Below, in pieces: positions 1 through 54,446 of a stretch of DNA of 54,446 bases. How positions within the stretch are numbered: position 1 is the first letter of the stretch; the number at the start of each line of letters is the position of its first letter. The stretch is from a virus (lineage: Duplodnaviria > Caudoviricetes): positions 1-54,446 of IMG/VR virus record IMGVR_UViG_3300046171_000011. The stretch is one strand, 5' to 3'. The position numbers and the translations under genes are program-made. The notes below the pieces were generated by a model that did not search any database, was not told the origin of the DNA, and worked only from the letters and a program-made list of their open reading frames with translations.

Positions 1-300
1 GATGCACAAAAACAGACACCGCTATCCAAATGTGATCACAAAAAAGCATACCCCAATCAAATGTGATCACAAAACGCTGCAGCATTCCGTTATTCATTAT
101 AAATATAAAAACTAAAATGTTACATTATAACAAAACATCTAAGAGCAAACCCAAAACAGAACAAACCATAAACGAATCACTAACACCAAAACAAAACCAC
201 AGAACAAAGTAGAACAAAACATGATGCCACCTCATAAACATAAAATAAAACGCTTTGTTTTCAATGGCTTATAAAATAGTTCATTTTAGGGCTTGCAAGC
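1..300. promoter_or_regulatory. Non-coding AT-rich terminal/junction control region
   Basis: No credible ORF. Contains AAATGTGATCACAAAA twice (28-43, 59-74), the inverted repeat TGTTACATTATAACA (118-132), GAAC direct repeats (202-215) and the IHF-like TTTCAATGGCTTA (259-271). Confidence 0.6.
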
Positions 301-362
301 TTTTTAAATATCGGGTCTAAATGGTTTCAAGCAAAACGAAACGCAAACCAAGAGGATCACAG

Positions 363-629
363 ATGGAAACGATAGACACGCAAAACCACTACGAGCTAGG
401 CGACATTCAAAACCGCCTAAAAGAAAAAGCAAAAGAATATAATTTGCACGATACCGCATGGATGGAAGCCTATCAAAATGCTGAATATACGGCAGTGGAA
501 ACAAACAATTTTGAAGAATACATCAAAGAGGGATGGACATGGATAGATATTTTTGAAAGAATTGCATTTGATAGTTTGGATGATAGTTTTTTCCATGTAG
601 ACTATGAAGACAACAAATTTAACGCTTGA
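363..629 (+). CDS. Acidic hypothetical early protein
   Basis: ORF 321-629; ATG at 363 has a GAGGA RBS. Rich in D/E and aromatic residues. Confidence 0.65.
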   Translation: METIDTQNHYELGDIQNRLKEKAKEYNLHDTAWMEAYQNAEYTAVETNNFEEYIKEGWTWIDIFERIAFDSLDDSFFHVDYEDNKFNA

Positions 630-654
630 CAGTCTTTTTTGTATCACTTAGCCT
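626..654 (+). promoter_or_regulatory. Sigma70-type promoter
   Basis: TTGACA-N17-TAGCCT; the -10 element sits in the loop of an inverted repeat (639-664). Confidence 0.55.
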
Positions 655-801
655 AGTGGTACAAGATGGAAAGTCAAATCAGCAAGCCGAGCCTATCGCC
701 ATGACGTTTGCCTTGACCGTTACAAGCTCGCAGGTGTAAGCTAGTCCTGCATTGGTAAGGTGTGACATATGAGCCGCCAAGCCAAACAAAAAAGAAAAGA
801 C

Positions 802-830
802 TTGACGACAAAACGAAAATAAGTAAGACT
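802..830 (+). promoter_or_regulatory. Sigma70-type promoter
   Basis: TTGACG-N16-TAAGACT with an A-rich upstream tract. Confidence 0.5.
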
Positions 831-1116
831 GAATATACAGAGCAAAAGATTACTGCATGGCTCTTAAAATATAGTGGTAACAAAACTAAATATGCTACAG
901 CGTGGGTGTTGCGACCCATTACTACAAGTCAGTGGATGCTGACGTGCGACCAAACCAGCCACTTAAGGAACGGCATGATGAAGAAACCCGATAGGCGCAT
1001 TGCGTCTTTGAGCAAGGGTGGATAGTGTCGGATGTAATAGTCTGTGATGCTTCTGCAATGGGGCTTGTGAGTTGTGTACGTTTGTTGGCGATGGCTTCCG
1101 ATAGGGTGTCTGCTGT

Positions 1117-1209
1117 TGTATTTCTTGGACGCATCTAGTCTAACGGTTCAAAGCCGCATATGCTTGACATATGGGATAAATTATAATTAGATGCGTCTTA
1201 CTAAATACA
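1117..1209 (+). other. Long branched stem-loop (possible RNase III-type processing site or ncRNA)
   Basis: GACGCATCTAGT (1128-1139) pairs with ATTAGATGCGTC (1186-1197); outer stem TGTATTT/AAATACA; two internal hairpins. Confidence 0.5.
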
Positions 1210-1214
1210 GCTAT

Positions 1215-1308
1215 CGGGAGGCCGTTGGTACGGATAGTCTTGACTATGGCAAAACAGTCAAGAGCCTATTTGTCTAGGTGAGCAGGTTCAATTCCTGCCC
1301 TCCTGCCA
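1215..1308 (+). ncRNA. tRNA-like RNA with a non-canonical anticodon arm
   Basis: Acceptor stem CGGGAGG/CCTCCTG followed by CCA; T arm GCAGG-TTCAATT-CCTGC; mini D arm CCGT-TGGT-ACGG; extended arm ATAG-TCTTGACT/AGTCAAGA-GC-CTAT. Confidence 0.7.
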
Positions 1309-1326
1309 GATCAAAAGAGGTAAGAC

Positions 1327-1533
1327 ATGGATAACAATACACAGAGCGAAACCTTTTGGATTGTCAGAAAATGGTTTGAAGATGATAATGATATCCAAGA
1401 CGTAAATGACTACGAAAAGCATTGGTCTTTTGCATCTGCTGAATGTGCCTTGTCAGAAGAATGGCACAATGGCTATGATAAAGGCTTGACAGGTAAAATA
1501 TTTGAAGTTAAAGCAACTTATACATGGGAGTAG
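1327..1533 (+). CDS. Acidic hypothetical protein
   Basis: ORF with a GAGGT RBS. Confidence 0.7.
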   Translation: MDNNTQSETFWIVRKWFEDDNDIQDVNDYEKHWSFASAECALSEEWHNGYDKGLTGKIFEVKATYTWE

Positions 1534-1537
1534 ACAC

Positions 1538-2125
1538 ATGACACAATATACTAGAAACATCTTGAAAGTTTTCAATCAGGCTACACAGTCAGAGATAGAC
1601 CACGGCTTGACATGGTACGCTGACGCCAAGAGCAAAGCGCAAGAAATGGCTGACTATCTAGAATTGCCTTTGCATATTGTAGTAGGTGTGATCGCTGCGC
1701 TTAGTCCCACAAACAAATGGGAACGCAATTTAAAAGATGCATATGATATGCTACATACTTTTACTGCAGGTGGATACGTTGAAGACTGCAGGCCATGTAC
1801 ATACAAAACCATGCGTGACAAGGCTTGGTCAATATTGACTACCATGCCACACAATAATGATGATACTGCATTCATCTTGAATGGTGCTAAGATCACAGAC
1901 TTTTTCTACTGCATCATGGGCGAAGATGTATGCGTCATAGATGGACATGCTTGGTGCATCGCTAACAATGACCGCCGCACCATGCAGGAAGTCCCTAACA
2001 TCGGCAAAAAGCTAAGGCAAGATTTACAGACCTGCTACAGTCGGGCAGGTAAAAAGCATGGCATGACTGCATACGAAATGCAAGCCGCAACATGGGTAAC
2101 ATGGAAGCGCATTCATAACGTGTGA
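1538..2125 (+). CDS. Conserved phage protein (DUF7178-like), possible HhH-type DNA glycosylase-like fold
   Basis: Motifs WY..., GVIAALSP...W..N, GAKITDF, VCVIDGHA and MQAATW; ATG at 1538 has a GGAG RBS. Confidence 0.65.
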   Translation: MTQYTRNILKVFNQATQSEIDHGLTWYADAKSKAQEMADYLELPLHIVVGVIAALSPTNKWERNLKDAYDMLHTFTAGGYVEDCRPCTYKTMRDKAWSILTTMPHNNDDTAFILNGAKITDFFYCIMGEDVCVIDGHAWCIANNDRRTMQEVPNIGKKLRQDLQTCYSRAGKKHGMTAYEMQAATWVTWKRIHNV

Positions 2126-2194
2126 TTTAATACTTGACAACAAAACCAGTCTATGCAAAAACTATAGACACAACAAACATAGAGGAGACAAAAA

Positions 2195-2434
2195 ATGTTT
2201 GTACTATTCGCTACTAAACCGCTCAATGATGGCACACAAGGCTATCGCTTTAACTTCTTAGGTGTCAAAGGTCTGACACGCAAGCGTCAGCCTAACCGTA
2301 AAGACAGTAGCCGTGGCTACAAAATAGTCAATGGTGATTGCACTACGCAACTGCACTTTGGCAAGCGTAGCATCTACATTGAGCATAAGCCTAATCGCTC
2401 TACTGAGCGCAAGTTTCATCACTTTGCAGGTTGA
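2195..2434 (+). CDS. Basic hypothetical protein
   Basis: ORF with a GAGGAGACA RBS. Confidence 0.75.
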   Translation: MFVLFATKPLNDGTQGYRFNFLGVKGLTRKRQPNRKDSSRGYKIVNGDCTTQLHFGKRSIYIEHKPNRSTERKFHHFAG

Positions 2435-2436
2435 TT

Positions 2437-2661
2437 ATGGCACATGATATAAATAACATTAGGGTGGCCTACAAGGGCCACACTATCTCTATCGTGCAGT
2501 CGCAGTACGATCAAGGCAATCTTATTCAAGAAGTTCTTGACTTAGGTGGTGGCATATGTAATGACTACACAGGTGATCCGTTGCCTTATGGTAATTTGGC
2601 AGGGTTAATTCATGTGCTAAACAAAATGAAAGAGGCTATAGATGCTGACACATATGAATAG
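2437..2661 (+). CDS. Hypothetical protein
   Basis: ORF tightly packed in the early operon. Confidence 0.6.
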   Translation: MAHDINNIRVAYKGHTISIVQSQYDQGNLIQEVLDLGGGICNDYTGDPLPYGNLAGLIHVLNKMKEAIDADTYE

Positions 2662-2818
2662 AGAAATCTTGGCAGAGGCATGGCACGAATGTGTCTCTGC
2701 AAAAGAAAAACTAAAAGAGCTTGACGCTTTCTACTTTTCTAGTGTACATGAGGGCACAGTGAAAAAGCTAGACGATAGCTTGCACATGATAGGCGAGTTA
2801 TTAAAAGGTAAGATTTGA
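2642..2818 (+). CDS. Hypothetical protein (58 aa; not in the ORF track)
   Basis: Translated by hand: MLTHMNREILAEAWHECVSAKEKLKELDAF...LLKGKI; GAGG RBS; fills the gap between neighbours. Confidence 0.6.
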   Translation: MLTHMNREILAEAWHECVSAKEKLKELDAFYFSSVHEGTVKKLDDSLHMIGELLKGKI

Positions 2819-2831
2819 CAGGAGAGAGACA

Positions 2832-3020
2832 ATGCAAATCACTATGGAATCTATGCTGACAGGTAACGTATCCACTATGGATATTGATGTGACCTTAGAG
2901 CAACTAGAGGCATGGCATAACGGTATGCTAATTCAAGAGGCGATGCCACACTTGACAACACATGAGAGAGAGTTTATCAAGACAGGCATAACACAAGAAG
3001 AATGGGACACAGCGTTATGA
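2832..3020 (+). CDS. Small phage protein, paralog of 7414-7659
   Basis: Shared motif DIDVT.EQ...W..G..IQ.AMP.LT..ER.FI..G.T.EEW; AGGAG RBS. Confidence 0.8.
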   Translation: MQITMESMLTGNVSTMDIDVTLEQLEAWHNGMLIQEAMPHLTTHEREFIKTGITQEEWDTAL

Positions 3021-3754
3021 GTAAAGGTATAGTGATTAGTTTGTATGACTACACAGGTGAAGCATTGAAGCCATGGGCAGATGCAGGTTATGAGTGCTAC
3101 GCTTTTGATATACAGCATGACAAACATGAGATAACAAAAGAGTATTCACGCAAGCATAAGTCAGGCTCTATTGAGTATCTACATGCTGACCTGCATGACC
3201 ATCATGATCTGAACGCAATACATGATGCCTTCAAAGAGCTTGACGTAGTATTCGGCATGGCATTCCCTGTCTGTACTGACATGGCTGTGTCAGGTGCGGC
3301 ACACTTCAAGCGCAAGGCAGAGGCTAACCCATCTTTCCAAGATGAAGCCGTGAGCTATGCAGTGTGGTGTGCTAGGTTGTTCAACAGTTTAGGTGTGCCA
3401 TACTTCATAGAAAATCCTGTGTCAGTATTGGCTACCAAGTGGCGCAAGCCTGACTATTCGTTCCACCCTTATGAGTATGGTGGATACATACCAGATGATC
3501 AAGCGGCACATCCAGTGTGGCCTGACTATATCGCACCGAAAGATGCGTACCCAAAAAAGACTTGTCTTTGGACAGGCAATGGGTTTAGTATGCCTTGGAC
3601 TGATCCAGTAGAACCAGAGCAAGGACATAGTAGACAACACCTAAAGTTAGGTGGTAAAAGTATGAAGACCAAGAACATACGCAGTGCTACGCCAAGAGGT
3701 TTTGCACAGGCGGTGTATGAATTTAACTCAGTAGAACAAATGGAGACAGTATAA
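3017..3754 (+). CDS. Phage DNA cytosine-C5 methyltransferase (Dcm-like)
   Basis: SAM-binding-like VISLYDYTG and FDI, catalytic FPVCTD, IENPV, KKTCLW and RSATPRGFA motifs. Confidence 0.8.
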   Translation: MSKGIVISLYDYTGEALKPWADAGYECYAFDIQHDKHEITKEYSRKHKSGSIEYLHADLHDHHDLNAIHDAFKELDVVFGMAFPVCTDMAVSGAAHFKRKAEANPSFQDEAVSYAVWCARLFNSLGVPYFIENPVSVLATKWRKPDYSFHPYEYGGYIPDDQAAHPVWPDYIAPKDAYPKKTCLWTGNGFSMPWTDPVEPEQGHSRQHLKLGGKSMKTKNIRSATPRGFAQAVYEFNSVEQMETV

Positions 3755-4002
3755 TGACACAAGTAAGCATGAATGAAATAAAAGCAGTAGCCTACATGAA
3801 CCAGAACATGAGCCTACCTATCCGCATATGGGCTAAGAACTTAGACATGACACAAAACAAAACGGCTTCATTGTATGCCAAGTACGTCAAGCTAGGTGTG
3901 ATCAATGCCAAAGGCCACAACAGAGAGCGTTGCAGAAAGATTGCTCAGATGCACAAAGCTAAATTTGAATATGAGCAACTCAAGCAAGAGCTTCAGTTTT
4001 AA
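3754..4002 (+). CDS. Hypothetical protein (possible HTH)
   Basis: Translationally coupled ORF with a GGAGACA RBS. Confidence 0.65.
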   Translation: MTQVSMNEIKAVAYMNQNMSLPIRIWAKNLDMTQNKTASLYAKYVKLGVINAKGHNRERCRKIAQMHKAKFEYEQLKQELQF

Positions 4003-4029
4003 TATTGAACAGTTAAGAGGAGACAAAAA

Positions 4030-4404
4030 GTGACAACGTTTAGCAGAGAAGAACTAAAAGCAATTCGTGTAGCAATGCAGGATGCACTAGATGCGCTTGA
4101 CATTGATGTCACAATCAAGGTAGGCAACTGTACCTATGACGGTGGCGAGGCTAAGTATACAGTCAAGCTAGTGAAGCAAGGCGCAGTGACACAAGAAGAA
4201 AGTGCTATGACTTTTTGGGCAGATACTATGCACCTTGACACAAACAAGATCGCTAAGATCAATGGACAAAGTGTCACATTGCATAGCTATAAAAGCAAAG
4301 CTAAGAAGTATCCATGGATCGTTGCAAGCCTGACAACAGACAGCAAGTGGAAGCTATCAGATAGTCAGGTCAAGCGTATGTTTAGTAAGGAGACAGTAGC
4401 ATGA
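4030..4404 (+). CDS. Hypothetical protein
   Basis: GTG start with a GAGGAGACA RBS. Confidence 0.75.
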   Translation: MTTFSREELKAIRVAMQDALDALDIDVTIKVGNCTYDGGEAKYTVKLVKQGAVTQEESAMTFWADTMHLDTNKIAKINGQSVTLHSYKSKAKKYPWIVASLTTDSKWKLSDSQVKRMFSKETVA

Positions 4405-4742
4405 TTGAGTTTAACACAGAAGCACATCCCCAATACACTAGGCCACAGCTAGGTGAGTGGATGGGATTGATTGGTGTATGGTTTAGCGAGTGGCAGTATT
4501 CACACCTAGATTATGGAGACAACATGGTGCAGTACATGCAGGACAGCTATGGCTTTGGTCAACTGTACAGGATGGTCGGTAAGGTGTCTGACAGTGGTAC
4601 ATATGTCAGCAGCTACGAAGAGGATGAAGACCTTGATTGGATTGGCAGGATTATGACAGCAAAGGGCTATGCTTACTGCTTCCCTTATGGTATCGTAGCA
4701 ATCCCAACGGATGATGGTCACTTCATAACAAGGATGGACTAA
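4401..4742 (+). CDS. Hypothetical protein
   Basis: ATGA overlap; AGGAGACA RBS. Confidence 0.75.
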   Translation: MIEFNTEAHPQYTRPQLGEWMGLIGVWFSEWQYSHLDYGDNMVQYMQDSYGFGQLYRMVGKVSDSGTYVSSYEEDEDLDWIGRIMTAKGYAYCFPYGIVAIPTDDGHFITRMD

Positions 4743-4957
4743 TGACATATGATAAATTGCTTAGAGAAATGTCTGGTGCTTTTCTGACCACACCTTTACC
4801 CGAATACTGGAATGGTCTATCTGACAACACACTAGAGCAATGGGTAAAGGAAAACATCTATGAACCCTACGAGAATTGGGATTTTATGGAGTTGATTTAT
4901 CAAATAGAAAATGTTACTGACGTAGCATGGAAACACTTGAAGGAGACAAACCAATGA
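4742..4957 (+). CDS. Hypothetical protein
   Basis: TAATG coupling. Confidence 0.7.
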   Translation: MTYDKLLREMSGAFLTTPLPEYWNGLSDNTLEQWVKENIYEPYENWDFMELIYQIENVTDVAWKHLKETNQ

Positions 4958-5211
4958 CACCAGAAGAAATCGCAGATAGCCAAGCTACATGGCAAGAGCA
5001 ACGTGATGCAGCCAATGCTGAAAAGAATGCTTGTGCCGATCAACTAACCCAAGAACAACGTGATGCTATTGAGCTTGCATACAAAACTATTCGTGGTGCA
5101 GAGAATAATATGCGTGAAATGTTTGACTTGACAATGAGTGATGCAAGAGCGTTGGACACCTCAGAGTGGAAGCTACGCTCTGCATTCCCTGCTATGGCAG
5201 AAGGTTATTAA
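4954..5211 (+). CDS. Hypothetical protein
   Basis: ATG at 4954 with an AGGAGACA RBS. Confidence 0.7.
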   Translation: MTPEEIADSQATWQEQRDAANAEKNACADQLTQEQRDAIELAYKTIRGAENNMREMFDLTMSDARALDTSEWKLRSAFPAMAEGY

Positions 5212-5214
5212 CTT

Positions 5215-5388
5215 ATGAGTGACTACAATACAGACTATATCGTACCTGCAGCAGAGTATCAGAACTCTTTACTGCGTCAGATTGACAACAACCTATGGGA
5301 AGGTGAAGATGTGTATGCTCTTGAGCTAGAGCTAGAAGATGTCAACTCTTATGTGGAGCGAGGTGAGAAATGGTATCCACTATTCTGA
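5215..5388 (+). CDS. Acidic hypothetical protein (57 aa; not in the ORF track)
   Basis: Translated by hand: MSDYNTDYIVPAAEYQNSLLRQID...GEKWYPLF. Confidence 0.6.
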   Translation: MSDYNTDYIVPAAEYQNSLLRQIDNNLWEGEDVYALELELEDVNSYVERGEKWYPLF

Positions 5389-5471
5389 TGCACTCATTGC
5401 CACTGGCTGTAGCCTTTGCATATGTCTGTGGCTTCTTGTATCTGTGGTATAAAAATGTCAAAGGAGAATGA
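5388..5471 (+). CDS. Small single-TM peptide (27 aa)
   Basis: MHSLPLAVAFAYVCGFLYLWYKNVKGE; TGATG coupling upstream and ATGA overlap downstream. Confidence 0.4.
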   Translation: MHSLPLAVAFAYVCGFLYLWYKNVKGE

Positions 5472-5706
5472 CCCCTATGATGATGTTACGCATTGGGTTG
5501 GTAAGCTACCTAAAGAAGATACTGATAGCGACAAGCGTACTGATGAACGTGATACTAGGCGGCAAGCTAAACCAGACATTCTCAGCGAGGAATTGGAGTG
5601 GAAAAGAAACGGTAAGCCTAATATCAGTTGGCTTATAGATAAGATACTAGGTAAGGATCACTGTAGTAGATGTTGGTCTTACTGGAAAACAAGGAGACAA
5701 TGGTAA
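5468..5706 (+). CDS. Hypothetical protein, probably frameshifted near 5595
   Basis: The frame from ATG 5468 (AGGAG RBS) reads ...NVILGGKLNQTFSARNW and continues as EWKRNGKPNISWLIDKILGKDHC in another frame. Confidence 0.45.
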
Positions 5707-5707
5707 C

Positions 5708-6625
5708 ATGAACATCCCCAAGAAAAATGCTAAGCTACAAGTTGTTGTAGACTTTTATCTGAACTCAAGAAAGTTTGCTAAGCTGAGTGGTTCAACTCAG
5801 AAAGACTACGAGTATCAGCTAGGTGTCGTATGCAATACAGTAGTGGAAGGTAAACGTCTTGGGGATTACACACTAAAAAACATAAAGGTGCGTCACCTGA
5901 CACAAGCATATGAGACATGGACTGAGACAGGTATACGCTCAGCTAACTATCGCCGGGATGTTCTTTCTGCTGCGTGGAAAAATGCAATGCGCTATGACGT
6001 TATGTCACACAACCCTGTTAGTTTAATAAAAGCAGAGGCATCAAAGGATCGCAGAGTATTCTGGACACGTGATCAGATTTCTGCTTTTCTTTCAACGGCT
6101 TACAGTAATTACAGTTGGCGCAGCATAGGTCTGATCTTACACATGGCATACGATTGGGGTCAGCGCTTAGGTGATATGCGTCTGCTTACATGGGATGCAC
6201 TAGACTTAGATGGGTGTCGCCTTGACATCACACAAAGCAAACGTAATGCAGAAGTACACTTGCCAATCGCATCTGATTTGTGTAAGATGCTGCAACAACA
6301 GAAGGAAGACTTTGGGTTTCAAGACTATGTAGCACCAAGAGTTAAGCCAAGGGCAGGTGCGTACACACCATACAACAAAGAAGAAATATCGCCACTTATC
6401 AATGAGGTACTAGAAGAAGCTAATCTACCACATGAACTTACTGGTATGGACTTGAGGCGTACTGCTGTGACTGAGATGATGGAAGGTGGTGCAAACATGA
6501 CAGAGATTATGCAGGTGACAGGCCATAAGAATATGGCATCACTGCGTCCTTACATGGTGAACACATTGAGTGGTGCATCAAAGGCTCTAGCAACCAGAGG
6601 TAATAATGAGGATGAACATTCGTGA
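5708..6625 (+). CDS. int: Tyrosine recombinase / integrase
   Basis: GQRLGD (Arg I), QSKR (Lys), DLRRT (Arg II), TGHKN and PY catalytic Tyr; N-terminal core-binding region. Confidence 0.9.
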   Translation: MNIPKKNAKLQVVVDFYLNSRKFAKLSGSTQKDYEYQLGVVCNTVVEGKRLGDYTLKNIKVRHLTQAYETWTETGIRSANYRRDVLSAAWKNAMRYDVMSHNPVSLIKAEASKDRRVFWTRDQISAFLSTAYSNYSWRSIGLILHMAYDWGQRLGDMRLLTWDALDLDGCRLDITQSKRNAEVHLPIASDLCKMLQQQKEDFGFQDYVAPRVKPRAGAYTPYNKEEISPLINEVLEEANLPHELTGMDLRRTAVTEMMEGGANMTEIMQVTGHKNMASLRPYMVNTLSGASKALATRGNNEDEHS

Positions 6626-7427
6626 ATACGTAGATGGCTTAGGCTTGCGTGATGGCGAAAGCTATAGAGGCAACTGCCCTGAGTGCCGTGGTAAGAATAC
6701 CTTCACTGCATACAACGACTATGGTACACTCAAGTACAACTGCTTCAAGCTGATGTGCAGGGTGGGTGGGCTATACAACACAGACATGACAGCAGCAGAG
6801 ATAATGATGCGGCTATCACCTAGACAGCAAGCGCCTGAGAAAGAGGTAGAGACTATGGAAATACCTGCCTACATGGTACAACCTAACACAGAACACCCGG
6901 AGTTTCACAGATTTGTTAAGCGTTGGGGTTTGCCTACATCTGATCTTATGTACGACCTAGTACAGCAGCGTGTAGTGTTTCCTATACGACATAAAGGACG
7001 CATCATTGATGCTGTAGGTAGAGCAGTAGGTGTAAAGAAACAACCTAAGTGGTATCGCTACACAGGCAAGGCAGGGTACTACACGTGTGGCACAGGTAGC
7101 ACTGCTCTTATAGTAGAGGATGTAGTGTCAGCTATCGTAGCAGCGCAGGAAGTACCTGACATCACAGCTATAGCTATTCTAGGTACATCACTTACACCTA
7201 AGCATATGGAAAAAATATCTGAGTATGACAATATAATTATTGCTCTTGATCCAGACGCAGTGTATAAGACAATAGAGTATCGCAGAGAGATAGAGTTATG
7301 GACAGGAACAAAGACAATAGCTATGAATGTGTCTGATGATATTAAGTATCGCACACCAGAGGATATATCTAAGTTGAAAGGCTTGGTAGGATTACAGCAA
7401 CAAGGAGATAAAGATGAAGCTAACTAG
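6612..7427 (+). CDS. DNA primase (zinc finger + TOPRIM)
   Basis: CPEC...CFKLMC zinc finger; IVEDVVSA and ALDPDA TOPRIM motifs. Confidence 0.9.
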   Translation: MNIREYVDGLGLRDGESYRGNCPECRGKNTFTAYNDYGTLKYNCFKLMCRVGGLYNTDMTAAEIMMRLSPRQQAPEKEVETMEIPAYMVQPNTEHPEFHRFVKRWGLPTSDLMYDLVQQRVVFPIRHKGRIIDAVGRAVGVKKQPKWYRYTGKAGYYTCGTGSTALIVEDVVSAIVAAQEVPDITAIAILGTSLTPKHMEKISEYDNIIIALDPDAVYKTIEYRREIELWTGTKTIAMNVSDDIKYRTPEDISKLKGLVGLQQQGDKDEAN

Positions 7428-7659
7428 GATAAGCCCTCTGTCAGGTAAGAAGAACACCCTAGACATTGACGTAACTAGAGAACAGATTACTGATTGGGAA
7501 AAAGGTGCAATGATCCAAGATGCAATGCCAAACTTGACACCAGATGAAAGGGATTTTATAAATATAGGTGTCACTGGTGAAGAGTGGACTGAACTCTTTG
7601 GTGATTTAGAAGAGGATTTTCCTGCACTGCAAGAGATTATAGGATTGCGAGGTACGTAG
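7414..7659 (+). CDS. Small phage protein, paralog of 2832-3020
   Basis: Shared IQ.AMP.LT..ER.FI..G.T.EEW motif. Confidence 0.8.
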   Translation: MKLTRISPLSGKKNTLDIDVTREQITDWEKGAMIQDAMPNLTPDERDFINIGVTGEEWTELFGDLEEDFPALQEIIGLRGT

Positions 7660-7660
7660 C

Positions 7661-8455
7661 ATGATTAAAGCAACATACATAGATCATATGGGTAGTGATA
7701 TAAGCGTAGTCAACGCAGCCCGTGTGTCGTTTGGAAAGAAGAGTGGTTGGGAGTATGACAATACTGATGCGTACGATCATATGGGATACACAAAAAAATA
7801 CTTATCTAAACTTGATACCAAGCTGATTCAATACCTAGCAAAGCACAAACATATGTCACCCTTTGGTCATGCCTTTGCTACCTTCCATGTCAAAGCACCT
7901 GTGTTTGTAGCACGTCAGCTAGTCAAGCATAAGTTCTTACGTTGGAATGAGATTAGCCGTAGGTATGTGGACAGTGAACCTGAGTTCTATCTACCTGACG
8001 TATGGCGTGGACGCAGTGATGACAAGAAGCAAGGCTCTGAGGGTGTTATTGAACTAGATAAAACCTATGCTTACAAAAGTAAGAATGGTGAGTATGAACA
8101 TATAAAAGATGTGTTTGAAAAAGAGCCTGAAACGTATGGAGAATACAAAGATAGTATAGTTCCTGATCATAGCCTACTAGATGAAGTGCATGAGTGTGAA
8201 GAGTATGTTCTTCAAGCCTATAGAACATTTATAGAAGCAGGTGTCTGCCCAGAGCAAGCACGTATGGTACTGCCACAGTCTACAATGACCGAATGGTACT
8301 GGTCGGGTAGCTTGGATGCCTTCTCAGATATGTGTGTACTACGTTGTGCCAGTGATACACAAGCTGAGACACAAAAGGTGGCAGCACAAATCAGTGTTAA
8401 GATGCATGAGCTATTCCCTGTGTCGTGGATGGCGCTAGGTACAGGGAGTGTATGA
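7661..8455 (+). CDS. thyX: FAD-dependent thymidylate synthase
   Basis: VNAARVS, HMSPF, ARQLVKH...NEISRRY, PEQARMVLP motifs. Confidence 0.95.
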   Translation: MIKATYIDHMGSDISVVNAARVSFGKKSGWEYDNTDAYDHMGYTKKYLSKLDTKLIQYLAKHKHMSPFGHAFATFHVKAPVFVARQLVKHKFLRWNEISRRYVDSEPEFYLPDVWRGRSDDKKQGSEGVIELDKTYAYKSKNGEYEHIKDVFEKEPETYGEYKDSIVPDHSLLDEVHECEEYVLQAYRTFIEAGVCPEQARMVLPQSTMTEWYWSGSLDAFSDMCVLRCASDTQAETQKVAAQISVKMHELFPVSWMALGTGSV

Positions 8456-8661
8456 TGCCATACGCAGTTGAGATTGAGATTGAGTTAGGTGAGTACACCT
8501 TTGTCCGTAAGGAGAACCCTTGGACAGAAGAACATAAGGTATGGGTATTCAGTAACCTACATGAAGCAGAAGAAGAAGCTAGACGTTGGGCTACAGGTAG
8601 GGTAGTACCTTACATTAGACCAATGACAAAAGAGGAGAGACAACGAGGAAAGGATAAGTAG
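8452..8661 (+). CDS. Hypothetical protein
   Basis: ATGA overlap with thyX; GGGAG RBS. Confidence 0.7.
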   Translation: MMPYAVEIEIELGEYTFVRKENPWTEEHKVWVFSNLHEAEEEARRWATGRVVPYIRPMTKEERQRGKDK

Positions 8662-8662
8662 T

Positions 8663-8935
8663 ATGTTTACTGTTGAGTTTGAACCAGACGCATCTATAAT
8701 ACGTAGCCTTGATGAAACCGGGAAACATGAGGACGTTGAAGTTATTATAGGTGATGATGCTGTTGTATATATACGTCAGTGGGACACAGATTTTGAGGCA
8801 TATCAAATGTTGATCTTGACATACCAACAGCTACTGGATATAACTGCATCCCTTAATACACCAGAAGGTATGCACAGACTAATGAGAGGAAGACAATATG
8901 ATGGAACTGGCCTTGGTCAAAACTCTACTAAGTAG
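8663..8935 (+). CDS. Hypothetical protein
   Basis: ORF with an AAGGA RBS, upstream of the helicase. Confidence 0.7.
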   Translation: MFTVEFEPDASIIRSLDETGKHEDVEVIIGDDAVVYIRQWDTDFEAYQMLILTYQQLLDITASLNTPEGMHRLMRGRQYDGTGLGQNSTK

Positions 8936-10124
8936 AGACTTCTATGATCAACATAAAGGTATACGGTGTCCCGACAAGATATTCACTAAGGATGTCCGTA
9001 AGATAAAGCAAGCACTAGACGCAGCTATGGAAGCATATGATGGAGACTTGTCTGCAGATGATTTACAGGCAGTGTTCAACCGTATGAACCAGAGCATGAC
9101 AACAGCCACACGTACAGCATACGACGATTTATTCAGACGTATCGGTAACGCACAACCAATCAAGGATGAGATAGCAGAGGACACATTGTCGCAGTTGTTT
9201 CAGCAACACGTAGGTGATCGTGTAGCTAACCTTGGCTTTGACTTTGTGAACGGTACAGAGAATAGTCTTGAGCCGCTACGTAGATTACTAGAGGATTACA
9301 AAGATGACTTTACTCCTAATCTCCGTGTTGAGTGGGATGACATTAGCATTGACACACTACTTACTGCCAACGATCTTGAAACCCAATGGAAGTTTAACAT
9401 TCCAAGTCTCCGTAGGAAGGTGGAAGGCGTTAGCGGTGGTCATCTGTTGTTGGTCGGCGCTCGTCCCAATACTGGTAAGACTTCTTTTCACGCATCCCTT
9501 ATAGCAGGTGCAGGTGGTTGGGCATCTCAAGGTGCTAAGTGTATTGTGTTGTGTAATGAAGAGAGTTATGAACGTGTAGGCTCACGCTACCTAAGTGCTG
9601 CATGTAACATGAATATGGATGAGGTGCGTCAGAATGTCGCATTAGCACGTAGTAGATACGAACCTGTGCGTAAGAACATACGCATCAAGGATAGCACTAA
9701 CAAAGATATGCAATGGGTTGAGGCTATTGTTAAGAATGAGAAGCCTGACATTGTAGTGCTAGACATGGGTGATAAGTTTGCTACAAAGAACACAGACAAG
9801 TCAGACATATATCTCAAGGATGCTGCGATACACGCACGTAACATTGCAAAGCAGTATAGCTGTTGTGTGATCTGGATGTCACAGCTATCTGCTGTAGCAG
9901 AAGGTAAGGTCTTTGTTGATCAGTCTATGATGGAAGGAAGTAAGACAGGCAAGGCAGCAGAGGCAGACCTGATGGTGTTAATATCTAAGAACCCTATGGT
10001 AGAAGGTGCAGATGAAGGAGATACACAACGGCACTTGAACATAGCAAAGAATAAACTAAAGGGTGGATACCATGGGGTCATTCACTGTGAGTTGGACGGT
10101 GGTAGATCACTATACACTGCATAG
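8898..10124 (+). CDS. DnaB-like (SF4) replicative helicase
   Basis: Walker A GARPNTGKTS, Walker B IVVLD, MSQLS and AKNK motifs. Confidence 0.92.
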   Translation: MMELALVKTLLSRDFYDQHKGIRCPDKIFTKDVRKIKQALDAAMEAYDGDLSADDLQAVFNRMNQSMTTATRTAYDDLFRRIGNAQPIKDEIAEDTLSQLFQQHVGDRVANLGFDFVNGTENSLEPLRRLLEDYKDDFTPNLRVEWDDISIDTLLTANDLETQWKFNIPSLRRKVEGVSGGHLLLVGARPNTGKTSFHASLIAGAGGWASQGAKCIVLCNEESYERVGSRYLSAACNMNMDEVRQNVALARSRYEPVRKNIRIKDSTNKDMQWVEAIVKNEKPDIVVLDMGDKFATKNTDKSDIYLKDAAIHARNIAKQYSCCVIWMSQLSAVAEGKVFVDQSMMEGSKTGKAAEADLMVLISKNPMVEGADEGDTQRHLNIAKNKLKGGYHGVIHCELDGGRSLYTA

Positions 10125-10133
10125 GACGTAGAC

Positions 10134-12182
10134 ATGAGACTTGTATTAGATGTTGAGAACAGCGTCACATGGCGTGATGGTAAGATACATAACGATCCCT
10201 TTGAACCTAACAATACTCTTACACAGGTGGGGATTATCAATGCAGATAACAAAGAAGAGTTACATATTGTAACCCTTGATCACGTAGAACATAAGGATGT
10301 GTCTGGCTCTGGTAGAAAACTTATTCAAGACATCCTTGACATGACTACCCTTTTGATTATGCACAATGCTAAGCATGATCTGATGTGGCTGTGGGAGTGC
10401 GGCTTTAAATATGAAGGAGATATATATGACACTATGTTAGCAGAGTACATACTGGCAAGAGGACAGAAGACACCTGTCAACTTAGCAGCTTGTGCTATCC
10501 GTAGAAATCTAGCAGAGCAGAAAGAGGACTACTTATCTGCCTGTCTAAAGAAAGGGATAAACACAAATGAAACCGATCTATCTCAGCTTAGCCTTTATCT
10601 TAGGCATGACCTGCTCACAACTTGTGAGTTGTTCCACAGTATCGAATCAGACTATTCCAAACCAGAATCAGAGTCCCTTGCTGCCGTCAAACGTGTCACC
10701 TTCGACACATGCAGAACCCTCACAGAACTGTACATGCAAGGAGTCAAGGTTGATCTTTCGGAGCTTGGGCGAGTAAAGGAACAGTTTGAAAGAGAGAAGG
10801 CAGACATAGAAGACAGACTGCAAAAGAAGATACGTGAGCTTATGGGTGATACACCTATCAATGCTAACTCACCAGAGCAGATGTCTCAGGTAGTTTTCAG
10901 TAGACGTATACACAATAAGAAGGAGTGGGCAGACCTATTTAACTTTACTGAAACACCTGCAGAGTTCAAGGCTGCAGTCAAGGCAAACAGTTCTACTATC
11001 TACAAGACAAAGGCGTTCACTTGTCCTGTCTGTAGTGGGCAAGGAAAAACGTATAAAGTAAGGAAGGATGGAACAAAGTATGCAAGACCCAATAAATGTA
11101 AGGCGTGTGACGCAAGAGGCTACCAACTAAAGGAAACTAATCAAGTAGCAGGTCTGCGTTTTTCTGCCCCTAGCAAGAAGTGGACAAGTAACCATGGGTT
11201 CAGCACAGGAAAGAGTAACTTAGATGTACTCATGGCTACTGCAAAGAACAACAACATGCAGGATGCCGGAGACTTTCTGGCTGACCTAAAGCGTTTGTCT
11301 GCTGTCAGCAGTTACCTGTCTTCGTTTGTTGAGGGTATTGCTACCAACACCAAGGAAGATGGCAGGCTTCACGTACAGCTTACGCAACACATCACTGCAA
11401 CAGGAAGGTTTAGTGGTAAGCAACCCAACATGCAGAACATGCCAAGAGGTAACACATTCCCTGTCAAGAAAGTGTTTGTGTCTCGTTGGGATGGCGGCTA
11501 CATATGTGAGGCTGACTTTGCTCAGCTTGAGTTTCGTACTGCAGCATTCTTAGCACAGGACAAGGTTGCTATGGAAGAGATTGACACAGGGTTTGATGTA
11601 CACAGCTACACCGCTAAGGTTATCAGTGATGCAGGACAGAAGACATCACGTCAGGATGCTAAGGCTCACACCTTCGCACCTCTCTTTGGTGCTACTGGAT
11701 ACGGTAGGTCTAAGGCTGAGCAAGCATACTACACACACTTCATTGAGAAATACAAAGGCGTAGCAGCGTGGCACAAGGACTTAGGCAACCAAGCACTACG
11801 TCTAAACAAGATCACCAGTAAGTCAGGTAGGCAGTATGCTTTCCCTGATGTAACACGAAGAGCAAACGGATCACCGTCACACTTCACTATGATTAAGAAC
11901 TATCCAGTGCAGGGCTTTGCTACTGGTGATGTTGTCCCGGTTGTTCTAAATGAAATGCACAAACGTCTAGAGAGTATGCACTCATGTTTGGTAAACACAG
12001 TACATGATTCAACCGTGATTGATGTGCATCCAGAAGAGAAAGATCAGGTACTACAAATCGTACAAGACTTAAACGATAATCTAGTTGAGTTGATAGAGGA
12101 AGCCTATAACATTACTATGAATGTACCTCTATTATTAGAGGCTAAGATAGGCCCGAATTGGCTTGACACGGTGGACGTTTAG
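10134..12182 (+). CDS. polA: Family A DNA polymerase with 3'-5' exonuclease and inserted DnaJ-like zinc finger
   Basis: Exonuclease motifs LDVE, HNAKHD, YLRHD; polymerase motifs TGRFS, DFAQLEFR, RQDAKAHTFAPLFG, NYPVQG, VHDS; insert CPVCSGQG...CKACDARG. Confidence 0.96.
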   Translation: MRLVLDVENSVTWRDGKIHNDPFEPNNTLTQVGIINADNKEELHIVTLDHVEHKDVSGSGRKLIQDILDMTTLLIMHNAKHDLMWLWECGFKYEGDIYDTMLAEYILARGQKTPVNLAACAIRRNLAEQKEDYLSACLKKGINTNETDLSQLSLYLRHDLLTTCELFHSIESDYSKPESESLAAVKRVTFDTCRTLTELYMQGVKVDLSELGRVKEQFEREKADIEDRLQKKIRELMGDTPINANSPEQMSQVVFSRRIHNKKEWADLFNFTETPAEFKAAVKANSSTIYKTKAFTCPVCSGQGKTYKVRKDGTKYARPNKCKACDARGYQLKETNQVAGLRFSAPSKKWTSNHGFSTGKSNLDVLMATAKNNNMQDAGDFLADLKRLSAVSSYLSSFVEGIATNTKEDGRLHVQLTQHITATGRFSGKQPNMQNMPRGNTFPVKKVFVSRWDGGYICEADFAQLEFRTAAFLAQDKVAMEEIDTGFDVHSYTAKVISDAGQKTSRQDAKAHTFAPLFGATGYGRSKAEQAYYTHFIEKYKGVAAWHKDLGNQALRLNKITSKSGRQYAFPDVTRRANGSPSHFTMIKNYPVQGFATGDVVPVVLNEMHKRLESMHSCLVNTVHDSTVIDVHPEEKDQVLQIVQDLNDNLVELIEEAYNITMNVPLLLEAKIGPNWLDTVDV

Positions 12183-12192
12183 GTGTATAACT
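12163..12192 (+). promoter_or_regulatory. Sigma70-type promoter
   Basis: TTGACA-N17-TATAACT at the end of the polymerase gene. Confidence 0.75.
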
Positions 12193-12224
12193 AAGGCTCT
12201 TTAACTCTATAGAAAGGTATAGAA

Positions 12225-13109
12225 ATGAGTACAGAACTAGCAGTAGCAGCAGAACGAGGACAGTCCATGGCTGAGCTAATGGGCGTGTCTGCAGGTGGTG
12301 GCAGTAGTGAAAGCACACCATCAATCTCACGTGTAGGCATGATCCATCAGCCTGTCATGGGTGAGGTAGACTTCAATGGTAAGACTATCAAGACAGAGAT
12401 TCTACCCATTGGAACATTTACTCTAAAGAAGGGTGATGATATTATCTACAGCCACAGTATTACACTGCGTATCTTCGCTCAGCGTAATCAGTGGCAGCGT
12501 TGGAACAGTGCATCAGAAGAGATGGAAAAGTCTGTGCTGTCTAACTCTCTTAATGGAGACTTGAAGGACAGCGTTGGTGGTTTCAATCTTGGTAGACCAT
12601 CAGGTTATATCGAAGACTTTCAAGCGTTGCCTGATGCTACGAAGCAAGTCATTCGTTCAGTCAAGCGTGTCGTAGTTTATTTTGGTACTGTTACATTAAA
12701 CAACCCTACAGACGCAGAAGGTAATCCATTAAATATTATGGAGTATACTGATGTGCCTGTTGTTATGGATGTAAAGAACCGTGATAGCTTGAAGAGTATC
12801 AATGGTGTATTAGGCAGTCTCAAGTCTAAGAACCTATTACCTATCATGTCAACTATCAAACTAAGTGGTGTAGAAGATAGCATTCCAACAGGTGCTACCT
12901 TTGGTAAGATTAGTGCTGCCCTTGGTGACAAGGTAGACATCTCTGACCATGACAACGATACACTGCGTGACTTTGTAGAGCTTATTGAGTACATGAACGG
13001 TAAGGTTCTTGACTTACACAATGAGCGAAATGATGCTGCTCTAAGTACAGAAGATGCCAGTATGGTAAAGGACATCATTGACAATGACTTCGTGGATGTA
13101 GACGAATGA
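12225..13109 (+). CDS. Putative ssDNA-binding protein
   Basis: Position after the polymerase and an acidic C-terminal tail (IIDNDFVDVDE); function is inferred. Confidence 0.6.
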   Translation: MSTELAVAAERGQSMAELMGVSAGGGSSESTPSISRVGMIHQPVMGEVDFNGKTIKTEILPIGTFTLKKGDDIIYSHSITLRIFAQRNQWQRWNSASEEMEKSVLSNSLNGDLKDSVGGFNLGRPSGYIEDFQALPDATKQVIRSVKRVVVYFGTVTLNNPTDAEGNPLNIMEYTDVPVVMDVKNRDSLKSINGVLGSLKSKNLLPIMSTIKLSGVEDSIPTGATFGKISAALGDKVDISDHDNDTLRDFVELIEYMNGKVLDLHNERNDAALSTEDASMVKDIIDNDFVDVDE

Positions 13110-13972
13110 ACCATCCTGCAGAACTAAAGGTCTTCAACTTCTTACAGAAGGCCATGGCAGGTGAAGCAACAATGACAGAAGAGGTGGCCCAACAGGTCGC
13201 CTCTGATGTTAAGACTGCTATGGATAAGCAGTTCAACTCAGGTCCACGTGGAGACTTTCGTTTACGTATGTCTAATATAGGTAAGCCTAAGTGTCAGCTA
13301 TGGTTTGAGAAGAACGATCCAGAAGATAAGAAGCCTTTCCCACCACACTTCCTAATCAACATGATCTTAGGTGATATAGTTGAGGCTGTGTTCAAAGGAC
13401 TACTACGCTCAGCAGACGTAGAGTTTAAGGACAACGATACCGTCACACTAAAGCTACCTCATGGTCAAGAGATCAAGGGTGAGTATGACATGGAAATGGA
13501 TGGCAAGATTGATGATGTTAAGTCTGCGTCACCTTGGTCATACAAGAATAAGTTTGCATCCTTTGATGCGCTGCAACAAGGCGACAGCTTTGGCTATGTG
13601 TCACAGCTTGTAGGCTACGCTACTGCAGCACAGAAGGGTGTAGGTGGTTGGTGGGTAGTCAACAAAGCAAACGGAGAGTTTAAGTATGTGGACGCATCTG
13701 AGGTAGATCAGGAAGAGGTTATAAACAACATACAAGAGACTGTAGATTACATAGATAGTGGTGCTAGTTTCACACGTTGTTTTGATCCTGTACCAGAAAC
13801 ATTCTATCGTAAGCCTACTGGTAATATAGTACTTCCTTCTGCTTGTAAGTGGTGTGACTTCAAACATAAATGCCACCCTAACTTACAAACACAACCAAGC
13901 AGGATGTCTAAAGCAGCTAACCCACCAGAAGTAGACTACGTATTCATAGGAGATGAAGGTGCGGCGGCATAA
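13106..13972 (+). CDS. PD-(D/E)XK exonuclease (Cas4/RecB-like)
   Basis: RMSNIGKPKCQLW, GEYD...DDVKS, QLVGY and C-terminal CKWCDFKHKC. Confidence 0.85.
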   Translation: MNHPAELKVFNFLQKAMAGEATMTEEVAQQVASDVKTAMDKQFNSGPRGDFRLRMSNIGKPKCQLWFEKNDPEDKKPFPPHFLINMILGDIVEAVFKGLLRSADVEFKDNDTVTLKLPHGQEIKGEYDMEMDGKIDDVKSASPWSYKNKFASFDALQQGDSFGYVSQLVGYATAAQKGVGGWWVVNKANGEFKYVDASEVDQEEVINNIQETVDYIDSGASFTRCFDPVPETFYRKPTGNIVLPSACKWCDFKHKCHPNLQTQPSRMSKAANPPEVDYVFIGDEGAAA

Positions 13973-14384
13973 TAAAAGAATATATCGCAGTGGCCTTGAA
14001 GAAGAGGCTGCTGCTTTCTTAAAGTCTAGACAGAAGGTAGTAGCATATGAAAAGTTAAAGATAGAATGGGAAGACCTAAAGTATAGAACTTACACACCTG
14101 ACTTTGAGTTAGACAACGGTATCATCATAGAGACTAAGGGTATCTTTAGTGCGGCAGATCGTCGCAAGCACATTGAAATACAGAGACAACACTCTAGCTT
14201 AGACATTAGATTTGTATTCAGTAATGCTAAGGCTAAACTATACAAGGGTGCTAAGTCTAGGTACTGTGATTGGTGTGACACTAAAGGCTTTCAGTGGGCG
14301 CATCGTATCATACCTGAAGAGTGGTTAAAGGAGAAGGGTAAGAGAATGAAAGAGCAGCGTGTAAAGGTAAATAGGAGAGACTAA
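13953..14384 (+). CDS. T7 gp3-like endonuclease I / Holliday junction resolvase
   Basis: YRSGLE, YTPDF, IIETKG, DRRKH, DIRFVF motifs. Confidence 0.93.
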   Translation: MKVRRHNKRIYRSGLEEEAAAFLKSRQKVVAYEKLKIEWEDLKYRTYTPDFELDNGIIIETKGIFSAADRRKHIEIQRQHSSLDIRFVFSNAKAKLYKGAKSRYCDWCDTKGFQWAHRIIPEEWLKEKGKRMKEQRVKVNRRD

Positions 14385-14734
14385 TGGATATTAATGCAGG
14401 TGAAGTAGCCATCATCCTACGCCCTATGGAAGATGATAAGGGTGAATGGACAGGTGAACTAAAGACAGGTATTATGTTTGGAGATGAACGAATGCCTGAT
14501 GGTATGAGAGCAGCACTAGATGTGGCACTTACTATGGCATCAGCACAGTTCTTCTTAGAAGATAACCCGGAGTACTTGGAAGAGTTTGATTACCACAGGT
14601 CTGAGATACTAAGGGATATATTTCCTGACTTCTTTTCAGAGGTAGAAGCAGAGATAGAAGAAGAGAATAAGATTGAACGTGATGGCAACGTAATCAAGTT
14701 AAACAAGTGGACAAAGACAGAAGGTAGTGCATGA
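14384..14734 (+). CDS. Hypothetical protein
   Basis: TAATG coupling; AGGAG RBS. Confidence 0.75.
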   Translation: MDINAGEVAIILRPMEDDKGEWTGELKTGIMFGDERMPDGMRAALDVALTMASAQFFLEDNPEYLEEFDYHRSEILRDIFPDFFSEVEAEIEEENKIERDGNVIKLNKWTKTEGSA

Positions 14735-14958
14735 GTGATCCAGTAAACAATCCAATACATTACAATCAAGCAGGTATAGAATGCATTGATGCTATAGAAG
14801 CTATGACAGAGAATATGTCAGGTGCTATTGCACCACAGGCAGCAAATGTACTCAAGTATATGTGGCGCTGTGAATACAAGAATGGCTTAGAGGATATAGA
14901 CAAAGCTATCTGGTATCTCAATAGGTTACGTAAGCGTTGGGTGGAGACACACAAATGA
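14731..14958 (+). CDS. DUF3310 (T7 gp1.7-like) protein
   Basis: DPVNNPIHY, IECIDAI, NVLKY.WR..YKNG.EDI.KA.WYL motifs. Confidence 0.88.
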   Translation: MSDPVNNPIHYNQAGIECIDAIEAMTENMSGAIAPQAANVLKYMWRCEYKNGLEDIDKAIWYLNRLRKRWVETHK

Positions 14959-15125
14959 AGCGTAAGTTCAGCGTAACATACATAATGGAAGTAGATGAGT
15001 ACAACAATATCCTATCATCATTTGAGGACAACCATGAGGAAGATGTACATGATCTTATCGTAGATATAATGTATGACGTTGATGATATTAAAGTATACAA
15101 TCTAGTAGTGAAGGAAAGAGGATGA
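14955..15125 (+). CDS. Acidic hypothetical protein
   Basis: ATGA overlap; GGAGACA RBS. Confidence 0.7.
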   Translation: MKRKFSVTYIMEVDEYNNILSSFEDNHEEDVHDLIVDIMYDVDDIKVYNLVVKERG

Positions 15126-15484
15126 TTACACAGGAAGACATTGACGCATTTCAGCGTTTCAATGAGGTAGCAATGGACATGAGTGAGTACCAAGACGTTG
15201 CATCAGATACAGCTATCTACCCACCAGAGCATGAGATTATTTATCCTGCACTTGGCCTAGCTGCAGAGGCAGGTGAGGTAGCTAATAAAGTAAAGAAGAT
15301 ATTACGTGATGGTGCGTTTGATAAGGACGCTATTGCAGACGAGGTAGGTGATTGCCTCTGGTATATTGCGGCACTGTGTCGTGACTTGAGGGTTGACCTG
15401 TCAGAGGTGGCCTTTAATAATCTAAAGAAGTTACAAGATCGTAAGCAACGTGGTAAGCTACAAGGAAACGGAGACAAAAGATGA
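15122..15484 (+). CDS. mazG: MazG-like nucleotide pyrophosphohydrolase
   Basis: LGLAAEAGEVANKVKK, DEVGDCLWY and N..KL..R motifs. Confidence 0.9.
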   Translation: MITQEDIDAFQRFNEVAMDMSEYQDVASDTAIYPPEHEIIYPALGLAAEAGEVANKVKKILRDGAFDKDAIADEVGDCLWYIAALCRDLRVDLSEVAFNNLKKLQDRKQRGKLQGNGDKR

Positions 15485-17376
15485 GCAACTTATTACCAAC
15501 AGACTATCAATCATTTATACACAAATCACGTTACGCTAAATACTTTGATGGTAAGGGTCGTGAGAGTTGGAGTGAGACAGTAGGACGTTACATATCTAAC
15601 TTAGTTCATACCAAGGTAGAAGAAGATATAGCTAACGAGCTAGAGCAAGCTATTCTAGGGCAGGAGATTATGCCTAGTATGAGGGCTATGATGACAGCAG
15701 GGGCTGCACTTGATCGTGATAACACGGCAGGGTACAACTGTAGTTACCTACCCGTAGATGATCCTAAATCCTTCGACGAGGCTATGTTCATTCTCTTGTG
15801 TGGCACTGGAGTTGGGTTCAGTGTTGAGCGGCAGTTCATCTCTAAACTTCCCGAAGTCCCTGAGTTGTTCGACAGTGATACCACAATCGTCGTGAAGGAT
15901 AGTAAAGAAGGTTGGGCTAAGGCTTTCCGTCAACTGTTAGCACTCCTATGGGCAGGGGAAATTCCTAAGTGGAACACGTCTTTGATTAGACCTGCAGGTG
16001 CGAGACTTAAAACGTTTGGTGGTCGGGCATCTGGTCCTGCTCCTCTGATAGAACTGTTTAACTTTGCTGTGTCCGTATTCAAGGGCGCACAGGGGCGTAA
16101 GCTATCCTCTATGGAATGCCATGACCTAATGTGTTTCATTGGTCAGATCGTTGTTGTAGGCGGCGTACGGCGTAGTGCTATGATCTCTTTGTCTAACCTA
16201 AGTGATGATCGTATGCGCCACGCTAAGTCAGGTCAGTGGTGGGAGACTGCAGCACACAGGGCATTGGCTAATAACAGTGTGTCTTACACAGAGAAGCCAG
16301 ACATTGAAACGTTTATGCGTGAATGGACTGCGTTAATAGAAAGTAAATCAGGTGAGAGAGGTATATTTAATCGTGAAGCAAGTAAGAAGCAAGCTGCTAA
16401 GAATGGTAGACGCAATGCGGATCAAGAGTTTGGGACTAATCCGTGCAGTGAAATCATCCTTCGTCCATATCAGTTCTGCAATCTTACAGAGGTGGTGGTA
16501 CGGTCCACAGATACGGTGGAAGACTTGGCTAGAAAGGTCAGACTCGCCACAATACTTGGGACGATCCAAAGCACGTACACAAAGTTCCCCTACCTCAGAA
16601 AAATCTGGCAGAAAAACACAGAAGAAGAACGGCTCTTAGGTGTATCTCTGACAGGTATTATGGACAACAATTTAATGACAACACAAAACAAAGGATTGGA
16701 GAAAACCCTTGAACATCTACGGAATATTGCAATATCTACGAACATGGAATGGTCTAAGTATCTTGGCATTGAGCCTAGTGCTGCTATTACTTGTATCAAG
16801 CCATCTGGCACAGTCTCGCAACTCGTTTCCTGCGCCTCTGGAATCCATGCCAGACATTCAGACTACTATATTAGAACAGTCAGAGGCGACAACAAAGACC
16901 CCCTGACAAAGTTCATGGCTGATAGTGGTATACCTAATGAGCCTTGTGTGTTTAAGGGTGATACTACAACTGTGTTTAGTTTCCCTGTTAAGTCACCAGA
17001 GAGTGCGGTAACACGTAATGATATGTCTGCTATAGAACAACTAGAGACATGGCTAACATATCAGCGTCACTGGTGTGAACATAAACCTAGTGTGACAATC
17101 TCTGTGCGTGACCATGAGTGGCTAGATGTAGGTGCATTCGTGTACCGACACTTTGATGAGATGTCAGGTGTGTCATTTTTACCACACTCAGATCATACAT
17201 ATCAGCAAGCACCGTATCAAGACTGTACTAAAGAGCAGTATAAAGAGATGGCTGATCAGATGCCAAAGGCTATTGATTGGGCTGCACTAGGTACGTATGA
17301 GCATGAAGATAACACAGTAGCTATGCAGACAATGGCTTGCTCTGGTGATAGCTGTGAGATTGTGGACTTGGTATGA
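15481..17376 (+). CDS. nrdJ: Class II (adenosylcobalamin-dependent) ribonucleotide reductase
   Basis: YNC, GTGVGF, GGVRRSA, TNPCSEI, CNLTE, KPSGTVS and C-terminal CSGDSC; no class I beta subunit seen nearby. Confidence 0.9.
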   Translation: MSNLLPTDYQSFIHKSRYAKYFDGKGRESWSETVGRYISNLVHTKVEEDIANELEQAILGQEIMPSMRAMMTAGAALDRDNTAGYNCSYLPVDDPKSFDEAMFILLCGTGVGFSVERQFISKLPEVPELFDSDTTIVVKDSKEGWAKAFRQLLALLWAGEIPKWNTSLIRPAGARLKTFGGRASGPAPLIELFNFAVSVFKGAQGRKLSSMECHDLMCFIGQIVVVGGVRRSAMISLSNLSDDRMRHAKSGQWWETAAHRALANNSVSYTEKPDIETFMREWTALIESKSGERGIFNREASKKQAAKNGRRNADQEFGTNPCSEIILRPYQFCNLTEVVVRSTDTVEDLARKVRLATILGTIQSTYTKFPYLRKIWQKNTEEERLLGVSLTGIMDNNLMTTQNKGLEKTLEHLRNIAISTNMEWSKYLGIEPSAAITCIKPSGTVSQLVSCASGIHARHSDYYIRTVRGDNKDPLTKFMADSGIPNEPCVFKGDTTTVFSFPVKSPESAVTRNDMSAIEQLETWLTYQRHWCEHKPSVTISVRDHEWLDVGAFVYRHFDEMSGVSFLPHSDHTYQQAPYQDCTKEQYKEMADQMPKAIDWAALGTYEHEDNTVAMQTMACSGDSCEIVDLV

Positions 17377-17597
17377 CATACGTAGTTGTATCACGTAGCG
17401 AGTGTCCCTTCTGCACTATGGCTACAGAGTTACTAAAAGAAAAGGGGGTAGCATACACATGCTACTCTCTAGAGTCCTCTCGTTGGGTGCTTGACCTGTT
17501 TAAGAAATCCAATATAACTACTGTACCTCAGATATGGGATACAGAAGGAAATCATATTGGTGGTTACAAAGAACTAGAAACTAAGCTCAGTAAATAG
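17373..17597 (+). CDS. Glutaredoxin
   Basis: CPFC active site, TVPQI and HIGGY motifs. Confidence 0.92.
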   Translation: MTYVVVSRSECPFCTMATELLKEKGVAYTCYSLESSRWVLDLFKKSNITTVPQIWDTEGNHIGGYKELETKLSK

Positions 17598-17605
17598 GAA
17601 GAGTA

Positions 17606-18031
17606 ATGCAAAGAATAAAAGCGTTTAACAAACTACTACAGAACGTATACTTAAATGCATCAAGACCACCACCCACTAGAGTTTCAGGTACAGAAACAGA
17701 CTATGCTAGACAACACACTAAAGAAGTAGACCTTACAGCAGAGTATCTTATGAACCTGTTTTATGAAAAGCAAGAAAGAAAATGTTACTGGTTAGGGATT
17801 GAGCTTAATCCTGCTTGGATATTTGAGTCGGGGCATCCTCTATCTCTAAGTGTTGATAGACTAGGGACAGACTACTTACAGGGTGAGGTAGTAATATCTT
17901 GTAGGCTTGCCAATCTAGGTAGAAGGGACTACCCCGAAGAGGCTTTTAAAGACGTAGTAACATACTTAAAATCACAGTGGGGTTGGGATGGTTTTCTTTG
18001 CGATCCACCCATTCAACAGGAACTTTTTTAA
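17606..18031 (+). CDS. Hypothetical protein, possible His-Me-finger (HNH-like) endonuclease
   Basis: Pattern Q..KCYW...SLSVDR...Y..G.V...C...N. Confidence 0.55.
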   Translation: MQRIKAFNKLLQNVYLNASRPPPTRVSGTETDYARQHTKEVDLTAEYLMNLFYEKQERKCYWLGIELNPAWIFESGHPLSLSVDRLGTDYLQGEVVISCRLANLGRRDYPEEAFKDVVTYLKSQWGWDGFLCDPPIQQELF

Positions 18032-18741
18032 TGAACGAACTTGAGCCACCAAAGAAGCAAACACGGTCACGCAGAAAGACAAACTACAAGAACGCAGCTA
18101 ACAAAAGAGTATCAGGTTTTGTACCACGAACAGAACGACAGAAGCAGCTATGGGATGCAATGCGTGACAGTACACAGGTCATGGTGCTTGGCCCTGCAGG
18201 TACAGGTAAGACTTATGTAACAGCCACCCACGCTGCTGATCTGTATACACTGAAAGATATTGACAGGATAGTTATAACTAGACCTCATATATCTGTAGGT
18301 AAAGACATAGGGTTTCTTCCGGGTTCACTTGAAGAGAAGACCTACCCATGGGCATTGCCTGTGCTTGACGTACTGCAGAAACACTTAGGTAAGGGTGCAG
18401 TAGACACAGCCATAAAGAATGGTAACATTGAGATGTCTCCCTTGGCACTGATGCGAGGGCGTAGCTTTGATAGTTCATTCATCATAGTAGATGAAACACA
18501 GAACATTACAACGCATGAGCTAAAGATGTTGTTGACACGTGTGGGAGAAGGTAGTACAATAGTACTCAATGGTGATGCACAGCAGTCAGACTTAAAAGAG
18601 GCAGATGGTCTATCTAAGATCATTCACTTAGCTAAGAAACATATGCTACCTGTACCCATCATTGAGTTTGGTGTAGAGGATATTGTACGTAGTGACATCT
18701 GTGCAGAGTGGGTAAAAGTATTTATGGATGAAGGTTTATGA
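18031..18741 (+). CDS. phoH: PhoH-like ATPase
   Basis: GPAGTGKT, GFLPG, MRGRSF, DETQN, LTRVGE and GD..QSD motifs. Confidence 0.95.
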   Translation: MNELEPPKKQTRSRRKTNYKNAANKRVSGFVPRTERQKQLWDAMRDSTQVMVLGPAGTGKTYVTATHAADLYTLKDIDRIVITRPHISVGKDIGFLPGSLEEKTYPWALPVLDVLQKHLGKGAVDTAIKNGNIEMSPLALMRGRSFDSSFIIVDETQNITTHELKMLLTRVGEGSTIVLNGDAQQSDLKEADGLSKIIHLAKKHMLPVPIIEFGVEDIVRSDICAEWVKVFMDEGL

Positions 18742-18941
18742 AACTAGAACAAGAAGCACAAGAATACCTAGAGGCTAAGCGTAAGCAGCTTAACAAAGAC
18801 GTAGACAATACATGGGCTAGCTTTGATATATTACTAGATGATGCATTGCTTGAGTCTGATGAAAAGACCAGTGCTTTACAAAGGCTGTACGAATGTTTGA
18901 TGTGGGCTAGACTAGCCATAAAGAACAACAAGATAAAATAA
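18738..18941 (+). CDS. Hypothetical protein
   Basis: ATGA overlap; last gene of the + arm. Confidence 0.7.
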   Translation: MKLEQEAQEYLEAKRKQLNKDVDNTWASFDILLDDALLESDEKTSALQRLYECLMWARLAIKNNKIK

Positions 18942-18968
18942 AAGGGGCTAAGCGCCCCTCTAAGTTTT
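18935..18968. terminator. Intrinsic terminator between the convergent arms
   Basis: AGGGGC-TAAGC-GCCCCT hairpin with an A-tract on the left (U-tract for the - strand) and a short T run on the right. Confidence 0.75.
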
Positions 18969-21900
18969 ATATCTTGCCAACCTCTTCATATATATCAGTG
19001 AGATATTCTATAGCACTTAGTAATAGATGCAATTCTTTATACTCTAGTTCCTTTGGAGTACCTGTTACACCGTGTGTTTTATTAATTAGTTTCTGAGCAT
19101 CCATTCTAATTTCTCTTGGCTTACCCATAATTTTAGAAGCTAGTCTTAGCTTCATGTTGTCTTGTCCTAGCGCTCCGCTAGTCATTACCTTTCTTAGTTC
19201 TGACTTTGTGGTAGATACAAGATCACGCAGTGCTTTTCTCTTTGCGTTTATATTAGAGTCCTTAAACTCTTTATTATCTAATAACTTCTGAACTCTTCTT
19301 TCTAGTACAGGTGCAATCAATTCATTGAAGGCTCTGTCATATGCGGGTATTTTAGTTCTTTCATTAGCGGTCCAAGGAAACATCTCTGCCATAGAGTATG
19401 CTTTCTCTGTAGCAGTCTTGCCCGGTTTTATAGTCAGACCAAAGATACGTGCAAAGGGGTTAGCATCATATAACTCACCCTCACGTGTAGCTACTCTTAA
19501 CTCTTCTCCTGTTATAGCATCTGTTTTGTCAGTAAACGCTTCTAATATATTATCCATGTACTTAGTGGCTGACTGAGTAAATACATCAAACCCTTCTGCC
19601 TGTCTAACATCTTTAGCAGTATCTGTACCAAAGGCAAAACCTGCTATTTTGTTTACTGCATCTATGGGTCTAGTAACACCTGCTACCATGTTACCTGCTA
19701 GTTTACTGAATGCATTAAGGTTTGCTCCACGTGCAGCTTCATCTGCATTTAAGAATACGTCAAGTACGTTATTAAGATCATTAGCAAACTCTACATCCTT
19801 TGAGAACTGACCTACCGCTACCTGAGTTAGCAACTCTTGTATTGCTTCTGGTGGTACTTTAGATGTTTCTTTATCAGGATTGATGAAGTTAAGGTTGGCT
19901 AAGTTTCCTACCCTACCTGCAGCGAGAAACACAGAGAAAGGGAAGGTGTTTTTAGCATCAATAATACTGCCACCTGCACCCTCAACCTCAAACATACCTA
20001 AACCTTTTTTCTGCCTTTCTTTATCATACTGCATAGCAAGAAGAAGGGTTGATGTACCCACCAAAGACCTAGCGAGTGCCTCTGTTTCAGTGATAGTAAT
20101 TCCCTCTGCTTTACCTTTTCTGACAATACGAGATGCTACAGAGTAAGTAGTGCCTATACCACCAAACAAAGACCATTGATAAGAGGTAGCCACAACGTTA
20201 TTAAAGAATCTTCCGAATGGTAAGATTGTTCCTATAGCAGGTAGGTTAGAGAAGTTCTCCACAATTTTAGCTACTGACTTTAAAAGCTGATCATCTGTTC
20301 CATAATCCTTAGCAAACACAGATTTTAAAGTTGTATCTAGTGCTGCTTGGATGATGCCATCATCTATATCTGTCTCTCGCCCTGATTCTAAAACCTCTTT
20401 AAGGGTTGTGTTTTTCTGTAGACGTAGGTGCTTATCCATTTCCGTCATAAACATTTGAGATTTAGTAAAGCTGTCCTGAATACGAACACCTGTTATCTCA
20501 CCTGCTGCCGTAGCAACAGCTTCTGTTTGTTTAAATAATTTACTGTTAGGGTCTATCCCATATCTAGTACTTGTTCTCTCAATACCACCTGCTACTGTTT
20601 CAAATAAAATCTTTTGTATATCTTTATTGTTATCCAGAAACTTCATGTACGCATCATGTGTCGTGTAAGGGTCGAGCAAGTTACGCATCTTTTGGGCCTG
20701 TAGTTGCCTCAGTGCCTTAGCTCTTCTGAAAGATTCTTCTGCACCTACGCGACCTAGCTGACCGCCTAGTGATAGCTGAGACATACCTTTTAGAAATAAA
20801 CCTGTGTAACTAAATGCATCAGCTAAAGTTTGTCCCACAAAGTATTGAGAGAAACCTGCTACGTTAATAGCGGTTGTTGCAGGTGATGATACAAGCAATC
20901 TTTTCCATACAGACTGTGCGTACTTAACACCCTCTACTCTCTTTAGCTCTTTGCCTATCTGTTCTTTTGTTTCTATTTGTGAAAGCGTATCATCTAGTAA
21001 GTCAGATGATCTAACGATACTTGTATCTAATACCTTACGAAACTGAGACAAAGCATTTAAGGATTTACCTGCCTCTGAAATATTATAAGCAAGCATATCA
21101 CTTATCTTTACGTTAGATGCAGATAAGTCTCCAATCATTATACCTGATTTTTGCATATAATTATTCAAGGTATTTAGTTCTTCTTGAGGTAAGAACCTAA
21201 TAACATTAGTCATAAGATCAGATAGGTGTTTTGTTTCACGTCCTATCTTATAGCCTTTTTCTTTAAACAGCAAGGCTAAGCCACTCTTCCCATCTTTACC
21301 TACTAAAAAGTTTTTAATTAGTTGGGCAGGCATAGCCTCATTTGAATAGGCGCTACCACTTTCTACTTTTTTATTCCAATCCATCACTTCTTTGATGAGT
21401 ATTTTAGCGGCTCTCTTAGATTGCTTTTCACTAAGTAAAGGGGTGGCCTCATCAACTACATCTTCTGCAACCTTCTTTAACACATCAGGTGCTGAATCTA
21501 ATCCAGATGCACCCTTTGCTTTACCTGCTACCATCTGTGCGCCACCTGCAACACCACCTAATAGAGCAGAGAAACCTGACTGCAGTGCGCTAAAGCTATC
21601 TTGTGCGCCCACATCAAGCATGACCTGCTGAGCCATTACATCTTGTAGCACAGCAGCAGATGCATCTAGTCCTACTGTATATTTCAAAGACCTCTTAGCT
21701 GCTAAATCCTTTAGCTCCGATTCTTTGCCACGCATTGCCGCCTTAGCTAGACCTCTTCTTCCTTCATTAGCTACTTTTTTAGCTACCTGTTCATACAGCC
21801 TACCTGATGCTTTTACAGAAAAGCCTTGCTTTACGGCACGTCTAGCTGCTTCTATTCCTGCAGCCTTAGCCGCTTCTTTAGCCGCTTCTTTAGTAGCACC

Positions 21901-22470
21901 AGACCTAAATGATGCAGCACCTGTGTTCCTAACAAGTGTTCGTATAGCAGCCTTTGATGCAGCAGTTGTACCTAACGCACCTGCCCTAGCGATACCACCT
22001 GTAGCTATACCAAGGTAGTTACTAGGGTCTACAGCAGCAGCACTTACATAATCCCACACACCACCTACTGCACCCATAAGACCGTCATTCACAAAAACGT
22101 TACCTAGCTGATCATAAATCTGATAAGCTCTTTTGGCTTTTGCCTTGCGTTTATCATCTGCCTTACTAATAAAACGAACCTCTCCTGCAGTAGATATAGT
22201 ATTAGCGTTAAAGAAACGCATATGTTCTACAAAATCTTCTACCACAGCGTCTTCATTTTTATCTTTGTAATCCACGCCTTTGCGTTCTATCATGTATTCA
22301 CGAATAGGCTGTAGGTATTCATACTTCTTTAGGTCATCCTTCTTGAGAGATGTACCTTCTTCAAAAAGCATGTCATCCATAGACGGCTCTTGTTTAACAG
22401 GCGGTTTATACAACTGCCCTGTCTTTAGATTGTCCATTATACTTTGCTTTGTTTTTTCGTATTCATTCAT
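18967..22470 (-). CDS. Large internal virion (ejection) protein, 1167 aa
   Basis: Size, Ala/Gly-rich helical segments and last position in the structural arm. Confidence 0.7.
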   Translation of the reverse strand: MNEYEKTKQSIMDNLKTGQLYKPPVKQEPSMDDMLFEEGTSLKKDDLKKYEYLQPIREYMIERKGVDYKDKNEDAVVEDFVEHMRFFNANTISTAGEVRFISKADDKRKAKAKRAYQIYDQLGNVFVNDGLMGAVGGVWDYVSAAAVDPSNYLGIATGGIARAGALGTTAASKAAIRTLVRNTGAASFRSGATKEAAKEAAKAAGIEAARRAVKQGFSVKASGRLYEQVAKKVANEGRRGLAKAAMRGKESELKDLAAKRSLKYTVGLDASAAVLQDVMAQQVMLDVGAQDSFSALQSGFSALLGGVAGGAQMVAGKAKGASGLDSAPDVLKKVAEDVVDEATPLLSEKQSKRAAKILIKEVMDWNKKVESGSAYSNEAMPAQLIKNFLVGKDGKSGLALLFKEKGYKIGRETKHLSDLMTNVIRFLPQEELNTLNNYMQKSGIMIGDLSASNVKISDMLAYNISEAGKSLNALSQFRKVLDTSIVRSSDLLDDTLSQIETKEQIGKELKRVEGVKYAQSVWKRLLVSSPATTAINVAGFSQYFVGQTLADAFSYTGLFLKGMSQLSLGGQLGRVGAEESFRRAKALRQLQAQKMRNLLDPYTTHDAYMKFLDNNKDIQKILFETVAGGIERTSTRYGIDPNSKLFKQTEAVATAAGEITGVRIQDSFTKSQMFMTEMDKHLRLQKNTTLKEVLESGRETDIDDGIIQAALDTTLKSVFAKDYGTDDQLLKSVAKIVENFSNLPAIGTILPFGRFFNNVVATSYQWSLFGGIGTTYSVASRIVRKGKAEGITITETEALARSLVGTSTLLLAMQYDKERQKKGLGMFEVEGAGGSIIDAKNTFPFSVFLAAGRVGNLANLNFINPDKETSKVPPEAIQELLTQVAVGQFSKDVEFANDLNNVLDVFLNADEAARGANLNAFSKLAGNMVAGVTRPIDAVNKIAGFAFGTDTAKDVRQAEGFDVFTQSATKYMDNILEAFTDKTDAITGEELRVATREGELYDANPFARIFGLTIKPGKTATEKAYSMAEMFPWTANERTKIPAYDRAFNELIAPVLERRVQKLLDNKEFKDSNINAKRKALRDLVSTTKSELRKVMTSGALGQDNMKLRLASKIMGKPREIRMDAQKLINKTHGVTGTPKELEYKELHLLLSAIEYLTDIYEEVGKI

Positions 22471-22481
22471 AGTACATTTAC

Positions 22482-24041
22482 CTATTTAGAAAATCTATTA
22501 AGCAGTTCATCTGTTAGTTTTTCGTCTATGCTTTCTTCCCCTTCATTATAAGGGAGTAAAAATAGAGTAGGTTTAAGACCGTCAAAGAATTTATCATTCA
22601 TAGAAGCCAACTCTTCAGCAGTTACATGGTAGGCTTTTTTACCTAATATAATCTTATATGAGTTTTGTCCTACGTTTGTTTTACGCTCTATATTTAAGTT
22701 TCTGTTTTCTAATATTTCATCCAGATCATCTCTGAAGGTAAAGAAAAGACCGCCTAAAACAGATACTGGAAGCCCTCTTTCTATTTTTTCCGTCCTCTTC
22801 ATACTCTTCCATTGATCTCTAGTATAATCAAAGGAAGCCTTGTCTTCAAGAATACTACCTGCAAACTTATTCCGTAGTATTTCTTTTTGAGCAGCACTTA
22901 AAGCAGGTGCTACAGGGAAAGCTGTATCAATGGGAGCAGAAGGTTGTACATCTTCTGCAGGGGCTGCTGTAGCATCAGTTGTTTCAGGTTGGTCCTCATC
23001 CATCCTGCTTGTAATAACAGTGTCTACTACATCTAAGGTTGGTGTTTCTTCCTCTTGAGCATCGGGTGCTTCTATACCATATATCTCTTTTAGTTCCTCT
23101 AGCTCTTCATTACCTATCATATCCTGCAAAACTTTATTTACTGTAGGTGAAGTGAAGAAACTATTACTGTCGTAGTTTCCAAGGTATATATCTAGCGTGT
23201 CTCTTGACCCCTCTATAAGGGCTGCTTGTCTAAGTTCTTTTATATCCTTTTCAAGCAAAACCTTTTTTTCATCTTCACTAAGATTTGTATTAAAGTTGAT
23301 AGCGTTTCTAAGCTCTTCCTCTGCCTGTATATACTGTCTGCTATTTAATACTTTAGTTTCTATATCTCTAAAATCTCTACTGAAATCTATGGTGTCTTTT
23401 TTAGTAAAGAAATTAACATCTGTGAATACCATAGTAGCCTCTGGCATAATGCTCTGATATTCTTTTTGGTTTGCTAGAGCGTTTATATCTGCGTAAGACA
23501 TACCGCCCATATACTCTGTATCACGCAGTCTCTTATCTACAGCAGCCCTGTCACCAAAGCCAAACAGCGTACCCATAAGACCTACTTCTTTTTGTTCTGC
23601 TTGCTCTGCAGGAGTAAGACCATACTGAGTTTCTAGCCTCTGTTTAAGAAGCTCATCAGAAGTGGCATCAGCATAATCTAAATCAACAGGAGTTATGTTA
23701 GGCATAGATACTATTTGCTCAATATCAGATGGCCCTAATGTAGTCATACCTCTCTGATTTGCAGCAGTCTGTAGGGCTTCTGTAAACTTTTGTATTCCTG
23801 CAGGTCCAGTTTTTGAAGAGTGCAACACTTGATCAATAGTAGCACCTAAAGACATAGCTGTTTGCCCTAATGAATAGGCTTGATCCAATCTGGCCTGACG
23901 TGTTTGTATTAACGGAGCATTACGTTCTGCAGCAGACCTCTCGTCTTTTTCGTACTGTTTGGCCTCTTCTGTGCGTGACTCAATGCCCTTAGTAACCCTA
24001 CCTAAAAAAGCTGCAAGGAAATCATCTCTATTAAATGCCAT
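22482..24041 (-). CDS. Putative internal virion protein
   Basis: 519 aa ORF in the ejection-protein cluster. Confidence 0.6.
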   Translation of the reverse strand: MAFNRDDFLAAFLGRVTKGIESRTEEAKQYEKDERSAAERNAPLIQTRQARLDQAYSLGQTAMSLGATIDQVLHSSKTGPAGIQKFTEALQTAANQRGMTTLGPSDIEQIVSMPNITPVDLDYADATSDELLKQRLETQYGLTPAEQAEQKEVGLMGTLFGFGDRAAVDKRLRDTEYMGGMSYADINALANQKEYQSIMPEATMVFTDVNFFTKKDTIDFSRDFRDIETKVLNSRQYIQAEEELRNAINFNTNLSEDEKKVLLEKDIKELRQAALIEGSRDTLDIYLGNYDSNSFFTSPTVNKVLQDMIGNEELEELKEIYGIEAPDAQEEETPTLDVVDTVITSRMDEDQPETTDATAAPAEDVQPSAPIDTAFPVAPALSAAQKEILRNKFAGSILEDKASFDYTRDQWKSMKRTEKIERGLPVSVLGGLFFTFRDDLDEILENRNLNIERKTNVGQNSYKIILGKKAYHVTAEELASMNDKFFDGLKPTLFLLPYNEGEESIDEKLTDELLNRFSK

Positions 24042-24045
24042 TATA

Positions 24046-24582
24046 TTAACCCTTTGCCATCAAGCCCATAGGCTTATCTTCTTGTTCTAGACCCTGCTCA
24101 TCATCCATGACAGGCTCTTCTGTTTCTGCCATTTCACTAAGCATTTGAATACCGGGATCAGACGTATCAACATCAGGTTGAGCTAAGCGAGATGCTAGAA
24201 TCATATTAAACCTATTCATTTCTGCTTCTTCCGCTTTCTTCTGTGGGTCTTCCCCAGTGTCCTTAACTGTAACACCCATAGCCTCAATAGATTGTTTTAA
24301 AAATGTGTGTATAATAGGAGCTACAAGCATACCTGCATCAAGTGTGTGAAGTCCACGCATCACACCTTGTAAATAGGTACTCTCTACAATAGGTGCAAGT
24401 GATGCACCTGCTTGGCACATAGCAGCAAAGTCATCAAGAACATCCTGATTAGCTAGGCGTTCAATGTAGTACTTAGCTACATCCTCTACGTTAGCCATCT
24501 CTGGTGGTTGTTCCCATGGGTTGTTACGTGGTTCGTCTGTTAAAGACTGACCGGGAATGGGTCTATCAAATGCTGTAGCCAT
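24046..24582 (-). CDS. Conserved hypothetical virion-module protein
   Basis: PIPGQSLT...PWEQPP motif; C-terminal GLMAKG. Confidence 0.7.
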   Translation of the reverse strand: MATAFDRPIPGQSLTDEPRNNPWEQPPEMANVEDVAKYYIERLANQDVLDDFAAMCQAGASLAPIVESTYLQGVMRGLHTLDAGMLVAPIIHTFLKQSIEAMGVTVKDTGEDPQKKAEEAEMNRFNMILASRLAQPDVDTSDPGIQMLSEMAETEEPVMDDEQGLEQEDKPMGLMAKG

Positions 24583-24590
24583 AATGTATC

Positions 24591-25034
24591 CTATTTAGTA
24601 AATCCTGCACCAAAGTAAAGTCCTACAATGGCTGAAACTATGTGTGTGTCTAGTGGGGTGATAACGAAACCTTCTGCGTACTTCCATTGTATTGCCTCTG
24701 CAGGTCCGAACAGCCAGTTAAGTATTCCACCTGTTGCTTCTGTGTACCCTACGAATACACCAACATCAGGATACCACACTGCGACTAGCTTTGGCAAGAC
24801 AATAATGCTGAATACTGCAGATAATGCTATAAGTCTACGTGTCCAAGCAAAGTGTTTGTCTGTCTTACCTGCGTCACGTGCATCTGCTACAGCACTACGG
24901 TTAAACTCTGCACGTTGCATTAGCATCTCCTGCTGCTGCTGACGTGACTTCATGCTCTGCCCCCATATAGACATTACTCCACCAAGGACGGTAGAGAAGA
25001 GCATGGTTATGAGTTCTAAGGGTAAGCCTAACAT
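24591..25034 (-). CDS. Holin-like membrane protein
   Basis: Three hydrophobic segments; adjacent to the GH19 gene. Confidence 0.6.
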   Translation of the reverse strand: MLGLPLELITMLFSTVLGGVMSIWGQSMKSRQQQQEMLMQRAEFNRSAVADARDAGKTDKHFAWTRRLIALSAVFSIIVLPKLVAVWYPDVGVFVGYTEATGGILNWLFGPAEAIQWKYAEGFVITPLDTHIVSAIVGLYFGAGFTK

Positions 25035-25035
25035 A

Positions 25036-26571
25036 TTAATTTAAGCCACGTTGTGTACCATTAACAAGGCGTACAAGATCGTATTTCGTAGCGTTTTCTG
25101 GTATATCTACACCTTGTTCACCTAGCCATGTTTCCATAGCACCTTTTGTATTTGTACCAATTATACCGTCTACTGTTACACCAACTATACGCTGAGCTTC
25201 TTTTTCATCAGAAAGCATTGCATTTGTTCTATCTTGCCCTTGAAGATTGCCTATTACACGTGACCATCTGTTTCTTTTTGCATCAGTACTTTCTCCTGAG
25301 TTTATTAAGTCACCCATCCTAAAAGGACCAAACTCTGAGGCTGTATCAGTTGTTAGATTATTCATATCTAAATATGCCAGAGCTACAGGTAAAGCATACT
25401 CCAAGCTATTTACAAGTTCTGGTTCATTTACTAAATCAATGTTTATGCCTTTTTCAGCTAGTTTATCCTGTACATCTTTATAGTTACCTTTTCCTGTTAG
25501 CTGAATTAAACCACGGCCTTTATATTTTGACCCATCACCAGAAGCAAAGTCACCGTTACCATTAACCCCTGCATATACAGAGTCAAATACATTAGTGCCA
25601 GAGTAGTTTAGTAATGTACCATCAGCATCCATTACTCCATCTCTAATCATATATCGCCGCCAAGGGTTTTTAAACTGCCCTACCATAGGGTTGTTTGCTT
25701 TCAATTTTTTCTTATTATATACATCACCGACTTTGTAACGCTCAGTGTCAAGGTCATTTACATTAGTTTCTGTGTACATAATCTCATCTGTAAGCCCTGC
25801 AATACCAGACTCTGTAGTTTGGTTTCCTAATACAATAGCGTTGAAGGTTTTATTATCTGTAAGGCCGTTTATTGATTGTCTAAATTTATCCCCATTAAAT
25901 GCTCCGTTTGATGCTATATCTTTTTCTAAAGCTGTAATAATTGGTGTACCCTTACCTAAAGGTTCATTTACCGCAATCATATCAGCAGGTCTAGACATCA
26001 ATCCTTGTGTACTAGCAGCCATTCTGTCTAGCGCTGCAGCCTCTTGATCTGCTAGTGCTTGCTTCTCTTCATCAGACGTGTCTTGTATTGCAGGTGCAAG
26101 CTCTCCTGTTTGGATAGCAGGTCGTGTAGGTATAGCACGATAGGGTGTAGTTGCATCTAAGATGTATGTTTCAGGTAAGCCATACTCAACTATCTCACCG
26201 TCTGGGCCTATACCCATAGTACCTGTTGTTGACTTAGGTTCATCAGTGTCGTGGAACGCACCAATACCTTCAGGAAAGGTTGTACCAAAACGGTTATCAG
26301 GGTCTATAAAACCTCTAGCGCCACCTTCGTACTCTGGACCAAGAGTAAACTCAGGTTTGCTATATAGCTTAATAGGATCAGGCTTTGGTGCAGGACTACC
26401 AAACCTAGCTTGCGCTTTCTCAAATGCTGACCCTGCTCTATCTAACCACGTAGGTTCAGGCTTATCTACCTTCTTCTTAGTGCTAGTACCCAAGCCTCCT
26501 GACTTACTAGGTGCTTTAGTATCTATAGTAGGCTTGCTCTCTACGGATGGTTCAAATGGTCTATATAACAT
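25036..26571 (-). CDS. Protein with a GH19 (chitinase-fold) peptidoglycan hydrolase domain and PG-binding-like C-terminus
   Basis: GNGD..SGDG.KYKGRGLIQLTGK.NY motif; C-terminal Q...GVTVDGIIG; likely start at ATG 26571 (AAGG RBS). Confidence 0.8.
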   Translation of the reverse strand: MLYRPFEPSVESKPTIDTKAPSKSGGLGTSTKKKVDKPEPTWLDRAGSAFEKAQARFGSPAPKPDPIKLYSKPEFTLGPEYEGGARGFIDPDNRFGTTFPEGIGAFHDTDEPKSTTGTMGIGPDGEIVEYGLPETYILDATTPYRAIPTRPAIQTGELAPAIQDTSDEEKQALADQEAAALDRMAASTQGLMSRPADMIAVNEPLGKGTPIITALEKDIASNGAFNGDKFRQSINGLTDNKTFNAIVLGNQTTESGIAGLTDEIMYTETNVNDLDTERYKVGDVYNKKKLKANNPMVGQFKNPWRRYMIRDGVMDADGTLLNYSGTNVFDSVYAGVNGNGDFASGDGSKYKGRGLIQLTGKGNYKDVQDKLAEKGINIDLVNEPELVNSLEYALPVALAYLDMNNLTTDTASEFGPFRMGDLINSGESTDAKRNRWSRVIGNLQGQDRTNAMLSDEKEAQRIVGVTVDGIIGTNTKGAMETWLGEQGVDIPENATKYDLVRLVNGTQRGLN

Positions 26572-26587
26572 ACTTATACCTTTATTA

Positions 26588-28453
26588 TTATACAAAAATA
26601 GCGGCGGCGGCTTTTTCTGCGATTGCGCCCAAGAAAGCCCCGGCTGCTGTACTAAGAGCGCTAGAGCCATCATCTTCGCTAATTTTAGCGACTGCAATCT
26701 CTGTATCTCTATTAGCTTCATTTTCTGCTGACTGCCAAGCCCATGATAAGATATCTCTTTCACGCTGTACTATATTATTATACGCAGTCATTGTCAAGTT
26801 ATTTGCTTGCATGGCTGCATCACGGTTGGCTTGGTTCTGTGCGGCGTTCTCTGCTGTTGTAATACTCTGAAACCATGCAGCGTTTGCTTGTGCTACAATC
26901 AAGTGGTTCTGTGCATTAAACTGATCACGTGCGTTCTTCTGTGCCGTATTAAACTGAGCCAGAGCGTTTGTTTCACCTGCGTTAAACCGTTGCTGTGCAT
27001 CCATGCGGTTTGCGTTATCTAGCTGTATCTGTGTTTGCATACTAGCCATGAACTGTTTAGTCTGGTTCTCTGATGTAGCATTGAACTGTTTGGTTGCGTT
27101 CTCTGCAGCAGTATCACTCAAGATAGCATTAGCACGTTCCTGCGCTTTAAACAAAGATGTCTGTTGCTCGTTGTCTAGATTAGCCATATCCATAGCTAAG
27201 AAGTTCTTTGCGTTCTCTACATTAGCTATCTGTTGGTTACTTAGGTTAGTCAAGTCCATCTGAGACATAGCTGCAGCATCTGCTAGTACCTTAGCATTCT
27301 TAGCATCTAGGTTTGCTAAGTTCATGGTGTTAGCCATACGAGCATTCTCTAGCGCTACCTGCTGCTCAGCAGTAAAGTTAATGTTAGCTATGTCACTGAT
27401 CTTAGCAGCGTTAGCTACACGTGCTTGAAAGGCTTGATCAAACTCCATACCTAAAAACTTAGCACGTTCCTGTGCGCCTAGCATTGCAGCCTGTTGTCTG
27501 TTAGACAGGTTCTGCTCTTCAAACCTTGCAAAGGTCTGTGCATCTGCCATAGCTACAGGCAGAGCAGACTCCATAGCAGACTGTATAATAGCCTGACCTG
27601 CCATAGAGGTAGAACCTAAACCACGTGAGGCCATAGCAGAGGCGGCTGCTCTCATAGCACCTGCTGCCCACGGTGGCGGTTCACTGCCCTCAAAGTCTTC
27701 CATCAAGCCTGTAAGCTGTCCCTGTACAGTTGCCTCTGTAGAGGGTGATCCTGTAGCCGCCTCAAAGTTTACCTCTTTCTTGACACGCTCCATGTCAACA
27801 GTCGGCCCTTCAATCATCTCACCTTCTTCAACCTTACGAGGTGCGACCTTCTCTACCTTAGCAGCTTCACCTTGAGCAGCCTCTAGTTTAAGGGCTGACA
27901 GTTTTGCAGGATCACCCTGTGCAGCCTCAATCATTGCCTCTTCTGAGACTTCACCCTTAGCTGCCTCTACATCCTCAAGAGCTTCATCAACCTTACCTGC
28001 TGCTTTAGTGGTGTCAACTGTAGTTGTCACTATATCATCAGGGGCTTCTACTTTAGTTGCATCTCCTGCTGTCGTGACCTCTGCCTGTGCAGCATCACCT
28101 GTCTGACCTACAGTTGTATCAATAGTACCCTCTTGCTTTTGCTCATCTGTAGTCTTAGCTATCTCTGCTTCTGTGACTAACTTAGTAGGATCAGCAGTAA
28201 TAGCCTTAGTGAACTTATTAGCAGCGCTATCCTCTGGCTTTTTAGTGTCGCCACCTTCAGCCATCTTTACAGGCGCACCCTCAATAACACGCCTAGCAGC
28301 AAGAGTATACTTACCCATCTTAGCTGCTGCTGCAGGGTTAGCCGCTAGGAAAGCGTTAATACCTGCCTGTGTCATAGGACCATCATACCCTAAAGCAGGT
28401 AGTATTTTCTTTTGCATTGTTTCAGGTTTAAATCCTGCGAATTTCTTAGCCAT
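26588..28453 (-). CDS. Gln/Asn/Ala-rich internal virion (pilot/ejection) protein
   Basis: Long NxxNxQQ/QFN repeats and an MAEGG motif. Confidence 0.7.
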   Translation of the reverse strand: MAKKFAGFKPETMQKKILPALGYDGPMTQAGINAFLAANPAAAAKMGKYTLAARRVIEGAPVKMAEGGDTKKPEDSAANKFTKAITADPTKLVTEAEIAKTTDEQKQEGTIDTTVGQTGDAAQAEVTTAGDATKVEAPDDIVTTTVDTTKAAGKVDEALEDVEAAKGEVSEEAMIEAAQGDPAKLSALKLEAAQGEAAKVEKVAPRKVEEGEMIEGPTVDMERVKKEVNFEAATGSPSTEATVQGQLTGLMEDFEGSEPPPWAAGAMRAAASAMASRGLGSTSMAGQAIIQSAMESALPVAMADAQTFARFEEQNLSNRQQAAMLGAQERAKFLGMEFDQAFQARVANAAKISDIANINFTAEQQVALENARMANTMNLANLDAKNAKVLADAAAMSQMDLTNLSNQQIANVENAKNFLAMDMANLDNEQQTSLFKAQERANAILSDTAAENATKQFNATSENQTKQFMASMQTQIQLDNANRMDAQQRFNAGETNALAQFNTAQKNARDQFNAQNHLIVAQANAAWFQSITTAENAAQNQANRDAAMQANNLTMTAYNNIVQRERDILSWAWQSAENEANRDTEIAVAKISEDDGSSALSTAAGAFLGAIAEKAAAAIFV

Positions 28454-28454
28454 A

Positions 28455-28712
28455 TTATTTGTTCCCTAGTTGCATCCACATTGATGCTGCAATAAATGTT
28501 ATAATAGCAATGGTTGACATCTTTACTATGGTAGACCAAATACCCTTACGTGTATCTCGCCATGTATCTAACAGGTTACGCATCTCACTGATGTCTCTAC
28601 CTGCTGTTTCATCATGCAATCCTATAGATGATAGGGCTTGCTTAGCACCCCTACTAGCGGCACGATCAAGCATAGCTTCAAGCTCGTCGGGTGTAAGGGT
28701 GATACTTGACAT
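28455..28712 (-). CDS. DUF6127-like small membrane protein
   Basis: LDRAA.RGA..AL..IGL.D..A..DI.E.R.LL..WR motif plus a C-terminal TM segment. Confidence 0.75.
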   Translation of the reverse strand: MSSITLTPDELEAMLDRAASRGAKQALSSIGLHDETAGRDISEMRNLLDTWRDTRKGIWSTIVKMSTIAIITFIAASMWMQLGNK

Positions 28713-28727
28713 TGTTTTATTATTTCC

Positions 28728-29483
28728 TTACCAATCAAATTCACAGGTTACTGTTTTTCTTAAAACTACAGTATTGCCCGGATTACCAAACGTATAAGTA
28801 ACAGATGTTGCACCCATATCAGCATCATACCCGTGTAGTGCTGCTCCACCGCCGCCACCTGATGTCATATTTGTAGGTACAGTATTTGAACCTGCGTCTG
28901 CAAAGTTTGTAACTAAACCTGCAATAGCCCATGAGTTTGCTGAAGAACTAGTAACAGCATCAGTTGTAAAGACATTTATGTTTGATGCGATATTTATAAT
29001 ACCTGTTATTTCATAAATAGAAGCACTTAAAGTCATGTTACTAAATGTTACACTTGTTCCTGTAGGTATATTAGCATAGAACATACCAAGCCTATGTCCA
29101 TCATTTGAGAAGTTACTGTTGTCGTTTACCGCCACAGTCATTGCACTTCCATTTGCACTGGGTGTTGCCAAGTCAGATAGTACTGGCCCTTGCATATCCT
29201 GCATAACAATAAATACCCAACGATATGGATCAGCAGCTTTTTGAAGATCAATAGCAGCATTACCCACAGAACCAATTTTAGTAAAACTAGAAGCTAAAAC
29301 ATTTTGTGTTCCATAAAAATCTGTTAAAGATATAGCCCCTGATGTAGGTATATTATTGTTTACAGATGCATTGATAACATTACTTCCACCACGATAATAC
29401 TCTGACAAACTGGTAGGACTACTGCCACCAAACTCTGTCTGTATATCGGAAAGCGATATTGCTCCACTAGATTGCAGTGTCAT
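28728..29483 (-). CDS. Tail-fibre-associated / receptor-binding protein
   Basis: N-terminal MTLQSSGAISLSDIQTEFGG...SLSEYYRGG module and a variable beta-rich C-terminus. Confidence 0.7.
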   Translation of the reverse strand: MTLQSSGAISLSDIQTEFGGSSPTSLSEYYRGGSNVINASVNNNIPTSGAISLTDFYGTQNVLASSFTKIGSVGNAAIDLQKAADPYRWVFIVMQDMQGPVLSDLATPSANGSAMTVAVNDNSNFSNDGHRLGMFYANIPTGTSVTFSNMTLSASIYEITGIINIASNINVFTTDAVTSSSANSWAIAGLVTNFADAGSNTVPTNMTSGGGGGAALHGYDADMGATSVTYTFGNPGNTVVLRKTVTCEFDW

Positions 29484-31174
29484 TATGCAGACCCACTTGC
29501 TGTTACATCACCCTCTACTGTCAAAGCACCTGCTGATGTGAGTTTTAATCTGTCTGTGCCTTGATATGCAAACTTTAAATCCGAACCTGATTGTGTGATA
29601 GTCCAATCGCCTAAGTCAATAGTGGTTGCGTTCATAGTGCTTGCTGAGAATGCTTGTGAAGAACTACCTGCTAATTCTGCTTTAGTGTCAATCTCTGTTT
29701 GTAATCCATCCACATTTGCTATGGTATGATTATGACTATCATCTGCTACAGTGGCTGTAATGCTAATGTTGCCACCACCATTGAAAGAAGCAGAACCTGT
29801 AACATCACCTGCCAAAGCAATAGTTCTAGCTGTAGCGAGCGTAGTTGCTGTAGTAGCATTGCCACTTAAAGCACCTTCAAATGTACCTGCTACAAGTGTT
29901 TCACTTCCGACTGTCCATTTGTCTGCACTTTCATCCCACACAAAAGTTTTATTAGTAGATGTACCACGTTCAATTTCAATACCACCATTCTGTGAAGGTG
30001 TACCTGTTTCGTTAGAATTAAGAACAATCTGATTATCTGCTAAGTTAATAGTCTCAGTGTTTACTGTAGTAGTTGTACCTGACACGGTAAGATTACCACC
30101 AACAATAAGATTACCTGTTGTAGTAATAGCATCAATATATCCATGTGACCAATAGTTAGAACTGTCACCTAAACTATGTGTACTGTCTGCACTAGGTATA
30201 AGATCAGATGCAACATCTGCAGTTACAGTAACTGTATCACTTGCAGCATTACCAATAGTAGTGTTTCCATTTAGAGTTGTTGCACCTGAGACAGTTACAG
30301 AACCAAAAGAGTTTGCACCTGAAGATGTAACATTACCTGTAATATTACCAGTGACGTTGCCAGTAACATTGCCAGTTAGATTACCTGTAACATCACCTGT
30401 AACAGCAGTAATGTTTGCAGCATCCCCATATATGTTTGCCCAACGAATAGAAGTTGTACCTAAACTGTGTGTACTGTCTGCAGCAGGATTTAAGTTTTTA
30501 ACTGTGGAAGTTGTTGCTATTAAATTGCCTGTAACATTACCTGTGACATTACCTGTAACATCGCCTGTTAAATCACCTGTGACATCACCTGTGACATTAC
30601 CTGTAACATTACCAGTTAATGCTCCTGCTACTCCACCCGAAGCAGTAATAGCACCTGTAACACCTAGAGTGCCACCTATTGTTGTGTTACCTGTAGTATC
30701 AGCTACAACAAACTTGTTTGTATCCATAACAAGTCCACCATTCAATGTGGTTTGACCTGTAACTGCTAATGTCCCACCTACAGTTGTGTTGCCTGTGATA
30801 GCTGCAGTGCTAGATAAAGTTGTTGCTCCTGTGACACCTAAAGTACCACCAACCGTACCATTACCAGAAACAGTAAGTGTGTCTGTGTCTACTGTACCAT
30901 CAAAGTATGCATCTTTAAACTGTGCTGCGCCAGAGCCTAAGTCTAGGGTGTTAGTAGTCTTAGGTAGTACCTGTGTAGCCGATACAATAAGGTCTTGGCT
31001 AGGGCCAACCTTGGTAATAGGTGCGCCGTTACCAGTAGTACCATCATGGACGTGACCACTTGATGCATTAAAAGCAGATTCAACTTGGTTGAACTCACCA
31101 TCTAAGTCATCTGCATCAATAACATTACCATTAGCTATATTGTTAGCTGTATCTTGACGTGTGTAACCTGCCAT
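29483..31174 (-). CDS. Tail fibre protein
   Basis: N-terminal anchor (GYTRQ...DGEFN...GHVHDGT), Gly/Thr/Val-rich body, TGNV repeats. Confidence 0.85.
   Translation of the reverse strand: MAGYTRQDTANNIANGNVIDADDLDGEFNQVESAFNASSGHVHDGTTGNGAPITKVGPSQDLIVSATQVLPKTTNTLDLGSGAAQFKDAYFDGTVDTDTLTVSGNGTVGGTLGVTGATTLSSTAAITGNTTVGGTLAVTGQTTLNGGLVMDTNKFVVADTTGNTTIGGTLGVTGAITASGGVAGALTGNVTGNVTGDVTGDLTGDVTGNVTGNVTGNLIATTSTVKNLNPAADSTHSLGTTSIRWANIYGDAANITAVTGDVTGNLTGNVTGNVTGNITGNVTSSGANSFGSVTVSGATTLNGNTTIGNAASDTVTVTADVASDLIPSADSTHSLGDSSNYWSHGYIDAITTTGNLIVGGNLTVSGTTTTVNTETINLADNQIVLNSNETGTPSQNGGIEIERGTSTNKTFVWDESADKWTVGSETLVAGTFEGALSGNATTATTLATARTIALAGDVTGSASFNGGGNISITATVADDSHNHTIANVDGLQTEIDTKAELAGSSSQAFSASTMNATTIDLGDWTITQSGSDLKFAYQGTDRLKLTSAGALTVEGDVTASGSA
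30334..30616 (-). repeat. 12-nt coding repeats (TGNV/TGDV/TGNL) in two blocks
   Basis: Repeats of the ACCTGTAACATT type near 30334-30402 and 30525-30616. Confidence 0.8.
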
Positions 31175-31175
31175 A

Positions 31176-32714
31176 TTATTGCCTATCGTTTTGTCTGTAC
31201 TCTAACAACGCAGTGTCGAGTGTGAATGTTGGGTTAGTTGAGTTTTCTTCTATACGTATAGCTATTGTTTTAGCTGATCCAATTAGGTTAGTGTTATATA
31301 TTTTATCTAGCTCACCACCATAAGTAGCTGTGTTATATACAGCACTTGATGCACCATAAAGAAATACAGATGTACCTGTACTAGCTATGTTTTGTGTAGG
31401 GGGTTGTATAGTAGTGGCGCTATCAAAGTCATACTTGATGTTAAGGTCTATAGACGTGCTACCTGTAGGTGTAGCATACAAAGTCATCTTATAAAATGTC
31501 TTACGCATCTGTGGGTCATTGATGGGCATGAAGGGTGACTCATATATAGCTTCGATGGTAGACCCATCAAAGTTACTACCTGTCTCCATCTTATATACAT
31601 AGCCATCATCATTAGCAAACATGGCAGACTCTTGATCACCTGCATATCTACTGTCTGCTACATACGCTTTTATGCCTTTTGTAGTAGCCCAACTGATACC
31701 ACTAGAACCCTGAGCAATAAACTTAGTTGCTATCAAACCTTTAGCAACAGCATTTCTCTCAGATGATACATAAGCAAAGATACGATACTGAGATTTATCC
31801 CTTAGTATCATAGAAGAGAAGATGTCTGATGTGTTTAAGAAAGATGTAGCATCTCTGTGTATATTATCTGATGCAACATCCAACGCAAAGTCACCAATAC
31901 GATCTGTAGCACTTAGTAGTCGGATACCATCAGGGGCTAAGTAGATAACATCACCACCAACCTCTTGTATTGTATCCCCATTAATACAACCTATTCGGTT
32001 TGTTATGGGTGACAGATTAAAGTCAGCAGATGTGTTTCCTGTAAGTCTTTGTATAGTATCCGTTGTAAATATAATTAGTTGATCACGAAATATAGTAAGA
32101 CCTGTTACATCATGTCCTACACTTATACTACCTGCACCATTAGCTGCACTAAAATTATCCACTGTAAGAGGTGCAGTAAAATATACAACATTACCTTTTG
32201 CGTAAAACGCTGTATTCTTAAAGATGGCTACATGCTCAGCACCATTAACATCTGTGCTATTACTAGATGTCATAAACGACATAGTGTTACCAGATGTATT
32301 ATACACGGCAGGATAGTTAGTGCCGTCTACAAATACAACCTTATCATCACCGTTTAAGTTAAACTCAGCGTGACGTGCTTTACCACCATTAGTACCAACA
32401 CTGGTAGCCATGCTAGTCCACGATGTACCTGTTCCGTAGTAGTACTGTGTTTGATTGCTTCCGTTCTTACGTGCTGCTACTACACGACCAGATGAAATAA
32501 CTTTAAGAGCTAGTATAGGACCAGAGCCTGTGACTGCTGTACTACTGTACTTAGTATAACCTAGTAACTTACTGTAGCCACCATCTTTGTTAGGCTCAAA
32601 GTTCTGTAATATAGTAGCAGAGCCTACAGCATTACTGCCTTGCTGTAGAGGGCTAAGGTTGGATAGTAGCCCACCCTTAAACTCTATAGGATATGTCTGC
32701 CATTGTGTTGCCAT
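31176..32714 (-). CDS. Tail tubular protein B / nozzle
   Basis: 512 aa beta-rich protein with FKGGL, IGC and YLAPDGIR motifs; follows the adaptor gene. Confidence 0.8.
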   Translation of the reverse strand: MATQWQTYPIEFKGGLLSNLSPLQQGSNAVGSATILQNFEPNKDGGYSKLLGYTKYSSTAVTGSGPILALKVISSGRVVAARKNGSNQTQYYYGTGTSWTSMATSVGTNGGKARHAEFNLNGDDKVVFVDGTNYPAVYNTSGNTMSFMTSSNSTDVNGAEHVAIFKNTAFYAKGNVVYFTAPLTVDNFSAANGAGSISVGHDVTGLTIFRDQLIIFTTDTIQRLTGNTSADFNLSPITNRIGCINGDTIQEVGGDVIYLAPDGIRLLSATDRIGDFALDVASDNIHRDATSFLNTSDIFSSMILRDKSQYRIFAYVSSERNAVAKGLIATKFIAQGSSGISWATTKGIKAYVADSRYAGDQESAMFANDDGYVYKMETGSNFDGSTIEAIYESPFMPINDPQMRKTFYKMTLYATPTGSTSIDLNIKYDFDSATTIQPPTQNIASTGTSVFLYGASSAVYNTATYGGELDKIYNTNLIGSAKTIAIRIEENSTNPTFTLDTALLEYRQNDRQ

Positions 32715-33403
32715 TAGAAATGAACTCTTGTATCACGTAAATATTCAGTACGGTTAATATGTAGGCTTCTTAATTGCTTAATACCTTGAGTAAACTTTTG
32801 TAGCGCAGCCTGTGCAGCTTGCATGTCACCCCGGAATTGGTATGCGTAATACATAGCACCATCTACTATAACATACTTGTATTGCTCTGGAAGGGTAGGT
32901 ACATCCCCATGCAACTCTAAGTCATATGCCAAAGTGTAGTACTCATATATTACTTCGTATGCTTTATCAGGTGCAGGGTAGAATATAAGCTCTCTGCTAG
33001 GTGTTCTAACCACATGGGTAGGTACAGTACGTGTATCTGTACTAGAGTTATACTCTGAATCAGCGTATTTGTCAAGCCATTCTTCATAGCTAAGTACTTT
33101 TAATTTAACAGTTTCTACGTTTAATGTACTGTCTCTCTTAATACGAAAGCTATTTAGGTTGACTGTCTTAGCATCGTAGGGCATACTGTAGCGAACTTCA
33201 CCTGCTAGTAAAACCTCTGTTTCTTCTACGTGATTCCAAGGCCATTCAAACTCTTCTTGATTGATGTGACGAATTGACGCATTTACTGCATCCTTAGCAA
33301 AGCTATAGAAGCCTGTAGCAGAAGCAAAGTTAGTTGTGCTTAGCTCTACCTCGTTTAACCTACGGTTAATATCATTTACTAAACTTAAAAAGTTGTAGGC
33401 CAT
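32714..33403 (-). CDS. Tail tubular protein A / head-tail adaptor
   Basis: LVN...RLNE, WPWN and YPAPDKAY motifs. Confidence 0.8.
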   Translation of the reverse strand: MAYNFLSLVNDINRRLNEVELSTTNFASATGFYSFAKDAVNASIRHINQEEFEWPWNHVEETEVLLAGEVRYSMPYDAKTVNLNSFRIKRDSTLNVETVKLKVLSYEEWLDKYADSEYNSSTDTRTVPTHVVRTPSRELIFYPAPDKAYEVIYEYYTLAYDLELHGDVPTLPEQYKYVIVDGAMYYAYQFRGDMQAAQAALQKFTQGIKQLRSLHINRTEYLRDTRVHF

Positions 33404-33405
33404 TA

Positions 33406-33723
33406 TTACTTCTCCTTAATGCGTAAGAATACAGAACGCTCATATTGTAGTCCACCGTTTGTTGTAATCTTACACGTTATTCTATACCTAATATTGTTAG
33501 TACCTAAACCTAATCTAATTGTAGATACAGTATTAGTATACGTACCTTGTGCAAACTGTAATCCATTAACTATATCTGTTGCTGATACCTCTGTCTTTGT
33601 ACCGTCTGCAGCATCTATATACCATGTTACACCAGAAATAGTATCAGTGTCAAGGAAACGTGACCAATCAATGCTATAGTCTAGTAATTCATCTTTATCT
33701 TTATCGGGCCACTTGTATGACAT
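33406..33723 (-). CDS. Fibre-tail adaptor-like small structural protein
   Basis: KDKDELLDYSIDWS...Y.ITCKITT..G..YERS motif. Confidence 0.7.
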   Translation of the reverse strand: MSYKWPDKDKDELLDYSIDWSRFLDTDTISGVTWYIDAADGTKTEVSATDIVNGLQFAQGTYTNTVSTIRLGLGTNNIRYRITCKITTNGGLQYERSVFLRIKEK

Positions 33724-33734
33724 TATATAATCCT

Positions 33735-35390
33735 TTAGGCTGCAATCTTGATAGTCTGTGTATTGTTGTTCTGTTTTGATAAGAACAACGTTCTATTTTG
33801 TGGGGCTATTACAACTGTGTTGTTGTTTCTTTCGGGTAGTAGGTAGACAGTTCTATTATCTGCTGTTACATTTACAGTTATTCTGTCATCCTCTGACACA
33901 AGTACAACAGCACGTTGTCTGCTGTATAGGTCTGCGTAAGGGGCAAAGTCAAATGTAACACCTGTCGCAGTAAGTTGTCCTAGTGCCACCTGTAATCCAA
34001 CAGATGTTAGACCTTGTGCTGCAGAGAAAGAAAGAAGTCCAATAGAACCTGTTGCAAAGACACTGTTTAAAACTTCACTAACTTTTGCCTCTAAACCACT
34101 TACTTCACCTTCGACAACTACACCTGTCAAAGTCGTAGAGTTACCAACCCCTAAAGAACCTACACTACCAGAAGCACTAACACCTGTTATTACTTTTGTT
34201 ATATTTGCTACAGGATTTAAAGTGTTTACTGTACCAGAGCTTTGTACCCCTGTCAGTGTTAAACTCACATTAGGTGACAGAGAGCCTATATTACCTGTAG
34301 CACTTACAGAGTTTAAGGCTTCTGATGTATCAGCAACTACAGAACCTAAAGCTGTTGTACCTACTACACTAGAAAGACTTTCTGAAATATTTACAGATAC
34401 AGTAGCTACAGCAACAGTAGAACTTACAGAGAGTAGTCTTTCTGATACATCAATTTCAAAACCGTTTATAGATACAGACGTTACTATACCTGTAGAAGAT
34501 ACTCCTGTAAGACCACTAGCTGTATGAGTTTGAAGTGTACCAACAGAACCAGAACTTTGTACACCAACAAGGTTTTCATTTACTTTAGGTTTTATTGTAC
34601 CTACAGAAGAACTTAATGCACTGCTTGAAATGGCTATATTAGAAGATGCAGTAGGTGTAAGTGTACCTACACCTGATGTAGAAGATACACCACTTAATTC
34701 TTCTGTAATATTTACTTGTACTGTGTTTATGTTAGTAGTAGAACTAACACTGTTTAATTTTTCAGAAGGTTTTACTTCTATTGTGCCTATAGAACCAGTA
34801 GCACTTAAACTAGAAAGAATAACAATTAAATCTGCTAGTGCAACTACACTTCCTACACTTGCGGTAGACCCAATGCCAGAAATACTTACACTAATGTTTT
34901 CTGTTACAGTATTTATTGAACCTGTAGCTGAAACACTAGTTAATGTAGTAGAGTTACCTACACTTACAGTATTTACTGCACCTGTAGATGAGATACCAGT
35001 TAATGCAGTGGAGTTACCTACACCTACAGTATTTATAGAACTTGTTCCAGAAGCACCAGTAAGTGTAACTGTATTGCTGTGTTCTAGTGTACCTATTGAG
35101 CCAGTACTTTGTACTGCTGTAGGTGTTACAGTTAGATTTACAGAGACTGAACTAATACCTGTTGTACCAGAAACACTGCCTAGCTTTTCTTCTGTATTAA
35201 AACTTATAGTTCCTACAGCACCAGTAGCACTTACAGACCCAAGTCTTTCCGAGATGTCAACTTCAAAGCCACCAACAGATAGACCTGCTACTGCAGTACT
35301 AGCAGAGACACTACCTAAAGAAACATCTGCAGATACAGATGAAGTTGCTACCCCAAAGGGAGCTTCAGATAGTGCCGTAAAACCAAACAT
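33735..35390 (-). CDS. Ser/Thr/Gly/Val-rich repeat fibre protein
   Basis: Degenerate ~20-aa repeats (L.GVS.TG.VGT); N-terminus MFGFTALSEAPF. Confidence 0.75.
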   Translation of the reverse strand: MFGFTALSEAPFGVATSSVSADVSLGSVSASTAVAGLSVGGFEVDISERLGSVSATGAVGTISFNTEEKLGSVSGTTGISSVSVNLTVTPTAVQSTGSIGTLEHSNTVTLTGASGTSSINTVGVGNSTALTGISSTGAVNTVSVGNSTTLTSVSATGSINTVTENISVSISGIGSTASVGSVVALADLIVILSSLSATGSIGTIEVKPSEKLNSVSSTTNINTVQVNITEELSGVSSTSGVGTLTPTASSNIAISSSALSSSVGTIKPKVNENLVGVQSSGSVGTLQTHTASGLTGVSSTGIVTSVSINGFEIDVSERLLSVSSTVAVATVSVNISESLSSVVGTTALGSVVADTSEALNSVSATGNIGSLSPNVSLTLTGVQSSGTVNTLNPVANITKVITGVSASGSVGSLGVGNSTTLTGVVVEGEVSGLEAKVSEVLNSVFATGSIGLLSFSAAQGLTSVGLQVALGQLTATGVTFDFAPYADLYSRQRAVVLVSEDDRITVNVTADNRTVYLLPERNNNTVVIAPQNRTLFLSKQNNNTQTIKIAA

Positions 35391-35409
35391 TAGCTAACCT
35401 TAACTATCG

Positions 35410-35835
35410 TCATGCTAAGTCTCCGTGTGCGTTAAATGCTGCATAAGGATAATCTTGTATGCCAGATGCCGTTGGGCTTGAATAAACTGTAATCAATCTA
35501 GCACTGCTTGCTGTTACAGCACTGTTTTCTCTAGGCTGAACATTATAGGCGTAAGTTGTTATAGCCGATCCAAAAGCAAAAGTACCGCCGATTTGGTAAT
35601 TAGCACTGCCAAAATTGTTAGTGTAAGCAAAAGTATAATCACCACTACCATTGTCAGTCAAACCACTGATGCCAAGGCTGTCACGAATAGAAGGGGAGGT
35701 TGATGTTTCAACACTACCCCCATTCCAACAGCACCAAGCCTTTGCAGCCCCATTGACCACAATGCTAGTGCCGACTGTTGTCGTACCATCGGTTACATTG
35801 TGTTGAAACTGAGATAGGTTTAAAGCCCTTCCCAT
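35410..35835 (-). CDS. Tail-fibre-associated protein, HGDLA paralog 4
   Basis: AKAW...IRDS.GISGLTDNGSGDY...HGDLA. Confidence 0.75.
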   Translation of the reverse strand: MGRALNLSQFQHNVTDGTTTVGTSIVVNGAAKAWCCWNGGSVETSTSPSIRDSLGISGLTDNGSGDYTFAYTNNFGSANYQIGGTFAFGSAITTYAYNVQPRENSAVTASSARLITVYSSPTASGIQDYPYAAFNAHGDLA

Positions 35836-35836
35836 A

Positions 35837-36184
35837 CTACTCTCCTAGCAAAGTAGTCAAGTTCAATGCTTTCAACGCATCGGGTGTGCTTGCTCCTGCA
35901 ATACGACTGTCTGCTGTGATGTCACGAAGAGTTGCCTTTTGTGTGGCAATAGCATCTGCACCTGACCCTGCTTCCAGAGCTTTCATGTAAGACACATCTA
36001 ACGCTTCAAGCCGTGGTTTTCGTTCTGCACGAAGATTGTCTTTGTGAATATCTCTGGCCTTAGCCATGTCCACTTCAATGACGGCCTCATTGTAAGTCCA
36101 TGCCCCACGAAATGTACGATCTGTAGGTACGGTAAGGGATGCCGCATCACGAACATCCCCATTGATGTTAATATAAGTTGTCAT
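35837..36184 (-). CDS. Tail fibre assembly-like protein
   Basis: DRTFRGAW, R.ER...L..LD and K..LRDIT motifs. Confidence 0.7.
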   Translation of the reverse strand: MTTYININGDVRDAASLTVPTDRTFRGAWTYNEAVIEVDMAKARDIHKDNLRAERKPRLEALDVSYMKALEAGSGADAIATQKATLRDITADSRIAGASTPDALKALNLTTLLGE

Positions 36185-36618
36185 GCTGCAATCCTTTCGT
36201 CAGCTTCTTGATTAATCTTCCAAGCATTTCTAAATGATCTGTCACTTGGAACTAGTTCAACAGGTACAATCTTCATAATTGTTCTGTTTCCTTTGTAATC
36301 TCTCCATATGCTCGGACAGATGTCCTTTTGAATGAGATACTCCACGCTTTGCTCTTCGGTCATAGGGCCAATGGGTTCTGCGTATGGATGCTCTTTTGGC
36401 TCTCCGTCTGGCACAAGTCTGTCACGTTGATATGTGTCTATCGGTGGCAGGATGTTGCCCTCTAGTGCCGCAGCCATCCAATTCGGATCAGGCACAAGCA
36501 CCTTGGCAGGTTCGTCAGGTGCAGAAGGGTCTTCAAAAACGACACGATACTTAGACTGAACTGGCGCAAGACGGCTCTTAGCTTCGGCTAGTCTATCCCA
36601 TAGGTGTTCGTGGGTCAT
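36181..36618 (-). CDS. Tail-fibre-associated hypothetical protein
   Basis: KDICP...VPSDRSFRNAW motif. Confidence 0.7.
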   Translation of the reverse strand: MTHEHLWDRLAEAKSRLAPVQSKYRVVFEDPSAPDEPAKVLVPDPNWMAAALEGNILPPIDTYQRDRLVPDGEPKEHPYAEPIGPMTEEQSVEYLIQKDICPSIWRDYKGNRTIMKIVPVELVPSDRSFRNAWKINQEADERIAA

Positions 36619-37010
36619 GCTAAGTCTCCGTGGATTGTAACTTGCCCCTTATGTGAGTCATAAAAATCACTACTTGAATGGTCTGCGTATACGTTTCTAA
36701 AATACCATTTTGAAACTGTTCTATTTGCGTAACCTGTAGCATCAGCAAGAGTTACACAATAAGACCCCAAACTCGAAACATAAGTAGTTTGAGATGGGGA
36801 GGTATACAATGTGTTGGACATTGCACTTGTCCAATTTAAATCACCTTGACCATTTGAGCTATCGGTTAAGCTGCTTGTGTTAATACTGTCTGATATTGCG
36901 GGGGTCTGTTGATTGAAAGTACACCAAGCCTTAGCTGACCCATTGACCACATAGCTTGTGCCGACTGTTGTTGTGCCATCGGTGATGTTGGAAACGCTAA
37001 GGGTACTCAT
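36615..37010 (-). CDS. HGDLA paralog 3
   Basis: MSTLSVSNITDG...AKAW...SSLTD...HGDLA. Confidence 0.75.
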   Translation of the reverse strand: MSTLSVSNITDGTTTVGTSYVVNGSAKAWCTFNQQTPAISDSINTSSLTDSSNGQGDLNWTSAMSNTLYTSPSQTTYVSSLGSYCVTLADATGYANRTVSKWYFRNVYADHSSSDFYDSHKGQVTIHGDLA

Positions 37011-37375
37011 GCTAAGTCTCCCAAGGCTAAGAACTGTGCCGTAGTGTCTATTAATGAACTGCTATTATTGTATTGCACCGAATAATGAGCAGTTGTGCTA
37101 CTGTTACAATAAATAAATGCTCCACCGCCATGTGACCAAGAACTTATCCCACGGTTCTGTCCTGCACCACCCAAAGCTGGATTTGCAAAGTTGTTTGTAT
37201 AATTAAACTGCTTACCGCTTGTCCCATTGTCCGTCACCGAACTTACGTTGAATGACCCTGTTGCTGTTATTGATCCCGCAGCATCACAGTCGCCAAAAGC
37301 ACCCGCAACCCCTGACACTGCACGACTAGCTGTTTCCCCTGTCTTTTTGATGTTGGTGACCGTTAGTGTGCTCAT
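37007..37375 (-). CDS. HGDLA paralog 2
   Basis: MSTLTVTNI...SFNVSSVTDNG...LGDLA. Confidence 0.75.
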   Translation of the reverse strand: MSTLTVTNIKKTGETASRAVSGVAGAFGDCDAAGSITATGSFNVSSVTDNGTSGKQFNYTNNFANPALGGAGQNRGISSWSHGGGAFIYCNSSTTAHYSVQYNNSSSLIDTTAQFLALGDLA

Positions 37376-37752
37376 GCTAGGTCTCCGTGGAATGTATGGG
37401 TCATAAGGTCACAATCTGCTCTGCCGCCATTGTCATATTTATTATGAATTATTTTTATTGCACTAGCTGTAACAGTTCCGTCTATATTTGCTATGGTTGG
37501 GAAAGCTGTAGAAGTTTGACGTTTTGTTAAGGCTGCTCCTGTGTAATTTGCACTGTCAAAAGCACTCGTAAAATTTGTTGTGTTTTCTCCTACCGCATTA
37601 TCAACAAGAGAAGCCACGCCAAAACTGTTGTTAATTGAGATCGTTCCCGACCCATCAAAATTAACCCAAGCCTTCGCAGCACTCTGCTTCGTCAGTGTAA
37701 CAGGGTCAGTGCCATTGGCAGCGCTTATCGTATTTGCTCGTAATTCAGACAA
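37372..37752 (-). CDS. HGDLA paralog 1
   Basis: MSELRANTI...AKAWVNF...HGDLA. Confidence 0.75.
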   Translation of the reverse strand: MSELRANTISAANGTDPVTLTKQSAAKAWVNFDGSGTISINNSFGVASLVDNAVGENTTNFTSAFDSANYTGAALTKRQTSTAFPTIANIDGTVTASAIKIIHNKYDNGGRADCDLMTHTFHGDLA

Positions 37753-38206
37753 TGGACAAGTTCCCTCCGCTTGTGACAGTCAGAGTGACACCTGATGCAA
37801 TGGCTAGTGGGCCTACTGCTGTGGCGTTTTCATCTGCGTCGATAGTGACGTTTGTGTTTAGGGTTTGCTCATTGATGCGGAAGATGTCACCTGCACCTGA
37901 TGCTGCACCGACTGTGCCACGTTCACCTTTATAGTAGCCACCGCCCGACGATCCGCTTTCAAATGTGTTAAAGGCAACAACTTCTACATAATCACCAACA
38001 GTCAAACCAGAAGCCATGACCACATCTGAGCCATTGCTTGCTGTGTAGTCTGTGCCGTTTTTCAGGTGTGAACCATTAACGTAAACATCTAAGAAAGACG
38101 GTGTATAACCTGATGTGGCAAAGGTTGTCTGTGATGCTGTAGCTGTGAAGACATCCCTTGTCTGTGAAGCCTGTGGGACAGGTGTTGTGCCGATGTATCC
38201 ACTCAT
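37745..38206 (-). CDS. Tail-fibre-associated protein
   Basis: MSGYIG start, FTATASQTTF..YT...DVYVNG..DYTA module, C-terminal GP.I.SGVTLTV. Confidence 0.75.
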   Translation of the reverse strand: MSGYIGTTPVPQASQTRDVFTATASQTTFATSGYTPSFLDVYVNGSHLKNGTDYTASNGSDVVMASGLTVGDYVEVVAFNTFESGSSGGGYYKGERGTVGAASGAGDIFRINEQTLNTNVTIDADENATAVGPLAIASGVTLTVTSGGNLSIV

Positions 38207-38283
38207 TTCGGTAGCTCCGAAGCCTCTGCATTTCGTTGCGCTGCTGTTTTTGCAACGCCTAATTCAAATGCTTTTGTCGTCAT
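38203..38283 (-). pseudogene. 26-aa mini-ORF, probable remnant of a fibre chaperone-like gene
   Basis: MTTKAFELGVAKTAAQRNAEASELPK resembles the C-terminal KTRSQREAE of the neighbouring gene. Confidence 0.4.
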
Positions 38284-38549
38284 TATTCAGCTTCCCTCTG
38301 ACTGCGTGTTTTGTAATCAGATCGGGCTGTCACAAGTGCAACAAAATCTGCCTTGTTCGACGGGATTGGATCGGTGAAACTATCATCGTTCATTAACCGA
38401 GTAGTCCAGTCCTGTTGCATCCGCTTCCAGCAGTTATCTTTTTTGCCTGTGATTGCATCTTGCACCCACTGGTTAATGTCCAACAGGTCGTTCAGCATTA
38501 CGGCTTGATCGGTGTCATCTATTGTTGCTGTTATAGTTAGTGTTGCCAT
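38283..38549 (-). CDS. Small fibre-associated (chaperone-like) protein
   Basis: ORF with a GGAG RBS directly after the C1q-like gene. Confidence 0.7.
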   Translation of the reverse strand: MATLTITATIDDTDQAVMLNDLLDINQWVQDAITGKKDNCWKRMQQDWTTRLMNDDSFTDPIPSNKADFVALVTARSDYKTRSQREAE

Positions 38550-38561
38550 TTGCTTTCTCCG

Positions 38562-39323
38562 CTATGCGACCAAGAAGCCGCTGAACTTGGTTGTTGCGTT
38601 GATTTCTGTCTGGGCAGTTCCGTTGGGAACGGTAAAGGAAACATAAGCTGTATCGTTGGCATCCATGTCAGCGAGGATTGACGCATTGATGAACATATAC
38701 CCATTATCTTGTCCGTAGTCTGGATCAAAGATTGAGTAATAACCTCTGTTTGAGGTCATAATAGTTGCCTCGTAGTAATTGGAAGCACTGTCCAGATTGT
38801 CTAAATAAACCATAATGCTCAACTGGTACTTGCCAGTCACAGGGGCAGTGAAAGTATTGGACGCAAAGTTTGAACCTTGGTCAAAAACTTCTGTGTCAAA
38901 ACTAATGGTGGTAGTGCCATTAGGCATGTTATATTGATGACCGCTTTTGGTGACTTGAAATGCGGGTTGCTTGGGCTGAGTTATAATCCCATTTCCTTGG
39001 ACTGCGAACAAATCATTTGAACCGTCATGGTCAGTGATATAAAAGGCGTAGTCTGTTGTTGACCCTGCCATAATTTTAAGGCCGTAACTTCTCGCATCTG
39101 TCGCTTCAGCGTTCTGAATAATCGCAACCCACTTATCATCCCCACTTAAACCAGAGCCATCTGTTGATGTTTTGATATGCAATGGGTGTGACGGAGATGT
39201 GCCAATGCCAATACTGCCAGTAAAAGTATCACCTGTCACATTAGCATAACGGCTCTCTGCTTCTGTCTGCGTGTAACCATCAACTTGAACAACGGCTGCT
39301 TTTGAACCAATGTATCCTGCCAT
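38562..39323 (-). CDS. Fibre protein with a C-terminal C1q-like domain
   Basis: IGIGTSP.HPLHI repeat, then PAF.V...FDTEVFD.G.NF...FTAPVTGKY...FSGFLV. Confidence 0.8.
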   Translation of the reverse strand: MAGYIGSKAAVVQVDGYTQTEAESRYANVTGDTFTGSIGIGTSPSHPLHIKTSTDGSGLSGDDKWVAIIQNAEATDARSYGLKIMAGSTTDYAFYITDHDGSNDLFAVQGNGIITQPKQPAFQVTKSGHQYNMPNGTTTISFDTEVFDQGSNFASNTFTAPVTGKYQLSIMVYLDNLDSASNYYEATIMTSNRGYYSIFDPDYGQDNGYMFINASILADMDANDTAYVSFTVPNGTAQTEINATTKFSGFLVA

Positions 39324-39667
39324 TATGTTTGCTCCATAATTGATAGGATGACATCAGTTGCACCAGAGGCTGACACTTTCAGTATGTCTGTAGTTTCCAT
39401 GATGATCTTGCCATCTAGGACTGAAAGAGAGGATGCTGATGGAATGGGTGCATTGGTAACAATCTCAACATCCTGATTAGCTTCGTTGTTAGCCCCTGCA
39501 CGATTAGCTGTATCACTTGACAGGGTAACTGTTGCAGTTACACTTGAGCCAGTTGTGTTTCCCAAGACAAGTCCTAGCACGACTGTCGTGGTTGAGGACG
39601 CGACAGTGTAGATTGTGTCTAGGGATGTGACCCCTGCTTTAGTTATTGTCTTGAATGTATTTGCCAT
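39323..39667 (-). CDS. Small structural protein
   Basis: MANTFK...IYTV...GKIIMETTDILKV pattern. Confidence 0.7.
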   Translation of the reverse strand: MANTFKTITKAGVTSLDTIYTVASSTTTVVLGLVLGNTTGSSVTATVTLSSDTANRAGANNEANQDVEIVTNAPIPSASSLSVLDGKIIMETTDILKVSASGATDVILSIMEQT

Positions 39668-39670
39668 GTT

Positions 39671-40939
39671 TTATCCTAATGCTATTGCTAATGCTGTAGC
39701 TTCGTCTGCGGCTGCGGCTGCTGTTGTAAGTGTTGAGACATCTTTCCCATCTACAGTTCCTGAGACAGTGATGTTGCCAGTTACGTCTACACCTGTGGCA
39801 CTTGTCTGAAATTTGATTGCATTGTTATGGTATAAGTAAGCTGCACCATCAGCCTCAAAGTACCCCATCGTTTCGCCAGTGTACTTTCCAATAGTAACAT
39901 TACTGTTTCCACGCAGAATTAAAGCACCTGTGCCAGTATCGTCTACATAACTATCAGACCCATTATGGTAAATCTGTAGGTCAGACCCTGCGCCAAAGAT
40001 AGCCTTGTCATTGTCGCCAAAACTAACATCATCAGTAAACGTTCCACCTGACTTAGGCATAGCAGCATCAGCCGTAGAACCTTGTGCAGCAGTTGCATAA
40101 TCAGAACTATCAAAGGCTTTGACTTGAGCAAGGTTAGTTACCTCACTGTCCATCAAAGCTCCTGCAGAAGTTACGTTGGCTGTATCAGTTACATCAGCAG
40201 ATGCTTCAATACCATTGAGCTTAGTGTGGTCTGCATCAGTAAATACATTAGAGTCTGAGGCTGCTTCTACTGCCGCCCTTATTTCGGCATCAGTTTGATC
40301 TGCCGTAGCACTTGCTTCGATACCATTTAGCTTAGTGTGGTCATCATCTGTAAATACATTTGAATCACTAGCAGCTTCAACTGCTGCTCTTATCTCAGCA
40401 TTAGTTTGGTCTGCAGTGGCACTAGCCTCAATACCATTTAACTTAGTGTGATCAGCATCAGTGAAGACGTTACTGTCGGTTGCAGCTTCAACGGCGGCTC
40501 TTATCTCTGCGTTTGTCTGATCTGCAGTAGCACTAGCTTCAATACCGTCTAACTTAGTACCGTCTGTAGCAAGGTCACGTCCATCTATAGTGCCGGGAAT
40601 AGATATATTACCTGATGCATCTTCAAAGACTGCTTTATCTGCAGGATATGTTATAAATATATTTTTAGTACCTGCAGAAAGGTCTACAGCATTATTAGAA
40701 TTAGAGCTTGCTAAGATAGTAGTTCTAGCTAAAGTATTGCCACTACTAGTATAAGTACCAATACCTATTTCAAATTCGTTAGTATTGCCTTGTTGCTCAA
40801 TAGCATAGTAAGTGGTGTCGGCATTAGAAAGGGCAGAACTAAAGGTTTTAAACTTAGTTACTGCCCCGCCTAAAGAGATACTACCTGTACCTGTAGTTGT
40901 GGTTGTTTCTTTAACCCGATCTTTTACGACAAGTGCCAT
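39671..40939 (-). CDS. Tail fibre protein with 37-aa tandem repeats
   Basis: N-terminus MALVVKDRVKETTTTTGTG; KL.GIEASATADQT repeats; FGAGSDLQIYH; C-terminal ALAIALG. Confidence 0.85.
   Translation of the reverse strand: MALVVKDRVKETTTTTGTGSISLGGAVTKFKTFSSALSNADTTYYAIEQQGNTNEFEIGIGTYTSSGNTLARTTILASSNSNNAVDLSAGTKNIFITYPADKAVFEDASGNISIPGTIDGRDLATDGTKLDGIEASATADQTNAEIRAAVEAATDSNVFTDADHTKLNGIEASATADQTNAEIRAAVEAASDSNVFTDDDHTKLNGIEASATADQTDAEIRAAVEAASDSNVFTDADHTKLNGIEASADVTDTANVTSAGALMDSEVTNLAQVKAFDSSDYATAAQGSTADAAMPKSGGTFTDDVSFGDNDKAIFGAGSDLQIYHNGSDSYVDDTGTGALILRGNSNVTIGKYTGETMGYFEADGAAYLYHNNAIKFQTSATGVDVTGNITVSGTVDGKDVSTLTTAAAAADEATALAIALG
40200..40557 (-). repeat. 111-nt tandem repeat, about 3.2 copies
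   Basis: Unit KL(D/N)GIEASATADQT(N/D)AEIRAAVEAA(T/S)DSNVFTD(A/D)DHT. Confidence 0.9.
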
Positions 40940-40962
40940 ACTATACCCCTACTTCTTTTATT

Positions 40963-41403
40963 TTAGGCGATACGAATGACTGCCTGTAGATGCTCCTGCA
41001 GCAGGAAATTCAATAGTAAGATCACCTGCAGTAGCACTAACTGTACCACCAAAGTCGATTACTGCAATGGCTTTATTAGATGCAGATGAATTATAAATAA
41101 TACAACCTGCTGCAGAAGTAGTTACGTTAGAAAATACCTCGTCTGCAAAATCTACTATAGCAGTTAGTCCCTGATACAGTAATAGCAGCACTGTCAAGAT
41201 TTTGACCCCCTGCAGTATAGTTAGTACCTGTAGCCTCATCAGAGTTACCTGTAACATTTGAGTAGTTTGTTGTAGCTGCCCCATTATGTTCCAGACATAC
41301 CACTCTTGATTAGAGCCAGTTTAATTGTGTGTGTGTCTAAGTCGTGTGTACCACCAAGTAGCTCAGACTTAAAACTTGTACACATTGCTGTTGTGATTGC
41401 CAT
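40963..41403 (-). CDS. Small structural protein, broken by three apparent 1-nt insertions
   Basis: Reconstructs to MAITTAMCTSFKSELLGGTHDL...YTAGG...DFADEVF...IDFGG...AVIRIA after removing single bases near 41285, 41165 and 40983. Confidence 0.7.
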
Positions 41404-41423
41404 TTTTTAATCCTCTATATAGC

Positions 41424-41453
41424 AATAAAGAGGCCACCCTAAAGCAGCCTCTC
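41424..41453 (-). terminator. Intrinsic terminator after the major capsid gene
   Basis: AGAGGCTGC-TTTAGG-GTGGCCTCT followed by TTATT on the - strand. Confidence 0.7.
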
Positions 41454-41465
41454 TATGTGTTAAGA

Positions 41466-42559
41466 TTAAGCTGCGTTGTAGTTCGCAGTTACGATTGCCT
41501 CTGGACGCAAAATCTTGCGACCATAGAGGTGCATACCACGAACAATGTCAGCAAAGCTGTCAGGGTCACGATAGCTCTCAACGTTGTTGATTTGCTCAGC
41601 AGAAGCTACTGCTTCATCCTGACCACCAACAGTACACCGAAGTTAGTCTCCTGTGCAAGTGCGCCACTTGTAGCTGCTCCTGTACCCAAGTAAGGCAGGT
41701 TGTTTGAAACATATACACGGAAGCCATGTAGGTTGTTCATTACCAAACCGTTTTGTAGGCCAGAACCACCGAAGTCAGCGTTCAACATGCGGCTGTCTTC
41801 GTCTTTCAGCATTTCTACAAATACTGGGTCAACTACAAGCCAACGCCCACGTGAGTCGACATTGTTGGTATCCAACAGACGTGACATACGTGCTACCACT
41901 GACAGAGGTGACACAGTGCTTGAAGACAACGCTGTTGCGCCGGGCAAGCGTGGTGCTAGTGGGATAGAATCACCTGCATTGTATGCAGTTGAAGCACTAT
42001 CAGCAGAACCCAACTGACCAAACTTAGTAGCGTCCAAGCGGTTAGCTGCCAAAAGTTCAGCACCTACTTTGTCGGCTGCAGAACCTGCAGAGCCTGAAGC
42101 ACTAGCTTTGTCGCCAGAAGCAGTTGTATTTACTGCCCATGAACCTGCTCCACCAGTGTAACCTGAGAGATAACCCAAGCACTCTTCATCCATCTTGTCA
42201 GCCATTTTATAAGCTGCACGATCAGATGCCATGCGAACAAAGTCAACATGAGAGAACTGCTCTTCAATGTCATCCATTTTGAAAGCAAAGTAGTTAGCTT
42301 TGTCAATGGTCAAAGAGAAGTCTTGGTCATCAAGTTTCTCTACTGAGATACCTGTGTGACGCTGCAGAGCATTAACAGTTACGTCAGGCTCTTTTTGGAT
42401 ACGAACTGTATCCCCTTGATTTGCAATCTCTCCAAAGTAGGAGTTGTTAGTGATTGCGTTTACAACTGCAGATTTGCGAAGTGCAATCTGTGCAGTTTTT
42501 GAGTAGATGATTGGCGAGAAGTTGCCATTAAATCCACCCGATGCTGATGCAATAGCCAT
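41466..42559 (-). CDS. Major capsid protein (apparent 1-nt deletion near 41630)
   Basis: FSPIIYS, Y.GEI...GDTVRI and GRW.VV.P motifs. The conserved C-terminus GQDEAVASAEQI...RDPDSFADIVRGMHLYGRKILRPEA continues in another frame to a TAA at 41466. Confidence 0.9.
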
Positions 42560-42755
42560 AGTTGTGTTCCTTTCAAAGATATGGCGTTTAAATATAACAC
42601 TACATATTCACTGAAAAGAGGCTCTTCGTATTAGGGTAGTCGGCTGTGTTATCAGGATGGCCGTCCTTCTAACGCCGGGCCTTTACTTAGAGGTAGTTCT
42701 TTTAACGTGGTTAGTGCTTGTTAAAGCATACACACTTTTAATGTGCATATGCCAT
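42560..42755 (-). ncRNA. Structured 5' leader of the capsid mRNA
   Basis: Hairpins GCATATGCAC/GTGTGTATGC and TTAAC/GTTAA, and a nested CGGC-GTTA-AGGA/TCCT-TAAC-GCCG stem. Confidence 0.5.
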
Positions 42756-42784
42756 AGTTTTACATACGATAAGAGAAATGTCAA
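42756..42784 (-). promoter_or_regulatory. Promoter for the capsid operon
   Basis: TTGACA-N16-TAAAACT on the - strand. Confidence 0.65.
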
Positions 42785-43720
42785 TCATTTCTTTGACATA
42801 TCGTAAATAAAATTTCCTGTGCGCTGAGCTTCCATAATCTCATCCATGCGCTTCTCGTATTCTTTAATAGACATCTTAGCTACTTGAGACTCACGAATAT
42901 ACTTAGATGAATCATCTGCCTCTGGTGTAGCTTTGCCTTTTGTCTTCACAGACGCTGCAGCAGCCTTGTCAGTGCCGCTTTTCTTTTTGGTAGTGATACC
43001 CTTATCAGCTTTGTATAGGTCAATCACACGTGCCACAGACTTAGCGTCTTCTGCATTTTCATACAGTGCGTCCTGTACCCACTTAGGCTGATCACCTGCC
43101 CATGTATGGAAAGCGTCATCTTCACGAATGTCAACAAAGTCAGGATGTATACCTGCGAGTTCAGCTTCTGCTTTCTCTCGACGTGCAGTTACACGTAGCT
43201 CTTCTAGCTCTTGCATACGTGTCTCTAGATCAGTGGCACGTTCATTAGCTTTCTTATCAGCGATGGTTTCAATGATACCTGCAACGTCAGGGTACTTCTT
43301 AGCCCACGCATCTACTTCTTCTGTAGACTTAGGTAGTACAAGCTCATTCTTGGTTGCTGCATCTAGCTGCGCCTCTAGCTTCTCAATCTTAGATGAGAAC
43401 TCCTTTTGCTTATCATCCATGTGGCGGCGAATATCACTGTATCGCTGCTTAAACGTTTTCTCTTCCGCACTTAAATCTTCTTCTTGTGCTTCTGATTTGG
43501 GTTCTTCTTTTTGTTTGGTATCACCCTCTGCCTGAACTGGTTGCTCGACAGGCTCTGTGCTACTGGATTCCTCTTCTGTAGCTTCTTCTGAAGTTTCTTG
43601 CCCATCTGGGATACCTGCTTCTTTTAGTAGCTTGCTTAGCTCTGCTTCATCACGCTGTACACGTGACATATTTCTTAGGTGTGACTTTGAGTTTGTTTCA
43701 ATCGTTTGTGCTTCTGCCAT
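42785..43720 (-). CDS. Capsid scaffolding protein
   Basis: Acidic coiled-coil protein with FKQRY.D.RRH and HPDF motifs, immediately upstream of the capsid gene. Confidence 0.8.
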   Translation of the reverse strand: MAEAQTIETNSKSHLRNMSRVQRDEAELSKLLKEAGIPDGQETSEEATEEESSSTEPVEQPVQAEGDTKQKEEPKSEAQEEDLSAEEKTFKQRYSDIRRHMDDKQKEFSSKIEKLEAQLDAATKNELVLPKSTEEVDAWAKKYPDVAGIIETIADKKANERATDLETRMQELEELRVTARREKAEAELAGIHPDFVDIREDDAFHTWAGDQPKWVQDALYENAEDAKSVARVIDLYKADKGITTKKKSGTDKAAAASVKTKGKATPEADDSSKYIRESQVAKMSIKEYEKRMDEIMEAQRTGNFIYDMSKK

Positions 43721-43774
43721 GTTTTATGGTCCTTATGTTGGGGTCAGCCGTAGCCGAGTAGCCTTATTTTTATT

Positions 43775-46540
43775 TTATCTGCCGCCTATGTTTCTTCCAC
43801 CTACTCCTGTCTTTTGTTTACGTTTTCTAAAAGCATCTGGATCAACTGGTTTTGGAACAACCACTGGTGCTTCTGGTTTTGGTGCTTTAGGTGGTTTGTC
43901 CTCACGATTAGAGGAAACGGATGTCATTGGTACTGCACCTGAAAAAGTAGCATCTGTAAAGCCTATAGTATCCTGTATCTCGTTAGAAAGTTGTGGGTTG
44001 CTGTAGTCTGTTGTAGGTGGTGTTCGGGTTTTTGTAACATCAGCTATGAAAGGCTGTATACCCCCTGCCTCATACACTTCTTCTGAGCTTTTATTTGCTG
44101 CTTCTACCTCTGCTTGTTCTGCTAAGGATTGATCTACACCTTCAGGTACAGACAGTTTGTTGGGTTGTGTTGGAACAACGTCAAGTAAAGTAGGGTCTTT
44201 TGTTGTTTCTAAAGACACCCCAGTAGAAGTATCTTGTTGTGGTTGTTCCATACCACCTAAGTCTGTAACTAAGCCCTCTGGTGAGTATCCACCTAACGCT
44301 TCTTCTACTGCAGCATCTGCTGCGCCCTTTTCTAAAGGTTTTTGTTTATGTGTCTCAAGAAGATTTTCAAGGGCTGTTTTTTCTTCTGGGTTAATAGTAG
44401 GTGAGTCGAGCCTTCTATTTAACTCTCTTTCAATATTATTAGACTGAAGATACATACCAAACTTAGTTGCCGTACCCAGAACAAAGCTAGAACCCAACAA
44501 AGTCTCTATTAAATTTTTAGGTTTTTCTTTTGTTCCAAACTTATAAGCAGTGTGTTCGTCTACTAAACCCTTCAGTTCATCTATAGATAAACTCTTATAA
44601 TCTATACCTTCATGTACCATGTCAGTTGAAGGTCCGTCATCTTTTTTAGGCTTTTGTATTTCTTCTTTAGGCTCTTCTTTCTTGTCCTCATCTAAAGGAT
44701 AATAACCATCAGGTATAGCCATCATGGGTGTGTTACCTATAAACATAATATAGATAATGTCACCTGCATCATTTGTATAGGCACGTGTCTCTATACCTGT
44801 TGTTGCTTCGCCGCTACTTATCCCAATTCCTTCTGAGCCTAAGCCTAGAGCGCCACCGTCATCTACAAAGCCACCCTCATCAAAACCCATTACACCATCA
44901 TCAACAACCTCTAGCTCAGACATATCAAACTGCATATCTTCTGGTTCTACTATCTCCATGCCCATAGGCTCACCACCTATGCGACCATTGGCTTCCATAG
45001 TATCAAAACCCATCTTAGCTTGACTGCGTAGGTCTTCAAAGAATTTAACGCCGTAGTAACGCACTACATCTGCAGGTACAACATATTCACCTTCACTTAG
45101 TCGAGCAGGTATATCATCTCGTACTTCTTCTGGTAATGAACCTGTAGGTACTTCATTGCCTGACACAGGGTCTACCTCTTCTACTGTGCCACCTAGAGCA
45201 TAGCCCCTTGAGGACTTAAATACCATTTCCATTTGATCGTCCATTGCCATACCGCCCTCATTAAATAGTGTAGGTTTTTTCTTTTCTGTAGCTACTTTTC
45301 TTACGTCCATCTTCCGCATCTTTGCAATTCTTTCAGCAGATGTTTCTGTAGACCGTTTTGCAAATATTTGTTTACCTATCTGTACAACAAGAGGTGAATC
45401 AAATACTGGCATACTTGTTTCTCTATCATAAAAGAAACCACCTCTGTCAGGGTTGTATCCAAGGTGAATGTAGTCGGGATTGTCAAACACACTCTTTGCT
45501 AAGTTGTGTGCGTCCTTATCTGTATACATTAACTTAGTTGCAGGGTCAGATGCGACAGTTCCATTTATAGTTGCATGAGGAAACTTATTCTGTTTACCTC
45601 TTGCTATATCAAAGGCAGGTTTTGTTGGTGTAGGAAAAGTAACATCCTCTATAACCATTGTCCTAGAGAACACACTTTCAGCACCCTTTACATCAGGCTT
45701 CTTATACGTTATCTGTGGTACATAAACATCAAACCTATTGTACGCAGGGATGTCTAGCCTAGCCTTTACCTTATCTCCTGCTGCTATAGGTTTTACATCT
45801 TTAGGCATAGTTTTATTTAGACCTACTATACCCTTTGCTCTTTTTTGTTTATCTAAAGCAAAAACAATCTCTGTAAAAGTAGGAAGCTCTTCCAATGTTT
45901 TAAACTTTTCGACATCAGAAAAAGCAACTTCTCTAAACTCTTTAGATGTTATTTCATCTTTTTCTAAAGCTAGTGCTTCTTCTTGAAAAGGTCTTTTACC
46001 TGCTTTTTCTTGTTCTCTGTTTTTAGCTTGCTGTTTTCTTACACCGTCTATATAATCCTCAGATGAATCAAATAACTTTTCTGCAGATTTTATATCAGCA
46101 CTTTCATCTGCTTGACCTCTTAATGTCTTATAAGAAGCATTACCTAACGTTAAGTAATCATCTGTTTTTTTAGGGGCTAACCGAATGTTACCGCCCATTG
46201 TACCTAAAGTATTAGGATCAATCTCAACACGTTTAGCTGTATCTAATGCAGTCTTAGCGCCCTTACGAATGGCTGCAGCAGCAGCGTCACCTAAGCCCGG
46301 AACTAACCCTATGATAGCAGCACCACCAAGCGCACCTGCAAGAAGGTAGTTAGGCTCATCTTTCTGTAGCTCATCATATACTTGCTTAGCTGCCATAGCG
46401 TCACCTATAATAGGCGTGGCTTCTGCAACAAACGTAGCGGCATCCTTTAGGGTTATGTCTTTTGGTATATACTGTTGTGCATACTTAGCACCCTCTGCAG
46501 CATAACCTAGAGCCTCTTCCGTTTGATCATCAACCGCCAT
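43775..46540 (-). CDS. Mosaic head-module polyprotein (921 aa)
   Basis: Hydrophobic PIIGD...GLVPGLGD hairpin, central cargo domain, FNEGG/YALGG/FDEGG motifs, DDIPARLSEGEYVVPADVV domain. Confidence 0.75.
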   Translation of the reverse strand: MAVDDQTEEALGYAAEGAKYAQQYIPKDITLKDAATFVAEATPIIGDAMAAKQVYDELQKDEPNYLLAGALGGAAIIGLVPGLGDAAAAAIRKGAKTALDTAKRVEIDPNTLGTMGGNIRLAPKKTDDYLTLGNASYKTLRGQADESADIKSAEKLFDSSEDYIDGVRKQQAKNREQEKAGKRPFQEEALALEKDEITSKEFREVAFSDVEKFKTLEELPTFTEIVFALDKQKRAKGIVGLNKTMPKDVKPIAAGDKVKARLDIPAYNRFDVYVPQITYKKPDVKGAESVFSRTMVIEDVTFPTPTKPAFDIARGKQNKFPHATINGTVASDPATKLMYTDKDAHNLAKSVFDNPDYIHLGYNPDRGGFFYDRETSMPVFDSPLVVQIGKQIFAKRSTETSAERIAKMRKMDVRKVATEKKKPTLFNEGGMAMDDQMEMVFKSSRGYALGGTVEEVDPVSGNEVPTGSLPEEVRDDIPARLSEGEYVVPADVVRYYGVKFFEDLRSQAKMGFDTMEANGRIGGEPMGMEIVEPEDMQFDMSELEVVDDGVMGFDEGGFVDDGGALGLGSEGIGISSGEATTGIETRAYTNDAGDIIYIMFIGNTPMMAIPDGYYPLDEDKKEEPKEEIQKPKKDDGPSTDMVHEGIDYKSLSIDELKGLVDEHTAYKFGTKEKPKNLIETLLGSSFVLGTATKFGMYLQSNNIERELNRRLDSPTINPEEKTALENLLETHKQKPLEKGAADAAVEEALGGYSPEGLVTDLGGMEQPQQDTSTGVSLETTKDPTLLDVVPTQPNKLSVPEGVDQSLAEQAEVEAANKSSEEVYEAGGIQPFIADVTKTRTPPTTDYSNPQLSNEIQDTIGFTDATFSGAVPMTSVSSNREDKPPKAPKPEAPVVVPKPVDPDAFRKRKQKTGVGGRNIGGR

Positions 46541-46721
46541 TGACAGTCTCCTTTAGTAGTCTCATCTTCCTCAGTTGAAAGATAGCACCCTGCGCCCTAT
46601 ATACAGTTGTAGGGTCATTAGCCTGTTCCATCATCTTATGTTGAATATAGATTTGATCGTCTATGTGTTGAATAAAGTCTTCCATAGCGTTCTTATCATT
46701 GACCCATTGCTTGAGGCTCAT
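46530..46721 (-). CDS. Small conserved protein downstream of the portal
   Basis: YRAQG.I..LR motif. Confidence 0.7.
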   Translation of the reverse strand: MSLKQWVNDKNAMEDFIQHIDDQIYIQHKMMEQANDPTTVYRAQGAIFQLRKMRLLKETVNGG

Positions 46722-48815
46722 TACCTGTAAATCCTTGTTCGCCCGGTGTAGGTGCAGTACCTATACCTATTTGTGATCCACCACCACCTGATGTATCTGC
46801 TACAGCCTGTGGTCCTTGCCCTTCTGGTGAAGGTACGCCTTGCTCTGGCGTAGGCGCAGGTGCTTGAAATCCTTTTAGTATCTCCGCTTGTATAGCTGCA
46901 TCCTGCATGGAGTTAGTAACCTTATCAGGGTCGAGGTCCATGCTCTTTGCAATCTCTCTATAATATAGTCCATCTTAGCAAAAGGTGCAAGTACTGGATT
47001 CTGTGCTACTTGTAAGAACTGCATCAAGCGTTGGCTACGTACTTCGTTAGCCATTAAGCTTTCTGTACCTGACGCATGTACTTCTAAGTCACCTTTTATA
47101 TCTTCATCAAAGTCAAACTGCATGTTGAATGCAAAGAATGCTTTGCCTAGTGGTCTAATTAGATAGTCATCAACATTCTTAACAACGGTACGGATACTAC
47201 CGTTAGCAGCAGACATAAGCATAGAGATTCCAGAAGCAGTACGCCCAACTCCTTGAACTCCTGTTTGACCATGTGCAAAAGATGGAATCCAGTAGACTCA
47301 TCAGCTAATACCCTCGCTTTATCAAATAGTTGCATGTTCTCTTGTGCCACGTTTGGAAACTTTGTACCAAATATAGCTTGTCCTGGAGCGCCACCCTGTC
47401 TCCTGAATATCTTTCCAGGATATACAGATAGGTCTTGACCAGGAACTAAGTTAGTTTCATCTACTTCTATAATTAGGTTACCAGATAATGCAGCATTGTC
47501 AATAGCCATTCTCATAAAGCCATTCATCAATGTCTGTGTATCGTCCATGTTCTCAGCAATACCAACGCCAAAGAATGAATATGGGTTATGTTCGTAAGGT
47601 ACAGCGTAGTAAGGAATACGTGTAGGCTTGAATGGGTTTAGTACAAACCGTAGTACTTCACCATTACATGTCCATATGTTACAGTTAACTTCGTCTAAGT
47701 CTGACAACTCACTAGGTACATCAACACCGTGTTCTTCTAGTATCTTTGTATCTACAAAACCCCAGAACTCTAATACTTCCCAACGTTCTGATGTTGGTTG
47801 AGTATCGTCATCCTCCATAGTCATTTCCCAGTACTTCTGTGATAGTCTGGTCCTGCATCTACAGCTTTCTGTACTGCATCATCCATAAAGTATGGACGTG
47901 ACTTCAGCGCACGTAGTTGTGTGCGTGACATCTTATGTCTTTGTACAGTATACTCTGCCTCATCCATATCCTTTGGCTTCAGGGTCAGGATAGAAATCCC
48001 ATATAGAAACGTGGTCACATTCTGGAACAGTTTTTACTATAGGTTCATACTCAGCCATCTTCATTCCAGTTAGGGTATTCTTTATCTACAGCAAACGCAC
48101 CCTTCATAACACCTGTACCAAGTAGTGCCATTTCAAATGCCATACTTCTTAGGTGTGTAGTAGCTCCGCTTTCCTGTAGCTGATCATGGATCTTCTTCTC
48201 CATCTTCTTAGCTGCAACCATAGAAGGATGAAATGTAACACTAGTAGCTGTAGTACCATCACCCTCTATAATCTTCTCAGACACAGGTGCTAGTTTCTCT
48301 TCCATGCCACCTAGTCTAGCCTGTAGATCCATAAGTGTTTCACCTGGTTTTAATTCTGTATCGCCATCTATTAGATAGGGCTTTGGCGCTGGTGATCCCA
48401 TAGCTGCACTAATAGCAGCCTGTCCTGCTTCTACTCTAGGGTCTATGTTTATATGTACAGACTCAGCTACGCCATCAGGTAGCACAGAAGGATTGACTGA
48501 CATAGGGAACTTGTTATTACCAAACAGTACATCTACAATCTGACCATATGCTGCTAAGGTTTTAGTCTTAGTAACCTTAACAAACACACGTGACTTTTCT
48601 GTGTCAGTGAATTGTACATCTGATCCGTACAAACCCCGATAATTTCTGTAGGCTCTTAGCCATCTAGTTTCGTCTGCGTCACGTGCATCCTCTGCTCGAC
48701 GGTAACGTTCTTCAACAAATGCTACTACGCTAGACTTTTCCTCAAAGATACTGTCAGTACTGTCTTCTGCAGCAATGACTTCATCTGTCTCAAACATCTC
48801 TTCTTGTTCTGCCAT
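46696..48815 (-). CDS. Portal protein (at least five apparent frameshifts)
   Basis: Consecutive fragments 48051-48815, 47821-48018, 47159-47824, 46875-47222 and 46696-46941 join up: W..AYRNYRG.Y, FVKVTKTK, GTGVMKG, PY..VPYE..PYSFFG.G, GRTASG.SML. Confidence 0.88.
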
Positions 48816-48817
48816 TC

Positions 48818-50412
48818 TTAATACCCGAATGTTGTGTCACTGGCTTGGAAGCCTGTGCGCTGTGTTGCAGGATTAAAATCCCAAATGCTGCTACGTGGTC
48901 TTGTCATTATACCATAACGAAGCGCATCATACAAGTGGTCTTCTGCTTTGGTGTCTACATCTTCTGGATTCTTTTTGTCCAGTGGGATGCTTGGTAGCTG
49001 TGCTATGGTGTTAGTACAGTTATCATAAATACTAAGCATAGGCTTTTCATATAACTCATCTACCTTGCAAACGCCTAGTGTATTTCGTTTTTACCTGCGA
49101 TACGTGACCCTCTGAACGATCTGAAGGGACGCCATCGACAACCCTTCATATTCATCTGTTCAGCTAGTGATGGCCCAGTATCGCCACGGTTGTGCCATAA
49201 AGAGCTATCAAGCACACCGTATCTCATACCACCGTCTTGTGCTTCTGCCTCTAGTATCATATCTGCTAAGTCTGTAGCAGTAACTTTAGATACATACATT
49301 TCCCTAGTAGACTATAAGCTGTCTCATCAGGAGCAACAGTAAACCAGAGAACCCCAGGTAACTGACCGTAGCCATAATCGCAAGCCCTGAAACCTAACCC
49401 GAACTGTAGGATTTCAAAGTGTTCGCTAACGTGGGCAGTTCTGTCAAATTCGGGAAATGCTGCTCCCTTCGTTGACATCCCAGTTTCCTTCGAGGAGTTG
49501 CTTCCTCTGATGCTCTGGTAGTGATAAGAGCATGGCCTCATAGTCACCCTCTTCGGCAAGGTATGGGTTATCGAAGAGAGATGCAGGAATAAACCTACGC
49601 TTGAATAGAGGCTGACCTTCCTTGCTGTGTCCTTTAGGGAATGTAATTGTTTTACTTGTTTCAATGTCTGTAGCCCAAAAGTCTTTACCTGCAGGTGCAG
49701 GATCTATAAACATCTTCTTTACCCAAGCATGTCCAGCACCACCTGGGTTTGTTGTAGCTCTCATGTAAAGACCTAGTTCTCTACTGTGTGCGCTACGAAG
49801 ACGTGACCTCATATAATCCCAAGCGTAAGGTGTAGGCCATTGAGTAAGTTCGTCAAATCCAATCCAGTTAAAAGCCTGTCCTTGGTAACGTGTGACATCG
49901 GTATCTTTGTCCAGATACGACATCCATAGTCTTCCACCTCTAGGAGATATCCACTGTGACTTACGCTCTGACCATTTGATTCCTGGTATGGCACGTGGGT
50001 ATAACTCCTGTGACTTCTGTATTAGTTCCCTTAGTTCTTCAGTCGTGTGTCGTACAAGGAGTCCAGAGAAGTGTGGATCGTTAAGGCCGTGTAATGGGTC
50101 TGCCAACATAGCATATGATTTACCACCACCTGCTGCCCCTCCGTATAGTACTTCTCTCTCAGATGAACTCAAGAAAGATGTTTGTGGACCTTCATTAGGC
50201 TTAAATACAACTTCCTGTGCTTCATCTACGTCATACTCAGGTGCTACTACCTGCGCTGGGATAGTTTCAGTTTGGGGGGCTTCTATCTCCGCTGGCTTCT
50301 GAGTATGCTCCGACCCCTTGTGTTTCGAGCTTCTCGATTTGCGAGAGCGTCTCTTGGAGCCACTTGGCAAGCTTACGTTTAATTGCAGATGCTTTTCTAC
50401 GTTTTTGCTCAA
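48818..50412 (-). CDS. terL: Terminase large subunit (multiple apparent frameshifts; start uncertain)
   Basis: Walker A YGGAAGGGKS, Walker B IGFDELTQW, ATTNPGG, nuclease DYGY and EDH.YDALRYG, spread over four ORF fragments. Confidence 0.9.
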
Positions 50413-50695
50413 CTTCTATTCTCTTCTTTAGACCCATGTGTGATATGTATCGGTCTGCTTCTTTACTCAACCACTGTGCTACTGCTCTGTAACTATACTG
50501 CTTGAGGTGTTGTTTTGCAAGCTCTAACGCTTCTAGCTCATGTTCTACAGGAACAAGTAGCTTATCGTTATCTGGGTGTAACTCATAGCCAAAGGGAACT
50601 TTTAAAGTTGTCCTTACTATAATGTGCCACTCTTTGTTGTGTCCTTTGGGTGGCAGAGGTAGCTGCCAGAATCCCAGTTCTCTTTGAGGTATTAT
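50267..50695 (-). CDS. Hypothetical DNA-binding/packaging-associated protein with apparent ATA start
   Basis: The frame is open from ~50695 (IPQRELGFWQLP...VPFGYE...ELEALELAK..L..YSYR.VA.WL); the ORF track shows only the last 67 aa. Confidence 0.65.
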   Translation of the reverse strand: MIPQRELGFWQLPLPPKGHNKEWHIIVRTTLKVPFGYELHPDNDKLLVPVEHELEALELAKQHLKQYSYRAVAQWLSKEADRYISHMGLKKRIEVEQKRRKASAIKRKLAKWLQETLSQIEKLETQGVGAYSEASGDRSPPN

Positions 50696-51060
50696 TCGTT
50701 TGTACCTTCTTTAGGTGGTAAATAGAAAATGCCACCACCACTGGTAACATCTACTTTGTCTACTTTACCAAGACCTGCTCTGTCAAGCACATCTTTGGCA
50801 GCTATCATTTTTTCTTTGATACCCAACTCAGTGGGATCTTGCAAAGCGCCCATAAGCGCAAAAGCAGCTTTAGGGGCAGTCCTAGCAAAGTAAGTACGAG
50901 TCTTTTCAGCGATTTCATCTTTTAGTGCCTCCACTATTGCAGTTGTACTGGTGTTGTCGCCGTAACCTGCCAACTTTTTAGCTGCGACAACATCACCATT
51001 AGCCTCATCAAATAATACATCTAAGAATCGCTGCTGCTTATCAGTCAGAGTTCTCGCCAT
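50692..51060 (-). CDS. Putative terminase small subunit
   Basis: N-terminal LTDKQQRFL...A..LAGY HTH and AKDVLDRAG motif; upstream of terL. Confidence 0.65.
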   Translation of the reverse strand: MARTLTDKQQRFLDVLFDEANGDVVAAKKLAGYGDNTSTTAIVEALKDEIAEKTRTYFARTAPKAAFALMGALQDPTELGIKEKMIAAKDVLDRAGLGKVDKVDVTSGGGIFYLPPKEGTNE

Positions 51061-51202
51061 AAACTATTCCTTGTATTTGTGAGCGATGAATGCCTATGTC
51101 TTTTAGGTCACGGTCACTCAGTGTATTCAGTAGTATGTATTCTGCTCTGCGCTTCTGTCCATTTTCAATCGCTTTAAACGCAGCTTTAAACCACTTTTTC
51201 AT
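51041..51202 (-). CDS. DUF1127 (YjiS-like) small protein, 53 aa; not in the ORF track
   Basis: MKKWFKAAFKAIENGQKRRAEYILLNTLSDRDLKDIGIHRSQIQGIVYGENSD contains the L..LSDR.L.DIG..R..I signature; AAGGAG RBS. Confidence 0.85.
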   Translation of the reverse strand: MKKWFKAAFKAIENGQKRRAEYILLNTLSDRDLKDIGIHRSQIQGIVYGENSD

Positions 51203-51287
51203 TGCACTATCTCCTTTTTGTTAGTGTGCGTGGAGATAGTTATACACACTTGTTAGCGCTAGAGTAGATACAATCTTTGCATAGCCG

Positions 51288-51653
51288 CTACCTGCTAGGG
51301 TTATAGAATTGCCTTACAGATATAAAGATTTCTATAGTACCGCTTGATCCATCAAAGGCTACGATCTTATCACCTTCATGCATATGTATTCTGTCAGAAG
51401 TTACGATATTATAAACATCTTTACCTGCTACAGACTTATCATTTATTAAGTGATGGTATGCATTAGTGTCTGCGTGATAAAACTGCAGGGTAACATTCTG
51501 TGTAGAAGAAGAGCCATTGCTTGCGTGAAGAAAGTCTATTGTAGCATCGTGATGCGGTGGACACGTATACACAACATTACCACTAGCACCACCAGACGTA
51601 GCTGTAACAGTCACTGCCTCTGTGGACGTAGTAAAGTTGCGAAGTTCTACCAT
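51288..51653 (-). CDS. Hypothetical structural-type protein
   Basis: YTCP motif, beta-rich; TAATG coupling. Confidence 0.7.
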   Translation of the reverse strand: MVELRNFTTSTEAVTVTATSGGASGNVVYTCPPHHDATIDFLHASNGSSSTQNVTLQFYHADTNAYHHLINDKSVAGKDVYNIVTSDRIHMHEGDKIVAFDGSSGTIEIFISVRQFYNPSR

Positions 51654-51967
51654 TACTTATCCTCTACCCACGCTTCATTCTCTGGGGTATTAGGGTCATC
51701 TGCAATGTAGTGACCTTTGTCATTCCTTGCACGTTTCATCTTCTTCTTAGGCTTCACAGATTTCTTGATCTTATTAAGGATACCAGACTCTTCTGCAATA
51801 CGACAGATGTCTGTTACGTTAGGGTCTTTACTCTGTACGTTACCGTATGTGTCTTCACCTGCAGCCTGATTACCAGAGGCATCCCATACATAACCCTCTG
51901 CGTCTACTGTGTACCCTGCCTTGTTAAGTTGTTTCTCATACTTGTGATAGTATTTGTTTCTGCTCAT
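51653..51967 (-). CDS. Hypothetical protein
   Basis: C-terminal KRARNDKGHYIADDP.TP.NEAW motif. Confidence 0.7.
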   Translation of the reverse strand: MSRNKYYHKYEKQLNKAGYTVDAEGYVWDASGNQAAGEDTYGNVQSKDPNVTDICRIAEESGILNKIKKSVKPKKKMKRARNDKGHYIADDPNTPENEAWVEDK

Positions 51968-52122
51968 TTTGCTTTCCGCTTTGTTGGATTAGATGCGCCA
52001 CACTTTGCGTACCCACCCTTGTTGTAACCCTTCTTCTTAGCCATGCCACCGTAGGCGTAGCCCATCTTCTTAGCTACTTCTGGTGCTTCTTTCTTTAGTG
52101 CCTTCATACCTTTGTTCATCAT
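51964..52122 (-). CDS. Small Lys-rich protein with YxxGG motifs
   Basis: MMNKGMKALKKEAPEVAKKMGYAYGGMAKKKGYNKGG. Confidence 0.65.
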   Translation of the reverse strand: MMNKGMKALKKEAPEVAKKMGYAYGGMAKKKGYNKGGYAKCGASNPTKRKAK

Positions 52123-52346
52123 TATGCTTTCCTCTTTCTTCCTGATGCTGTTGTAGACCACTTAACTTTTTTAGGTCCAGTTTTCTTTTGTGCCTCTTTC
52201 TTGCTTATCTTAGAGGCTACCTTTGCAGGTCTACAGGCAGGGTAGGACTTACGCTTCTCGCCAGACTTTCTGCCACATGGCTTGCCTGTCTTAACGTCTA
52301 CCCACTTCTCGTCAAACCACTGTCCAAGACCACCACGCTTAGCCAT
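52122..52346 (-). CDS. Small basic protein
   Basis: GL..WF.EKWVDVKTGKPCGR...YP.CRP motif. Confidence 0.7.
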   Translation of the reverse strand: MAKRGGLGQWFDEKWVDVKTGKPCGRKSGEKRKSYPACRPAKVASKISKKEAQKKTGPKKVKWSTTASGRKRKA

Positions 52347-52348
52347 TA

Positions 52349-52513
52349 TCATGCCACCTTGTTGTTGCCACCCTTCCACTTACCGCCTTTTTCTTTGTAC
52401 CACTTGGAAGCCCAAGCATTAGCATAAGCAGATGGGTATACTTTAAACTTCTTCTTAGCTGCTGCCTTAGCACGTGACCAAAGAGCAGGGTCTTTAGGAG
52501 TAGACTTAGCCAT
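52349..52513 (-). CDS. Small basic protein (54 aa; not in the ORF track)
   Basis: MAKSTPKDPALWSRAKAAAKKKFKVYPSAYANAWASKWYKEKGGKWKGGNNKVA. Confidence 0.75.
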   Translation of the reverse strand: MAKSTPKDPALWSRAKAAAKKKFKVYPSAYANAWASKWYKEKGGKWKGGNNKVA

Positions 52514-52956
52514 TATAACCTGCCTGTGTAATGCATCAATCCTAGTATACCAAATCCTGAGATAAATGCAAGTATTAATATTACGCTACCATAAATTAAT
52601 ATTTGTTCCATTAACGCTTCTTGTTTCTTCTTCCTAGCCGCTAAGTCATTCTTCTTCTTTACACGTATGTCCTTACGTAGGGCAAGAAGCTCATTCCATG
52701 CAGAGAAGCCCCTAGTAGATATTACAATAGCCCTTAGCTGCTCTTCTATATCCTCTGCTTGCTTACGCTTTACAAATGTGTCAAGAGCCTCTTCATTGGC
52801 TGACGAGAAGGGACTGCTCTTCTTCTTTTCGTGATCAGACTTAGCTGAATCAATAGCATCAAAGAGTGAACCTAAGTCCTTAGCTAGAGATGCTATCTCT
52901 TTACCTGCAGCTATCCCTGCCTTCACACCTGCAAATATAGTTAATGGGTCTACCAT
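52513..52956 (-). CDS. Coiled-coil protein with a C-terminal TM segment
   Basis: N-terminal MVDPLT; hydrophobic C-terminus. Confidence 0.7.
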   Translation of the reverse strand: MVDPLTIFAGVKAGIAAGKEIASLAKDLGSLFDAIDSAKSDHEKKKSSPFSSANEEALDTFVKRKQAEDIEEQLRAIVISTRGFSAWNELLALRKDIRVKKKNDLAARKKKQEALMEQILIYGSVILILAFISGFGILGLMHYTGRL

Positions 52957-53187
52957 TCATGCTACCACAAAGTCTACTAGCAACCCCTCTGGCTGCTTAT
53001 TTTTATGATGTGGGTGGTAAGCATAAGGAGCTTCTTGTCTATACAAGTATGCTTTCTTGTCTACAGCCTTATGTGTTTCCTCTACCCTTGTCTCTTTCTC
53101 ACTCTTCCCACTTTCAAACACGATATTCTTGTGTGTATCAAATGGCATATAAGGCAACGGAAAGTGTGCTAACAGTGTTGCCTTCAT
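52957..53187 (-). CDS. Hypothetical protein
   Basis: Likely start at ATG 53187, just after the previous stop. Confidence 0.55.
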   Translation of the reverse strand: MKATLLAHFPLPYMPFDTHKNIVFESGKSEKETRVEETHKAVDKKAYLYRQEAPYAYHPHHKNKQPEGLLVDFVVA

Positions 53188-53191
53188 ATTA

Positions 53192-53476
53192 TCACCAAGC
53201 CTTACAAGACCAGTACCTAGCTGTGAACTTATCTGTCGCTGTATCACAGTTGTGTCTTGCTCTGAAGGATTTGCGCCTACTAGGTTGATCTTTCTTGATA
53301 GACATATTAGGATCACCGAAGCGTACAACCTTTACTTGGTCGCCCTTCTTAGCTAACACAGCAGACTTCTTAGCACCGCCCGGTGTCTTCTTAGGTTTGT
53401 TGTAGCCGGGGTAAGTCTCTCCACGGTACTTCAGCTTACCGCTAGGAAGACGCTCTACATCTTTAGTTGTTGCCAT
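53192..53476 (-). CDS. Small basic conserved phage protein
   Basis: VRFGDPNM...RRKSFRARH.C...ARYWSCK.W motif. Confidence 0.8.
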   Translation of the reverse strand: MATTKDVERLPSGKLKYRGETYPGYNKPKKTPGGAKKSAVLAKKGDQVKVVRFGDPNMSIKKDQPSRRKSFRARHNCDTATDKFTARYWSCKAW

Positions 53477-53743
53477 CTATCCAATACCTTCACGTTCTCT
53501 GTCAGGGTCTAGTACGTCTTTACGGTCTATCCAACCCTCTAAGTACATAGCTCTCTCTACGTGGTCTAGAGTGTAACGCACTCCTGTGTCACTTTCTATT
53601 GCTGCACGTACATAGAATACGTCAGACTTAGGAATGTGTATACGTCTTAGAGCTTTACTGTCTTCTGAGACTAAGGCAGAGTAAAACTCTTCTATTACGT
53701 TATCTGATGCATATAGTTTTACTTGTCTTTTCTTCAAAGTCAA
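53477..53743 (-). CDS. Hypothetical protein, first gene of the structural arm
   Basis: TTG start with an AAGG RBS; HIP.SDVFYVRAA motif. Confidence 0.65.
   Translation of the reverse strand: MTLKKRQVKLYASDNVIEEFYSALVSEDSKALRRIHIPKSDVFYVRAAIESDTGVRYTLDHVERAMYLEGWIDRKDVLDPDREREGIG
53715..53743 (-). promoter_or_regulatory. Promoter-like element
   Basis: TTGACT-N16-TAAAACT, same architecture as 42756-42784. Confidence 0.55.
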
Positions 53744-53754
53744 TACCTTATATT

Positions 53755-53879
53755 AAAAAATAAAGGTACGTGTCGCAAACTTACGTGTGAGAGGAGGAGA
53801 CATGAGGAAGAGTGACACATAATATTTGTGACACGTACCAGTGTAACACTTATTTGTTACGTTTATTATTGTGTTACTG
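53755..53879 (-). ncRNA. Candidate sRNA with an anti-Shine-Dalgarno loop
   Basis: Own promoter upstream, two hairpins, loop CUUCCUCAUGUCUCCUCCUCUC, ends in UUUAUUUUUU. Confidence 0.7.
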
Positions 53880-53884
53880 TAATT

Positions 53885-53913
53885 AGTATACAGATATAAG
53901 AAGAGTTTGTCAA
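53885..53913 (-). promoter_or_regulatory. Near-consensus sigma70 promoter
   Basis: TTGACA-N17-TATACT. Confidence 0.8.
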
Positions 53914-53917
53914 GGGA

Positions 53918-54040
53918 ATAGTTAAACTTTATAGTTAAACTCTTCCTATGTCCACTATCTTATTTGCAACACTCTTTATTTAGTTAAACTATCTTTTATT
54001 TATTACTTGATTAAGTTAAAACACTTAAAGTTTAACTATA
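53918..54040. repeat. TAGTTAAACT-type repeat cluster
   Basis: Copies at about 53919, 53932, 53981 and 54014, an inverted copy at ~54029, and a variant at ~54197. Confidence 0.7.
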
Positions 54041-54057
54041 CCCTGCTACTGCTACGC

Positions 54058-54086
54058 AGTTATACACATATATCAGGCTGTGTCAA
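54058..54086 (-). promoter_or_regulatory. Sigma70-type promoter
   Basis: TTGACA-N16-TATAACT. Confidence 0.7.
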
Positions 54087-54177
54087 GCGCTTATTTAGCT
54101 AGGTGCGACACTTTGTCCTACTTTATGTAGGCTATGAACAGTGCTACTATATAGACGTTTCTGTAAAAGAGCTTTAA

Positions 54178-54190
54178 TATCAATGACTTA
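54178..54190 (+). promoter_or_regulatory. IHF consensus site
   Basis: TATCAATGACTTA matches WATCAANNNNTTR; a related inverted copy lies at 54340-54352. Confidence 0.55.
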
Positions 54191-54446
54191 CGTATATAGT
54201 TAAAATCAAGGAGGTTTTAGCCATTTCAAAAATCACTTCTGTGTGCTTGTACATATACACGTAGCGTATATACCCCCACTGGCCCACGCCGCCCCACTCT
54301 TTTCTGTTGTTGTTGCCGTTTTTCTGTGGTGTTTTGCCCTAAGTCATTGTTTTTATTGCACTTTATAACTGATATATCCTCAATTTAGGCTAAAAAGGTG
54401 TTGTAAATATGTCACACTTCAGGTTTGTGATCACAAAACCAAAATG

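What the first reader, a model, noticed from the sequence alone, without database searches (positions are those of the whole stretch)
1215..1308. tRNA mimic with intact acceptor, T arm and CCA but a rebuilt anticodon arm
Seen: a 7-bp acceptor stem (one G-U) followed directly by CCA with no spare discriminator base, a perfect T arm (GCAGG-UUCAAUU-CCUGC) and a 4-bp D stem with a 4-nt UGGU loop and no U8/A9 linker. In place of the 5-bp/7-nt anticodon arm there is a ~12-bp stem with a 10-nt loop (AUGGCAAAAC), so normal decoding is unlikely. It lies in the earliest-transcribed region. Inference: it could be a decoy for tRNA-targeting defences or synthetases, an RNase P/Z processing signal for the early mRNA, or an attP-related relic, since the T arm resembles tRNA 3' ends used by tyrosine integrases.
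Basis: partly seen in the sequence, partly recalled or inferred. Interest (0 to 1): 0.78.

Follow-up and report, generated by a model that had tools for sequence, protein, structure and literature searches.

The report
Non-decoding tRNA-shaped RNA in roseophages
Some marine phages carry a small, well-conserved RNA gene that is shaped like a tRNA, but its codon-reading loop is rebuilt and matches a neighbouring loop, so it probably imitates a tRNA rather than translating; its job is unknown.

Summary
The tRNA-like element at 1215-1308 is real. It belongs to a conserved RNA family that is not in Rfam. I found 25 copies (12 distinct sequences, at most 21 separate contigs) in uncultured marine viral and metagenome contigs. 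Two unrelated roseophage-like lineages carry it: the window's HMO-2011 type and a Naomviridae-like type. Within the HMO-2011 type it sits in two different intergenic slots.

Compensatory changes support all five helices: 7-bp acceptor, 4-bp D stem with a UGGU loop, 8-9-bp 'anticodon' stem, 5-bp variable arm and T arm.

The encoded CCA is not conserved.

New here: the 8-10-nt 'anticodon' loop is complementary over 6 bp to the variable-arm loop in all 12 variants, with co-varying changes. It is therefore not a decoder.

ARAGORN and Rfam do not call it a tRNA. No host-tRNA identity was found, so the attP reading is not supported.

Function is inferred only: a tRNA mimic, probably cut out of early transcripts. 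Expression is not shown.

An earlier scan note (e1-5360867) describes a different phage tRNA mimic that also pairs its own anticodon loop.

The parts
1215..1221 (+). Acceptor-like stem, 5' strand (CGGGAGG)
   Evidence: Pairs with 1299-1305. In this helix 4 of 7 pairs show changes on both sides in the family.
1222..1233 (+). D arm: 4-bp stem CCGU/ACGG with the invariant loop UGGU. No position 8/9 linker.
   Evidence: UGGU is invariant in all 12 variants. The stem co-varies: first pair C-G, A-U or G-C by direct reading. The model alignment shifts the window-type rows by one column, so understates this helix.
1234..1237 (+). Linker AUAG between D stem and the long stem (3 nt, UAA/UAG, in the other lineages)
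1238..1263 (+). Rebuilt 'anticodon' arm: stem UCUUGACU/AGUCAAGA (8 bp here; a 9th pair in 6 of 12 variants) with loop A-UGGCAAAA-C
   Evidence: Pairs 28-45 and 29-44 of alignment A3 change on both sides. The outer UCU/AGA pairs never vary.
1248..1253 (+). Loop bases GGCAAA, complementary to the variable-arm loop
   Evidence: G1248-C1274, G1249-U1273, C1250-G1272, A1251-U1271, A1252-U1270, A1253-U1269. All 72 cells pair in the 12 variants. One pair is AU in 6 and UA in 6.
1264..1279 (+). Variable arm: stem GCCUA/UAGGU with 6-nt loop UUUGUC (1269-1274)
   Evidence: 100% of cells paired, one pair C-G/U-A, one G-U/A-U.
1282..1298 (+). T arm GCAGG-UUCAAUU-CCUGC
   Evidence: Three of 5 pairs change on both sides. 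The loop is UUCRAUU and the G-C pair closing the loop is kept in all 12.
1299..1308 (+). Acceptor-like stem, 3' strand (CCUCCUG), plus CCA
   Evidence: CCA is not conserved in the family.
1210..1537 (+). Block (element plus a 68-aa ORF at 1327-1533) that is present in the window but absent from close relatives
   Evidence: In L035, L003 and L017 similarity to the window runs to 1209 (L035) or 1213 (L003, L017) and then stops. In L035 the DUF7178 gene start follows about 15 nt after the shared leader.

Best explanation
Shown: this is a gene for a roughly 92-nt, tRNA-derived but non-decoding RNA. It is an accessory ('moron'-like) module in some marine roseophage-like viruses.

It keeps the parts of a tRNA that make the acceptor/T-arm stack and the D-loop/T-loop elbow:
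- a 7-bp acceptor stem;
- a UGGU D loop with the two G's;
- a UUCRAUU T loop.

The lower half is rebuilt. The 'anticodon' stem is 8-9 bp long, and the middle six bases of its loop are complementary to the whole 6-nt loop of the adjacent variable arm. This leaves no free anticodon.

Inferred: the element lies on the coding strand between early genes, 2-3 nt after an upstream stop codon or directly after the early leader, and usually about 10 nt before the next ribosome-binding site. I therefore expect it to be transcribed as part of the early polycistronic RNA and cut out by the host's tRNA-processing enzymes (RNase P at the 5' side, a 3' endonuclease at the other).

Inferred: the released RNA acts as a tRNA look-alike. 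The generic upper half would be the handle for host tRNA-binding factors. The strongly conserved lower half would carry the specific function, such as binding one partner or pairing with other copies.

My odds:
- about 0.9 that it is a real, selected, non-decoding tRNA-like RNA;
- about 0.6 that the two loops pair;
- about 0.4 that it is excised and acts in trans as a mimic or decoy.
For: Conservation and structure:
- 25 copies, 12 distinct, score 82.5-109.7 bits against model R1.
- 93.1% of pair cells form standard pairs, against 82.1% in shuffles and 39-48% with slid partners. Twelve pairs change on both sides; 0 of 500 shuffles reach this.
- 11 of 12 variants fold alone into the same five-arm shape.

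Loop-loop complementarity:
- 6 pairs, 72 of 72 cells paired, against 21-56% with slid partners; 1 of 500 shuffles reaches the observed value.
- Pair types: AU 6 / UA 6; GU 7 / GC 3 / AU 2; CG 11 / UG 1.
- Random loops pair fully in 1.2% of trials.

Not a decoder:
- ARAGORN gives 0 calls. Forced calls give inconsistent anticodons.
- Rfam tRNA-clan hits reach only 21-23 bits, below the gathering scores of 29 and 47.

The lower half is the most conserved part. The variable arm and UCU/AGA are nearly invariant, while the acceptor and T stems drift with compensation.

Mobility:
- Absent from close relatives at the same spot.
- Found in two slots of HMO-2011-type genomes and in Naomviridae-like contigs.

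Context:
- The element sits tightly between same-strand ORFs.
- Cultured relative CRP-13 carries an ordinary tRNA-Arg(TCT) between small early ORFs. This shows that this early region hosts tRNA genes embedded in operons.
Against: - Expression and processing are not shown. The one RNA-library contig that covers the element (run X15, 1163-1313, identical) is read-length and also covers the supposed -35 box, so it may be DNA or read-through.
- The 3' end is not tRNA-like in half of the variants: there is no CCA, and the discriminator base varies (A, C, U, G).
- In the Naomviridae-like copies (L041, L049) the terminal helix continues 2-3 bp beyond the tRNA-like ends. This would hinder RNase P and suggests the 'acceptor' may be only a closing helix.
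- Support for the loop-loop helix rests on few independent events. The AU/UA swap splits by clade, so it is probably one event. For the A/U-rich window-type loops, 7-16% of loop shuffles also pair fully, and the duplexes are weak at -4.1 to -6.9 kcal/mol.
- Ten of 12 variants could instead read the middle of the loop as a GNRA tetraloop (GCAA/GUAA; my reading, with the extended stems seen).
- The search patterns fixed some loop bases (AA and A). This inflates the apparent invariance of columns 37, 38 and 40.
- No partner protein co-occurs consistently with the element.
Confidence: 0.45

Rival explanations
1. Cis-acting punctuation. The element works only as part of the mRNA. It would be a tRNA-shaped cleavage, stability or translation signal that separates or protects the flanking early cistrons, and the excised RNA has no role of its own.
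For: - It is always intergenic, on the coding strand, 2-3 nt after an upstream stop or after the leader.
- In most copies an A-rich stretch plus AAGGAG/AGAGG and a start codon follow within about 20 nt.
- No promoter or terminator was called beside the window's element, the only copy scanned.
- The downstream ORFs differ between copies, as expected for a portable cis module.
Against: - RNase P and 3' processing need only the acceptor/T stack and the elbow. Yet the most conserved parts are the long stem's ends, the variable arm and the two complementary loops.
- In L049/L061 no start codon with a ribosome-binding site follows closely.
Confidence: 0.25
2. Self-assembling RNA. The two complementary loops pair between molecules ('hand in hand'), joining tRNA-shaped units into dimers, rings or chains. 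This concerns how the loops pair and could coexist with the mimic reading.
For:
- By standard A-form geometry (my inference), a stacked 9 + 6 + 5 bp rod puts the two stem bases about 55 Angstrom apart. Closure within one molecule would then need a sharp kink.
- In a symmetric dimer the two rods (9+6+5 and 5+6+9) have equal length.
- The precedent is recalled, not tested here: phi29 pRNA and the bicoid 3' UTR.
Against: - There is no experimental or computational test here; ViennaRNA cannot model this kind of pairing.
- Four of 12 variants have tandem purine-purine mismatches in the long stem (pairs 27-46 and 28-45). These might allow a kink and closure within one molecule.
- The loop duplexes are weak.
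Confidence: 0.2
3. An unusual but chargeable tRNA (class II or tRNA-Sec-like) that is aminoacylated and used in special decoding or in a non-ribosomal reaction.
For: - It has a long variable arm, and its 4-nt UGGU D loop equals the Rfam tRNA-Sec consensus shown.
- Weak tRNA-Sec hits of 21 and 23.4 bits.
- Four of 12 variants encode CCA and two more encode ACC+N.
- Recalled: SerRS and LeuRS ignore the anticodon.
Against: - The acceptor/T stack is 7/5, not 8/5 or 9/4.
- The D stem is 4 bp, not 6, and there is no UCA anticodon.
- The discriminator base and the first acceptor pairs vary, with mismatches at 1:72 in 2 of 12 variants.
- The 8-9-bp stem and the paired loop cannot sit in the decoding site. 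This follows from established tRNA geometry and is my inference.
Confidence: 0.06
4. attP core or relic of integration into a host tRNA gene.
For: - The phage encodes a tyrosine integrase at 5708-6625.
- The T arm looks like a tRNA 3' end.
Against: - The 21-mer from the T loop to the end of the acceptor stem has 0 exact matches in the genome collection. The family pattern also has 0 matches.
- The 5' half of the cloverleaf is present and co-varies with the 3' half.
- The element occurs at three different genome positions.
- In the window it lies 4.4 kb from the integrase gene.
Confidence: 0.02
5. Decaying pseudo-tRNA without function.
For: - Distribution is sporadic: 2 of 37 loci fetched around DUF7178 homologues, and 2 of 12 loci around the Naomviridae-type anchor gene.
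- None of 8 cultured relatives has it.
Against: - Compensatory changes occur in every helix.
- The family is kept in two unrelated phage lineages.
- 11 of 12 variants fold into the same shape.
Confidence: 0.02

Closest known systems
Class II tRNAs (Rfam RF00005) and tRNA-Sec (RF01852)
   Same: 7-bp acceptor stem. 5-bp T stem with a UUCRAUU loop closed by a G-C pair. GG in the D loop. A long variable arm. The UGGU tetraloop matches the tRNA-Sec consensus D loop shown.
   Different: No bases 8/9. A 4-nt D loop on a 4-bp stem. A 3-4-nt linker after the D stem. An 8-9-bp 'anticodon' stem with an 8-10-nt loop and no fixed anticodon. Its loop is complementary to the variable loop. The 3' end varies. 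Scores are below the Rfam gathering scores and ARAGORN makes no call.
Non-decoding tRNA mimics: tmRNA tRNA-like domain, bacterial and phage YrlA Y RNAs (RF02553), mascRNA, phage T4 species 1 RNA (names recalled; YrlA paper PMC4201824 seen only in a search listing)
   Same: They keep the acceptor/T-arm and elbow look of a tRNA but do not read codons. Some are cut out by tRNA-processing enzymes.
   Different: No Rfam match to tmRNA or YrlA at E <= 10. The only mascRNA-menRNA row is a 15-nt, 12.1-bit match (E 8.1, gathering 42.5) in L036. ARAGORN makes no tmRNA call. No Ro60/Rsr gene was seen among the ORFs I scanned: 18 window proteins by Pfam, not the whole genome. The 5' and 3' ends are at the acceptor stem, unlike YrlA. 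The loop-loop lock is not a feature of those families.
phi29 pRNA (recalled, not tested)
   Same: A phage-encoded small RNA from the early end of the genome. It has two loops in one molecule that are complementary to each other.
   Different: pRNA is not tRNA-shaped. Its loops pair over 4 bp between molecules to form a ring on the packaging motor. Here intermolecular pairing is only a hypothesis, and the phage has an ordinary terminase.
Allo-tRNAs and other odd cloverleaves (Mukai et al., PMC5389517; abstract and three passages read)
   Same: tRNA-Sec-like features, long variable arms, occurrence in alphaproteobacterial phages, and a suggested role as regulatory non-coding RNAs.
   Different: Those have 8/4 or 9/3 acceptor/T stacks and, as I recall (not read), normal 7-nt anticodon loops. 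This family is 7/5, with the terminal helix extended outward in two variants, and has no usable anticodon loop.
Earlier scan note e1-5360867 (phage tRNA-Leu mimic whose enlarged variable arm pairs with its own anticodon loop)
   Same: The same design idea: a class II tRNA shape in a phage with the anticodon loop paired to the variable arm.
   Different: A different RNA. That one has a 130-nt knotted domain in the variable arm; here it is a plain 5-bp arm with a 6-nt loop. I did not compare the sequences.

Membership tests
tRNA (Rfam RF00005 / ARAGORN definition) | Reaches the curated score or is called by a tRNA finder | tested here: not met
   Rfam at gathering thresholds gives 0 matches. The best tRNA-clan scores are 21-23.4 bits against gathering scores of 29 (tRNA) and 47 (tRNA-Sec). 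ARAGORN in default and intron modes of 13 sequences. As a positive control, ARAGORN called tRNA-Trp, tRNA-Leu and tRNA-Arg in other loci.
tRNA (Rfam RF00005 / ARAGORN definition) | 5-bp anticodon stem with a 7-nt loop carrying a consistent anticodon | tested here: not met
   The stem is 8-9 bp and the loop 8-10 nt. Forced ARAGORN calls give His, Ala, Pro, Cys or undetermined for the 12 variants.
tRNA (Rfam RF00005 / ARAGORN definition) | Acceptor/T-arm stack, T loop UUCRAnn and D-loop GG | tested here: met
tRNA (Rfam RF00005 / ARAGORN definition) | Mature 3' discriminator base plus CCA, and aminoacylation | not testable with these tools
   CCA is encoded in only 4 of 12 variants. CCA addition and charging need experiments.
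tRNA-Sec (RF01852) | 13-bp acceptor/T stack (8/5 or 9/4), 6-bp D stem, UCA anticodon | tested here: not met
   7/5 stack in the window, 4-bp D stem, no UCA in the loop. Only the 4-nt UGGU D loop and the long variable arm agree.
Phage attP core in a tRNA gene | Sequence identity with the 3' part of a host tRNA gene | tested here: not met
   0 exact matches of the 21-mer (T loop to end of the acceptor stem) in one genome for each of 185,579 species. Only exact identity was tested.
Phage attP core in a tRNA gene | Lies beside the integrase gene at a fixed genome position | tested here: not met
   It lies 4.4 kb upstream of the integrase gene in the window. Three different contexts are seen among the copies.
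tmRNA / YrlA / other curated tRNA mimics | Match to the curated Rfam model, or a tag ORF, or an Rsr neighbour | tested here: not met
   No tmRNA or YrlA hit at E <= 10 on three variants; the only row for a curated mimic is a 12.1-bit mascRNA-menRNA match over 15 nt in L036. ARAGORN tmRNA mode of 13 sequences.
   This needs native gels, SEC-MALS or cryo-EM. I offer only a geometric argument.

The most novel reading that the evidence does not exclude
The two complementary loops pair between molecules rather than within one. The tRNA-shaped units would then join head to tail into dimers, rings or chains, much as phi29 pRNA does. The result would be a multivalent tRNA-like particle made early in infection of Roseobacter hosts. 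It could soak up, or scaffold, a host factor that recognises the tRNA elbow and acceptor end.
Probability: 0.2. Interest if true: 0.85.

Novelty: new variant of a known kind. Interest (0 to 1): 0.66.

Why it matters
Phage tRNA genes are usually explained by codon supply or, more recently, by escape from tRNA-cutting defences. This family keeps the tRNA silhouette under clear selection but has given up the anticodon. It has also moved between two unrelated roseophage lineages. That points to a job done by the shape itself.

It is small (about 92 nt) and easy to transcribe. It also offers a simple, testable feature: two loops with 6-bp complementarity. That makes it a good entry point for two questions:
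- What do non-decoding viral tRNA mimics bind?
- Can tRNA-shaped RNAs self-assemble?

The hosts, the Roseobacter group, are abundant marine bacteria with cultured phage-host pairs available for tests.

Tried and rejected
- Ordinary or intron-containing tRNA: rejected.
- tmRNA: rejected.
- Any curated Rfam family: none reached threshold on the window. Permissive scans of three variants gave only weak tRNA-clan hits plus scattered rows at E > 0.2.
- DNA similarity to 50,697 deposited phage records:
  - Window 900-1700: no match.
  - L041 copy: no match.
  - L036 copy: only a 32-nt T-arm match to tRNA-Lys genes of two Erwinia jumbo phages.
- Family model on whole records: CRP-207, CRP-603, CRP-2 and two related viral records gave 0 of 5. 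DSS3_PM1, DSS3_VP1, CRP-13, CRP-1 and HMO-2011 gave only a 17-bit hit, which ARAGORN calls tRNA-Arg.
- Exact 27-mer of the window's 3' end in viral contigs: 0 matches.
- My first two family patterns required 5-9 bases before GGTTC and so could not match window-type copies. The patterns corrected this.
- A looser pattern added only ordinary tRNA-Leu(UAA) genes.
- Bacterial and archaeal genomes: family pattern 0 matches, window 21-mer 0 matches. Both were exact-pattern scans, so diverged copies would be missed.
- More Naomviridae-like relatives around the upstream anchor gene: 10 further loci, 0 with the element.
- Expression: four RNA-labelled runs were laid as contigs.
  - X15 holds a 151-nt contig at 1163-1313 identical to the window. 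Contigs cannot show RNA ends, and DNA carry-over is possible.
  - X1 and X20 gave no cover of the element.
  - X19 holds a relative in which 1131-1306 is replaced by 70 other letters.
  - I draw no conclusion on transcription.
- A sigma-70 promoter at 1165-1195: not called, because the spacer is 12 nt.
- A consistent protein partner next to the element: none seen among same-strand ORFs of 13 loci.
- Literature:
  - 'HMO-2011' + 'tRNA-like': 0 papers.
  - 'tRNA-like' + 'roseophage': 0 papers.
  - Two broader searches listed nothing that describes this RNA.
  - I read passages of PMC11662646 (not relevant), PMC10690425 and PMC5389517.
  - PMC10690425 reports 8,495 candidate structured RNAs from IMG/VR in supplementary tables that I could not open, so this family may be listed there without a description.
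- Earlier scan notes were used as leads only.
Full report
WHAT THE WINDOW IS
The window is a whole, 99%-complete viral record of 54,446 bp. Its helicase is 72-75% identical to those of Roseobacter phages CRP-207, CRP-603 and CRP-2, and 59% to Puniceispirillum phage HMO-2011. The gene set fits that type:
- a DUF7178 protein, a tyrosine integrase and a primase;
- a thymidylate-synthase-like ORF, named only by its position in CRP-207;
- family A DNA polymerase, endonuclease I, class II ribonucleotide reductase, PhoH and terminase.
It is therefore an uncultured HMO-2011-type marine phage, probably of a Roseobacter-group host. The host is inferred from relatives only.

THE OBSERVATION
Direct reading and the MFE fold (-35.7 kcal/mol, z = -3.22, 0 of 200 shuffles as stable) confirm these parts:
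- a 7-bp acceptor-like stem, 1215-1221 / 1299-1305, with one G-U;
- CCA at 1306-1308 with no spare base before it;
- a D stem, 1222-1225 / 1230-1233, with loop UGGU and no 8/9 linker;
- a perfect T arm at 1282-1298.
The fold gives an 8-bp stem (1238-1245 / 1256-1263) with a 10-nt loop, plus a separate 5-bp variable arm (1264-1268 / 1275-1279) with a 6-nt loop.

ARAGORN finds no tRNA or tmRNA in the window. Rfam at gathering thresholds finds nothing. A permissive scan gives only tRNA-Sec at 21 bits, against a gathering score of 47.

HOMOLOGUES
Loci around relatives of the neighbouring DUF7178 gene (37 loci) showed two things.
- In the closest relatives (L035, L003, L017), similarity to the window runs through the upstream leader to position 1209 or 1213 and then stops. 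In L035 the DUF7178 start codon follows about 15 nt after the shared leader. So the element plus the 68-aa ORF (about 1210-1537) is an extra block in the window.
- L036 and L003 carry a recognisable copy of the element about 1 kb downstream of the DUF7178 gene instead.

Pattern scans of viral contigs and one scan of metagenome contigs yielded further copies. A covariance model (R1) was built from the first copies. In all there are 25 matches at 82.5-109.7 bits. These are 12 distinct sequences. At most 21 are separate contigs, because four contigs appear in both collections (equal lengths).

Ordinary tRNAs score far lower with R1: tRNA-Trp 18.5 bits, tRNA-Leu 22.5-26.6 bits, tRNA-Arg 17.2 bits.

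STRUCTURE
On the model-based alignment A3:
- 93.1% of pair cells are standard pairs, against 82.1 +/- 1.2% after shuffling and 39-48% with slid partners.
- 12 of 30 pairs change on both sides.
- 0 of 500 shuffles reach the observed values.
Every helix has at least one compensatory pair. The T stem has 3 of 5 and the acceptor 4 of 7.

The D stem's 87.5% is an underestimate. The alignment shifts the window-type rows by one inserted column. By direct reading, all 12 variants have 4 D-stem pairs, with C-G, A-U or G-C as the first pair.

Eleven of 12 variants fold on their own into the same five-arm shape; L003's MFE differs.

Invariant features are the UGGU D loop, the UUCRAUU T loop closed by a G-C pair, the outer UCU/AGA of the long stem, and almost the whole variable arm. 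These are the parts a tRNA uses for its elbow, together with a rebuilt lower half.

THE NEW POINT
The middle six bases of the 'anticodon' loop are complementary to the whole variable-arm loop. In the window, G1248-A1253 (GGCAAA) pairs with U1269-C1274 (UUUGUC).
- All 72 cells of these six pairs are standard pairs in the 12 variants, against 21-56% with slid partners. One of 500 shuffles reaches this.
- One pair is A-U in six variants and U-A in the other six. A second is G-U, G-C or A-U. A third is C-G or U-G.
- Random loops of this composition pair fully in 1.2% of trials.

Caveats:
- The A-U/U-A swap follows the clade split, so it is probably one event.
- For the A/U-rich window-type loops, 7-16% of loop shuffles also pair.
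- The duplexes are only -4.1 to -6.9 kcal/mol.
- My search patterns fixed three of the loop bases.
- Ten of 12 loops could alternatively be read as GNRA tetraloops.
I put the loop-loop pairing at about 0.6. Either way there is no conserved anticodon. When forced, ARAGORN names His, Ala, Pro, Cys or nothing for the different variants.

THE ENDS
The CCA is not a family feature. The tails are ACCA x2, CCAG x2, ACCU, ACCC, CAGG x4, UCUA and GUAU. In the L041 and L049 types the terminal helix continues 2-3 bp beyond the tRNA-like ends. This weakens, but does not exclude, tRNA-type end processing. It argues against a defined aminoacylation identity, because the discriminator base and the first pairs vary.

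DISTRIBUTION AND CONTEXT
The copies fall in three contexts:
- (a) Window type: directly after a conserved leader hairpin and the motif CTTACTAAATACA, before a small ORF.
- (b) L036/L003 type, also HMO-2011-like: 2-3 nt after the stop codon of a 125-aa gene. The window's homologue of that gene (4030-4404) has no element behind it.
- (c) L041/L049 type: contigs whose terminase is 68% identical to roseophages DSS3_PM1 and DSS3_VP1 of the Naomviridae. The element lies between the replication and structural genes.

In every case the element lies on the strand of densely packed flanking ORFs. Usually an A-rich stretch, a Shine-Dalgarno-like AAGGAG/AGAGG and a start codon follow within about 20 nt.

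The element is sporadic:
- 2 of 37 loci around DUF7178 homologues;
- 2 of 12 loci around the Naomviridae-type anchor gene;
- 0 of 8 cultured relatives scanned with the model;
- no similar DNA in 50,697 deposited phage records.

One relative in run X19 keeps the 68-aa ORF but replaces 1131-1306 with 70 other letters. Cultured relative CRP-13 has an ordinary, unannotated tRNA-Arg(TCT) between small early ORFs. The early region of these phages therefore does host tRNA genes inside operons.

WHAT IT IS NOT
- attP: the window's 21-mer from the T loop to the acceptor end, and the family pattern, both have no exact match in one genome for each of 185,579 prokaryote species. The 5' half is present and co-varies. 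The position is not fixed and is not next to the integrase gene.
- An ordinary, intron-containing or selenocysteine tRNA: the defining features were tested and not met (see the membership table).
- Protein-coding conservation does not explain the pattern, since the substitutions are compensatory in stems.

HOW IT MOST LIKELY WORKS (inference)
The RNA is probably made as part of early polycistronic transcripts. No promoter or terminator was called beside the window's element, the only copy scanned.

Its upper half offers what RNase P and other tRNA-handling proteins recognise. These are the stacked acceptor/T helices and the D/T elbow (established tRNA biology). I therefore expect excision to a stable RNA of about 90 nt.

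The lower half is more conserved than the upper half. A pure cleavage signal would not need it. I therefore favour a role for the released RNA as a tRNA mimic with a specific lower module (about 0.4) over a purely cis-acting punctuation signal (about 0.25).

How the loops meet is open. The two hairpins are directly adjacent, and the 6-nt loop is fully used. A stacked 9+6+5-bp arrangement would hold the stem bases about 55 Angstrom apart (A-form geometry, my estimate). Closure within one molecule would then need a kink. Only 4 of 12 variants have purine-purine mismatches in the stem that might provide one. Pairing between molecules, giving symmetric dimers or chains as in phi29 pRNA (recalled), is therefore a serious alternative (about 0.2).

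Expression is not shown. The only RNA-library contig over the element is read-length and also covers the upstream leader.

COMPARISON AND NOVELTY
The closest known things are class II tRNAs and tRNA-Sec (by shape) and the non-decoding tRNA mimics (by concept).

I found no description of this RNA. Searches for 'HMO-2011' + 'tRNA-like' and for 'tRNA-like' + 'roseophage' returned 0 papers. Two broader searches listed nothing relevant.

A large catalogue of viral candidate RNAs (PMC10690425; abstract and passages read) may contain it in supplements that I could not open.

The design principle may therefore recur.

I class this as a new variant of a known kind, the phage tRNA mimic: a new, covariation-supported family with an unusual loop-loop feature and no known function.

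Noticed in passing
window 1127-1198: A 13-bp hairpin (GACGCAUCUAGUC... / ...UUAGAUGCGUC) encloses the TTGACA/TATAAT-like boxes just upstream of the element. Relatives (L043, L045, L052, L054, L055 and L058) have a different sequence at the same place that, by eye, also forms a long hairpin, followed by the same CTTACTAAATACA motif. The boxes have a 12-nt spacer and the promoter scan did not call them. This may be a second structured leader element in two allelic forms.
   Followed up: partly
L075 1501-1577 (Roseobacter phage CRP-13 record, 3978-4054): An ordinary tRNA-Arg(TCT) lies between small early ORFs and is not annotated in the deposited record.
   Followed up: yes
window 1131-1306, contig of run X19: A 90-95% similar relative keeps the 68-aa ORF and the sequence upstream of 1130 but has 70 other letters in place of the leader hairpin and the element. 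The element and the ORF are therefore separable.
   Followed up: no
L041 4647-4720 and L042 259-332: The Naomviridae-like contigs that carry the element also carry an ordinary tRNA-Trp(CCA) about 2.5 kb upstream.
   Followed up: no
window 2832-3020 and 7414-7659; L041 4753-4956: A small protein family (motif ...MDIDVT.EQ...W..G..IQ.AMP...ER.FI.TG...EEW) occurs twice in the window and once in the unrelated L041-type contig. Function unknown.
   Followed up: no
window 4030-4404: In five relatives (L044, L053, L056, L060, L062) the homologue of this 124-aa gene (...VGNC.Y.GGE...) is the gene directly upstream of the element. In the window it is followed directly by the next ORF. This early region looks like a hot spot for inserted modules, including DNA methyltransferase-like ORFs in L053 and L062 (named from the sequence start only, not scanned).
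   Followed up: partly

What the first reader, a model, noticed from the sequence alone, without database searches (positions are those of the whole stretch)
51041..51202. Unannotated phage DUF1127 gene, possible protein partner of the anti-SD sRNA
Seen: a 53-aa ORF missed by the track carries the DUF1127 signature LSDRDLKDIGIHRSQI and sits between the small late genes and terS. Known: in Rhodobacter sphaeroides the DUF1127 protein CcaF1 binds RNA and is co-transcribed with the CcsR cuckoo sRNAs, and DUF1127 proteins affect phosphate physiology in Agrobacterium. Inference: the phage may carry a captured DUF1127 + anti-SD sRNA module, which would fit with its PhoH and MazG genes.
Basis: partly seen in the sequence, partly recalled or inferred. 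Interest (0 to 1): 0.78.

Follow-up and report, generated by a model that had tools for sequence, protein, structure and literature searches.

The report
Roseophage DUF1127 small-protein gene
A marine phage of roseobacters carries a real, well-conserved copy of a tiny bacterial regulator gene (DUF1127), probably to interfere with its host's own signalling, but nothing shows that it came in as a package with the nearby folded RNA.

Summary
The 53-aa ORF at 51041-51202 (-) is real. It scores 37.4 bits against Pfam DUF1127 (cut-off 23.3), has a good Shine-Dalgarno site, and differs from its nearest copies almost only by synonymous changes.

The window is a 99% complete HMO-2011-type roseophage. 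DUF1127 passes the Pfam cut-off in 11 of 11 isolated roseophages of this type and in the unrelated roseophage CRP-5. It is absent from 8 of 8 relatives that infect SAR116, SAR11, rhizobia or unknown hosts. GenBank already names the CRP-603 copy DUF1127. This scan has noted phage DUF1127 about 200 times on other DNA.

The "captured DUF1127 + anti-SD sRNA module" idea is not supported:
- The hairpin at 53755-53879 is a real conserved leader RNA, but it lies 2.56 kb and about eight ORFs upstream.
- It fails the cuckoo/ar14 definition.
- It is missing from 8 of 11 isolates that keep DUF1127.

Where both occur, the co-occurrence reflects shared ancestry. Binding remains untested.

The most likely role is a mimic of the host's small DUF1127 regulators, which bind PhoR or RNA. 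A conserved hairpin that covers the ribosome-binding site precedes the gene.

Verdict: a new member of a known kind, of moderate interest.

The parts
51041..51202 (-). DUF1127 small-protein gene (53 aa; ATG at 51202, TGA at 51041-51043)
   Evidence: ORF. PF06568 at 37.4 bits against a 23.3 cut-off. Synonymous-only differences to L004. Homologues over the cut-off in 11 of 11 HMO-2011-type roseophage isolates.
51206..51240 (-). Hairpin covering the ribosome-binding site in the 5' leader of the DUF1127 gene. The 5' arm ACUAUCUCC (51240-51232) pairs with GGAGAUAGU (51214-51206), which contains the Shine-Dalgarno site.
   Evidence: Sequence and folds. An equivalent hairpin over the SD (often also the AUG) is predicted in 9 of 10 isolates folded and in contigs L006, L007 and L011; CRP-2 instead pairs the start-codon region. 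The arms differ but stay complementary in CRP-13, CRP-235, CRP-212 and CRP-3. Within the window alone the SD pairing probability is 0.80, rank 10 of 75 ORF starts, which is not exceptional.
51238..51247 (-). -10-like box GTGTATAACT (TATAAC at 51244-51239) overlapping the 5' arm of that hairpin
   Evidence: Sequence. A TATAAC or TATAAT box lies at, or 3' of, the 5' arm in all 10 isolates folded. The 10-mer GTATAACTAT occurs exactly only here in the window. Promoter activity is inferred, not shown.
50692..51060 (-). Probable small terminase gene; its start overlaps the DUF1127 stop by 20 nt
   Evidence: Weak Terminase_2 (E 0.012) and phrog_2538 (E 0.0048) matches. The homologues in CRP-207 and CRP-13 are annotated terS. 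83-84% identical proteins lie directly after DUF1127 in L112, L117, L119, L120 and L122.
51288..51653 (-). Conserved 121-aa gene of unknown function upstream of DUF1127, separated by an 85-nt spacer
   Evidence: phrog_1276, E 1.6e-6. A gene of 118-120 aa lies just upstream of the DUF1127 match in CRP-207, CRP-13, CRP-603, CRP-2, CRP-1 and CRP-345 (with 33 and 34). tblastn matches in L112, L117, L119, L120 and L122.
53755..53879 (-). It was evaluated here as the proposed partner and is a separate feature. SL1 spans 53877-53843. SL2 spans 53839-53765, with a 26-nt C/U-rich loop at 53814-53789. The U-run is at 53764-53755.
   Evidence: Fold at -34.7 kcal/mol, z -4.72, 0 of 200 shuffles as good. 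The same two-hairpin layout occurs in CRP-207, CRP-603 and CRP-2. It is found in 70 of 79 assessable viral contigs. 5 of 14 consensus pairs show compensatory changes. No Rfam match.
53885..53913 (-). Sigma-70-like promoter (TTGACA, 17 nt, TATACT) that would start the leader near 53879
   Evidence: 11 of 12 consensus matches, the best of 10 sites in the scan; shuffles gave a mean of 8.4 sites. This is a consensus match only.

Best explanation
Shown: this is a genuine protein-coding DUF1127 gene and an accessory gene kept across a whole phage lineage. It is a fixed feature of HMO-2011-type phages that infect roseobacters. It sits in the late (- strand) arm just ahead of the packaging genes. A conserved leader hairpin hides its ribosome-binding site.

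Inferred: a -10-like box sits at or after the 5' arm of that hairpin. Only transcripts that start at this box would lack the masking arm and be translated. Read-through mRNA from upstream would be silent for this gene.

Inferred mechanism, the one I commit to: the basic, three-helix protein copies the host's own small DUF1127 regulators. [quoted passage not shown] The direction of the effect is unknown.

The second-best target is RNA, in the manner of CcaF1.

The gene is not part of a captured DUF1127-plus-cuckoo-sRNA cassette.
For: Identity:
- PF06568 at 37.4 bits against 23.3.
- Purifying selection: 6 synonymous and 0 non-synonymous differences to L004; 5 and 1 to L005.

Lineage conservation:
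- Over the cut-off in 11 of 11 HMO-2011-type roseophage isolates and in the unrelated roseophage CRP-5 at 45.4 bits.
- Over the cut-off in 0 of 8 relatives from other hosts: HMO-2011, HTVC103P, HTVC104P, HTVC115P, HTVC033P, MW202701, RHph_N3_19 and phiM6.
- All 12 of 12 sampled viral-contig homologues match PF06568.

Regulation:
- The leader hairpin has co-varying arms across isolates, with the -10-like box at or after the 5' arm.

Mechanism (established knowledge plus inference):
- In Agrobacterium, small DUF1127 proteins bind PhoR.
[quoted passage not shown] The activity therefore tolerates divergence as large as the phage protein's.
- The window protein is basic (K6 + R4 against 7 acidic residues, read) and is predicted helical.
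- The phage also carries PhoH and an integrase.
- Weak hint of expression: RNA-library contigs identical over 50952-51150 (X7) and 50952-51182 (X1).
Against: - No experiment or computation here touches PhoR. The host and its PhoR are unknown.
- The protein has 7.5% arginine (4 of 53), while the family average is quoted as 14%.
- Host DUF1127 proteins repress phosphate uptake. It is not obvious why a phage that carries PhoH would want that.
- Rhizobiophages related through terL lack the gene although rhizobia have many DUF1127 proteins. A host having the family therefore does not predict the phage having it.
- The gene lies in the late arm, not among early takeover genes.
- In 3 of 11 isolates and in several contigs it directly precedes terS, which leaves a packaging role open.
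- Salmonella YjiS shows that functions diverge within the family.
- The RNA-library contigs do not prove transcription.
Confidence: 0.38

Rival explanations
1. General RNA-binding protein of the CcaF1 type. The phage protein binds host and/or phage RNAs and alters their RNase E-dependent processing or decay late in infection, without any special tie to the leader hairpin.
For: - CcaF1, the DUF1127 protein of the related host genus Rhodobacter, binds RNA and affects sRNA maturation and mRNA stability (passages of PMC8034643; discussion in PMC12501420).
- The phage's long late operon would need processing.
- Weak SAM-like signals echo the published Smaug-like prediction: SAM_TNK in 1 of 12 homologues at E 2.3e-4, BICC1 SAM at E 0.31, and Foldseek rank 2 at E 4.6.
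Against: - RNA binding was attributed to the arginines, and this protein has only 4.
- YjiS does not bind RNA.
- CcaF1 itself also complements the PhoR-linked phenotype, so RNA binding need not be the family's shared activity.
- The structural signals are all below significance.
Confidence: 0.25
2. The protein is the dedicated partner of the C/U-loop leader RNA at 53755-53879, so the phage carries its own version of the host CcaF1-CcsR pair.
For: - The leader is a real conserved RNA with an anti-SD-like loop (CUCCUCCUCUC here; CUCCUCCC in CRP-207) behind a strong promoter and ahead of a U-run.
- Both features are on the same strand, and perhaps on one long transcript.
- In the window's subclade 56 contigs carry both.
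- Hosts of this phage group belong to a family where CIN1 loci exist.
Against: - The two are 2.5-4.5 kb apart and never adjacent.
- 8 of 11 isolates (CRP-13, 1, 345, 9, 235, 3, 738, 212) and the inspected contig L119 (no hairpin) have DUF1127 without the element; L117 and L120 show no C/U motif in the leader.
- CRP-5 has DUF1127 in a different module, next to MazG.
- There is no ar14 match at E <= 10.
- Only one of the two hairpins carries the motif, and it is 75 nt long, against the 24-50 nt cuckoo rule.
- Co-occurrence inside one clade is not independent evidence.
Confidence: 0.08
3. Packaging helper. The small basic protein works with the small terminase, for example in DNA recognition, and is translationally coupled to it.
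For: - The stop overlaps the terS start by 20 nt in the window.
- The same arrangement is seen in CRP-207 and CRP-13, in L009, and in L112, L117, L119, L120 and L122.
Against: - In CRP-603 and CRP-2 a 151-aa gene separates the two. In CRP-1 and CRP-345 several genes, including lysis genes, lie between them. In CRP-235, CRP-3, CRP-738 and CRP-212 the neighbours differ again.
- 8 of 8 relatives with homologous terminases lack the gene.
- In CRP-5 it sits between MazG and RNR.
Confidence: 0.1

Closest known systems
Small DUF1127 proteins SDP1-3 of Agrobacterium tumefaciens and YjiS of E. coli (PhoR-binding regulators; PMC12501420)
   Same: Same Pfam family. Same size class (about 50 aa). Same DIG(I/L)xR core. 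Basic and helical.
   Different: Encoded by a phage. Lysine-rich rather than arginine-rich (4 R, 6 K). The best matches in a 401-genome sample of the class reach only 35-51% identity over near-full-length matches, with one 22-residue match at 68%. The partner is untested.
CcaF1-CcsR (CIN1) locus of Rhodobacter sphaeroides and the cuckoo/ar14 RNAs (PMC8034643, PMC4615179)
   Same: A DUF1127 gene and an RNA with C/U-rich anti-SD-like loop sequence occur in one genome whose hosts are Rhodobacteraceae.
   Different: Not adjacent (2.56 kb and about eight ORFs between). One motif-bearing hairpin of 75 nt instead of 2-4 hairpins of 24-50 nt, each with CCUCCUCCC. No ar14 match. CcaF1 is 71 aa with an N-terminal extension, while this protein is 53 aa.
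CRP-603 gp69 (UAW59236.1) and the homologues in CRP-1, 2, 3, 9, 13, 207, 212, 235, 345 and 738
   Same: Same gene in the same phage group; 37-48% identity by tblastn for nine of them. The CRP-603 copy is already labelled 'DUF1127 domain-containing protein'.
   Different: Lengths range from 47 to 92 aa. Downstream neighbours differ. The other copies seen in feature tables are labelled hypothetical (CRP-9's was not viewed), and the CRP-13 copy is not annotated at all.
Lambda PR'-tR' late leader ('6S RNA') and the HK022 put RNAs (recalled, not from a call)
   Same: For the hairpin only: a strong constitutive-looking promoter, a short structured leader and a terminator-like hairpin directly ahead of the late operon.
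   Different: No antiterminator has been identified here. The C/U-rich loop has no counterpart. The resemblance comes from memory and was not tested.

Membership tests
DUF1127 (Pfam PF06568) | Whole-protein score at or above the curated gathering cut-off | tested here: met
   37.4 bits against 23.3, E 2.1e-9, profile positions 4-37 of 37. 37 bits in the six-frame search.
DUF1127 (Pfam PF06568) | Small protein with the conserved DIG(L/I) core | tested here: met
   53 aa. D35, I36, G37, I38 and R40 are invariant in the 12-sequence phage alignment. The DIGL motif is described in PMC11707872.
DUF1127 (Pfam PF06568) | Arginine richness (family average about 14%), a hallmark rather than a strict criterion | tested here: inconclusive
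   4 R of 53 (7.5%) plus 6 K. Net basic (sequence; figure from PMC12501420).
CIN1 locus (DUF1127 gene with adjacent cuckoo/CcsR RNAs) | Cuckoo RNAs directly adjacent to the DUF1127 ORF, in its 5' or 3' UTR | tested here: not met
   The nearest C/U-loop hairpin ends at 53765 and the gene starts at 51202, so 2563 nt and about eight ORFs lie between. CTCCTCC occurs only once in the window.
Cuckoo RNA family / Rfam ar14 | 2-4 adjacent hairpins of 24-50 nt, each loop (9-27 nt) carrying CCUCCUCCC | tested here: not met
   The SL1 loop has no such motif. SL2 is 75 nt. Its loop has CUCCUCCUCUC, not the 9-mer. Definition taken from PMC4615179.
Cuckoo RNA family / Rfam ar14 | Match to the Rfam covariance model | tested here: not met
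   No family reaches its gathering score in the whole window. No ar14 row at E <= 10 on 53650-54000.
CcaF1-type RNA-binding protein | Direct binding to RNA | not testable with these tools
   Needs gel shift or CLIP. There are only weak SAM-like sequence and fold hints.
PhoR-binding small DUF1127 regulators | Direct interaction with PhoR and repression of pstS | not tested
   The host PhoR is unknown. No complex prediction was run because only a stand-in from another host was available.

The most novel reading that the evidence does not exclude
Roseophages of this subclade carry an unlinked copy of the host's CcaF1-CcsR stress module. The leader RNA would be made in bulk from the strong promoter and ended at its own hairpin. 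It would use its cuckoo-like C/U loop to occupy Shine-Dalgarno sites, or to soak up host CcaF1 and Hfq. The phage DUF1127 protein would bind and mature it. Phages that lack the leader would use the protein on the host's own CcsR RNAs.
Probability: 0.08. Interest if true: 0.8.

Novelty: new member of a known kind. Interest (0 to 1): 0.4.

Why it matters
DUF1127 proteins have only recently gained functions: RNA binding in Rhodobacter and PhoR control in Agrobacterium and E. coli. Here a phage copy is kept in every isolated roseophage of one of the ocean's most abundant phage groups and is absent from their relatives on other hosts. That pattern marks it as a host-specific takeover or conversion gene. 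It also gives a simple test of whether phages steer the phosphate-starvation sensor with a 53-residue protein.

No paper in the held library turned up on phage-encoded DUF1127:
- The search 'DUF1127' + 'phage' found 10 papers, and none is about a phage gene by title. I read passages of two of them.
- The main text of the paper that defines the group has 0 mentions. Its supplements were closed and may list the domain.

The gene itself is ordinary in kind, is already labelled in one GenBank record, and was seen many times by this scan.

Tried and rejected
Structure
- The AlphaFold2 model from a 12-row alignment has pLDDT 71.3.
- Foldseek against PDB gave 0 matches at E <= 0.001.
- VIA-align over 48,161 chains gave a best Z of 4.5, generic helices only.
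- A profile search of PDB sequences gave nothing below E 0.0065, and that hit was an unrelated polymerase.

Other family libraries
- NCBIfam gave 0 families for the protein and its two neighbours.
- PHROGs gave only phrog_26566, 'unknown function'.

Homologue searches
- The search for homologous proteins returned only 2 clusters, because of its word filter.
- The genome-contig scan used the single pattern LKDIGIHR[SG], so its 19 loci are a biased set and say nothing about the donor.
- The 401-genome class search gave 18 genomes with weak matches and no taxonomy, so the host family could not be ranked.

Leader RNA
- MAFFT alignments A1 and A3 were poor between subgroups, partly because I chose bad coordinates. 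I therefore built no covariance model and used motif scans and folds instead.
- Duplex prediction of the 26-nt loop against 116 translation start regions ranked the DUF1127 start 30th (-14.3 kcal/mol, best -22.2). It is not a favoured target.
- Laid RNA-library contigs gave no cover over 53792-54000 and almost none over the hairpin. This says nothing about whether the leader is expressed.
- Run X3 laid nothing.

RBS hairpin
- Within the window alone its SD-pairing probability is 0.80, rank 10 of 75, which is unremarkable. The case for it rests on the comparison across phages.

Co-occurrence counts
- The 16 of 80 contigs without a DUF1127 match are too short or do not reach terS. The five with a full 6 kb (L161, L162, L165, L171, L173) show no terS, terL or phrog_1276-like gene either. 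They are not cases of a hairpin without DUF1127.
- My strict fold criterion gave 9 'no' calls. By eye, L122 has the hairpin and L112 has a variant of it. I did not inspect L117, L120, L123, L124, L126 or L179.

Not run or not useful
- Complex prediction was not used, because only a PhoR from another host could have been sent.
- The second literature search was badly framed (min_terms 2) and returned nothing useful.

Full report
OBSERVATION
The - strand ORF 51041..51202 encodes 53 residues and carries LSDRDLKDIGIHRSQI. Pfam DUF1127 (PF06568) matches at E 2.1e-9 and 37.4 bits, against a cut-off of 23.3. A six-frame family search of the whole record finds the same single place. AAGGAG lies 8 nt before the ATG.

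The frame is under purifying selection. The near-identical contigs L004 and L005 differ from the window by 6 synonymous and 0 non-synonymous codons, and by 5 synonymous and 1 non-synonymous codon, out of 54. The public protein collection already holds this exact protein with a precomputed PF06568 tag.

WHAT THE PHAGE IS
The window is a whole IMG/VR virus record, 99% complete by CheckV. Its terL N-terminus is 82-83% identical to those of Roseobacter phages CRP-207, CRP-603 and CRP-2, and 70% identical to that of Puniceispirillum phage HMO-2011. It is therefore an HMO-2011-type phage; the group is named in PMC9038755.

Genes run on the + strand up to about 18.7 kb. This arm holds integrase, ThyX, endonuclease I, MazG and PhoH. 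From 53743 down to about 18.9 kb they run on the - strand: small proteins, DUF1127, terS, terL, and then, by synteny with contig L009, portal and the structural genes, which I did not annotate further. The two arms diverge from the non-coding stretch 53744-54446.

DISTRIBUTION OF THE GENE
PF06568 passes the cut-off in all 11 isolated roseophages of this type:
- CRP-207, 13, 603, 2 and 1.
- CRP-345, 9, 235 and 3.
- CRP-738 and 212.

It is found in none of 8 relatives from other hosts: HMO-2011; HTVC103P, HTVC033P and MW202701; HTVC104P, HTVC115P, Rhizobium phage RHph_N3_19 and Sinorhizobium phage phiM6.

It also occurs in CRP-5, a roseophage of another family, between MazG and the ribonucleotide reductase. 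A pattern scan of viral contigs gave 51 loci. All 12 homologues that I sampled from them match PF06568. Among them is an abundant 66-aa form that lies next to a DNA polymerase in a different kind of phage.

GenBank labels CRP-603 gp69 'DUF1127 domain-containing protein'. The other copies that appeared in the feature tables I viewed are labelled 'hypothetical' (CRP-9's table over that region was not viewed), and the CRP-13 copy is unannotated. This scan has noted phage DUF1127 genes about 200 times in at least 154 genomes (AI notes, not checked by me). The gene is thus real, old in this lineage and specific to roseophages, but the kind of thing is not new.

LOCAL CONTEXT
The stop overlaps the start of a probable terS by 20 nt. 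Direct adjacency to terS recurs in CRP-207, CRP-13, L009, L112, L117, L119, L120 and L122. It does not recur in CRP-603 and CRP-2, where one gene lies between, nor in CRP-1 and CRP-345, where lysis genes lie between, nor in the CRP-3, 212, 235 and 738 set.

The leader is more constant. In the window, ACUAUCUCC (51240-51232) pairs with GGAGAUAGU (51214-51206), the Shine-Dalgarno site. An equivalent hairpin over the SD, and often the AUG, is predicted in 9 of 10 isolates folded; CRP-2 instead pairs the start-codon region, and CRP-603's SD stem is only 4 bp. It is also predicted in L006, L007 and L011. The arms differ but stay complementary: GUCUCCG/CGGAGAC in CRP-13; AAACUCUCCUUAGU/ACUAAGGAGAGUUU in CRP-235; AUAAUUACCUUC/GGAGGUAAUUAU in CRP-212.

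A TATAAC or TATAAT box always lies at, or 3' of, the 5' arm. Within the window alone the SD pairing probability is unremarkable (0.80, rank 10 of 75). Promoter use is not shown.

THE PROPOSED RNA PARTNER
On the - strand, a TTGACA-17-TATACT promoter match (11 of 12) is followed by a small hairpin. A 75-nt hairpin comes next, with the 26-nt loop CACUCUUCCUCAUGUCUCCUCCUCUC, and then UUUAUUUUUU. The first late-arm gene starts 12 nt further on. The fold has z -4.72, and 0 of 200 shuffles fold as well.

The same two-hairpin layout, with changed but complementary stems, occurs in CRP-207, CRP-603 and CRP-2. I took the 80 viral contigs kept from at least 594 that encode the downstream gene. In them, 70 of 79 assessable leaders have a C/U motif unpaired inside a deep stem. 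In a 14-sequence alignment, 5 of 14 consensus pairs show changes on both sides. It is a real RNA element.

It is not a catalogued one:
- No Rfam family reaches its threshold in the window.
- No ar14 row appears at E <= 10.
- It fails the published cuckoo definition of 2-4 hairpins of 24-50 nt, each with CCUCCUCCC in the loop. Only one hairpin has the motif, that hairpin is 75 nt long, and the 9-mer is absent here.

By position it looks like a promoter-proximal attenuator or leader of the late operon. The lambda PR'-tR' comparison comes from memory.

Among isolates, the hairpin is present in 3 of 11 (CRP-207, 603, 2), plus the window. The other 8 keep DUF1127 but have no C/U motif in the leader. 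In them, the shared 8-mer GTCTCCTC occurs only on the + strand at 16-42 kb, far from the leader, at control-like frequency.

Among the 80 contigs:
- 56 have both features.
- 8 have DUF1127 but fail my strict hairpin test. By eye two of these do have a hairpin and L119 does not; the others were not inspected.
- 14 have the hairpin but no DUF1127 match. All 14 are too short or stop before terS.
- 2 are uninformative.

So DUF1127 does not need the hairpin. No clear case of the hairpin without DUF1127 exists. The joint presence is confined to one subclade, many of whose contigs are near-duplicates. This is what common descent predicts and is not evidence of coupling.

The two features are 2563 nt apart in the window and 2.5-4.5 kb apart in the three isolates. 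The predicted duplex between the loop and the DUF1127 start region ranks 30th of 116. The 'captured module' reading is therefore not supported. Physical binding remains untested.

LIKELY FUNCTION
Three lines of published work bear on the function:
- CcaF1 of Rhodobacter binds RNA and affects CcsR maturation and mRNA stability.
- The three small DUF1127 proteins of Agrobacterium bind PhoR and hold down the Pst system. [quoted passage not shown]
- Salmonella YjiS is membrane-associated and showed no RNA binding.

The PhoR-linked activity survives divergence greater than that of the phage protein from bacterial ones; the best full-length matches were 35-51% identical, with one 22-residue match at 68%. 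I therefore take PhoR-directed mimicry as the single most likely mechanism (about 0.38). General RNA binding follows (about 0.25), then a packaging helper (about 0.1) and the dedicated leader-RNA partner (about 0.08). The rest is unknown.

Against the PhoR idea:
- Nothing here touches PhoR.
- The protein is lysine-rich rather than arginine-rich.
- The expected direction, repression of uptake, is not obviously useful to a phage.
- The gene lies in the late arm.

The integrase leaves room for expression from a prophage. PhoH and MazG are present but 32-36 kb away, so the 'fit' with them is only thematic.

OTHER ATTEMPTS
- The AlphaFold2 model (pLDDT 71.3; helices 3-27, 30-35 and 40-48) has no significant match in PDB by Foldseek or VIA-align (best Z 4.5).
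- Weak SAM-domain echoes agree with a published Smaug-like prediction but are below significance.
- Contigs from seawater RNA libraries are identical to the window over 50952-51150 (X7) and 50952-51182 (X1). This is compatible with transcription but does not prove it.

VERDICT
This is a new member of a known kind. Its most interesting aspects are its strict association with roseophages, its conserved translational mask, and a cheap test of PhoR mimicry.

Noticed in passing
window 48818-50412 (-) and 46875-48815 (-): terL is not one open frame. Against the intact 522-aa TerL of contig L009, the match changes frame near 49464, 49311 and 49070, with stops in between. The next gene, portal by position, is also split into ORFs of 254, 221 and 115 aa. 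The cause may be assembly or sequencing errors, a mixed assembly, or a defective genome.
   Followed up: partly
window 53755-53879 (-); L108-L184 upstream of the matched gene: The two-hairpin leader with a 25-30 nt C/U-rich loop is an uncatalogued RNA family. It is widespread in the window's subclade: 70 of 79 contigs by a strict test, with compensatory stem changes. Its position suggests an attenuator or leader of the late operon.
   Followed up: partly
window 51206-51247 (-); homologous leaders in L001, L002, L055-L058, L061-L064: The hairpin masking the DUF1127 ribosome-binding site is conserved across the phage group, with co-varying arms. A -10-like TATAAC/TATAAT box always lies at or after the 5' arm.
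   Followed up: partly
L188 (CRP-5, MK613347.1 10526-10723): In this roseophage of another family (Zobellviridae), the DUF1127 gene (gp24, labelled hypothetical; 45.4 bits) lies between MazG and the ribonucleotide reductase, in the nucleotide-metabolism module rather than the late arm.
   Followed up: no
L018-L054, e.g. L028:4950-5150: An abundant 66-aa DUF1127 form (37 of the 51 viral loci) sits at the end of a structural/lysis block and faces a family A DNA polymerase. It belongs to a different, apparently T7-like, marine phage type.
   Followed up: no
L002 (CRP-13, MW514247.1 about 49316-49474): The CRP-13 record has no CDS for its DUF1127 homologue (30.5 bits). The ORF lies in an annotated gap just upstream of terS.
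   Followed up: no
L006:1-55 (same contig as L107): The first 55 or so bases of this viral contig look like a sequencing-library adapter, not phage DNA. The homology to the window begins right after them. The adapter identity is recalled, not tested.
   Followed up: no
window 51041-51202 and alignment A2: Weak SAM-domain-like signals: PF22931 SAM_TNK in 1 of 12 homologues (E 2.3e-4), BICC1 and ANKS SAM chains at E 0.3-0.9, and BICC1 SAM at Foldseek rank 2 (E 4.6). All are below significance.
   Followed up: partly
window 5708-6625 (+): A tyrosine integrase is present (PF00589, E 2.4e-18), so the phage may be temperate. That would allow prophage expression of the DUF1127 gene.
   Followed up: no

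What the first reader, a model, noticed from the sequence alone, without database searches (positions are those of the whole stretch)
53755..53913. Phage sRNA whose loop is antisense to the RBS motif of the phage's own early genes
Seen: on the - strand, a near-perfect promoter (TTGACA-N17-TATACT, 53885-53913) precedes a ~125-nt gene-free unit. It has hairpin 1 (GUAACAC/GUGUUAC), then a long hairpin (GGUACGUGUCACAAA/UUUGCGACACGUACC plus an inner stem) closed by UUUAUUUUUU, which looks like an intrinsic terminator. The exposed loop is CACUCUUCCUCAUGUCUCCUCCUCUC. Its UGUCUCC(U)(C) core is the exact reverse complement of the (G)(A)GGAGACA motif found just upstream of at least eight + arm starts: 2182-2190, 3742-3748, 4017-4025, 4388-4395, 4941-4948, 5692-5699 (integrase), 14943-14949 and 15470-15476 (RNR). 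The ACA extension goes beyond a plain SD. Known: alphaproteobacterial cuckoo/CcsR/alpha-r14 sRNAs present CCUCCUCC-type anti-SD loops. Inference: a multi-target translational switch acting in early-gene shut-off, lysogeny maintenance (no CI-like repressor is visible) or host takeover.
Basis: partly seen in the sequence, partly recalled or inferred. Interest (0 to 1): 0.9.

Follow-up and report, generated by a model that had tools for sequence, protein, structure and literature searches.

The report
Roseophage leader RNA mirroring early ribosome sites
A marine Roseobacter phage and most of its close relatives carry a conserved folded RNA at the head of their structural-gene arm, and its open loop is the mirror image of a private tag on the ribosome-binding sites of their replication genes, so it probably switches those genes off, though no experiment has tested this.

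Summary
On the - strand, the window's only TTGACA-N17-TATACT promoter (53913-53885) precedes a ~122-nt ORF-free unit. It has a 5' hairpin with an A-rich loop, then a 75-nt hairpin with a 26-nt pyrimidine loop, then UUUAUUUUUU (folding z = -6).

A covariance model finds the unit in 73 of 80 related viral contigs and in phages CRP-207, CRP-2 and CRP-603. It does not find it in HMO-2011 or five other isolates. Compensatory changes and G:U pairs support an RNA read from the - strand. The loop core GUCUCC is better conserved than the stems.

At least 8 nt of loop complementarity occurs at 8 of 36 replication-arm starts and 0 of 46 structural-arm starts. ACA follows GGAG in 8 of 14 + arm sites, against about 1.4% in two Rhodobacterales genomes. 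Clades with other loops carry other RBS tags (identity ranks 1st of 24 clade permutations).

It is not a cuckoo/ar14 member. In layout it most resembles lambda's late-leader 6S RNA. No transcript or target is shown; two RNA-library contigs give only a weak hint. A cis-only leader role remains a serious rival.

Earlier notes of this scan describe similar anti-RBS RNAs in other phages; I did not check them.

The parts
54059..54086 (-). Upstream promoter-like site P1: TTGACA (54086-54081), 16-nt spacer, TATAAC (54064-54059)
   Evidence: Read. The same layout (TTGACT-N16-TATAAC-TGCGGAGCAG) is in CRP-207. Activity is inferred.
53885..53913 (-). Promoter-like site P2: TTGACA-N17-TATACT. The expected start is about 53878-53877.
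   Evidence: 11 of 12 matches. It is the only such match in the window. Activity is inferred.
53843..53877 (-). Hairpin H1: a 7-bp stem (GUAACAC/GUGUUAC) at the 5' end of the RNA, with a 21-nt A-rich loop
   Evidence: for the fold. One search gives double changes at 3 of 7 pairs. Loops are 57% A across 27 representatives.
53765..53839 (-). Hairpin H2: a long interrupted stem that carries the pyrimidine loop. It also serves as the stem of the terminator-like structure.
   Evidence: In one search, 10 of 21 pairs of the main helix show double changes, and there are many G:U pairs. The covariance model scores 112 bits on the sense strand and 28.5 bits on the antisense strand.
53789..53814 (-). 26-nt unpaired loop CACUCUUCCUCAUGUCUCCUCCUCUC. 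The core UGUCUCC lies at 53802-53796.
   Evidence: The loop is 88% pyrimidine across representatives, and the core GUCUCC is 78-96% conserved against 80% for stems.
53755..53764 (-). U tract UUUAUUUUUU directly after H2 (intrinsic-terminator-like)
   Evidence: Among 73 sense matches, 49 have at least 6 U in the 10 nt after H2, and all have at least 4 U. Two RNA-library contigs end at 53762 and 53766 (weak hint).
53477..53737 (-). First gene of the - arm (86 aa, unknown function). The probable start is TTG at 53737, inside the conserved GTRTTGAC(A/T) motif.
   Evidence: aligned with TTGACAATG in relatives. No Pfam or PHROG family. Its start region has only 4 nt complementary to the loop.
2182..2190 (+). 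GAGGAGACA, 9 nt complementary to the loop, 4 nt before the ATG of a 79-aa ORF
   Evidence: duplex -16.2 kcal/mol
3742..3748 (+). GGAGACA before the ATG at 3754 (82-aa ORF)
4017..4025 (+). GAGGAGACA before the GTG at 4030 (124-aa ORF)
   Evidence: -20.9 kcal/mol
4388..4395 (+). AGGAGACA before the ATG at 4401 (113-aa ORF)
4941..4948 (+). AGGAGACA before the ATG at 4954 (85-aa ORF)
5692..5699 (+). AGGAGACA before the ATG at 5708 (tyrosine integrase)
14943..14949 (+). GGAGACA before the ATG at 14955 (56-aa ORF)
15470..15476 (+). GGAGACA before the ATG at 15481 (ribonucleotide reductase)
   Evidence: Orthologues in G009, G010 and G008 keep GGAGACA.
10130..10138 (+). AGACAUGAG, spanning the start codon of the family A DNA polymerase gene; 9 nt complementary to the CUCAUGUCU part of the loop
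8883..8890 (+). UGAGAGGA before the DnaB-type helicase gene; 8 nt complementary to the 3' part of the loop
51041..51202 (-). 53-aa DUF1127 ORF in the same arm, 2.5 kb downstream. A possible RNA-binding partner; the link is not shown.
   Evidence: Pfam PF06568, E = 2.1e-9, 37.4 bits against a cut-off of 23.3. Present in 7 of 9 isolate records, including 4 that lack the RNA.

Best explanation
The unit is a conserved, structured, non-coding RNA transcribed from the strongest sigma-70-type promoter of the phage. It sits at the head of the packaging/structural/lysis arm.

I propose the following mechanism. Most transcripts stop at the U tract after hairpin H2 and give a ~120-nt RNA. Its 5' end is protected by hairpin H1. 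Its 26-nt pyrimidine loop is held open on top of H2. The loop pairs over 7-9 nt (about -12 to -21 kcal/mol) with the purine-rich translation-initiation regions of replication-arm genes. Many of these regions carry the private tag GGAGACA. The predicted targets include small early ORFs, the integrase, the helicase, the DNA polymerase and the ribonucleotide reductase. Pairing would mask the Shine-Dalgarno sequence or start codon and so lower their translation once the structural arm is switched on. Read-through of the same hairpin would give the mRNA of the structural arm, so the element would be leader and sRNA at once, as lambda's PR'-tR' 6S RNA is.

Shown in silico: the promoter motif, the conserved fold, the strand, the seed-like conservation of the loop, the enrichment of complementarity, and the clade-wise change of loop and tag together.

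Inferred: transcription, termination, action in trans, repression, and timing.
For: (1) Fold. MFE z = -6.0.

(2) Conservation. Covariance model R1 finds a full-length sense match in the window and in 73 of 80 related IMG/VR loci. It finds one copy each in CRP-207, CRP-2 and CRP-603.

(3) Covariation on a sequence-only MAFFT alignment of 27 representatives. 85.0% of cells are paired, against 79.6% in shuffles (0 of 500 reach it). 14 pairs carry double changes (2 of 500). Slid controls give 21-55% paired.

(4) Strand. The sense score is 112 bits and the antisense score 28.5 bits. G:U pairs are frequent.

(5) Seed. The loop core GUCUCC is 78-96% conserved, against a mean of 80% for stems.

(6) Targets. 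At least 8 nt complementary: 8 of 36 + arm starts against 0 of 46 - arm starts (p = 0.00085). At least 7 nt: 12 of 36 against 3 of 46 (p = 0.003). Median duplex energy is -13.9 against -9.1 kcal/mol (p = 3.6e-5). 0.3% of 1000 shuffled loops reach 12.

(7) Private tag. ACA follows GGAG in 8 of 14 + arm sites and 0 of 11 - arm sites. In two Rhodobacterales genomes, GGAGACA-N3-8-ATG makes up 48 of 3371 and 27 of 2042 GGAG-type sites, about 1.4%.

(8) Co-occurrence. GGAGACA before + strand ORF starts occurs 9, 4, 5 and 5 times in the four genomes with the RNA. It occurs 2, 2, 0, 0, 0 and 0 times in the six isolates without it.

(9) Clade-wise change. G001 and G002 have the loop GUUUCCUCUCUCU and + arm sites such as AUUAGAGAGAGG and GAGGAAACGA, with 10-12 nt matches. 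Mean z on the clade diagonal is 4.65, 2.95, 2.95 and 0.67. The identity assignment ranks 1st of 24 permutations.

(10) Precedent. Passages read in bioRxiv 10.1101/2024.10.31.621285 say that lambda 6S RNA is Hfq-bound and has one early-operon target in RIL-seq.
Against: - No transcript has been shown. The RNA-library contigs that end at 53762 and 53766 also run upstream past the P2 start, to 54064 and 54022. They therefore cannot come from P2, and carried-over DNA is not excluded.
- 24 of 36 + arm start regions lack a 7-nt match.
- The tag is not kept at orthologous sites. Among 15 integrase orthologues, none has GGAGACA at working distance from the start; CRP-603 has it abutting the ATG.
- Clade D gives no signal: G004 has 0 of 18.
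- The permutation test cannot go below p = 1/24.
- The genomes with the RNA form a related group, so co-occurrence with the tag may be shared ancestry.
- Any pyrimidine loop pairs with purine-rich ribosome sites. Shuffling controls for composition only.
- The U tract is weak (4-5 U in 10) in 24 of 73 matches.
- Its position in a leader fits a purely cis role equally well.
Confidence: 0.5

Rival explanations
1. Cis-only leader or attenuator. The promoter-proximal hairpin and U tract gate entry into the 35-kb structural operon by termination and antitermination, or by stabilising the mRNA. The short RNA would be a by-product. The pyrimidine loop would serve a protein (an antiterminator, S1 or Hfq), not an mRNA target.
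For: - The unit always sits between the promoter and the first gene of the - arm. In L018 and L019 it stays with the promoter, although an extra gene is inserted.
- The - arm holds terminase, portal and structural genes.
- The hairpin plus U tract is terminator-like.
- The RNA-library contigs cover the leader from upstream of P2.
- Lambda's PR'-6S-tR' layout is the textbook model (passages).
Against: - This reading does not explain why the loop core is conserved like a seed.
- It does not explain the enrichment of complementarity at + arm starts.
- It does not explain why loop and + arm tag differ together between clades.
- No Q-type antiterminator family appeared among the + and - arm proteins scanned with Pfam.
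- The start region of the first gene has only 4 nt complementary to the loop.
Confidence: 0.25
2. Host-directed mimic of anti-SD sRNAs. The loop imitates the CCUCC-type loops of the host's own cuckoo/CcsR sRNAs and mainly masks host ribosome-binding sites (takeover). It might work with the phage DUF1127 protein as a CcaF1-like partner.
For: - The loop contains CUCCUCCUC.
- The relatives' hosts are Rhodobacteraceae. That family carries cuckoo RNAs (table passages in PMC4615179).
- The phage encodes DUF1127. CcaF1 is a DUF1127 protein that binds CcsR RNAs (passages in PMC8034643).
- The cellular relative most identical over its matched segment (61%; a Paracoccaceae MAG) has an ar14 RNA about 280 nt downstream.
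Against: - DUF1127 is also present in four roseophages that lack the RNA.
- Only 1 of 18 cellular DUF1127 loci had an ar14 match.
- The conserved ACA extension is rare in two Rhodobacterales genomes, at about 1.4% of GGAG-type sites.
- No genome of a true host was examined.
Confidence: 0.12
3. DNA-level element. The inverted repeats are operators, or part of an origin or packaging site in the divergent control region, and not an RNA.
For: - The region between the arms holds repeated GTTTAACT/GTAACAC-type motifs and palindromes that overlap P2 in relatives.
- In CRP-207 the H1 arm sequence GTAACAC recurs upstream.
Against: - The covariance model shows strong strand asymmetry, 112 against 28.5 bits.
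- Many G:U pairs would be A-C mismatches on the other strand.
- The loop is pyrimidine-rich on one strand only.
Confidence: 0.05
4. The + strand mini-ORF MRKSDT is the real feature.
For: GGAGGAGACATG on the + strand looks like a ribosome site followed by a start codon.
Against: - The ATG is present in only 9 of 27 representative loops. CRP-2 and CRP-603 have none.
- No + strand promoter lies upstream of it.
Confidence: 0.01

Closest known systems
Lambda 6S RNA (PR'-tR' leader of the late operon)
   Same: Both are short RNAs made from a strong promoter directly upstream of the late or structural operon. Both end at an intrinsic terminator before the first late gene. [quoted passage not shown]
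   Different: There is no sequence or Rfam match. No Q-type antiterminator was found by Pfam. Here the terminator hairpin itself carries a long anti-RBS loop with many predicted targets in the phage's own genome.
Cuckoo / CcsR / ar14 sRNAs of Alphaproteobacteria (Rfam RF02344)
   Same: Both show pyrimidine, anti-Shine-Dalgarno-like hairpin loops, and the last hairpin doubles as a terminator; this is seen in the control RNA of L150. Both occur with Rhodobacterales. A DUF1127 gene lies in the same transcription unit. PMC8034643 passages say that in S. meliloti the RNAs appear to derive from the 5' UTR of the DUF1127 gene.
   Different: Here only one of the two hairpins carries the motif. H2 is 75 nt long, against the 24-50 nt range of the family definition (PMC4615179 passages). 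The exact CCUCCUCCC motif is absent. There is no RF02344 match at E <= 10. DUF1127 lies 2.5 kb away, not adjacent.
Staphylococcus aureus RNAIII C-rich loops (as described in PMC4615179; details of hairpin 14 are recalled)
   Same: C-rich hairpin loops pair with the ribosome-binding sites of several mRNAs. From recall, a terminator hairpin takes part.
   Different: RNAIII is chromosomal and 514 nt long, and its targets are host virulence genes. There is no homology.
Phage P1/P7 C4 and P4 CI immunity RNAs (recalled; no call)
   Same: They are phage RNAs cut from the leader of an operon. Their loops pair with sites, including a ribosome-binding site, in the phage's own transcripts.
   Different: Those RNAs act on one operon for immunity. 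No Rfam match to any such family was found here. Here the predicted targets are a dozen genes on the opposite arm.

Membership tests
Cuckoo / ar14 (RF02344) | 2-4 adjacent hairpins, each loop carrying CCUCCUCCC (PMC4615179 abstract passage) | tested here: not met
   Only H2 carries a CU-rich loop. H1 loops are 57% A. The window's loop has CUCCUCCUC but not CCUCCUCCC.
Cuckoo / ar14 (RF02344) | Hairpins of 24-50 nt with loops of 9-27 nt (PMC4615179 methods passage) | tested here: not met
   H2 is 75 nt long (53839-53765). Its 26-nt loop is within the range.
Cuckoo / ar14 (RF02344) | Match to the Rfam covariance model at the gathering score (58.8 bits) | tested here: not met
   No match at the gathering score or at E <= 10 over 53650-54000. 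As a positive control, the model scored 65.1 bits in locus L150.
Cuckoo CIN1 subgroup | Adjacency to a DUF1127 ORF | tested here: inconclusive
   A DUF1127 ORF is in the same arm but 2.5 kb downstream, with eight ORFs between. DUF1127 also occurs in 4 roseophages that lack the RNA.
Terminated trans-acting sRNA (general class) | Own promoter and Rho-independent terminator, with no ORF | tested here: met
   Motifs only. The promoter scores 11 of 12. A hairpin and a 10-nt U tract follow. No conserved ORF is present. At least 6 U in 10 is found in 49 of 73 relatives.
Terminated trans-acting sRNA (general class) | A discrete transcript is observed | tested here: inconclusive
   Contigs from two RNA libraries of two studies end at 53762 and 53766. 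They extend upstream of the P2 start, carry no strand information, and may be DNA.
Terminated trans-acting sRNA (general class) | A conserved single-stranded seed with complementary targets | tested here: met
   The loop core is 78-96% conserved. Complementarity is enriched at + arm starts. Clade-wise covariation is seen. All of this is computational.
Lambda-type late leader (PR'-6S-tR') | A strong promoter and terminator directly upstream of the late operon | tested here: met
   for the motifs. The - arm holds terminase and portal genes.
Lambda-type late leader (PR'-6S-tR') | A Q-family antiterminator gene | tested here: not met
   No antiterminator family appeared among the proteins scanned with Pfam at E <= 0.01 or 0.001. 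Unknown families cannot be excluded.
Hfq-dependent sRNA | Binding to Hfq | not testable with these tools
   The only hints are an A-rich H1 loop and a U tail.

The most novel reading that the evidence does not exclude
One clade of the HMO-2011-type roseophages, a group among the most abundant in the ocean, may run a genome-wide early-to-late switch at the level of translation. Replication-arm genes would carry a private extension of the Shine-Dalgarno sequence. The leader of the structural arm would release an sRNA whose terminator loop is the exact complement of that extension. Tag and loop would drift together between lineages. The phage's own DUF1127 protein (CcaF1-like) may mature or chaperone this RNA. 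If so, the phage has rebuilt the host's CcaF1-CcsR design for its own timing.
Probability: 0.3. Interest if true: 0.8.

Novelty: new variant of a known kind. Interest (0 to 1): 0.62.

Why it matters
HMO-2011-type phages are among the most abundant marine phage groups (PMC9038755 abstract). In the passages I searched, that paper uses none of the words sRNA, promoter or terminator. Gene timing in these phages is therefore unexplored.

If the reading holds, this RNA would be a testable example of a phage timing its own replication genes by a multi-target anti-RBS RNA with a co-evolving private tag. It is present in three cultured phage-host pairs (CRP-2, CRP-207, CRP-603), so experiments are feasible. 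It would also extend the recent view that late-leader RNAs such as lambda 6S are regulators and not waste.

Full-text searches for 'roseophage' with 'sRNA' and for 'phage-encoded', 'small RNA' and 'anti-Shine-Dalgarno' together found no paper describing it.

Tried and rejected
- **Rfam.** The whole window at gathering scores gave 0 matches. The region 53650-54000 at E <= 10 gave only chance-level matches: rox2, a plastid 3' UTR and two miRNA families.
- **RNAalifold.** On the MAFFT alignment it recovered only the lower stems. I therefore counted pairs on the window's own fold mapped onto that alignment.
- **Pyrimidine-tract scans** of whole genomes were uninformative, because antisense strands of genes are pyrimidine-rich. 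A second scan limited to non-coding DNA crashed on an index error after five genomes and was dropped.
- **Masking of the first gene's ribosome site in cis.** Rejected: only 4 nt are complementary.
- **The + strand mini-ORF.** Rejected.
- **DUF1127 as a specific marker of the RNA.** Rejected: it is present in 7 of 9 isolate records, including 4 without the RNA. It was found in 6 of 10 viral contigs; the four without it are 19-63% complete fragments.
- **Q-type antiterminator or CI-type repressor.** None was seen by Pfam.
- **RNA libraries.** All four runs are kept as contigs. Parts of the stretch without cover mean nothing. X17 and X18 are only guessed to be RNA. X19 and X20 give low-depth pieces. 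I draw no conclusion on expression level.
- **Conserved TTGACA at the first gene's start.** I considered it as a third promoter. The -10 candidates (TAAAAC, TACAAC) lie in coding sequence, so this stays unresolved.
- **A + strand TTGTCA-N17-TATAGT** (53907-53935) overlaps the P2 -35 region. By eye it is not kept in the relatives.
- **Host.** No true host genome was examined. Two other Rhodobacterales genomes stood in.
- **Gene starts.** They come from my own heuristic. For one search I replaced 15670 by 15481, the first ATG of the 631-aa ORF, because orthologues align from residue 1. I also took several - arm starts from the ORFs and dropped the 50750 call. The six-frame calls used for other genomes include some spurious ORFs.
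- **Supplements.** I opened no supplementary file. The supplementary tables of PMC9038755 (orthologous groups, 207 metagenomic genomes) may bear on how widely the RNA and DUF1127 occur.
Full report
**What the window is.** The 54,446-base window is a whole virus record of an HMO-2011-type roseophage. Its nearest cultured relatives are Roseobacter phages CRP-207, CRP-2 and CRP-603. The genes form two arms.

- The + arm (about 60-18741) carries small ORFs of no known family and a tyrosine integrase. It also carries a primase-like protein, ThyX, a DnaB-type helicase and a family A DNA polymerase. Endonuclease I, MazG, ribonucleotide reductase, glutaredoxin and PhoH complete it.
- The - arm (53737 down to 18967) starts with small ORFs, one of them a DUF1127 protein. 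It continues with terminase, portal and the large structural genes.

I call the + arm 'early' and the - arm 'late' by analogy with other phages. This has not been measured.

- TTGACA (53913-53908), a 17-nt spacer and TATACT (53890-53885) form the only TTGACA-N16-18-TATAMT match in the window. Shuffles give a mean of 0.10. The scan rates it 11 of 12.
- The expected start is near 53878, directly at the foot of hairpin H1 (GUAACAC 53877-53871, GUGUUAC 53849-53843). The H1 loop has 21 nt and is A-rich.
- Hairpin H2 (53839-53765) has an interrupted stem of about 23 pairs. Its 26-nt loop CACUCUUCCUCAUGUCUCCUCCUCUC lies at 53814-53789.
- UUUAUUUUUU (53764-53755) follows at once.
- The fold has z = -6.0, and 0 of 200 shuffles fold as well.
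- A second promoter-like site, TTGACA-N16-TATAAC (54086-54059), lies 170 nt upstream. It is also seen in CRP-207.

**Is it a real, conserved RNA?** I searched viral contigs with the 86-aa first gene of the - arm. This gave 594 relatives, of which the best 80 were kept. Nearly all of their upstream regions show the same design.

- A covariance model built from 27 dereplicated sequences finds a full-length sense match in the window (112 bits) and in 73 of 80 loci.
- In L018 and L019 the unit lies further upstream, with the promoter. An extra gene has been inserted, so the unit belongs to the head of the operon and not to the 86-aa gene.
- The seven other loci (L060, L061, L064, L070, L072, L074, L078) have a different two-hairpin leader. 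Those hairpins also carry CU-rich loops.
- Among nine isolate records, the model finds one copy each in CRP-207, CRP-2 and CRP-603. It finds nothing significant in CRP-9, CRP-13, CRP-345, CRP-1, HMO-2011 or MW202701 (their upstream regions are shown).

I then counted pairs on the sequence-only MAFFT alignment, using the window's own fold as the structure.

- 85.0% of cells pair, against 79.6% in shuffles (0 of 500 reach it).
- 14 of 30 pairs have a change on both sides (2 of 500).
- 41 cells have such a change (0 of 500).
- Sliding the partners by 1-3 columns drops pairing to 21-55%.
- G:U pairs are common. One pair has U:G as its commonest form.
- The antisense strand scores only 28.5 bits.

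The functional strand is therefore the - strand, as RNA.

**The loop behaves like a seed.** Across the 27 representatives, H2 loops are 88% pyrimidine and H1 loops are 57% A. The loop core GUCUCC (53801-53796) is 78-96% conserved. The mean for stem columns is 80%, and for the whole loop 71%. The ATG that would start the + strand mini-ORF MRKSDT is present in only 9 of 27 loops, so that ORF is not the feature.

**Complementarity to + arm start regions.** GGAGACA occurs 10 times on the + strand. One copy is internal, and one is the element's own complement. None of the three - strand copies precedes a gene.

With the 30-nt loop region and start regions of -25 to +5:

| Measure | + arm | - arm | p |
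|---|---|---|---|
| At least 7 nt of perfect complementarity | 12 of 36 | 3 of 46 | 0.003 |
| At least 8 nt | 8 of 36 | 0 of 46 | 0.00085 |
| Median duplex energy (kcal/mol) | -13.9 | -9.1 | 3.6e-5 |

Shuffled loops reach 12 in 0.3% of 1000 trials (mean 3.07). The 12 sites include six small ORFs, the integrase, the helicase, the DNA polymerase (AGACAUGAG across the start codon), the reductase and two more ORFs.

The extension beyond the Shine-Dalgarno core is specific. After GGAG, ACA follows in 8 of 14 + arm sites and in 0 of 11 - arm sites; the - arm has ACU or ACC four times. I also counted two Rhodobacterales genomes reached through DUF1127 loci. These are not the host. There, GGAGACA-N3-8-ATG makes up 48 of 3371 and 27 of 2042 GGAG-type sites, about 1.4%, which is near the 1/64 expected by chance.

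**Co-occurrence and covariation.** I used a mechanical criterion: GGAGACA followed within 2-10 nt by a start codon that opens at least 45 codons. By this count the + strand has 9, 4, 5 and 5 such sites in the window, CRP-207, CRP-2 and CRP-603. It has 2, 2, 0, 0, 0 and 0 in CRP-9, CRP-13, CRP-345, CRP-1, HMO-2011 and MW202701. These two groups are also phylogenetic groups, so this is not independent evidence.

Ten longer viral contigs were fetched.

- **G001 and G002.** The loop reads CACCCUCCCUCGUUUCCUCUCUCUAAUA. Their + arm sites are of another flavour (GAGAGAGGAA, GAGGAAACGA, AUUAGAGAGAGG). They match their own loop over 8-12 nt at 5 of 41 and 3 of 34 starts. Most UGUCUCC-type loops match them at 0-2 starts.
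- **G003.** Two starts carry AGAGAGAAA, which matches its own GUUUCUCUCU loop.
- **G005.** Two of 17 starts match.
- **G004.** None of 18 starts match.

At clade level, the mean z-scores against shuffled loops are 4.65, 2.95, 2.95 and 0.67 on the diagonal, and -0.62 to 1.99 off it. The true assignment ranks first of 24 permutations, which is the best p such a test can give: 0.04.

At orthologous sites the tag turns over.

- The reductase gene keeps GGAGACA in 3 of the 4 clade-A orthologues aligned from residue 1. It keeps it in 0 of 5 outside the clade.
- The integrase has GGAGACA at working distance in the window only.

**Transcript evidence.** I laid four runs labelled or guessed as RNA; all are kept as contigs.

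- In an oligo-dT library (X20), the only pieces identical to the window are 53762-53912 and 53914-54064.
- In a metatranscriptome of another study (X19), a 257-nt contig with 8 differences covers 53766-54022.
- Both end within a few bases of the foot of H2 and the U tract, and neither has a loose end.
- Both reach upstream of the P2 start, and X20 reaches about 12 nt beyond the start I expect for P1.

By the tool's own standard this is a weak hint of an RNA 3' end there. It is no evidence for P2, and carried-over DNA cannot be excluded.

**Terminator.** In 73 sense matches, the 10 nt after H2 hold at least 6 U in 49, 5 U in 14 and 4 U in 10. All have at least 7 pyrimidines. Termination is therefore plausible in most relatives but probably partial in many. 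That fits a leader that both stops and reads through.

**Comparison with known systems.** Cuckoo/CcsR/ar14 RNAs are defined by 2-4 adjacent hairpins of 24-50 nt, each with a CCUCCUCCC loop (PMC4615179, passages). A subgroup lies next to DUF1127 genes. CcaF1, a DUF1127 protein, binds CcsR RNAs and helps to mature them (PMC8034643, passages).

The phage RNA fails those tests.

- Only one of its loops is CU-rich.
- H2 is 75 nt long.
- The exact motif is absent.
- There is no RF02344 match. The same model scored 65.1 bits next to a Paracoccaceae DUF1127 gene in a control.

However, it lies 2.5 kb away and is also present in four roseophages without the RNA. The link is therefore open.

In layout, the closest known is lambda's 6S RNA. 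It is a strong promoter and a terminated leader in front of the late operon. A recent preprint (passages) reports that it is Hfq-bound, has one early-operon target, and has no known role.

C-rich loops that mask ribosome sites are also known from S. aureus RNAIII (cited in PMC4615179). Leader-derived phage RNAs that pair with their own transcripts are known from P1 C4 and P4 CI; I recall these and did not check them here.

**Verdict.** A functional, conserved, - strand structured RNA is very likely (about 0.9). I give 0.5 to the reading that it acts in trans on the tagged ribosome sites of the replication arm. That is the best-supported reading, but it rests wholly on computation. I give 0.25 to a purely cis leader role, 0.12 to a mainly host-directed mimic, 0.05 to a DNA-level element and 0.01 to the mini-ORF.

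It is a new variant of known kinds (anti-SD-loop sRNAs and phage late-leader RNAs) and not a member of any curated family. Earlier notes of this scan report comparable anti-RBS RNAs in other, unrelated phages. I did not check them and they do not enter the score.

Noticed in passing
window 53735-53746 (- strand), and the same place in L007-L083, CRP-1, CRP-345 and HMO-2011: The start codon of the first - arm gene is embedded in a conserved GTRTTGACAATG motif (TTGACTTTG in the window). There is no Shine-Dalgarno sequence. The motif is kept even in phages that lack the RNA, and it does not covary with H2. It may be a protein or RNA-polymerase site, or an unusual initiation signal.
   Followed up: partly
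window 53914-54058 (- strand); CRP-2 L002 2880-3060: Between P1 and P2 lie repeated GTTTAACT / GTAACAC / GTTATTAC-type motifs and a highly conserved AGTGGACATAGG block. In CRP-2 and L049, near-palindromes (for example GTTTAAACATTAATGTTAAAC) sit inside the P2 spacer. This suggests an operator for an unidentified DNA-binding regulator.
   Followed up: no
window 53907-53935 (+ strand): A + strand TTGTCA-N17-TATAGT (10 of 12 matches) shares its -35 region with P2, back to back. Mutually exclusive divergent promoters are possible. By eye it is not conserved in relatives.
   Followed up: partly
window 51041-51202 (- strand): A 53-aa DUF1127 ORF (PF06568, 37.4 bits). It is found in all 7 roseophage isolates examined but not in HMO-2011 or MW202701. 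The cellular relative most identical over its matched segment (61%; a Paracoccaceae MAG, L150) is followed by a true ar14/cuckoo RNA.
   Followed up: partly
L060, L064, L070, L072, L074, L078 (upstream of the gene match): A more distant group of relatives has a different leader. The first hairpin has a UUUCUCUCUCCCUCCUUAGACCC loop. The second has an AUC(C/U)UUCCUUUCG loop, followed by UUUUUACCCCCUCCUUA. The same idea appears with a different architecture, and model R1 does not find it.
   Followed up: partly
window 52122-52513 (- strand): Two adjacent small ORFs (54 and 76 aa) match the first and second halves of DUF5872 (profile positions 1-40 and 52-107 of 116). This may be a split or frameshifted gene.
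   Followed up: no
G001/G002 (L029, L032) H1 loops: In this clade the H1 loop also holds a CU-rich stretch (CUCUCUCCUG / CCCUCCUG), so both hairpins show anti-SD-like sequence. That is closer to the cuckoo design.
   Followed up: no
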